In this document: in pieces, positions 1 through 24,000 of the stretch
How the letters are laid out: the number at the start of each line of letters is the position of its first letter
How positions within the stretch are numbered: position 1 is the first letter of the stretch
From: Metabacillus lacus
GTDB taxonomy: Bacteria > Bacillota > Bacilli > Bacillales > Bacillaceae
DNA length: 24,000 bases
Direction of reading: 5' to 3'
Assembly (NCBI RefSeq): GCF_009674805.1
Contig: NZ_WKKI01000028.1
Span: 22,774 to 46,773 of the forward strand
The notes under the pieces: generated by a model
What the model saw: only the letters and a program-made list of their open reading frames with translations
What the model was told of the DNA's origin: nothing
The model's database searches: none
Position numbers and translations under genes: made by a program

Positions 1-468
1 CTTTCAATGGAAGGAACACCAGAAAGTTTTGCAATCGGCTCCATTTCATCCACGACAACCGGATCTACAATAAAGGAAGGAATGTTAAGGCCTGAAGCAA
101 TTTCATATGCTAGAATGCCGCCAAGATTGGAAGCATGCTGCCCTGCATAGCCGTTTCTTAAATCTTGAAGCATTGTTGAATTCACTTCATATGTACCGCC
201 TTCAATCGGCCTGAGCAATCCTCCCCGCCCGCATACTGCGTCAAGCTTAGAGATATTCATCCCTTCCTGATCAAGGGTTTCTAAGATGGTTTGTTTCCTG
301 AATTCATATTGGTCTATGATGCTGTCATAGGAATTTATTTTTTCTGCATCATGGCGAAGCGTCTTTTCAAAAATGGACCTTTCATTATCATAGACACCGA
401 TTTTAGTTGAAGTTGATCCAGGGTTAATGACAAGGATTCGATATTCTTTTGCTTGCAACGTAATAAAC
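1..468 (-). CDS. buk: Butyrate kinase, N-terminal part; the gene runs off the left edge of the window
   Basis: Hand translation of the minus strand from TTG at 466-468 (GGAGG 9 nt upstream) gives (M)[36 protein letters not shown]...[17 protein letters not shown]...[15 protein letters not shown]. This is the acetate/butyrate-kinase N-terminal pattern. Its position after ptb-bcd matches the B. subtilis bkd operon order. It is absent from the ORF track because it is open at the window edge. Confidence 0.85.
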
Positions 469-529
469 CTCCGATTTAAGTGTGGCCGGAGCAGAGAACG
501 CTCCGGCGTATGTTTTCAGCAATCTTTCA

Positions 530-1627
530 TTAAGAGCGGTGGCGAAGAATATGCTGGCTGTTCAGCAAAAACTGGCTGCGTGAATTTCTCATTCTCTCAA
601 TACGTTCTTCTGCAAGACGATCAGCAGCGGCGTATGTTGGAATAGAGTCACGTTTAGAAATCTCGATAACCCGCTCGATATTGCTGTAGATTCCTTCAAC
701 GCGTTTTAATGCGCGGTCTCGGTTGTAGCCGTAAAGTTCGTCCGCGACATTGATTACGCCGCCTGCATTGATCACATAATCCGGCGCATACACAATGCCC
801 ATTTCATGAATTTGATCGCCATGGCGTGTTTCACGAAGCTGGTTGTTCGCAGCGCCGGCAATTACTTTTGCTTTCAATAGAGGAATTGTTGAATCATTAA
901 TAGTTGCGCCAAGAGCACATGGGGCATAAATATCACATTCAACACTGTAAATATCCTCAGGATCAACAGCTTTTGCCCCGAACTCATCCACTGCACGCTG
1001 AACAGCTTCTTTATTAATATCTGTCACAATCAGCTGAGCACCCTCTTCGTGCAGATAGCGGCATAAATTGTACGCTACGTTTCCGACACCCTGTACGGCA
1101 ATCACTTTACCTTCCAGTGAATCTGTCCCAAAAGCTTCTTTGGCTGCCGCCTTCATACCGCGGTACACTCCGTAAGCAGTCACTGGTGAAGGATTTCCTG
1201 AAGAACCGAATGCAGGAGAAATTCCTGTAACAAAATTTGTTTCTTCATGAATAAGATCCATGTCAGCAACAGTTGTTCCAACATCCTCTGCTGTGATATA
1301 CCTTCCATTCAGCCCCTGAATGTAGCGGCCGAATGCACGGAACATTTCTTCATTCTTGTCTTTGCGGGGATCTCCGATAATGACTGTTTTTCCGCCGCCA
1401 AGATTCAGGCCTGCTGCTGCATTTTTATAAGTCATTCCCTTTGCAAGGCGCAGGGCATCTTCAATTGCTGCCTCTTCTGATTCATATGTCCACATCCGCG
1501 TCCCGCCCAAAGCAGGTCCCAAAGTCGTATCATGGATGGCGATAATTGCTTTTAAACCTGATTGTTTATCCTGGCAAAAAACAAGCTGTTCGTAATCATA
1601 CGTTTCCATATATTTAAAAATTTCCAT
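530..1627 (-). CDS. bcd: Leucine (branched-chain amino acid) dehydrogenase
   Basis: The ORF at 530..1678 has Glu/Leu/Phe/Val dehydrogenase motifs ([12 protein letters not shown] catalytic Lys region; NAD-binding VQGVGNVA). I place the start at the internal ATG at 1625-1627 ([17 protein letters not shown]), which has GAGGAGGAA 6 nt upstream and gives 365 aa. The longer 382-aa version would overlap the ptb stop. Confidence 0.9.
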
Positions 1628-1659
1628 TTTGTCTTCCTCCTCAGAATCGTTAGCAATAT

Positions 1660-2556
1660 TTATTTTTCTGTTGAACATATGGCGAGCGCCAAAGAAAATA
1701 ATTTACTTTCGGCTGTATCCGCCCTGCTTGTAAGAACGATCGGCGCTTTTGCCCCGGAAATAACAGCTCCAACTTTAGCTTGAGCAAAATAAATGAGAGA
1801 TTTATAAAGTGCGTTACCTGTTTCAATATTTGGAACCAGCAGGATATCGGCTTGTCCTGCCACCCTTCCGTCAATTCCTTTATGCTTAGCGGCTGCAGGG
1901 GAAATCGCGTTATCAAGTGCCAGCGGACCGTCAACGATGCAGTGCTGAATTTGCCCGCGCGCATTCATTTGTGACAGCGCTGCTGCATCAAGAGTCGCCT
2001 GCATGCTGGGATTAACAACCTCAACCGCCGCCAAAGGCGCCACCTTTGGCGTAGTAATACCGATTGAAACTGCAACTTCCACAGCATTTTGAATAATCTG
2101 CACCTTTTGCTGCAAATCAGGTTCTATATTCATCGCAGCATCGGTTATCGTGATGAGCCGTTCGTAGCCGGGAATTTCAAATACAGCTGTATGGGAAAGG
2201 ACTCTGCCTGTTCTTAATCCAAACTCCTTATTCAAGACAGCTTTTAAGATAACAGCAGTAGCAACATTCCCTTTCATCAAAACTTCCGCTTCTTTTTGGG
2301 CAACTGCTTTTACCGCAAGCTCTGCAGCCGCCGCAGGGTGATCAGCGTGTACCACTGATACCTTCTCAGCCGGCACGCCCTCTTTTTTCATCAAGTTTGC
2401 TATGGCAGTTTGATTCCCGAACAATATAAAATGCGCAAGTTCCTTTTCAATTCCCTGCGCAACCGCAGACATCACTTCTTCATCTTCAGCTGCTGCTACA
2501 GCTATTGTCCGTTTAGGAAGCGCTGCTGCTTTGATTAATAAATCTGTCAATGTCAA
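1660..2556 (-). CDS. ptb: Phosphate butyryltransferase
   Basis: 298-aa ORF of the phosphate acetyl/butyryl transferase family ([16 protein letters not shown]..., ...[21 protein letters not shown]). It starts at TTG and sits first downstream of the sigma-54 promoter, as in the B. subtilis bkd operon. Confidence 0.9.
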
Positions 2557-2600
2557 TCCATTCAGTCCTTCCCTGCCGTTTTCCCCACACTATTTCTATA

Positions 2601-2616
2601 TGCAAGAACTGTGCCA
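2601..2616 (-). promoter_or_regulatory. Sigma-54 (SigL) -24/-12 promoter of the ptb-bcd-buk operon
   Basis: The minus strand reads TTGGCACAGTTCTTGCAT. This matches TGGCAC-N5-TTGCA exactly, about 45 nt upstream of the ptb start. The sigma-54 activator gene bkdR lies immediately upstream. Confidence 0.8.
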
Positions 2617-2670
2617 ACTTTAGTTTTTGAAGAAAACGCTTTATCATCTGCTTTTAAAAAATAACAACCA

Positions 2671-2703
2671 TGCAATATATTGCGTATTGTGCAAATTTTT
2701 GCG
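2671..2703. promoter_or_regulatory. Two imperfect palindromes, candidate BkdR upstream activating sequences
   Basis: TGCAATATATTGCG (2671-2684) and TGCAAATTTTTGCG (2690-2703) lie 55-100 bp upstream of the -24 element. That is the usual distance for an enhancer-binding-protein site. Both fit TGCAAW-N2-WTTGCR. Confidence 0.5.
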
Positions 2704-2707
2704 TGCA

Positions 2708-4774
2708 TTATTTTGCGATATTATATTTTTCCATTTTATAATACAGGCTTCTTAGGGAAATTCCTAACGCCTTAGCTGTGTTAGTTCTGTTGTAACCGTT
2801 GTTTTCCAAGGCTGCCCTGATGATTTTGGCTTCCTGCTCTTCCATCAGGTCTGCCAGAGCAGCTCCCTCTGGCCAAATATCTGCTTCAGCTTGTGCTTTA
2901 TGCAGTTTGCTTCTGCTTTCCGTTAACGGCGGCAGATGTTCAGCCCCTATGAAAGTTTCACTAAGATTCATGAAGATAATGGCCCTTCCCAGAACATTCT
3001 CCAGTTCGCGCACATTTCCCGGCCATTCATATTTCATGAATGTTTCCATCGCCTTTTGCTCCACACCCGAAATATTCCTGCCGTAATCCTGGTTCAGCTT
3101 CCGAATGAGGTGAGAGCACAGAGAGGGAATATCACCTTTTCTATTTCTAAGGGGAGGAATGGAAATTGGATAGCGGTTCAGCCTGTAATACAAATCTTCC
3201 CGAAAGGAACCGAGGGCCATCGCCTTTTCAATATTCACGTTGGTTGCCGCAATCACCCTGACATTAATGGGCAGAGGTTTGGTTCCTCCAACTCTGACAA
3301 TTTCTTTTTCCTGAAGCACCCTTAACAGTTTTGCCTGCATGCTTGCTGAGAGTTCGCCAATCTCATCCAGGAAAATGCTTCCATTGTTTGCTTCTTCAAA
3401 GAAGCCTCTTTTCCCGCCTCTTTTCGCTCCTGAAAATGCACCTTCTTCATAGCCAAACAACTCGCTTTCCAGGAGGTTTTCAGAAATAGCCGCACAGTTG
3501 ACTCTTATAAATTTGTTATATTTTCGGTCGCTGCCATTGTGTATAGCATGTGCAAATAATTCTTTTCCCGTTCCTGACTCTCCCCTTAAAAGGACGGTCG
3601 CAGGAGTTTTCGCACCAAGCTTGGCCTGTTCCACAGCAACCTGCATCTCTTCACTGCCTCCGATAATATCAGCAAATGAATATTTCGCTTCCAGCGTCCG
3701 GATGATTTGCCGCGCTCTGTTTAACTCCGCAGTCAAGGTCTGAATTTCAGAAACATCATGAATGACACCTACACTGCCCTTCAGGATGCTGTCAACAATT
3801 ATTGGAGCGACATTCACGAGTACCTCTCTTTTATGAGGCCCAACCTTCATTCTCGCTCCCCTGACAGGCCTTCTTGTTTGAAGGACTCTAACATGCATGC
3901 TGTCCCCTTCAGAAATGTCAATATCAGCAGGCTTTCCGATTACCTGATCTTCCGTCAGCCCTGTCATCCTTGTATACGCTGGATTGATCAGCAGACCCCT
4001 GCCCTCTTCATCCACTACAGAAATGGCCTCATCTGAAGATTGGATAATCGCCTGCAGCATTGTTTGTATTTCTTTAAGGTTGGTAATTTCCTCCGCCAGC
4101 TGAACAACCTCTGTGATGTCTTTAAAGAGAGAAAGAGCACCGAGCAGATGGCCGGTATCATCAATAATCGGCATTCTTGTGGAGATAATTTTCAATCCAT
4201 TTTCAAGTATCTGCTCCTGATTGTATTCAGCCTCCCGCGTCTCAAGGATGGAGGGGAGTTTGCTTGAAGGAACAATTTCCTGAATTTTGCGGCCCAAGAC
4301 CTCATTTTTGCTTTTACCGGTAATTTGTTCTGCAGTTTTATTAAATAAAAGTATTGTTTCTTCTGTATCTATAAATATCATGCCGTCGTTCGTACTGTTA
4401 AAGATCGTATCGTGCTTATAAGTTTCTTCTCTCAGCCGGGTGATGAGCGACTGTTTTTCCTCTATCAAGTCTGTAATAATATGAGCTACTGCACCCGGAA
4501 TAATGACAGTTTTGCTGCTTCTTAATGTTAACAGAGACTGCAGGACATCCTCGCTGCCAGTTGCCTCAATCACGATGTCTATCTGATCTGACATTAACGG
4601 CTTCCAATCTTTACTGGTTAAAATCCCCAGATTTCTTGCATATGTAATACCGGGAGCGTTTTCATTAATGTCTACAACCGCAATCACTTCCATCTTCTGC
4701 GTTTCATAGATCATTCGAAGCAAAGCAGTTCCCCCGATTCCTGCTCCCACTAACATAACCCGCTGCATCATCAA
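2708..4774 (-). CDS. bkdR: Sigma-54-dependent transcriptional activator with PAS domains (BkdR)
   Basis: 688-aa ORF. It has an N-terminal Rossmann-like region ([10 protein letters not shown]), PAS-like repeats, and an AAA+ sigma-54 interaction module (GESGTGKE Walker A; GAFSGA, a variant of GAFTGA). The C-terminus has a Fis-type HTH ([20 protein letters not shown]). Confidence 0.9.
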
Positions 4775-4816
4775 AACCCCTTTATTGAATACAATTGCAC
4801 AGGTAAATAATGTATA

Positions 4817-4830
4817 TGCAATTTATTGCA
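4817..4830. promoter_or_regulatory. Perfect-arm palindrome TGCAAT-TT-ATTGCA in the bkdR leader; candidate autoregulatory operator
   Basis: This is the same motif family as the two palindromes upstream of ptb. It lies 8-21 nt downstream of the predicted bkdR -10 box. Confidence 0.45.
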
Positions 4831-4837
4831 CATAACT

Positions 4838-4865
4838 ATCATATCATGTTTTCATACCTTGACAA
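4838..4865 (-). promoter_or_regulatory. Candidate sigma-A promoter of bkdR
   Basis: The minus strand reads TTGTCA (4860-4865), a 16-nt spacer, then TATGAT (4838-4843). Confidence 0.5.
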
Positions 4866-4887
4866 ATCCTTTTTTGGAGAAGAAAAT
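4859..4887 (+). promoter_or_regulatory. Candidate sigma-A promoter of yqzF
   Basis: The plus strand reads TTGACA (4859-4864), a 17-nt spacer, then GAAAAT (4882-4887). Its -35 hexamer overlaps the -35 of the divergent bkdR promoter. Confidence 0.4.
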
Positions 4888-4916
4888 AATTTATATCAAG
4901 AATAAGGGGCTATGAA

Positions 4917-5171
4917 ATGTCTAGAATCACAGCATTACTGATCATGGTTATACCAGGGGTACTGGCAGCTTACGGGATTAAATTAATGAGAGATATGCTT
5001 TTCGGCATATTGCAGCCGCCTATTCCCTTTTTGTGGCTCCAATTTTTAATTGGTCTAATATTGTTCGCGGGCGGACTTAGTTTTGTAGCAGGCTTTGTTT
5101 TTTACAGGGATAAAAAAAGAAATAAAGTTCAGGCCAAATTTCAGAAAAAAAAATCCCTGCCATCTAAGTAG
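4917..5171 (+). CDS. yqzF: Small two-TM membrane protein, YqzF/DUF2627-like
   Basis: 84-aa ORF with AAGGGG 8 nt upstream of the ATG. It has two hydrophobic helices and a Lys-rich tail. Its position, divergent from bkdR, matches B. subtilis yqzF as I recall it. Confidence 0.7.
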   Translation: MSRITALLIMVIPGVLAAYGIKLMRDMLFGILQPPIPFLWLQFLIGLILFAGGLSFVAGFVFYRDKKRNKVQAKFQKKKSLPSK

Positions 5172-5901
5172 CAGGGATGAGTACTCTCGCTTTTTCCGGA
5201 TAATCTGTAAAAAAGCCGGAACAATTTTGCTCGTAAAGTTCCTTCATAATTGCTTCATTGTTAACAGTAAAGGGCCTGACAGAAATCCCTCTTGCCTGAG
5301 CACTAACAATAATATCCCTGTTAACAGCATAAACATGCGGGTGCAGAGCCCCGGCTTTGAGCTTAGCTGCATATTCCCACGGCTTATACAGTCCTTCAGA
5401 ATACAGCACGCCCAGCTCAATCTCTTCTGACAATTCTCTGCATTTTGCAAGACTGTAATGATTGAATGAAGAAAGTATTGCTGCTTTCTCCATTTGAAAA
5501 TTACGGATGATCTTAATCACTTTTTCTTCAATACCCTCATAATCAATAATTCCGTTCTTCAGCTCTATGTTGACAAGAAAATGAGGGATCGAGGCAGCCC
5601 ATTGCAGTACTTCTTCCAGCAGAGGGATAGGCGCATGACCTGCATAATCAGCAAACTTGTAGCTGGCATCAGCCTTACTGAGTTCCCTGTATGAAAAGTC
5701 TTTTACAAAACCCTTAAGGTTTGTTGTTCTGTCCAGCTTCTCATCATGAATAACGACAATTTGGCCGTCACTCGACATTTGTACATCCAGCTCAATGCCA
5801 TCTGCACCCGCTTCAAAAGCAGCTTTAAAAGAAACCATTGTATTTTCAGGGCACGTACCTGCAGCCCCTCTATGTCCAAAAATCTGAGTCAATTTCAACA
5901 C
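5164..5901 (-). CDS. yqiK: Glycerophosphodiester phosphodiesterase
   Basis: 245-aa ORF with the GDPD signature FGHRGAAGTCPENT and IELDVQMSSDG. It starts at GTG with only a weak SD, so the exact start is uncertain. Confidence 0.85.
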   Translation of the reverse strand: MLKLTQIFGHRGAAGTCPENTMVSFKAAFEAGADGIELDVQMSSDGQIVVIHDEKLDRTTNLKGFVKDFSYRELSKADASYKFADYAGHAPIPLLEEVLQWAASIPHFLVNIELKNGIIDYEGIEEKVIKIIRNFQMEKAAILSSFNHYSLAKCRELSEEIELGVLYSEGLYKPWEYAAKLKAGALHPHVYAVNRDIIVSAQARGISVRPFTVNNEAIMKELYEQNCSGFFTDYPEKARVLIPAT

Positions 5902-5925
5902 CGCCTTATAGATAGGAGATAAATA

Positions 5926-6075
5926 ATGAGACCTTTACAAATTTCAGCTGAGACAGCTGAATTGCTTTCAAAAAAACTGGGTATACCACTTCATGAGCTC
6001 ATGCATATGCCTCAGCATATTTTGCTTGCAAAGCTGGCAGAGGCAGAAAAGGAACAAGATCAGAAAAACAGTTGA
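5926..6075 (+). CDS. Hypothetical 49-aa protein, below the ORF-track size cutoff
   Basis: AGGAGA at 5914-5919 lies 6 nt upstream of the ATG at 5926. Hand translation gives MRPLQISAETAELLSKKLGIPLHELMHMPQHILLAKLAEAEKEQDQKNS, with the stop at 6073-6075. A terminator hairpin follows about 20 nt later. I do not recognise the family. Confidence 0.5.
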   Translation: MRPLQISAETAELLSKKLGIPLHELMHMPQHILLAKLAEAEKEQDQKNS

Positions 6076-6097
6076 AAAGAAATGATAAAAAATTCAA

Positions 6098-6120
6098 AGG
6101 CCGGAAAATGCTTCCGGCCT
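6098..6120. terminator. Bidirectional rho-independent terminator shared by spo0A and the 49-aa ORF
   Basis: AGGCCGGAA-aatgc-TTCCGGCCT forms a 9-bp stem. It is flanked by an A-run on the left (a T-run on the minus strand) and by CTTTCGTTT on the right. Confidence 0.7.
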
Positions 6121-6145
6121 CTTTCGTTTACTCATTCTAACCCTT

Positions 6146-6937
6146 TCAAGAAGCTTTATGCTCCAGGCGAAGCTTATCGGCCACCATGGCGATAAACTCG
6201 GAGTTAGTAGGTTTTGCTTTTGACATGCTGACGGTATAGCCGAACAGCGATGAAATGGATTCAATATTTCCGCGGCTCCAGGCAACTTCAATCGCATGAC
6301 GAATTGCCCTTTCTACACGGCTGGCTGTTGTATTATATTTTTTCGCGATATCAGGATACAATACCTTTGTGATAGACCCGAGAAGTTCAATATCATTATA
6401 TACCATCGAGATAGCTTCTCTTAGATAAAGATAGCCTTTAATATGAGCAGGAACACCAATTTCATGGATAATGCTTGTAATGCTCGCATCCAGGTTAAGC
6501 CCCTTTTTCTCACTTTGAGACCTGAGGACAGAGCTTGTAGAACGTTTTAGGATTGGCTGGCTGTTTCCACTAATCTGGCGGACATGACTTGCAAGGTTTT
6601 CCATGTCAAATGGCTTTAGGATGAAATATGAAGCACCAAGGTCCACAGCTTTTTTCGTGACATCCTCTTGACCAAATGCAGTCAGCATAATGACATTGGG
6701 CTGTTTCTCTTTATCCTGCATACGCATCTTTTCAAGAACGCCCAGTCCGTCTAAATGAGGCATGATGATATCAAGAATCAATACATCAGGGCTTTTATCA
6801 TTCAGCAAGTTCAGGCAGTCCTGGCCGTTATAAGCCACTCCAAGAACTTCCATATCCTCCTGACTTGAAATATACTCATCAAGAAGAGATACCAATTCCC
6901 TATTATCATCTACTATACAAACTTTAATTTTTTCCAC
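6146..6937 (-). CDS. spo0A: Sporulation master response regulator Spo0A
   Basis: 263-aa ORF. The receiver domain reads [15 protein letters not shown]...[14 protein letters not shown]. The C-terminus has the Spo0A-specific DNA-binding region ([12 protein letters not shown]...[18 protein letters not shown]). It starts at GTG with GAGGAGGAC upstream. Confidence 0.95.
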
Positions 6938-6993
6938 GCAAATGTCCTCCTCAGTGTCATGCTATCTCAACATGCTTTGTTCTTTATGAAATT

Positions 6994-7137
6994 TTCGACA
7001 ATTCGGTTCAAATACCTTTTAAAATTAGAAAAAAACTCTAAAAATATAATTATCTTTGTTTTTCTTCAAATTACTCCGTTTTTCGACTTCTTTGTCAATT
7101 TTTCCAAATGAGACCAGTTTTGTCGAATCACATCTTT
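6994..7137. promoter_or_regulatory. spo0A upstream control region with 0A-box matches
   Basis: TGTCGAA occurs exactly at 7131-7137 (plus strand) and at 6994-7000 (minus strand). AGTCGAA, a 6/7 match, is at 7092-7098 (minus strand). spo0A is known to be autoregulated through 0A boxes. I could not place the sigma-H and sigma-A promoters confidently. Confidence 0.5.
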
Positions 7138-7204
7138 ATGACCTATTCTACATGAGATATCCACTGAAATAAAGGAAAAATTAGACCGTATTTACCAGCA
7201 AAAG

Positions 7205-7230
7205 AAAAACTGCAGAATCTTCTTCTGCAG
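7205..7230 (-). terminator. Rho-independent terminator after spoIVB
   Basis: The minus strand reads CTGCAGAA-gaaga-TTCTGCAG, an 8-bp stem, followed by TTTTTCTTTT. It abuts the spoIVB stop codon. Confidence 0.75.
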
Positions 7231-8520
7231 TCAGCTTGCTTCTTTTTTAGGAGCTTTTTCATATATATCAATACCCGCTTCACTCAGCATCCATTCAATA
7301 TGGACACCATATCCGCTTGCAGGGTCATTGACAAAAACATGTGTCACGGCACCTACAAGTTTTCCATCCTGTATGATGGGGCTTCCGCTCATGCCCTGTA
7401 CAATACCGCCAGTTTTTCCGATGAGTTCTTTATCCGTTATTTTAATGACCATTCCTTTGGTGGCAGGAAACTTTTGAGGAACAGCACTGATAATTTCTAC
7501 ATCAAATTCCTCTACTTTGTCATCGTTCACGACCGTCAGTATTTTCGCAGGCCCTTCTTTTACTTCATGCGACAAGGCAATTGGAAGAGCTTTATCCATA
7601 ATTCCATTCTCAATGCCCTCATCCAGCTTGCCGAATATACCAAACGGACTGTTTTTCGTAATATTTCCGATTATTTTTCTATCTTCTGAGAAGCGGGCCA
7701 GCTTTTCACCCGGATTTCCATTGCTTCCTTTTTCAATAGAGGTTACTGTTGAGCGGACAATTTGTCCGTCCTGGACAACAATAGGCTTTTTTGTATCCAT
7801 ATCGGATATGACATGTCCCAGAGCTCCATATTTCTTTGATTGAGGATCTATGAATGTCATCGTTCCAATACCTGCAGCTGAGTCTCTGATATACAAGCCG
7901 ATTCTGAAGGCATCATCATTCACATCTTTAAGGGGGACCAGTTTCGCTTGAATTTCTTTATTGTCTCTTGAAATAACTAAATTCAAGGGTTCACCTGTTT
8001 TTCCTGCTTCCTGAATAAAAGGAGTGACATCATTCATTTTTTCAATTTTGGTTCCATTGATGTTGGTGATAATATCCCCAACCTGTACCCCGGCAATCTC
8101 GCCTGGAGATTGTTTGCCTTTAGCCGTTGTTACCTCATGATGTCCGACAACGAGCACTCCGAGAGAATTCAGCTTGACACCTATTGACTGTCCGCCCGGA
8201 ATTACTTTAAAGTCCGAGAGAACTTTTACCTGAGTCTTTTTAACGGGTATGCCTGCTATATCAAAAACAAGTTGTGCTTCTCCGCTGTTTTTTCCTGCCA
8301 GTACGAGCTGATCTCCTGACTGCTGCAGTGAGAAGGCTTGGCTGGCGTCTGGTGAAGCTGCAACTGCCGAAGCATTTACCATGGTACTTTCCTGGTTTTC
8401 AAATACCGTTACATTTTTCGGTATTGCCAGGTATTCTTTAAAAGGATGAACAAAACCTAAGCTTGTTAGAAATACAAGGAGAATTACACCTGTTATTTTT
8501 CTAATATTTTCTACATTCAC
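7231..8520 (-). CDS. spoIVB: SpoIVB signalling serine peptidase (S55 family, with PDZ domain)
   Basis: The ORF has an N-terminal signal anchor ([18 protein letters not shown]), a PDZ region, and the S55 catalytic region ([23 protein letters not shown]). I place the start at GTG 8518-8520, which has GAGGAGAG 7 nt upstream. The ORF-track version (to 8550) has no SD. Confidence 0.9.
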
Positions 8521-8629
8521 TTTTTCACTCTCCTCGCTCCTAACCCACACACCATTCCTTCTTCGATGGCTACATCCTTTAATTTTGCCTACAGCTGCAG
8601 GTTTTATAACTGGAAACTAAGAAGACAGT

Positions 8630-8652
8630 AAAAAAACTGCCCTTAGGCAGCT
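8630..8652 (-). terminator. Rho-independent terminator after recN
   Basis: The minus strand reads AGCTGCC-taag-GGCAGTT, a 7-bp stem that includes one G-U pair possible only on the minus-strand RNA. It is followed by TTTTT. Confidence 0.6.
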
Positions 8653-8657
8653 TATAA

Positions 8658-10367
8658 TCAGTTTTTGGCAGCAGAAGCCAGCAGCAAAAGTTCCTTTGCG
8701 TGCTTTCGGGTTAAATCCGTTACTTCTACTCCTGCGATCATCCGGCCGATTTCCCGGATTTGCTGATCTTTTTTTAGTGCTTTTACGCTGGTGGTTGTCC
8801 GGCCGTTATGTTCCTCTTTTGAGATATACAGATGTGTATCCGCCATAGCTGCAACTTGAGGGAGATGGGTGATGCACAATACTTGTGATCCAACGGCAAC
8901 CCTGTAAATTTTTTCGGCAATTGACTGTGCAACTCTTCCGCTCACACCGGTGTCCACCTCATCGAATATAATGGATGTCACACCTTGATGTTCAGAAAAA
9001 ATACTCTTCATCGCAAGCATGATTCTGGAAAGCTCACCGCCTGAAGCAGTTTTTGACAAAGGCTTCAGCGGCTCTCCCGGATTTGTAGACAAGTAAAACT
9101 CTGGTGAATCCATTCCGTCCTGTTTAAAAAAGGAGGCTTTTACCTCACCGCTCTGTTTACTTTTATCTTCAAAGTGAACTTCAAATTTCGTTTTTTCCAT
9201 GTACAATTCCTTTAATTCCCGTTCTATTTCATTCTTCAGTGAAGCTGCAGCCTTTTTCCTCACAGATGTCAGATGCTGTCCTTCTACTAACAAATCCGCT
9301 TCAACCGAGTCCAGCTCTTTTTTTAAGTTGGCAATATGGCTGTCCCTGTTTTGAATACTGTCAATTTCCTCTTCAATGGCTGCTGCGTATTCCAGAATGG
9401 CTTCGACATTGTGGCCGTATTTTCTTTTCAGCTGTGAGATTTCATTCAGCCTGCTTTCAATAATATCCAGGCGGTTAGGATCAAACTCAAGGGAATCAAG
9501 CTCGTTTCGAAGGCTGTATGACAATTCTTCAAGCATATAGTAATGGTTGGACATCGTTTCTGACATTTCTTTCAGTTTTTCATTTATGCCTGCAACATCT
9601 TCAAGGGAGCTCATTCCAAGCCCAATCCAGTCGAGCGCTTTTTGTTCACCATGCAGTGCATTATAAGCATTTTGAAGGGAGTCATATATCTTTTCGAAAT
9701 TGGCTATCTGCCGTCTTTCTTCTTCGAGCTCTGTATCCTCGCGCAGCTGTAATTCTGCTTTTTCTATTTCCTGCAGCTGAAAGGAAATTAGATCAAGCCG
9801 GTGAGCCATCTCCTGTTCATTTTCAGAAATTTGCTTTAGTTTTTTATTCAATTGAGTATATTGCTTATAAATTTCCTGATAATTTTGAAGTGCAGAAAAT
9901 ACCTCGGCCGCTCCATACTGATCAAGAAGCTCCAGATGATTTTCTTCATTCATCAGCTCCTGGTTATCATGCTGGCCGTGTATGTCAACAAGAAGCCGGC
10001 CGATCTCCCTAAGTATAGCCAGAGTTACCAATTTGCCATTTACCCGGCAGATGCTTTTACCCGAACTGGATATATCCCTTCTTAATACGACCATTCCATC
10101 CCCGGCTTCAATCCCCAGTTCTTCACATTTCTTAAAACACGGGTGGCCGTCTTCTTCGAGGAGGAACAAACCTTCCAGTTCAGCGCGTTTTTCTCCATAT
10201 CTGACAAACTCGGAGGAGCCTCTTCCTCCTGCAAGCAGGTGTATGGCGTCTATCATAATGGATTTACCTGCTCCTGTCTCACCGGTCAGCACGGTCATTC
10301 CTTTTTCTAATGAAACAGACAGGGACTCGATGATTGCAAAGTTTTTAATGGAAAGTTCCGCTAACAA
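8658..10367 (-). CDS. recN: DNA repair protein RecN
   Basis: 569-aa ORF with SMC-like architecture. It has a Walker A motif (GETGAGKS), a long coiled-coil middle section, and a C-terminal signature/Walker B region (SGGELSRIMLA...IIFDEVDTG). Confidence 0.95.
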   Translation of the reverse strand: MLAELSIKNFAIIESLSVSLEKGMTVLTGETGAGKSIMIDAIHLLAGGRGSSEFVRYGEKRAELEGLFLLEEDGHPCFKKCEELGIEAGDGMVVLRRDISSSGKSICRVNGKLVTLAILREIGRLLVDIHGQHDNQELMNEENHLELLDQYGAAEVFSALQNYQEIYKQYTQLNKKLKQISENEQEMAHRLDLISFQLQEIEKAELQLREDTELEEERRQIANFEKIYDSLQNAYNALHGEQKALDWIGLGMSSLEDVAGINEKLKEMSETMSNHYYMLEELSYSLRNELDSLEFDPNRLDIIESRLNEISQLKRKYGHNVEAILEYAAAIEEEIDSIQNRDSHIANLKKELDSVEADLLVEGQHLTSVRKKAAASLKNEIERELKELYMEKTKFEVHFEDKSKQSGEVKASFFKQDGMDSPEFYLSTNPGEPLKPLSKTASGGELSRIMLAMKSIFSEHQGVTSIIFDEVDTGVSGRVAQSIAEKIYRVAVGSQVLCITHLPQVAAMADTHLYISKEEHNGRTTTSVKALKKDQQIREIGRMIAGVEVTDLTRKHAKELLLLASAAKN

Positions 10368-10392
10368 TCAGAATCACACCTCTACTACTTTT

Positions 10393-10842
10393 TTAAAGCA
10401 TTTCCAGAAATTTCACAGAAACTTTCGCCGTTTCCTCTGGCGTCCGGCAAATGATAAGGATGGTATCATCTCCGCAGATAGTGCCCAGTATTTCATCCCA
10501 GTCAAGGTTATCAATCAATGCTCCTATCGCGTTTGCATTGCCGGGAAGTGTTTTCATCACAAGCATATGGCCTGCTGAATCAATTTTCACAAACGCGTCC
10601 ATCAGGGATCGCTTCAGCTTGGCCAGCGGATTAAATCGCTGATCGGCAGGCAGACTGTATTTGTACCTTCCATCCATCATTGGAACCTTTACAAGATGAA
10701 GTTCTTTTATATCTCGAGATACTGTTGCCTGAGTAACATTAAAGCCGTCGCTTTTCAGAATATCTACCAGCTCGTCTTGAGTCTCAATTTCATTGCTGGT
10801 AATAATTTCTCTAATCTTTATATGTCTCTGCCCTTTATTCAT
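10393..10842 (-). CDS. argR: Arginine repressor
   Basis: 149-aa ORF. It has a winged-helix N-terminus ([28 protein letters not shown]) and a C-terminal arginine-binding oligomerisation domain ([14 protein letters not shown]). Confidence 0.95.
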
Positions 10843-11033
10843 GCAGCACCCCTTGTAATTTGCAAAAAAACTCTATTGCATGTTTATACCCTTTATGTTA
10901 TATGATTCATCCAAAAAAGTACATGTTTTGTTTAAGCTGTTTTTGTGATCATAAGAAAAACAGTTGTTATCATGTTCTTCTCCAAATTTTCTTATACCTT
11001 ATTGTTTACCCGTTCATTTCAACATGATTCATA

Positions 11034-11064
11034 CATAAAAAAAGGAAAGAAAGCTGCTGCTTTC
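11034..11064 (-). terminator. Rho-independent terminator after tlyA
   Basis: The minus strand reads GAAAGC-agca-GCTTTC, a 6-bp stem that overlaps the TGA stop. It is followed by TTTCCTTTTTTT. Confidence 0.65.
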
Positions 11065-11911
11065 ATTCCCCTGTTTCTTCTTTATTTTTTTCTTTCAGTT
11101 CTGCATGTGCTGCATCCACTACTTCAGGAATCGATGCGGGCAAATGCACTCCGCCGGTTGTTCCTTCACTCTTTGACAACAGGTGAAGAAGAAATTCAAT
11201 ATTTCCGTCTCCTCCTGTTATTGGTGAAAAGGATAGGTCTACACAGTCATATCCTGCTTCAGAAGCAAAAGAAACAATGTTTTGCAGAACTGAAATATGA
11301 ACAGATTTTTCCCTTACAATCCCTTTTTTCCCAACCTGATTTTTTCCGGCTTCAAACTGCGGTTTTACAAGGGCGATAACATCCCCCCCGGGAATCAGGA
11401 TATTTTTGAGCGCCGGCAGGATAAGCTTTAAGGAAATAAAAGAAACATCAATTGTTGCAAACTCCGGCATTCCTTGCTGAAAGTCAGCAGGAGAAGCGTA
11501 TCTGAAATTTGTTCTCTCCATGACTGTTACCCGCTCATCCTGCCTAAGCTTCCATGCAAGCTGATTATAACCTACGTCTACAGCATAAGATCTTTTGGCA
11601 CCATTTTGCAGGGCGCAATCTGTGAAACCGCCTGTGGAGGAACCAATGTCCAAAAGAATTTTGTCCTGAATATCAACTTTAAACTCCTTGAGAGCTTTTT
11701 CAAGCTTCAGCCCTCCCCGGCTTACATAAGGAAGGACTTTGCCTTTAACATTCAGGTTGATATCTCGTGCAACCTTTTCACCTGGTTTATCCAGCCTGTC
11801 TTCTTCCGAGTAAACAATACCAGCCATAATCGCCCTTTTTGCTTTTTCCCTCGTTTCAAACAGGCCGCGCTCAACCAGCAGTACATCTATTCTTTCTTTA
11901 TTAGAGGCCAT
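11063..11911 (-). CDS. tlyA: TlyA-family rRNA 2'-O-methyltransferase (YqxC)
   Basis: 282-aa ORF with an N-terminal S4 RNA-binding domain (RIDVLLVERGLFETREKAKRAIMAG). It also has an FtsJ-type SAM-binding motif (LLDIGSSTGGFTDCALQNGA). Confidence 0.9.
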   Translation of the reverse strand: MASNKERIDVLLVERGLFETREKAKRAIMAGIVYSEEDRLDKPGEKVARDINLNVKGKVLPYVSRGGLKLEKALKEFKVDIQDKILLDIGSSTGGFTDCALQNGAKRSYAVDVGYNQLAWKLRQDERVTVMERTNFRYASPADFQQGMPEFATIDVSFISLKLILPALKNILIPGGDVIALVKPQFEAGKNQVGKKGIVREKSVHISVLQNIVSFASEAGYDCVDLSFSPITGGDGNIEFLLHLLSKSEGTTGGVHLPASIPEVVDAAHAELKEKNKEETGE

Positions 11912-11916
11912 ATTAG

Positions 11917-13818
11917 TTAAATCCTTTTTTCTGTGATGGGTGTCATGCTGATAATTCTTTGAACAGCAGAATCCGCGGTTAAATGAATCTCCTCAAGCAG
12001 TTTCGCTACGCTTCCATGCTCTATAAATTCATCCGGTATGCCCATTCGGTCAATCACTGCGCCATAATATTTGTGCTCCTGGGCAAATTCCAGTACAGCA
12101 CTGCCAAAACCGCCCTGCAAAACCGCTTCCTCTATCGTTAGAATCGGAAGTTTTTCGGATAATATACTATGCATCATTTCATTGTCAAGCGGCTTGATGA
12201 ACCTTGCATTCACAACCCGGACGAATATTTCCTGCTCAGCAAGTTTTTCGGCAGCTTCCATAGCCATCCCGATTGTCGTGCCAAAAGTAAGAATGACTGC
12301 ATCGCTTCCTTCTCTTAACACTTCCCAGGATCCTATTGGAATTGCTTTTAAATTCTTATCCATTTCAACCCCGAGGCCGTTTCCTCTGGCAAACCTCATA
12401 GCAATTGGCCCCAAGTCATAATCAATGGCTGTTTTCACCATATGCTGCCCTTCATTTTCATCCTTAGGCATCATCAATACCATGTTTGGTATATGCCTTA
12501 AAAACGCAATGTCAAAGACACCCTGATGCGTTTCTCCATCTGCTCCAACCAGGCCGGCTCTGTCAACACCGATAAACACATTTAAATTCTGCCTGCAGAT
12601 ATCATGAACAACCTGATCATAAGCTCTTTGAAGGAAAGTCGAGTAAATCGCCAAAAACGGCTTCATATTTTGAGTTGCGAGCCCTGCTGCCATAGTAGCC
12701 GCATGCTGTTCGGCAATACCAACATCATACATCCGGTCAGGAAATTCCGATGCAAACCCTTCCAGTTTTGATCCTACAGGCATTGCCGGTGTGATCGCAA
12801 CAATTCGTTCATCCGTTTTCGCGAGCTTTCTGACAGTTTCACTGACCAGGCCGCTCCAAGAAGGGCCTTTGGTTGAAGACTTCACAAAATCGCCGGTTTC
12901 CATTTTATAAGGGCCTGTCCCATGCCATGTTCCGACAGTATCAGTTTCTGCAGGCTGATAGCCTTTGCCCTTTTTCGTAATGACATGGAGAAGCACAGGT
13001 CCTTTTGTTTTCTTGGCATAGCGGAGATTTTCCTGAAGATCTTCAAAATTATGTCCGTCTACCGGACCCAGATATGTAAAGCCTAGTTCTTCAAAGAAAA
13101 CACCTGTAACCAAAAGATATTTTAAGCTGTCTTTTACGCGCTCAGCAGTACTCGCGAGCGCACCGCCTACAGCAGGAATCTTTTTAAGCAGAAGTTCAAG
13201 CTCATCTTTTACCCAGTGATATTTACCTGCCGTTCTCAGACGGCCAAGGACGTTGTGCAAAGCGCCTACATTCGGTGCGATGGACATTTCATTGTCGTTT
13301 AAGATGACAATCATATCTTTTTTTTCGTGGCCTATATGATTTAGTGCCTCCAGAGCCATTCCGCCTGTTAACGCACCATCTCCAATAATAGGTATAACAA
13401 AGTCTTTAGTCTTTTTCAGGTCTCTTGCAATTGCCATTCCCATGCCTGCAGAGAGAGATGTTGAGCTGTGCCCTGTTTCCCATACATCGTGTTCGCTTTC
13501 ATTTCTTTTTGGAAACCCGCATAACCCTTTATGCTGACGCAAAGTATCAAATTCACAAGCACGCCCGGTAAGGATTTTGTGGACATACGATTGATGCCCG
13601 ACATCCCATATAAACTTATCATCAGGGCTGTTGAAAATCTTATGAAGAGAGATGGTCAGTTCCACCACTCCTAAATTGGGACCGATATGGCCGCCAGTGA
13701 CTGACAGCTTTTCGATTAAAAATTGCCGAATCTCAGCACTAAGCTTTTCTAGCTCATTATTCGACATTTTTTTTAAGAATTCCGGATTTTTAATCGATAA
13801 AAGATCCAATCGGATCAC
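11917..13818 (-). CDS. dxs: 1-deoxy-D-xylulose-5-phosphate synthase
   Basis: The ORF has the TPP-binding motif [15 protein letters not shown] and transketolase-like domains. The longest ORF starts at GTG 13816-13818, directly abutting the upstream stop codon. TTG at 13807-13809 gives MDLLSIKNP..., which matches the B. subtilis Dxs N-terminus as I recall it and may be the true start. Confidence 0.95.
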
Positions 13819-14424
13819 TCACTTTCGACTGTTATTTCGTTTCTTTTTCTTTTTATCATTTAATAAGCTTATGTTAAACCGCTTTTCGAGCAAATAAAAC
13901 AGCTTACCGACCTGATATATTATATCAGTTGAAAATCTGATTGCAATTGACTTGCCAAAGGCCTTGCCGCCCACTGTCATAGCTGCAATCACACTTGTGA
14001 ATATCACAGATATAACGAGCTGCTGATAGGAAGCTTCCCCAAATTGAAAGCTGAATGACAACTGAACAACTACAATAGCTGAGGCTGTCCCGCTGATAAT
14101 CCCTGATATATCTCCAATAACGTCATTACAGAAACTCGCAAATCTGTCGGCATTTCTAATAATGACGATAGCCTGTTTCGCTCCATCCACTTTTTTGGAT
14201 GCCATAGCATGAAACGGCACTTCATCTGCTGCTGTTGCTGCTATACCAAGCATATCAAAGAAGACACCAATTAGTACAATAATAAATACAATTCCCATGC
14301 CGATCGCCCAGCCAACGCCGCCCAGCGTTGCAGTAGCTACAACTGAAAAAATAGCCGCTAACACAAATGTGATAACGGCAATTCCCAAACTCCAATTTAT
14401 AGAATCTCTGAATAAATCTTTCAT
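13819..14424 (-). CDS. oapA: Four-TM membrane protein, candidate OLE-associated protein A
   Basis: 201 aa, with four hydrophobic helices at roughly residues 12-33, 38-63, 102-122 and 136-156, and a Lys-rich C-terminal tail. It lies immediately downstream of the OLE-like RNA with no intervening terminator, and immediately upstream of dxs. This is the position and the size (about 21 kDa, 4 TM) described for OapA. The assignment is by context and topology, not by sequence search. Confidence 0.7.
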   Translation of the reverse strand: MKDLFRDSINWSLGIAVITFVLAAIFSVVATATLGGVGWAIGMGIVFIIVLIGVFFDMLGIAATAADEVPFHAMASKKVDGAKQAIVIIRNADRFASFCNDVIGDISGIISGTASAIVVVQLSFSFQFGEASYQQLVISVIFTSVIAAMTVGGKAFGKSIAIRFSTDIIYQVGKLFYLLEKRFNISLLNDKKKKKRNNSRK

Positions 14425-14463
14425 AAGGTTATATTCGCACCTAACTTAACAAATTATGTATGC

Positions 14464-15078
14464 GGAGTGGTCATGGATAAAGTAAAAATTACGGCTTAGG
14501 TCCAGTAGGTTTTCCCAAGCAGGTACCGAGCGTTGCCACTCTGGCGGTTTCCCTTTAAACCTCCCTTAGCATTGTCACCAGATGCTAGACTGGATTACCA
14601 CTTAGTCCGTACTATAATCCCTTATCATGCCACATTGAACAGTCTAGGAGATTTCCTCAACAGCCCTTAACCCATTCCTATCCTCTTTTGCAGAGCTGAT
14701 TTCATCCGGTATATAAAGCCGCCGCCATTGGCCATATGGCTGTTGCTGTATGGAACCGAAATCCCCTCAAACTCCACTCAAGGCAGGCTACGCTGCACTA
14801 ATCCATTTTCCTTTAGTAAGAAAAATAAATTCGATAGCAGGTTTTATACCCTTATTTTATATCAAATAAATCAAATAAAATAAGGGCCTCCGCGGAAAGA
14901 GGGTCTACGCCCACATGCCATTGTGGATCGCCCTCAAACCTTAACTCCCGGCATCAGCCCAAGGCTGGGCGCCTCAAGCCGACACAAGGAACTTCATCGA
15001 TGTGCCCTTTAGCGGATTTTTAGGCCCGCCCTCGGAACAGGTAGGCTGACTAGAATACTGCACCACTCCTGAAAATGT
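14464..15078 (-). ncRNA. ole: Large structured non-coding RNA, OLE (ornate, large, extremophilic) class; ends approximate
   Basis: The gap at 14425-15230 has no ORF of 60 aa or more on either strand, inside an otherwise tightly packed operon. By hand count G+C is about 57% over 14881-15060 and about 53% over 14521-14580, against AT-rich flanks. A dedicated promoter ends about 7 nt upstream of 15078. An 8-bp helix pairs the 5' end (GGAGUGGU, 15062-15069) with the 3' end (ACCACUCC, 14464-14471), enclosing about 600 nt, and there are many internal helices (see findings). The order ispA-RNA-membrane protein-dxs-tlyA-argR-recN matches the reported OLE locus of B. halodurans as I recall it. No covariance-model search was possible. 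Confidence 0.7.
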
Positions 15079-15084
15079 AACTTA

Positions 15085-15113
15085 ATTATAGCATATTTAT
15101 GTGGTAATCTCAA
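15085..15113 (-). promoter_or_regulatory. Sigma-A promoter driving the OLE-like RNA
   Basis: The minus strand reads TTGAGA (15108-15113), a 17-nt spacer, then TATAAT (15085-15090), a perfect -10 box. Confidence 0.65.
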
Positions 15114-15195
15114 AGTGCAGAACTTATTAGTATGCCCTTTTACAGGGAAGCGTATACAAAAAATCAACTTTTCAGCTGCAGATATATGTGCAAGC

Positions 15196-15223
15196 GCAAA
15201 AAAAGAGCATATGTTATGCCCTT
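15196..15223 (-). terminator. Rho-independent terminator or attenuator after ispA
   Basis: The minus strand reads AAGGGCAU-aacau-AUGCUCUU, 8 bp including one G-U pair that works only on the minus-strand RNA. It is followed by UUUUU and begins 8 nt after the ispA stop. Confidence 0.7.
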
Positions 15224-15230
15224 GTAATGG

Positions 15231-16115
15231 TTAATGATCTCTTTCTGCAACCAGTCGGCATAAACCCTTTAATAAGAAAGAGTCTATGTTCAGGGACTTC
15301 AGAAGATTTAAAGCTTTTTCAATGTGTTCATTGAGCTTTTCTCTTGCACCGTCCGCTGCCAGCAGAGATGGATATGTTGTTTTTTCGTTCACGCTGTCTG
15401 AGCCGACAGGTTTCCCAATTTTCTCTTCAATTCCTTCAATATCCAGCAGGTCGTCCTTAATTTGAAAGGCTATACCAATGTGAAAAGCAAATTCCCTGAG
15501 TTTTTTTATATCAGCTTCCGGCGCATCCGAGAGTATTCCCCCGGCAACTGCACTGAACTGAAGCAGGCGGGCTGTTTTATGTTCATGGATGTATTGAAGC
15601 TGTTCCAGGGTTAACGCCGCTGATTCACCTTCCATATCTGCCACCTGTCCACCGGCCATTCCTTCAGCTCCTGAAGCTTTGACAAGTTCGCTGATCAGCC
15701 TGACCTTTATTTCAGCAGGGATTCTGTTCCCAGACTCTGCAAGGAGTGCAAAGCTCTGCGTTAAAAGGCCGTCGCCTGCCAATACGGCAAGTGCCTCTCC
15801 GTACACCTTATGGTTGGTAGGCTTTCCTCTCCTTAAATCATCATCATCCATGCAGGGAAGATCATCATGGATGAGAGAATAAGTATGAATCATCTCTACC
15901 GCACATGCCGCGTCTACACCAATGCTTTCATCCTTGCCGTACGCATTCAGGACAGCAAGAAGCAGTACTGGGCGAAGTCTCTTGCCTCCTGCCTGCAAGG
16001 AATAATTCATAGAAGACTTCAGCGAAGAAGGAGCTTTCAATTCCTCGATATAAGATGGAAGCTTATCCTCAATGAGCTGTTTTCTCGTTTCTAGAAATGT
16101 TAAAAAGTCAGGCAC
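15231..16115 (-). CDS. ispA: Farnesyl diphosphate synthase
   Basis: 294-aa ORF with both aspartate-rich motifs of trans-prenyltransferases: LIHDDLPCMDDDDLRRGKPT and FQIKDDLLD. Confidence 0.95.
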   Translation of the reverse strand: MPDFLTFLETRKQLIEDKLPSYIEELKAPSSLKSSMNYSLQAGGKRLRPVLLLAVLNAYGKDESIGVDAACAVEMIHTYSLIHDDLPCMDDDDLRRGKPTNHKVYGEALAVLAGDGLLTQSFALLAESGNRIPAEIKVRLISELVKASGAEGMAGGQVADMEGESAALTLEQLQYIHEHKTARLLQFSAVAGGILSDAPEADIKKLREFAFHIGIAFQIKDDLLDIEGIEEKIGKPVGSDSVNEKTTYPSLLAADGAREKLNEHIEKALNLLKSLNIDSFLLKGLCRLVAERDH

Positions 16116-16358
16116 TTATTCTTCCTCTCCCATCATAAAGGGTTCTGTTTCACCGTCTTCCTTCAGAATGGATTCCATCCTATGTTCAACTTTTCTCAGC
16201 TTGTCGTGGCAGAGCTTGGACAAGGCCATTCCCTTTTGAAAATAGTCGATTGCTTTTTCCAGAGGCACATCCCCTTCTTCAAGCTTTCCAACGATTACAT
16301 CAAGCTGGCTCATAGCCTCTTCAAAAGACAATTCTTCCTGTTTATCTTTTTCACCCAT
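16116..16358 (-). CDS. xseB: Exodeoxyribonuclease VII small subunit
   Basis: The sequence [44 protein letters not shown] is typical of XseB. I prefer the ATG at 16356-16358 (GGAG 10 nt upstream) over the GTG at 16367. Either start overlaps the 3' end of xseA. Confidence 0.85.
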
Positions 16359-17703
16359 TTTTCTCACGCTCCTCTATTTCCTTCACTTCACAGTGGAGAA
16401 TTCCATCCTGCAGCCGGACTTTGATATGATCGCCGGGAGTGACATTCTCTTTTGTTTTTAAGAGTTGTTCTTTCTTATAAACAAGGCTGAATCCCCGTTC
16501 CATCACCTTTAGAGGGCTCAAAGCCTCCAGCTTGGAGACGCCTGCTTCAAACTCCGACTGTTTTCCCTTGAGCTTCAGCACCATTTCTCTTTGCAATTTC
16601 TTATTCAGCGCTTGATGAAGTTCAGCTGCACGCTGAATCTGCATGTGAGGATGTACAGTTTTCAGCCTGCTGCTGCTTTCCTTGAAGGCATTCTGTTTTT
16701 TCTCCAGCGCACGGAGGCTTCCCCTCTGAAGTCTCTCCAACATGGCATCGAGCTGCTGCTCTTTTTGTTCATACAGCTGCCTTGGAAAACGGAAGGCGTA
16801 AGACTTTTGAAGGCGGTCAAGCCTTTCCCTCTCTGCAGACATTTTTTCATTCATTCTCCGTGTTAACATGGTTGTCCTGTTTGATATACGCTCTGCCAGC
16901 TCGCTGAAGTGGGGAACTGCAAGCTCAGCAGCGCCCGTAGGAGTAGGAGCTCTCAAATCAGCCACAAAATCCGCGATTGTAAAATCCGTTTCATGTCCGA
17001 CAGCAGAAATGACAGGGATTTTCGACTTAAAGATTTCTCTGGCTACTGCTTCTTCATTAAAGCCCCAAAGTTCCTCAATAGATCCTCCGCCCCGCCCTAC
17101 AATCAGCACATCGAGATCCTTAACAGCATTCGCTTTAGCAATCGCATCCGCTACCGATTTCCCGGCATTAACACCCTGTACCAGGGCCGGGATGATTAAT
17201 ACCCTGGCAATTGGATATCTTCTTTTGATAGTTGTTATAATATCACGGACAGCCGCCCCTGTTGGAGAGGTAATAACGCCAATTTGGGAAGGATAACGGG
17301 GAATGGGCTTTTTATGCACAGGATCAAACAGCCCCTCCTTCTCAAGCTTCTTTTTCAGCTCTTCATATGCAAGATATAAACTTCCAATTCCATCAGGCTG
17401 CAATTCTTTTGCATAAATCTGATATCCTCCGCTGGATTCATATACGGCAATTTCTCCGCGAAGCAGTACCTTCATTCCGTTTTCCGGCCGGAATTTCAGG
17501 GAACGGTTTTGGCCTGCAAACATCACACCCTGAATTCTGGCATTTTCATCCTTGAGGGTAAAATACATATGTCCCCTGCTGTGCATTTTCAGATTGGACA
17601 ATTCCCCTTTTACCCAAATATCCTGCAAATGCGGATCCACATCAAATTTGCGCTTTATATATTTCGTCAGGGCTGTAACCGTTACATGCTTAATATCGCT
17701 CAC
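16351..17703 (-). CDS. xseA: Exodeoxyribonuclease VII large subunit
   Basis: 450-aa ORF with an N-terminal OB-fold region, a catalytic core and a C-terminal coiled-coil, as expected for XseA. It starts at GTG with GGGAGG 7 nt upstream. Confidence 0.95.
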
Positions 17704-17722
17704 TAAAATGCCTCCCGTGCCT

Positions 17723-18589
17723 TTACCTTGAGGTTTTCTCTGATAAAAATTGTTTGGCTGCTTTTACAGTATTGTAGGCCAGCATTGCAATTGTCATCGG
17801 CCCGACACCGCCCGGAACAGGCGTAATATAGCCGGCAACCTGCTTTGCTTCTTCAAAGTCAACATCGCCTGTGAGTTTGCCGTTGTCCATTCGGTTGACT
17901 CCAACATCAATGACAACCGCTCCCGGCTTTATATCTATCCCTTTTATCAAGTGTGCTTTACCGGCTGCAGCAATAAGAATATCAGCCTGCCTTGTATATT
18001 CTGATAAATTTTTTGTTCGTGAATGGCAGTAAGTGACGGTTGCATGCTGATCCAAAAGCAGCTGGCCGACCGGTTTCCCAACAATATTGCTTCTCCCGAC
18101 AACGACCGCATGCTTTCCTTCGGGAGAGATGCCTTGAGATGACAACAATTTCATAATGCCTGCAGGTGTGCAGGATAAGTAAGTATCCTCACCCGCCAGC
18201 ATTTTTCCTGTATTTAACGGATGAAATCCATCAACGTCCTTTAAAGGAGAAATCCTTTCAATTACAGCTTTTTCTTCAATATGCTTAGGAAGAGGTAGCT
18301 GAACCAGGATGCCATGAAAGGACTCATGCTCGTTATAATAGTCGATTTTCTCTAATAATTCCTGCTGCGTTGCGGATTCCGAAAGATGGTTCAGTGTAAA
18401 GTGTATGCCGGTTTCTTCAGATGCCTTTTGTTTACCTTTTATGTATGATAGAGAAGCAGGATCATTTCCAACCAATATCACAGCCAGTCCCGGCACGACA
18501 TTCTCTTGTTTAAGTTTTTCTACTTCTTCGCTCAGTTCAGCGCGCACCTTTTGTGCCACTTCTTTACCATTGATAATAGATGCCAACAT
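17723..18589 (-). CDS. folD: Bifunctional methylenetetrahydrofolate dehydrogenase/cyclohydrolase
   Basis: 288-aa ORF with FolD motifs ([17 protein letters not shown]; [13 protein letters not shown]; [10 protein letters not shown]). Confidence 0.95.
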
Positions 18590-18605
18590 ACAATCTCCTC
18601 CGCTT

Positions 18606-18992
18606 TTATAAAGAATTTTTCACGTTAGAGAGCACGCCATTGACAAATCGGCTTGAAGAGTCGTCACCGAACGTTTTTGAAAGTTCAATCGCTTCATCAA
18701 TTGACACTGACACAGGAATTTCTTCCATGAATCTCATTTCAAAGACAGACATTCTAAGTACGGCACGGTCAACATTAGCTAGACGTTCAAGAGTCCACTT
18801 TACCAGATGGGGTTTGATAAGAGCATCAATTTCTTCCTGATGCTTCAGTGTCCCATTTACAAGCGTTTCTAAAAATGGATCGTTTTCCTTTCCGTCCAAT
18901 GCATGCTGGATGGCCTCTGATGGCTCAATCCCGCTTACATCAATTTGAAATAATGCCTGCAAGGCTACTTCTCTAGCTGTTCTGCGTTTCAT
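18606..18992 (-). CDS. nusB: Transcription antitermination factor NusB
   Basis: 128-aa ORF starting MKRRTAREVALQALFQ, with GAAGGAG 7 nt upstream of the ATG. Confidence 0.95.
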   Translation of the reverse strand: MKRRTAREVALQALFQIDVSGIEPSEAIQHALDGKENDPFLETLVNGTLKHQEEIDALIKPHLVKWTLERLANVDRAVLRMSVFEMRFMEEIPVSVSIDEAIELSKTFGDDSSSRFVNGVLSNVKNSL

Positions 18993-19850
18993 TGTTTTAA
19001 CTCCTTCAATTGTGGTTCGAATGTCTTAAACAGATAATAACATATAACAAAGTGGAAAAAAACCGTAAATATACTGTTTTCCTCTTGAATTCCGAATGTT
19101 ATTACCCTGCGTTTATTAATCATTCGCTTTTTATTGTTTAATGGTTTTTTACTTAGTACTTGCTGAGGAAACTGGTTAAGCACCATTTTTCAGTTAATAG
19201 ACGTCACATATCCATTTAATTTGATATGGCGGTAAAAAAAGCCGGGAATAGCCGGAGACATTCCGTCTCTTAGCGTTTACTATCGTACAAACGGGGTTTC
19301 ATCAGCATAGCCGTAAAGTTTCTGCTTATTTTTCTTAAAAAAGTGATTCTCTGGACGTATGAGAAAAAGCTCCTCTTATTACTCTTTCGTCGGTGAATCA
19401 ATTGATGCTGATACACTTGAATATTCCTTGGAGCTTGTTTAGATCGACAACAAGAAACCTTCCATCAAGCATAATTATATAGCACAGCCTTCTTGAAAAG
19501 GCGGGATAACCATCTGAAGCCGGATCCTGCCCTCTTAAGTGATTTCAATATTATATAGTATTGCCTGCGGATTGAATAGTAAAATTGCAACTTCAAATAA
19601 AATTGCCGAGAGTATCTTTTGTGTACGCTGTTTTCCTGCACCATTAGTGGATCGCACTCGGCTGTACAGGCAGCTCAGCCGACAGAGCAGCTGCGCACTT
19701 GTCTGGTATTTGTAGCTTGAATCGCACTGCTTCATCTTCTTATAACTATATCACAAGTTTACTATCTCTTTTGAGGCTTTTTGCCTGACGAGAGTACTGT
19801 CAGCTTCCTGCTGAGTTCATCTTGGAGGGAATATATGCTTTCCTAACACA

Positions 19851-19891
19851 GAAAAAGCAAAAAGCCCCTTTAACAAAAGAGGCTTTTTTGC
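19851..19891 (-). terminator. Strong rho-independent terminator after yqhY
   Basis: The minus strand reads GCAAAAAAGCCUCUUU-uguu-AAAGGGGCUUUUUGC, a stem of about 15 bp, followed by UUUUUC. One pair is G-U on the minus-strand RNA but a C-A mismatch on the plus strand. Confidence 0.8.
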
Positions 19892-19899
19892 TCATAATA

Positions 19900-20310
19900 T
19901 TACATTTCTTGATCAATCTCAGTTTCTTGCGTTTTTACTGATTCAAACTGCACACCTACAACATGAACATTTACTTCATTAATATTTAGTGCGGTCATAT
20001 TCAGAAGAGCCTGCCTGATATTGTCTTGAATTCTTTGTGCCACTGCCGGGATCGAAACGCCAAAGATCATCACACAGTAGATATCTACAATAATGCCTTC
20101 TTCAGATAGCTCAACTTTCACACCTTTGCCGTGGTTCTTTTTGCCGAGGCGTTCAACTACACCAGCTGCAAAATTCCCGCGCATTTGGGCTACTCCATCA
20201 ATTTCGGAAGCAGCTATTCCAGCAATCACTTCAATGACTTCCGGAGCGATCTCTACTTTACCCAGCCCGTTTTCTTCCTGGCCCATTTCAAGTATTTTAT
20301 TTTCTTTCAC
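19900..20310 (-). CDS. yqhY: Asp23/Gls24-family alkaline shock protein
   Basis: The 136-aa ORF reads GLGKVEIAPEVIEVIAGIAASEIDGVAQMRG..., typical of the Asp23 family. It starts at GTG with GGAGGTG 6 nt upstream. The position after accC matches B. subtilis. Confidence 0.9.
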   Translation of the reverse strand: MKENKILEMGQEENGLGKVEIAPEVIEVIAGIAASEIDGVAQMRGNFAAGVVERLGKKNHGKGVKVELSEEGIIVDIYCVMIFGVSIPAVAQRIQDNIRQALLNMTALNINEVNVHVVGVQFESVKTQETEIDQEM

Positions 20311-20332
20311 TTAAGGCACCTCCAATATTGAA

Positions 20333-21685
20333 TTAAGCGTCCATTAATGGATGTAATTCCAAAAATTTGGTATTGAATTCTCCGCCTGTAAATACATCAT
20401 GCGAAAGAAGTTTCAGATGGAAAGGGATTGTTGTGGAAACTCCCTCTATAACAAATTCATTAAGAGCACGTTTCATTCTTGCGATCGCTTCATCCCTGGT
20501 TGCTCCATATGTAATTAATTTTGCAATCATTGAATCGTAATAAGGCGGAATCATATAACCGGGATATACCGCTGAATCTACTCTAACACCCAGGCCGCCG
20601 GGGGGCAAGTACATTTCAATTCTCCCTGCAGAAGGCATAAAGTTTTTATAAGGATTTTCAGCATTTATTCTGCATTCAATTGCCCAGCCGCTGAAAGTCA
20701 CTTCTTCCTGAGACACTGAAAGCTGCTTTCCGGATGCTGCGTATATTTGTTCTTTGATAAGATCAATGCCGGTTACCATCTCGGTTACAGGATGCTCTAC
20801 TTGAATCCTTGTATTCATTTCCATGAAATAGAATTTTTGTTCCCTATAATCAAAAATGAACTCAATTGTTCCTGCACCTGTGTAATTTACAGCCTGTGCT
20901 GCTTTAACGGCCGCTGAGCCCATCTGTTCCCTGACCTCTTCCGAAAGCGCCGGAGAAGGTGTTTCTTCCACAAGCTTCTGAAGTCTTCGCTGAATTGTGC
21001 AGTCTCTCTCACCCAAGTGAATCACATTTCCATGAGAATCAGCCAGCACCTGTATCTCCACATGGCGGAAATCTTCAATATATTTCTCAATATACACACC
21101 GGGATTTCCAAAAGCAGTAGCAGCTTCCTGCTGGGTGATTTGCAGCCCCTTAATCAGCTCCTGCTCATTTTTCGCTACACGAATTCCTTTTCCGCCGCCG
21201 CCCGCAGTTGCTTTCAAAATGACGGGATAGCCAATTTCTTCTGCTAAAGAAACTGCATCTTTTTCATCTTTGATGATTCCTTTGGATCCTGGCACTATCG
21301 GAACATTGGCTGCCCTCATCGTTTCTCTGGCAACATCCTTTGTTCCCATTTTATTAATTGCATCAGAGCTTGGCCCGACAAAAATGATGTTGCACTCTTT
21401 GCAAAGCTCGGCAAAATCAGCATTCTCGGCTAAAAATCCATATCCGGGATGAATGGCGTCACAAGCTGTCAGCTTTGCTACGCTCAATATATTAGTGATA
21501 TTTAAATAACTGTCTTTAGAAGCAGTCGGACCGATACAATAGGCTTCATCAGCAAGCTGAACATGGAGCGCTTCCCGGTCAGCTTCCGAAAAGACAGCAA
21601 CAGTTTCTATCTCCAGTTCTCTGCATGCCCTGATAATCCGTACTGCAATTTCTCCTCTATTGGCAATTAACAATTTCTTTATCAT
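20333..21685 (-). CDS. accC: Acetyl-CoA carboxylase, biotin carboxylase subunit
   Basis: 450-aa ATP-grasp enzyme ([17 protein letters not shown]...; GGGGKGIRV; [14 protein letters not shown]). Confidence 0.95.
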
Positions 21686-21696
21686 ATTACCGCTCC

Positions 21697-22206
21697 TTAT
21701 TCAGGCTTTACTAGGAATAAAGGCTGTCCATATTCTACAAGCTGCCCGTTTTCAACTAGTATTTCCACCACTTCTCCGTTAACCTCAGCTTCAATTTCAT
21801 TAAACAGCTTCATCGCTTCCACTATGCATACGACAGAGTCTTTGGAAACTTTAGAGCCATTTTTGACAAAAGCTTCGGCATCAGGGGAAGAAGCAGAATA
21901 AAAAGTTCCCACCATTGGAGATGTAATTTTAACGAAGCTGCCGGCACCGGCTGATTGAGAGTCTTTTGTTTCTTTCTGTTCGGCCTTAGGAGCCTCAACA
22001 GCTTCCGGCGCTGCAGCTGCAGGAGCTGGCTGCTGAGCAGGCTGAACAGCCGGCGCAGAAGGAACAGACTGAATAACCTCTTGTCCTTCAAGGACAGCGT
22101 TTTTCTTCATTTTAATTTTAGAACCTTCATGTTCGTAGGTAAACTCATCAATAGATGATGTATCAATCAATTTAATAAGTTCACGGATTTCTTGGATTTT
22201 CAGCAT
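21697..22206 (-). CDS. accB: Acetyl-CoA carboxylase, biotin carboxyl carrier protein
   Basis: 169 aa, with an Ala/Pro-rich linker and the biotinyl-lysine motif [11 protein letters not shown]. Confidence 0.95.
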
Positions 22207-22254
22207 GAATAGTGCACCCCTTAAAGAATGTTTACAGAATTATTGTAAGATACT

Positions 22255-22283
22255 AATATTTTATAATCTAGTACTAAAATCAA
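22255..22283 (-). promoter_or_regulatory. Candidate weak sigma-A promoter of accBC, with a FapR-operator-like sequence as its spacer
   Basis: The minus strand reads TTGATT (22278-22283), then the 17-nt spacer TTAGTACTAGATTATAA (22261-22277), then AATATT (22255-22260). The spacer matches 13 of 17 positions of the FapR operator TTAGTACCAGGTACTAA as I recall it, and one half-site (TTAGTAC) is perfect. An alternative promoter, TTTAAG-17-TATAAT, lies at 22403-22431. Confidence 0.3.
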
Positions 22284-22532
22284 GTGATATAATTACATCT
22301 TACGATAGACAGAGGCAAACATTCAACAGTTTCTCAAAAATTGGTATGGCCACCTTCTCTTTTTAGGGAATACTGCCTGATTATTTTTGCTTCCTATCAG
22401 CTATTATAATGCAAAAACACATTGGCTTAAACGATTGGGTATTCTGCCGTTTCCTCATTCACATGCAAAAGGCCCGCAATTTTAAAATATAGATAGCATA
22501 CCAATATGGTTAGACTTCCACCATTCCTAAAC

Positions 22533-22580
22533 AAAAAAATGACAAAAGGCAGTGAGAAGGACTTCCCACTACCTTTTGCC
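22533..22580 (-). terminator. Long rho-independent terminator after the spoIIIA operon
   Basis: The minus strand reads GGCAAAAGGUAGUGGGAAG..CUUCUCACUGCCUUUUGUC, up to 19 bp, followed by AUUUUUUUG. Three of the pairs are G-U on the minus-strand RNA and would be A-C mismatches on the plus strand, which fixes the functional strand. Confidence 0.8.
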
Positions 22581-22614
22581 GACAATCTGCAGCCTGCTCC
22601 AGCAGGCTTTATTC

Positions 22615-23364
22615 CTAATTATTAGAAGGTTCAAAGGTGACAGCAACATCTTCCATCTTGTCTATTTCACCTTTTACCAGCATGATGATTTCGTTGGCTT
22701 TTGCTGCTGTTGCTTCCTTGCTCTTGACTGTGATTTTCACTTTGTTTCCATCAGCGCGCACTAGCGCATCATCATACCCCCGGGATTTTAAAAGAGTTTC
22801 AAGGATAGATTCTTTTGCCGCGATATCCTGTAATTCTCTCAGCTCGTCATACGCCCTGCTTTTTTCCACTGCTGATACATCCTTGTTTGCCACAGTATCC
22901 TGAAGCTCTTGTTTACGCTCGCTTCTCGCATCCTCAAGTTCCATTCTCATTGTGGTAAACAGTTCATCGCTCTCAACGCTTGAGATAACAGTTCCATCTT
23001 CAAGCTCTTCTGTTACTGCATCTTCTTCAGTTTGCTGCTTGCCATCCTTGGATGTGCCCGGCTGCTCGCCATCTTTTCCAGGCTGTTCTGCCCCTTCTTT
23101 ATCAGCAGCCCCGTCATCTTTAGGCTGTTCGCCGTCTTTAGGCTTTTCTTCTCCTGCAGGCTGTTTTTCTTCTGCAGGTTTTTGTTCACCCTTTTCGCTT
23201 TCTTCTGTCATTTGATCAATGGACTGCCCTTCAGACTTTTCGCCATTACCTGTCATCACGACATTATTTGTATCGTTTTCAGGTGATGTAATATAATACA
23301 CAGAAAGTACTACGACCAGGCTAAGCATGGTCAGCAACCATACAGTTTGTTTCTTCAGCATCAT
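22615..23364 (-). CDS. spoIIIAH: Stage III sporulation protein AH
   Basis: 249 aa, starting with the membrane anchor MMLKKQTVWLLTMLSLVVVLSVYYIT. An acidic, low-complexity linker follows, then a C-terminal YscJ/FliF-like domain. Its position after spoIIIAG fits. Confidence 0.9.
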   Translation of the reverse strand: MMLKKQTVWLLTMLSLVVVLSVYYITSPENDTNNVVMTGNGEKSEGQSIDQMTEESEKGEQKPAEEKQPAGEEKPKDGEQPKDDGAADKEGAEQPGKDGEQPGTSKDGKQQTEEDAVTEELEDGTVISSVESDELFTTMRMELEDARSERKQELQDTVANKDVSAVEKSRAYDELRELQDIAAKESILETLLKSRGYDDALVRADGNKVKITVKSKEATAAKANEIIMLVKGEIDKMEDVAVTFEPSNN

Positions 23365-23377
23365 TTATAATTCCTCC

Positions 23378-24000
23378 TCAACCTTTTTTAGCTGCAACTG
23401 CAACCTGATGGCTCGGCACACCGAGCACTCTGGTAACTGCATCAATGATATTTTTCTTTATTTGAACGTTGTCTGCCCCTTTGGCCACAACGAGTACACC
23501 GCGAATGTCAGGTTTTTTGGTTTGAAGGACGAGAGGTGTCTCTTGTTCTCCGTTTTTGTACATCACTACCTGCTCATCTATCTGCTGATCTGTTACTTTT
23601 CGTGTTCCGCCTTCGCGATCACTTTCATCAGTGGTCTGGCTTTGTGATACACGATTTTTTTCAATGACCTTCATGGAAGTGGCGTCTACGTTAACAAGTA
23701 CTGTGACATCCTCCACGCCTATCATTGTTTCCAGCGCTTCCTTGAGCTGCGTCTCGTACTGATTTTCATAATCTTTAATAGATCCTTTTTCTGCTTCATT
23801 CGATGATTTAAAGACTTCAGCATCATCCTGTACAGCTTCCTCAGAAGCCGGGATGGACGGTCCTGCATGTTGTTCTGTAGTAAGGAGATTACTGATCAGC
23901 ATAAAGGAAATTCCTGCTGCCAGGAGAAGAAGAAAATAGTGGGATTTGCTCAGCTTGCCATCCCCGCTTCCCTTCCCCTGCAAAAGAATTTTTAGTTTAT
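23378..24000 (-). CDS. spoIIIAG: Stage III sporulation protein AG; N-terminus lies beyond the right edge
   Basis: The reading frame stays open upstream of the TTG at 23983 to the window edge (..KLKILLQGKGSGDGKLSKSHYFLLLLAAGISFMLISNLL). This aligns with the region just before the single TM helix of B. subtilis SpoIIIAG, so the true start is probably outside the window. Confidence 0.85.
   Translation of the reverse strand, partial: KLKILLQGKGSGDGKLSKSHYFLLLLAAGISFMLISNLLTTEQHAGPSIPASEEAVQDDAEVFKSSNEAEKGSIKDYENQYETQLKEALETMIGVEDVTVLVNVDATSMKVIEKNRVSQSQTTDESDREGGTRKVTDQQIDEQVVMYKNGEQETPLVLQTKKPDIRGVLVVAKGADNVQIKKNIIDAVTRVLGVPSHQVAVAAKKG

Follow-up and report, generated by a model that had tools for sequence, protein, structure and literature searches.

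The window considered here, that is, the whole stretch of DNA that was analysed, comprises 24,000 nucleotides of the Metabacillus (Bacillus) lacus contig NZ_WKKI01000028.1. Pfam scans recover the gene order nusB-folD-xseA-xseB-ispA-ole-ORF-dxs-tlyA-argR-recN, in which the open reading frame between ole and dxs occupies positions 13819..14424 on the minus strand, runs from an ATG start to a TGA stop, and encodes a protein of 201 aa with a computed mass of 21.66 kDa and a pI of 9.7. An earlier note on this DNA had given exactly these coordinates for a 201-aa ORF, leaving the strand unstated, and had placed the ORF downstream of an RNA; this placement is correct on the minus strand, where the RNA (14451-15082) precedes the ATG at 14424. 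The encoded protein, here called OapA, is 100% identical to WP_154308542.1 from M. lacus, an entry that is annotated only as a 'hypothetical protein'.

The RNA gene is a full-length OLE RNA (14451..15082, minus strand; Rfam RF01071, 489.2 bits relative to a gathering score of 50 bits, E = 6.4e-141, model positions 1-616 of 616) and represents the only above-threshold Rfam match in the whole window. Its 3' end lies 26 nt from the oapA ATG on the same strand. The claim that no terminator separates the RNA from the ORF is upheld by a terminator pattern scan, which found no minus-strand site in the 26-nt gap, and by the predicted fold of positions 14415-14540, whose stability did not exceed that of shuffled sequence (z = 0.89). 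A 7-bp stem with a U-run at the OLE 3' end was considered as an intrinsic terminator and rejected; it lies inside the OLE model, in the region with this same z of 0.89 versus shuffled sequence. On the other side of the RNA gene, a promoter-like site (15085..15113, minus strand; TTGAGA, a 17-nt spacer, TG and TATAAT; 11/12 matches in a consensus scan) stops 3 nt short of the OLE model start and is a candidate ole(-oapA) promoter; it occupies the position at which Halalkalibacterium (Bacillus) halodurans has its proximal OLE promoter, whose activity has been demonstrated by experiment (PMC3413148). A terminator-like hairpin followed by a T-run (15203..15223, minus strand; a stem of 9 base pairs including 3 G-C pairs, followed by TTTTTGCGCT; identified by pattern match) is situated between ispA and ole, just past the ispA stop.

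Transcription would most likely begin at the promoter-like site that lies directly before ole, read across the RNA gene, and continue through oapA into dxs, and co-transcription of ole and oapA is plausible given the 26-nt gap and the lack of a terminator pattern within it. In H. halodurans, the proximal promoter boosts OLE expression by a factor of more than 100, and part of the OLE RNA is also co-transcribed with its neighbours, while a several-fold increase in OLE RNA is accompanied by only a modest increase in oap mRNA (PMC3413148). Thus, processing or differential stability must intervene, and co-transcription is not the whole story. At the level of translation, the oapA Shine-Dalgarno match (AGGTG) is located 13 nt upstream of the ATG, farther than is usual; homologues share the start Met with M. 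lacus OapA in the alignment, and there is no alternative in-frame start because a TAA occurs 24 nt upstream.

At its other end, oapA adjoins dxs, encoding 1-deoxy-D-xylulose-5-phosphate synthase (11917..13809, minus strand; Pfam DXP_synthase_N, E = 7e-120). The ORF finder set the dxs start at GTG 13818, abutting the oapA stop. The oapA/dxs junction is conserved in H. halodurans and other loci (CGAAAGTGAGTGxTCCxxTTG/ATG-GAT-CT), suggesting that dxs likely starts instead at TTG 13809, 9 nt past the oapA stop; the H. halodurans dxs product, which begins MDLEKL..., serves as the reference for this start. The ribosome-binding site of dxs is formed by the last oapA codons and the stop (GAAAGTGAG), and the recurrent '...RK-stop' end of Bacillaceae OapA proteins may be partly constrained at the nucleotide level and not by protein function.

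The family to which the protein belongs is large. HMMER searches of 1.84 billion cluster representatives returned relatives in 1048 clusters (50% identity) at E <= 1e-3 and in 774 at E <= 1e-10, and 3652 database proteins match the ORF at E <= 1e-3; nearly all of the best 150 cluster matches listed are ~180-280 aa in length. An NCBIfam scan of the ORF gave no match, NCBIfam being without a model for the family, and the name OapA is absent from the ~240 homologues listed. The sources label these relatives 'hypothetical', 'CBS domain containing-hemolysin-like protein' or 'Mg2+/Co2+ transporter CorB'. The M. lacus gene therefore exposes an annotation gap, in that the family is either unnamed or mislabelled in its sources.

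The identity of the protein was examined by comparison with H. halodurans C-125, as the earlier note had recommended, and the homology proved to be full length: M. lacus OapA and H. halodurans P0083 are 66% identical over 201/201 residues (E = 3e-94). The P0083 gene directly follows a full-length OLE RNA (538 bits). H. halodurans OapA is described as a 21-kDa transmembrane protein whose gene is in tandem with ole and occurs only in ole-containing organisms, and its dominant-negative form, PM1, carries the substitutions D100A and D104A (PMC9723947). Residues 100 and 104 of P0083 (segment NDVIGD) are both Asp, an exact match to the published PM1 residues, and P0083 is thus OapA. The corresponding residues in M. 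lacus are D101 and D105, which occupy the same motif position.

Co-occurrence with OLE RNA was assessed across one genome per species for 185,579 species, among which at least 592 OapA relatives were detected and the best 80, from 80 different species, were kept. Searching these loci with an nhmmer profile built from the OLE sequences of the window and of H. halodurans located OLE upstream and on the same strand in 80/80, with a median gap between the OLE end and oapA of 37 nt (range 19-230), and Rfam confirmed a full-length OLE in 20/20 of the more divergent loci. Four distant relatives that are 39-46% identical to the M. lacus protein, from Marinisporobacter, Clostridium sp. Cult3, Keratinibaculum, and one metagenome contig, also have OLE directly upstream (4/4, Rfam), and these Clostridia/Tissierellia-type loci share the same xseAB-ispA...tlyA-argR-recN surroundings. 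Altogether, OLE is directly upstream on the same strand in 84/84 loci sampled (80 Bacillales species and the four Clostridia/Tissierellia-type loci). The earlier note had proposed co-occurrence as a check and had named orthologues that lack the RNA as evidence against its reading; no relative without OLE was found among these 84 loci, which sample the relatives detected (at least 592) and do not amount to a census. This agrees with the near-complete mutual inclusion of OapA and OLE reported previously (PMC11332333).

The topology of M. lacus OapA was deduced from hydropathy, an AlphaFold2 (AF2) model, and conservation. The four hydrophobic helices noticed earlier are recovered by both of the former approaches: Kyte-Doolittle hydropathy (19-residue windows) exceeds 1.6 in four regions (about 11-34, 36-64, 102-126, and 133-156), and these match AF2 helices at 2-35, 39-65, 92-125, and 133-163. 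Conservation was read from an alignment of 51 diverse members that are 32-65% identical to M. lacus OapA, in which D57, D101, G104, G112, K154, and K158 are invariant. TM1 (~residues 12-33; 14326..14391, minus strand; hydropathy and AF2 helix 2-35) is without a counterpart in CNNM domains, as the CNNM profile match starts only at residue 45; it could serve as a signal anchor or be a signal sequence, and the N-terminal segment of C. botulinum OapA has been called a signal sequence (PMC12265935). TM2 (~residues 39-65; 14230..14310, minus strand; hydropathy, AF2, and conservation) contains an invariant GxFFD motif (G53, D57). A cytoplasmic loop follows (residues 66-95; 14140..14229, minus strand), with a conserved E68-x-PFH, a basic cluster (K77, K78, K83, R90, R94), and two short AF2 helices (69-76 and 82-90); this loop is net positive in 90-96% of family members. 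TM3 (~residues 96-125; 14050..14139, minus strand; hydropathy, AF2, and conservation) opens with an invariant FCNDVIGDISG, which includes the DxxxD motif D101-V-I-G-D105 (14110..14124, minus strand), the equivalent of the PM1 residues D100/D104 of H. halodurans OapA and a published hallmark of OapA (PMC11332333). D101 is invariant, and position 105 is Asp in 50/51 and 57/57 members in two family alignments.

TM4 (~residues 133-153; 13966..14028, minus strand; hydropathy and AF2 helix 133-163) leads into a GGKAFGK motif (residues 152-158; 13951..13971, minus strand), the counterpart of CNNM GExxPK in profile alignments. Basic residues accumulate after TM4 (K154, K158, R163, K174, K181, R182) and culminate in the C-terminal tail KKKKKRNNSRK (residues 191-201; 13822..13854, minus strand), which is disordered in the AF2 model (pLDDT below 50). 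The C-terminus reads DKKKKKRNNSRK, in keeping with the poly-Lys tail described earlier. Tails across the family carry a net positive charge in 92-96% of members and show no position-by-position alignment; the poly-Lys tail is conserved in composition only, and RNA contact is a putative role for it. In 82-100% of members a net positive charge is carried by the N-terminus, the 66-95 loop, the post-TM4 segment, and the tail, the range being 90-100% when the N-terminus is set aside, and residues 34-38 and 126-132 form short, neutral loops. By the positive-inside rule, this charge distribution indicates a predicted N-in/C-in arrangement, with the two termini and the basic loop at 66-95 on the cytoplasmic side.

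The AF2 model obtained from a diverse 57-sequence alignment is of moderate confidence (pLDDT 79.4, pTM 0.68) and contains helices at 2-35, 39-65, 69-76, 82-90, 92-125, 133-163, and 165-183, followed by the disordered tail; it supersedes an unusable model (pLDDT 63) built from a shallow, Bacillaceae-only alignment. With this moderate-confidence model as query, the top three Foldseek matches in the PDB are all chains of the archaeal CNNM protein MtCorB (7M1T_B, 7M1T_A, and 7M1U_A), with E = 0.013-0.064, a probability of 1.00, and TM-scores (query) of 0.40-0.52, and every match other than MtCorB has E > 2.8. The OapA model therefore has the DUF21 transmembrane fold. A sequence search of the PDB with the OapA family profile returned neither OapA nor CorB, its matches being confined to coronavirus spike HR1 at the level of chance (E = 0.45-0.83), indicating that the PDB copy searched contains no solved OapA structure.

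The relationship to CNNM proteins is also detectable, though faint, in sequence. PF01595 (CNNM, formerly DUF21) scores 22.8 bits against M. lacus OapA, below the cut-off of 28.4, and aligns residues 45-179 to profile positions 2-127; 47/57 family members match the profile at E <= 0.01, the best at 1.2e-7. CBS and CorC_HlyC domains were not found in a Pfam scan of OapA. A match to TrbC/VirB2 pilin (18.5 bits, below threshold, and in only 2/57 family members) was dismissed as hydrophobic-helix noise. The sub-threshold CNNM match is hence the sole Pfam family match and is itself published for OapA (PMC11332333), so that the confident homology to a different characterised family that would have spoken against the earlier reading was not encountered. 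In brief, helices 2-4 of OapA constitute a stripped-down, distant CNNM/DUF21 domain without the cytosolic CBS/CorC_HlyC modules.

To compare individual residues, hhalign was applied to the OapA profile against E. coli YfjD and against a CNNM profile (TpCorC, MtCorB, YfjD, and human CNNM4). Both runs gave E = 0.0026 and the same register, except for one position near D105 (N90 versus N91), and this register agrees with the Pfam PF01595 coordinates. The Mg2+ ligands of TpCorC are Ser43, Ser47, Asn90, Gly129, and Glu130, with Pro133 and Lys134 nearby (PMC7875539). In this distant alignment, Ser43 corresponds to OapA G53, Ser47 to D57, Asn90 to D105 (where the register may be off by one), Gly129 to G153, Glu130 to K154, Pro133 to G157, and Lys134 to K158. 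The invariant GxFFD of TM2 thereby falls on the SxFFS of CNNM TM1 (S43 and S47 of TpCorC), and at the level of motifs SxFFS becomes GxFFD, GN becomes GD, and GExxPK becomes GKxxGK. All seven OapA residues (G53, D57, D105, G153, K154, G157, and K158) are invariant or nearly so across the family. With family-wide replacements at four of the five positions that supply Mg2+ ligands in CNNM, OapA is without the canonical CNNM Mg2+ site. As a lead from sequence comparison, a buried polar site appears to have been kept while its chemistry changed, with two Asp and one Lys in place of two Ser, one Asn, and one Glu. These substitutions argue against OapA acting as a canonical CNNM Mg2+ transporter, and cation binding by the carboxylates would be compatible with them. 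The cited OapA papers note the DxxxD motif and the absence of the proline, and make no mention of the Glu-to-Lys swap (Glu130/K154).

Taken together, these observations bear out the earlier reading of the ORF as a candidate OapA in its size, topology, and position: the product is an integral membrane protein of 21.7 kDa with four TM helices, encoded 3' of ole (26 nt after the OLE RNA), with a DxxxD motif, predicted basic cytoplasmic faces, full-length homology to the H. halodurans protein, and consistent OLE co-occurrence. The ORF at 13819..14424 is almost certainly the oapA gene of M. lacus, with a role as a partner of OLE RNA, and no observation speaks against this identity. By analogy with its 66%-identical H. 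halodurans orthologue, M. lacus OapA would bind the OLE RNA encoded 26 nt upstream, cooperatively and with at least two proteins per RNA, near P2 and P4a. For the orthologue, cooperative OLE binding (at least 2:1) and membrane localisation are attributed to Block et al. 2011, as relayed in PMC12265935, and sites near P2 and P4a for at least two proteins per RNA are given second-hand in later papers. Binding would localise the OLE ribonucleoprotein to the membrane, where the complex, as in H. halodurans, would help the cell to withstand cold, excess Mg2+, and short-chain alcohols and to cope with poor carbon sources. Because mutation of DxxxD is dominant-negative in H. halodurans, this motif may be needed for proper function, a notion that is hypothetical in the field, as is the idea that OapA may move or sense divalent cations (statements on function are drawn from PMC12265935, PMC9723947, PMC3413148, and PMC11332333). 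A role as a CNNM-related divalent-cation transporter has also been proposed (PMC11332333, PMC12265935). The term 'membrane anchor', which the earlier note applied to the protein, covers only part of current thinking.

Several other explanations deserve consideration. That the ORF is spurious, or a gene for a small hydrophobic peptide unlinked to the RNA, has a negligible probability: the weak Shine-Dalgarno spacing is the sole point in its favour, and it is refuted by conservation, namely amino-acid homologues in the 1048 clusters at 50% identity, invariant motifs, and a length and gene order shared by Bacillales and the sampled Clostridia/Tissierellia-type relatives. It is likewise very improbable, albeit somewhat less so, that the gene encodes an ordinary Mg2+ exporter of the CNNM/CorB/MpfA type that sits beside ole by chance. 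The names given to homologues in the sources and the weak PF01595 match would suit such an exporter, yet the match remains below the Pfam gathering threshold (22.8 versus 28.4 bits), and the protein comprises only 201 aa without CBS or CorC_HlyC domains, whereas E. coli YfjD carries PF01595 (182.5 bits) together with both. The extra N-terminal helix, the loss of the Mg2+ ligands and the conserved Pro, and the adjacency of OLE in 84/84 loci, which is beyond coincidence, also speak against it, and the domain architecture and OLE co-occurrence effectively refute an ordinary CNNM exporter.

A more serious alternative, which we consider possible although not the likeliest account, holds that OapA mainly transports or senses a divalent cation through its CNNM-like helices, with OLE RNA replacing the CBS/CorC regulatory domains and tethering of the RNA being secondary, which sets it apart from the 'anchor' reading of the earlier note. 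The distant but consistent CNNM homology and the fold similarity to MtCorB favour this proposal, as do the charged intramembrane residues D57, D105, and K154, which fall at positions lining the CorC Mg2+ site (PMC7875539). Moreover, loss of the OLE ribonucleoprotein makes cells sensitive to Mg2+, and across Bacillota there is an anticorrelation between OapA and MpfA (PMC11332333). Weighing against it, the CNNM-type site is not conserved, given that Gly, Asp, Asp, and Lys stand in for S43, S47, N90, and E130, four of the five CorC Mg2+ ligands, and that Gly stands in for Pro133, and a transport assay of OapA is absent from the cited OapA papers. A further and distinctly speculative idea, to which we assign a low likelihood, is that OapA is a CNNM scaffold with a buried Mg2+ site that is rewired in all family members examined (Ser47 to Asp57, Asn90 to Asp105, Glu130 to Lys154, Pro133 to Gly157, and an added Asp101), serving not as a CNNM-style Mg2+/Na+ exchanger but as a charge-paired intramembrane site with another job, such as binding RNA-phosphate-bound Mg2+ or accommodating the OLE P3 helix, for which a membrane crossing has been proposed. 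The CorC comparison names D57, D105, and K154 as the residues to mutate in asking whether OapA transports ions.

The preferred reading, that of an OLE-binding OapA, places the M. lacus protein within a known family in a known arrangement, as a copy that lies within the described family in all respects. The ole-oapA pair has been known since 2006, and this textbook copy carries little weight as a discovery. The presence of oapA confirms that the neighbouring RNA is part of a complete OLE system. When set beside CNNM proteins of known structure (MtCorB, 7M1T/7M1U; TpCorC, 7CFF), OapA has helices 2-4 and juxtamembrane helices that align with the DUF21 domain, and shares with it the FF of the first CNNM helix, the G that precedes the polar residue of the second, and the G...K of the third. 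Unlike CNNM proteins, OapA falls short of the PF01595 gathering threshold, lacks the CBS pair, CorC_HlyC, the Mg2+-ligand residues, and the equivalent of Pro133, possesses one extra N-terminal TM helix and the DxxxD motif, and is accompanied by an adjacent OLE RNA in every locus sampled.

The closest known system is that of H. halodurans, whose OapA was reported by Fernando and Breaker to have 7M1U as its top structural match and weak CNNM homology, with one TM helix more than CorB, a DxxxD that is absent from CNNM, and no CNNM proline (PMC11332333). The results for M. lacus OapA—that is, the MtCorB fold, weak CNNM similarity, DxxxD, and missing proline—reproduce this picture. The two proteins are of nearly equal length (201 aa in M. 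lacus and 200 aa in H. halodurans), both of about 21 kDa with four TM helices, and both end in a basic tail terminating in SRK. The spacer between ole and oapA is 26 nt in M. lacus versus 49 nt in H. halodurans, and the H. halodurans gene order, folD-xseA-xseB-ispA-ole-P0083-dxs-FtsJ/TlyA-argR-recN, shows the same synteny as the M. lacus window.

In the Marinisporobacter locus (L083), a DUF212 gene (1877-2320 of that locus) is inserted between ispA and ole, and in the other three distant loci (L084, L085, and L086), two of which come from Clostridia/Tissierellia-type organisms, dxs is absent, with an FtsJ/TlyA methyltransferase gene lying directly 3' of the oapA homologue. The surrounding genes therefore vary, whereas the ole-oapA pair at their core stays constant. 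In two Bacillales genomes, Rfam matches to the Bacillaceae-1 small RNA (gathering score 35) also lie close to ole-oapA: one in locus L074 (2052-2116, plus strand; 46.8 bits), approximately 215 nt upstream of OLE, and one in locus L072 (5580-5644, minus strand; 39.6 bits). The remainder of the window (530-10367 and 17723-23983), encoded on the minus strand throughout, is an ordinary Bacillaceae chromosomal segment; Pfam hits on one side correspond to SpoIIIAH, AccB/AccC-type biotin carboxylase components, Asp23, NusB, FolD, XseA/XseB, and IspA, while those on the other correspond to RecN, SpoIVB, Spo0A, a GDPD phosphodiesterase, a sigma-54 PAS activator (BkdR-like), a phosphate butyryltransferase, and a Leu/Glu-type dehydrogenase.

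In the interval before oapA (14425-14450, minus strand), the sole Shine-Dalgarno-like sequence 5' of the ATG is AGGTG, located 13 nt upstream, an unusually long spacing that may point to weak or regulated translation of oapA; GGTG matches at spacings of 11-15 nt also occur in approximately 14 of the 84 related loci. Within the 3' region of OLE, a stem of 7 bp (GCUUGGG...CCUAAGC) that closes a 13-nt loop and is followed by CGUAAUUUUUAC (14481-14519, minus strand) was considered as a terminator, to which it bears a faint likeness, but was rejected: it falls inside the Rfam OLE model, and the region shows no stability beyond that of shuffled sequence.

At the other end of oapA, the final codons and stop (CGA AAG TGA G) themselves form the Shine-Dalgarno-like sequence GAAAGTGAG for dxs (13800-13830, minus strand), whose start is most likely the TTG at 13809 rather than the GTG at 13818 proposed by the ORF finder. 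This junction sequence is kept across several Bacillaceae (near position 3600 in loci L003, L005, L006, L007, and L013); OapA may thus repeatedly end in "...RK-stop" under a constraint imposed by the ribosome-binding site of dxs. A second promoter-like site, comprising TTGCAA, a 16-nt spacer, and TATAAT with a TG element (13919-13946, minus strand), falls within the 3' part of oapA; this consensus match (10/12) could drive dxs independently.

Among the matches listed, none of the approximately 240 homologues carries the name OapA; instead, source names include "hypothetical protein," "CNNM transmembrane domain-containing protein," "Mg2+/Co2+ transporter CorB," and "CBS domain containing-hemolysin-like protein," although homologues bearing the last label have no CBS domain. 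NCBIfam holds no model for the family, and Pfam returns only a sub-threshold CNNM match on OapA. The N-terminus of OapA has been termed a signal sequence (PMC12265935). Its N-terminal hydrophobic helix, TM1, ends in an A-x-A motif (A30-T31-A32; 14329-14337, minus strand) reminiscent of a signal peptidase I site; this motif is not conserved, with S-T-x in its place in most homologues.

Alignments to CNNM proteins place the positions of interest at D57 (codon 14254-14256), D101 and D105 (14110-14124), and K154, G157, and K158 (13951-13971), all on the minus strand. The open papers examined describe the DxxxD motif and note that the proline is absent, and the Glu-to-Lys change at K154 was not found in them. 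In the same alignments, the Mg2+ ligand positions of CorC (TpCorC numbering) are replaced in the OapA family, with S43 corresponding to G53, S47 to D57, N90 to D105, and E130 to K154, while the CNNM Pro133 is replaced by G157; these five replacement residues are invariant or nearly so across the OapA family.

What the first reader, a model, noticed from the sequence alone, without database searches (positions are those of the whole stretch)
14464..15078. ORF-free, G+C-rich RNA element of about 610 nt between ispA and dxs: an OLE-class RNA
Most gene junctions in this operon-like array are 0-25 bp, but 806 bp separate ispA from the next ORF. No ORF of 60 aa or more occurs there on either strand.

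The core is much more G+C-rich than the flanking spacers. By hand count it is about 57% over 14881-15060.

The element has its own near-consensus sigma-A promoter. It is also full of nested complementary segments on the minus-strand reading:
- an 8-bp helix pairing the two ends (15062-15069 with 14464-14471)
- GAGGG/CCCUC enclosing CCACA/UGUGG (about 14900-14938)
- GGUAUA/UAUACC (14845-14850 with 14708-14713) closing a 130-nt domain
- a 13-bp interrupted helix at 14585-14647
- a GNRA-capped hairpin at 14528-14541

The size and the context (ispA - RNA - 4-TM protein - dxs - tlyA - argR - recN) match what was reported for OLE RNA in Bacillus halodurans and other extremophilic Firmicutes.

The class has been known since 2006 and is linked to alcohol, cold and Mg2+ stress tolerance. 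Its biochemical role is still unknown, which makes this the most unusual element in the window. The individual short helices are near chance expectation; the combined evidence carries the call.
Basis: partly seen in the sequence, partly recalled or inferred. Interest (0 to 1): 0.85.

Follow-up and report, generated by a model that had tools for sequence, protein, structure and literature searches.

The report
Textbook OLE RNA beside oapA

Summary
The finding is confirmed. Rfam's OLE model (RF01071) matches window 15082-14451 on the minus strand over its full length (489 bits, gathering score 50, E 6e-141). It is the only Rfam hit in the window.

The element is 80% identical to the Halalkalibacterium halodurans OLE RNA. 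Its gene order is the same: folD-xseA-xseB-ispA-OLE-oapA-dxs-tlyA-argR-recN. The 201-aa downstream ORF is an OapA orthologue, 66% identical to the H. halodurans protein. The host is Metabacillus (Bacillus) lacus, a salt-lake bacillus.

- Three of five are real: the 8-bp terminal helix (P1, strong covariation), the GAGGG/CCACA hairpin, and the GCAA hairpin.
- Two conflict with covarying helices and are rejected: GGUAUA/UAUACC and CUAGACUG/CAGUCUAG.

The near-consensus promoter holds its position in 54 of 92 homologues. The "G+C-rich" description fits only the 5' third.

The most likely role, taken from work on other species, is an abundant, stable RNA that dimerises and binds OapA, OapB and OapC at the membrane. 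There it would act as the regulatory and scaffold part of a stress-tolerance particle.

Novelty: already known. Interest is low. A conserved UACAUA box just after the 3' end is a minor open lead.

The parts
14451..15082 (-). OLE RNA gene (Rfam RF01071), full-length type
   Evidence: cmscan gives 489.2 bits (GA 50), E 6.4e-141, model 1-616/616. It is 80% identical to the H. halodurans OLE. MFE z-score is -4.1.
15085..15113 (-). Proximal sigma-A-type promoter-like site: -35 TTGAGA 15113-15108, TG 15093-15092, -10 TATAAT 15090-15085. The predicted start is about 15078, roughly 9 nt before P1.
   Evidence: It matches 11 of 12 positions. An equivalent site (at least 9/12, 4-20 nt upstream of P1) occurs in 54 of 92 homologues, against a mean of 7 and a maximum of 15 in shuffles; 45 of these carry the TG extension. 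The equivalent H. halodurans promoter is experimentally active (PMC3413148).
15203..15223 (-). Terminator-like hairpin plus U run at the end of ispA, upstream of the OLE promoter
   Evidence: Consensus scan: 9-bp stem followed by TTTTTGCGCT. Function is inferred.
15062..15069 (-). P1, 5' strand (GGAGUGGU)
   Evidence: It pairs with 14471-14464. Across 92 sequences 92.4% of cells are paired and 7 of 8 pairs show compensatory changes; slid controls give 30-63%. The MFE fold recovers it.
14464..14471 (-). P1, 3' strand (ACCACUCC)
   Evidence: Same evidence as the P1 5' strand.
15034..15048 (-). P3.1 and P3, 5' strands (CAGCCU / ACCUGUUCC). This long-range helix encloses domain 1 and is proposed in the literature to span the membrane.
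   Evidence: P3 (15042-15034 with 14670-14678) is 88% paired with 8 of 9 pairs compensatory. P3.1 (15048-15043 with 14661-14666) is 84% paired with 6 of 6 compensatory. The naming follows PMC12265935; my mapping onto that naming is an inference.
14661..14678 (-). P3 and P3.1, 3' strands (GGAAUGGGU..GGGCUG)
   Evidence: recovered by the MFE fold.
15011..15030 (-). Hairpin with the conserved A-rich loop CCUAAAAA. The literature calls it P4, dimer contact B1.
   Evidence: Rfam alignment, model 54-73. The loop is identical in H. halodurans. The dimer role comes from PMC12286853 and PMC12265935.
14899..14935 (-).
   Evidence: It agrees with the Rfam structure, model 144-190. A14934-U14900 covaries (AU 30, GC 21, GU 18, UA 8, CG 6); the GGG/CCC pairs are invariant.
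14849..14886 (-). P7 hairpin: a perfect 12-bp, A/U-rich stem (CCCUUAUUUUAU/AUAAAAUAAGGG)
   Evidence: Sequence, Rfam model 195-241 aligned with low posterior, and the MFE fold. The region is 17% G+C.
14729..14734 (-). P9 loop palindrome UGGCCA (core GGCC 14733-14730), the dimer kissing loop
   Evidence: GGCC is present in the loop here and was seen in all of the 40 commonest loop variants that were printed. The kissing-loop role and GGCC/GAUC/AGCU covariation are reported in PMC12286853.
14567..14587 (-). P13 hairpin with GUGA tetraloop (14578-14575) and single bulged C14581: the primary OapB-binding site
   Evidence: Rfam model 480-499 and the sequence. The requirement for a GNRA loop plus a 1-nt bulge comes from PMC7936274.
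14528..14541 (-). It corresponds to P14.1, the weak second OapB site in H. halodurans.
   Evidence: Rfam structure. The inner pairs covary (UA 52, CG 30, UG 8). See also PMC7936274.
14455..14460 (-). UACAUA box, 3 nt after the P1 3' strand; role unknown
   Evidence: TACATA lies 0-9 nt after P1 in 28 of 92 homologues (30 within 30 nt), against a shuffle mean of 1.6 and maximum of 7. It is present in H. halodurans.
13819..14424 (-). oapA (201 aa): 4-TM, CNNM-like membrane partner of OLE RNA
   Evidence: It is 66% identical over its full length to the H. halodurans protein encoded directly after that species' OLE. It has a DxxxD motif at D101-D105, four hydrophobic segments and a K-rich C-terminal tail. 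The Pfam CNNM match is 22.8 bits, below the cut-off of 28.4. An OapA homologue follows OLE on the same strand in 80 of 81 loci.

Best explanation
Window 15082-14451 (minus strand) is the ole gene of Metabacillus (Bacillus) lacus. It is a full-length member of the OLE (ornate, large, extremophilic) RNA class. The gene that follows, oapA, encodes its membrane partner.

Shown here:
- It matches the family model over its full length.
- It keeps the covarying helices, including the end-closing P1 and the long-range P3/P3.1.
- It keeps the conserved loops used for RNA dimerisation (the A-rich loop and the GGCC palindrome).
- It keeps the GUGA-plus-bulge OapB site.
- It has a positionally conserved promoter of its own.
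- No terminator separates it from oapA.

Inferred from published work on H. halodurans and Clostridium OLE RNAs:
- The RNA is made mainly from its own promoter, with some read-through from ispA.
- It is trimmed to a stable species of about 610-630 nt that begins near P1.
- It forms a homodimer and binds OapA (2 proteins per RNA), OapB, OapC and bS21, which takes it to the cell membrane.

Mechanism I commit to (about 50% likely): the RNA is the regulatory and scaffold subunit of the CNNM-like, putative divalent-cation transporter OapA. It would stand in for the cytosolic CBS/CorC domains that the all-protein relative MpfA carries. It would couple membrane and ion status to tolerance of alcohol, cold, excess Mg2+ and poor carbon sources.
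For: Identity:
- Rfam OLE hit of 489.2 bits, full length.
- 80% identity to the H. halodurans OLE, which scores 538.6 bits.
- 91 further homologues align end to end.

Fold:
- P1 is 92% paired with 7 of 8 pairs compensatory.
- P3 is 88% paired (8 of 9 compensatory) and P3.1 is 84% paired (6 of 6 compensatory).
- UCCAGU/ACUGGA is 99.6% paired with 4 of 6 compensatory.
- MFE z-score is -4.1.

Partner gene:
- OapA orthologue, 66% identical, with the DxxxD motif and 4 TM segments.
- Sub-threshold CNNM match, as published for OapA (PMC11332333).
- OapA lies downstream of OLE in 80 of 81 loci.

Context and host:
- Synteny is identical to H. halodurans.
- The host is a Bacillota species from a salt lake.

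Expression:
- The promoter is conserved in position in 54 of 92 homologues.

Mechanism, from the literature only: dimer cryo-EM (PMC12286853), the membrane model and MpfA comparison (PMC12265935, PMC11332333), and the OapB site (PMC7936274).
Against: Nothing found here argues against the identity.

Limits:
- No transcript data exist here for this organism.
- oapB, oapC and mpfA lie outside the window, so their presence or absence could not be checked.
- The biochemical activity of OLE RNA is unproven in any species.
- That OapA transports metal ions is itself only a proposal.
- The P7-P8 region aligns poorly to the model (posterior 2-4 of 10), although this region is known to vary between lineages (PMC11332333).
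Confidence: 0.93

Rival explanations
1. The RNA's main job is catalytic. On this view OLE is a ribozyme carrying out an unknown reaction, and the proteins are only folding helpers. This is a rival for the mechanism, not for the identity.
For: Size, roughly 25% near-invariant nucleotides and structural complexity resemble those of known large ribozymes, as argued in PMC11332333 and PMC12265935. Long invariant single-stranded runs are present here too, for example AAAGGGCACAUCGAUGAAG and UUUAAAGGGAAACC.
Against: No reaction has been found in about 20 years. Northern data show a single band and no splicing (PMC3413148). The cryo-EM structures show a scaffold-like dimer with protein docking sites (PMC12286853). 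Nothing in this window bears on catalysis.
Confidence: 0.15
2. The element is a cis-acting 5' leader (riboswitch-like or attenuator-like) that controls oapA-dxs expression, rather than a free-standing RNA.
For: No terminator lies between the element and oapA. Only 39 nt separate the P1 3' strand from the oapA start codon. OLE and oapA are adjacent on one strand in 80 of 81 loci.
Against: At 630 nt with about 25 helices it is far larger than known leaders. In H. halodurans it accumulates as a single, very stable RNA of about 630 nt, comparable in abundance to RNase P RNA, and it rescues phenotypes together with oapA from a distal locus (PMC3413148). It binds proteins in trans and dimerises (PMC12286853, PMC7936274). 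The spacing to oapA varies from 0 to 254 nt, and 14 of 92 loci carry a terminator-like hairpin in between.
Confidence: 0.04
3. It is a decayed, non-functional OLE remnant, or a chance structured spacer.
For: The P7-P8 part is unusually A/U-rich and aligns poorly.
Against: The model match is full length at 489 bits. All tested helices are intact here. The conserved loops are intact and oapA is intact. The promoter is retained. The z-score is -4.1.
Confidence: 0.01

Closest known systems
OLE RNA of Halalkalibacterium (Bacillus) halodurans C-125 (Rfam RF01071), the experimentally studied reference
   Same: Length is 632 vs 628 nt, with 80% aligned identity. Both have a proximal promoter and P1 at the ends. 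Both have the A-rich P4 loop, the GGCC P9 loop and the GUGA P13 loop with a 1-nt bulge. Both have the UACAUA box after P1. Flanking genes are identical.
   Different: The P7-P8 segment is divergent and much more A/U-rich here (17% G+C), with about 19 extra nt in P8 relative to the model. The P13 bulge is C rather than U. The second tetraloop is GCAA rather than GCGA. The host is a different genus from a salt lake, and there are no experimental data.
OLE RNAs of Clostridium acetobutylicum and C. botulinum (cryo-EM dimers; PMC12286853, PMC12265935)
   Same: They belong to the same family and carry the same dimer-contact loop sequences. The P3/P3.1 helix here is 15 bp, comparable to the roughly 12 bp typical of the family.
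   Different: The clostridial RNAs are shorter (577 nt in C. acetobutylicum). In the clostridia-titled loci I read, the tail after P1 mostly lacks the UACAUA box (one Clostridium locus, L073, has it).
MpfA/CorB-type CNNM divalent-cation transporters
   Same: OapA's transmembrane region weakly matches the CNNM domain (22.8 bits). The literature proposes that OLE RNP and MpfA have overlapping roles and notes that they anticorrelate across genomes (PMC11332333).
   Different: OapA has 4 TM helices, a DxxxD motif and no CBS or CorC domains. The RNA is proposed to supply that part, which is an analogy and not homology.
Other large ornate bacterial RNAs (GOLLD, ROOL, raiA)
   Same: They are large, highly structured non-coding RNAs of unknown or partly known function, and some form homo-oligomers (PMC12286853).
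   Different: There is no sequence or structure match; only the OLE model hits the window. GOLLD and ROOL are linked to phages and form cages, not membrane RNPs.

Membership tests
OLE RNA (Rfam RF01071) | Covariance-model score above the curated gathering score, over the full model | tested here: met
   489.2 bits against 50; model 1-616/616; E 6.4e-141.
OLE RNA (Rfam RF01071) | Conserved multi-helix fold supported by covariation, including P1 and P3 | tested here: met
   In 92 sequences, P1 is 92% paired (7/8 compensatory), P3 88% (8/9), P3.1 84% (6/6) and UCCAGU/ACUGGA 99.6% (4/6). The window sequence forms every one of these pairs.
OLE RNA (Rfam RF01071) | Blocks of near-invariant nucleotides (about 25% of positions) | tested here: met
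   Long identical runs against the Rfam consensus and H. halodurans, for example GUGGUGCAGUAUUCUAGUCA, AAAGGGCACAUCGAUGAAG, GUAGCCUGCCUUGAGUGGAG and GGACUAAGUGGUAAUCCAGUC.
OLE RNA (Rfam RF01071) | oapA immediately downstream on the same strand | tested here: met
   oapA starts 39 nt after P1. The same arrangement holds in 80 of 81 homologous loci.
OLE RNA (Rfam RF01071) | Host in Bacillota, typically an extremophile or anaerobe | tested here: met
   The OapA ORF is 100% identical to a Bacillus lacus protein. That species is now Metabacillus lacus, Bacillaceae, and its type strain came from a salt lake.
OLE RNA (Rfam RF01071) | Dimerisation loops (A-rich P4 loop; palindromic P9 loop) | tested here: met
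   CCUAAAAA at 15024-15017 and UGGCCA at 14734-14729. Only sequence presence was tested, not dimer formation.
OLE RNA (Rfam RF01071) | OapB site: GNRA tetraloop plus single-nucleotide bulge in P13 | tested here: met
   GUGA at 14578-14575 with bulged C14581. The criterion comes from PMC7936274.
OLE RNA (Rfam RF01071) | Abundant, stable transcript of about 600 nt that localises to the membrane | not testable with these tools
   This needs RNA-seq, Northern blots or fractionation of M. lacus. Only a promoter-like site and the H. halodurans precedent (PMC3413148) are available.
OLE RNA (Rfam RF01071) | Genome also encodes OapB and OapC and usually lacks MpfA | not testable with these tools
   These genes are not in the 24-kb window, and the rest of the genome could not be fetched.
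OapA (OLE-associated protein A) | About 200 aa, four TM helices, DxxxD motif, basic cytoplasmic cluster, sub-threshold CNNM similarity | tested here: met
   The protein is 201 aa. Hydrophobic peaks lie at 13-31, 45-63, about 102-124 and 135-153. The DxxxD motif is DVIGD at 101-105, and the tail reads KKKKKRNNSRK. CNNM scores 22.8 bits, below 28.4, as described in PMC11332333.
OapA (OLE-associated protein A) | Orthology to H. halodurans OapA | tested here: met
   66% identity over 201 aa, E 3e-94. That protein sits directly after the H. halodurans OLE.

The most novel reading that the evidence does not exclude
The UACAUA box that sits 0-9 nt after the P1 3' strand (window 14460-14455) is conserved mostly in loci titled as Bacilli and is anchored to OLE rather than to the oapA start codon. 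It may be the determinant of OLE 3'-end formation or stability, for example an RNase or protein recognition site. In loci like this one, which have no terminator, it would separate the stable RNA from the co-transcribed oapA mRNA. I found no description of it in the OLE papers I could search.
Probability: 0.2. Interest if true: 0.35.

Novelty: already known. Interest (0 to 1): 0.2.

Why it matters
It shows that the first-stage reader can recognise a large structured RNA from raw sequence, at nearly exact boundaries (14464-15078 against 14451-15082).

Biologically the locus is one more ordinary OLE-oapA pair. A published survey counted 2,822 OLE hits in Bacillota (PMC11332333). The class remains interesting, as a possible membrane-spanning RNA of unproven biochemistry, but this copy opens no new test beyond what H. 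halodurans already offers.

Two by-products may be useful:
- The Rfam structure line omits the strongly covarying P1 and P3/P3.1 helices.
- A conserved UACAUA box follows the 3' end in Bacilli.

Tried and rejected
Only 61.5% of cells are paired, several columns are mostly gaps, and slid controls reach 49%. G14850 and G14849 already pair within the 12-bp P7 stem, and 14710-14706 lies in a Rfam helix. Rejected.
It is 76% paired, but almost only through one-sided changes. Its 3' half belongs to UCCAGU/ACUGGA (99.6% paired, 4 of 6 compensatory) and to the P13 stem. The A/G by U/C counts at 14643/14589 match independence. Rejected as part of the conserved fold; a transient alternative pairing cannot be excluded.
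- **GGAUUA/UAAUCC.** It is mostly invariant, and two of its six pairs clash with a covarying helix. The inner UUAU/GUAA part shows 11 double changes. Left open.
- **Exact-sequence look-ups of the window's OapA** in the assembly index found nothing. The organism was identified from the protein search instead.
- **Terminator versus UACAUA box.** Terminator-like hairpins occur in 2 of 28 box-bearing loci and 12 of 64 others. No clear anticorrelation.
- **Literature search for the ACAUA motif in OLE papers.** No relevant hit. Figures are not searchable.
- **The 907-bp spacer between the yqhY-like gene and nusB** was checked as a possible second RNA. There was no Rfam match and the z-score was +0.27.
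- **Positive controls.** Two of my control helices were first mis-registered by one base. The slid -1 value for CCACA/UGUGG (79.6%) and the correctly registered pairs of GAGGG/CCCUC support both helices.

Full report
**Observation.**
- ispA's ORF ends at 15231 and the next ORF on the minus strand starts at 14424, so the gap is 806 bp. Inside it the longest ORFs on either strand are 45, 51 and 52 aa.
- G+C is 57.2% over 14881-15060, as stated. The whole element is 46.4%, against 42.8% for the window and 34.5% for the two short flanking spacers. Its P7-P8 part is as low as 17%. 'G+C-rich' therefore fits only the 5' third.
- A promoter-like site, TTGAGA-17-TG-TATAAT, lies at 15113-15085 on the minus strand and matches 11 of 12 positions. 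A terminator-like hairpin sits at the end of ispA (15223-15203). No terminator-like site lies between the element and the next ORF.
- The 606-nt core folds 26 kcal/mol better than dinucleotide shuffles (z = -4.1, 0 of 20 as good).

**Identity.**
- Rfam's covariance-model library gives one hit in the 24-kb window: OLE (RF01071), 15082-14451, minus strand, 489.2 bits against a gathering score of 50, E 6.4e-141, model positions 1-616 of 616.
P1 runs from 15069 to 14464.
- I fetched the H. halodurans locus through its OapA protein. Its OLE scores 538.6 bits and aligns to the window element at 80% column identity.
Of these, 91 carried an end-to-end OLE homologue with enough flank. I aligned them with the window sequence using MAFFT L-INS-i, giving 92 rows.

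1. *Terminal 8-bp helix (15069-15062 with 14471-14464).* It is real. 92.4% of cells are paired and 7 of 8 pairs show changes on both sides, against 30-63% for slid controls. Examples are GGAAUGGU/ACCAUUCC, UGACGGCG/CGCCGUCA and GUAGAAGGUU/AACCUUCUAC. The Rfam structure line leaves it unpaired. It matches what the literature calls P1, near which the H. halodurans 5' ends map (PMC3413148).
2. *GAGGG/CCCUC enclosing CCACA/UGUGG.* It agrees with the Rfam structure, and its outer A-U pair covaries.
3. *GGUAUA/UAUACC.* Not supported. It is 61.5% paired with gappy columns. Its two G's belong to the perfect 12-bp P7 stem (14886-14875 with 14860-14849).
4. *The 13-bp helix at 14585-14647.* Not supported as conserved structure. 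It is 76% paired, almost all through one-sided changes. Its 3' half is held by UCCAGU/ACUGGA (14594-14589 with 14506-14501; 99.6% paired, 4 of 6 compensatory) and by the P13 stem.
5. *The GCAA hairpin at 14528-14541.* It is real. It corresponds to the second, weaker OapB site of H. halodurans (PMC7936274).

I also found a long-range helix that Rfam does not annotate. It consists of 15042-15034 with 14670-14678 (88% paired, 8 of 9 compensatory) and 15048-15043 with 14661-14666 (84% paired, 6 of 6 compensatory). This fits the published P3/P3.1, which encloses 'domain 1' and is proposed to cross the membrane (PMC12265935). The MFE fold recovers P1, P3/P3.1 and P7 without any constraints.

The published functional landmarks are present:
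- the A-rich hairpin loop CCUAAAAA (15024-15017);
- the P9-loop palindrome UGGCCA (14734-14729), whose GGCC core was seen in all of the 40 commonest loop variants printed and forms the dimer kissing loop (PMC12286853);
- P13 with a GUGA tetraloop (14578-14575) and a single bulged C14581, which is the primary OapB site (PMC7936274).

With P7, P8 and P9 all present and a length of 632 nt, this is the 'full-length' type rather than the reduced variants (PMC11332333).

**Context and host.**
- All genes lie on the minus strand in this order: spoIIIAG, accB, accC, an Asp23-family gene, nusB, folD, xseA, xseB, ispA, OLE, a 201-aa ORF, dxs, tlyA, ahrC/argR, recN, spoIVB, spo0A. H. halodurans has the same order around its OLE.
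- The 201-aa ORF is 66% identical over its full length to the H. halodurans protein that follows OLE there.
- It has four hydrophobic segments, the DxxxD motif (DVIGD, 101-105) and a lysine-rich tail.
- It matches Pfam CNNM only below threshold (22.8 against 28.4 bits). This is the behaviour published for OapA (PMC11332333).
- An OapA homologue follows OLE on the same strand in 80 of 81 loci with enough downstream sequence, at a median spacing of about 56 nt.
- The ORF is 100% identical to a Bacillus lacus protein. That species is now Metabacillus lacus, Bacillaceae, and was described from a salt lake in India.

**Expression (inferred).**
- A promoter-like site scoring at least 9 of 12, placed 4-20 nt upstream of P1, occurs in 54 of 92 homologues. 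Shuffles give a mean of 7 and a maximum of 15. Of the 54, 45 carry the TG extension.
- In H. halodurans the equivalent promoter raises OLE expression more than 100-fold. There the RNA is a single, very stable species, and some is also co-transcribed with its neighbours (PMC3413148, PMC9723947).
- In this window the ispA terminator-like hairpin, the OLE promoter and the lack of a terminator before oapA suggest an ole-oapA(-dxs) transcript from which the stable RNA is released.
- How the 3' end forms is not described in the papers I could read.

**Mechanism.**
- *Shown here:* family membership, intact fold, intact partner-binding and dimer motifs, intact partner gene, and a conserved promoter position.
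- *Inferred from other species:* homodimer formation, binding of OapA, OapB, OapC and bS21, membrane localisation, and roles in tolerance of alcohol, cold, excess Mg2+ and poor carbon sources (PMC12286853, PMC12265935, PMC10898510 abstract).
- *My committed reading, at about 50%:* the RNA is the regulatory and scaffold subunit of the CNNM-like, putative cation transporter OapA, replacing the cytosolic domains of the all-protein relative MpfA.
- *Rivals for mechanism:* a ribozyme (about 15%) and a cis-acting leader of oapA (about 4%).
- *Rival for identity:* a decayed copy or chance spacer (about 1%).

**Comparison and novelty.** This is a member of a class described in 2006, held in Rfam, and counted at 2,822 hits in Bacillota (PMC11332333). 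It sits in the commonest gene neighbourhood, in the kind of host where OLE is expected. It differs from the H. halodurans reference only in the lineage-variable P7-P8 segment and in small details. I rate it already known, with low interest for a discovery scan.

**Dead ends.**
- Exact look-ups of the window's OapA failed.
- A text search for the ACAUA motif in OLE papers found nothing relevant.
- Terminator presence does not clearly anticorrelate with the UACAUA box.
- The long spacer upstream of nusB shows no sign of a structured RNA.

**Caveat on method.** My covariation counts are cell counts on a MAFFT alignment of related sequences, not event-based statistics. The contrasts with slid controls and with competing pairings are large, but R-scape on an Infernal alignment would be the proper test.

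Noticed in passing
window 14455-14460 (minus strand); also L121 about 3940-3950 and many Bacillaceae loci: A UACAUA box lies 3 nt after the P1 3' strand. TACATA lies 0-9 nt after P1 in 28 of 92 OLE loci (30 within 30 nt), against a shuffle mean of 1.6 and maximum of 7. By record title these are mostly Bacilli. Its distance to the oapA start varies from 14 to 233 nt, so it belongs with OLE and not with the ribosome-binding site. It may be a 3'-end or processing signal.
   Followed up: partly
window 15034-15069 with 14464-14471 and 14661-14678: The Rfam RF01071 consensus structure leaves the end-closing helix P1 and the long-range helix P3/P3.1 unpaired. Both covary strongly in 92 sequences and appear in the unconstrained MFE fold. 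Structure-aware scores from Rfam therefore ignore about 23 real base pairs.
   Followed up: yes
window 18993-19899: A 907-bp stretch between an Asp23-family (yqhY-like) gene and nusB has no ORF longer than 66 aa. It has no Rfam match (best 25 bits against a cut-off of 80) and no excess folding energy (z = +0.27). Terminator-like hairpins lie near 19890-19858 and 19262-19235. This is an unusually long spacer for this operon-like array and could be a decayed gene.
   Followed up: partly
window 14614-14617 with 14595-14598: The short UUAU/GUAA complement inside the conserved GGAUUA...UAAUCC segments shows AU-to-GC double changes in 11 sequences at 14615/14597. It may be a small extra helix in domain 2.
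   Followed up: partly
window 14790-14886: The P7-P8 segment of this OLE is extremely A/U-rich (17-33% G+C). P7 is a perfect 12-bp stem whose 14-nt loop (UUGAUUUAUUUGAU) contains UUUGAU twice. P8 carries about 19 nt more than the Rfam model.
   Followed up: partly
window 10843-11062: A 220-bp gap between tlyA and ahrC/argR is the only other long junction in the array. It probably holds the argR promoter, but I did not examine it.
   Followed up: no
loci L103, L002, L054, L111, L051, L092, L031, L058 (just after OLE): A minority of OLE genes (14 of 92) are followed by a terminator-like hairpin before oapA, while most, including this window, are not. The way the OLE 3' end is made therefore seems to differ between lineages.
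   Followed up: partly
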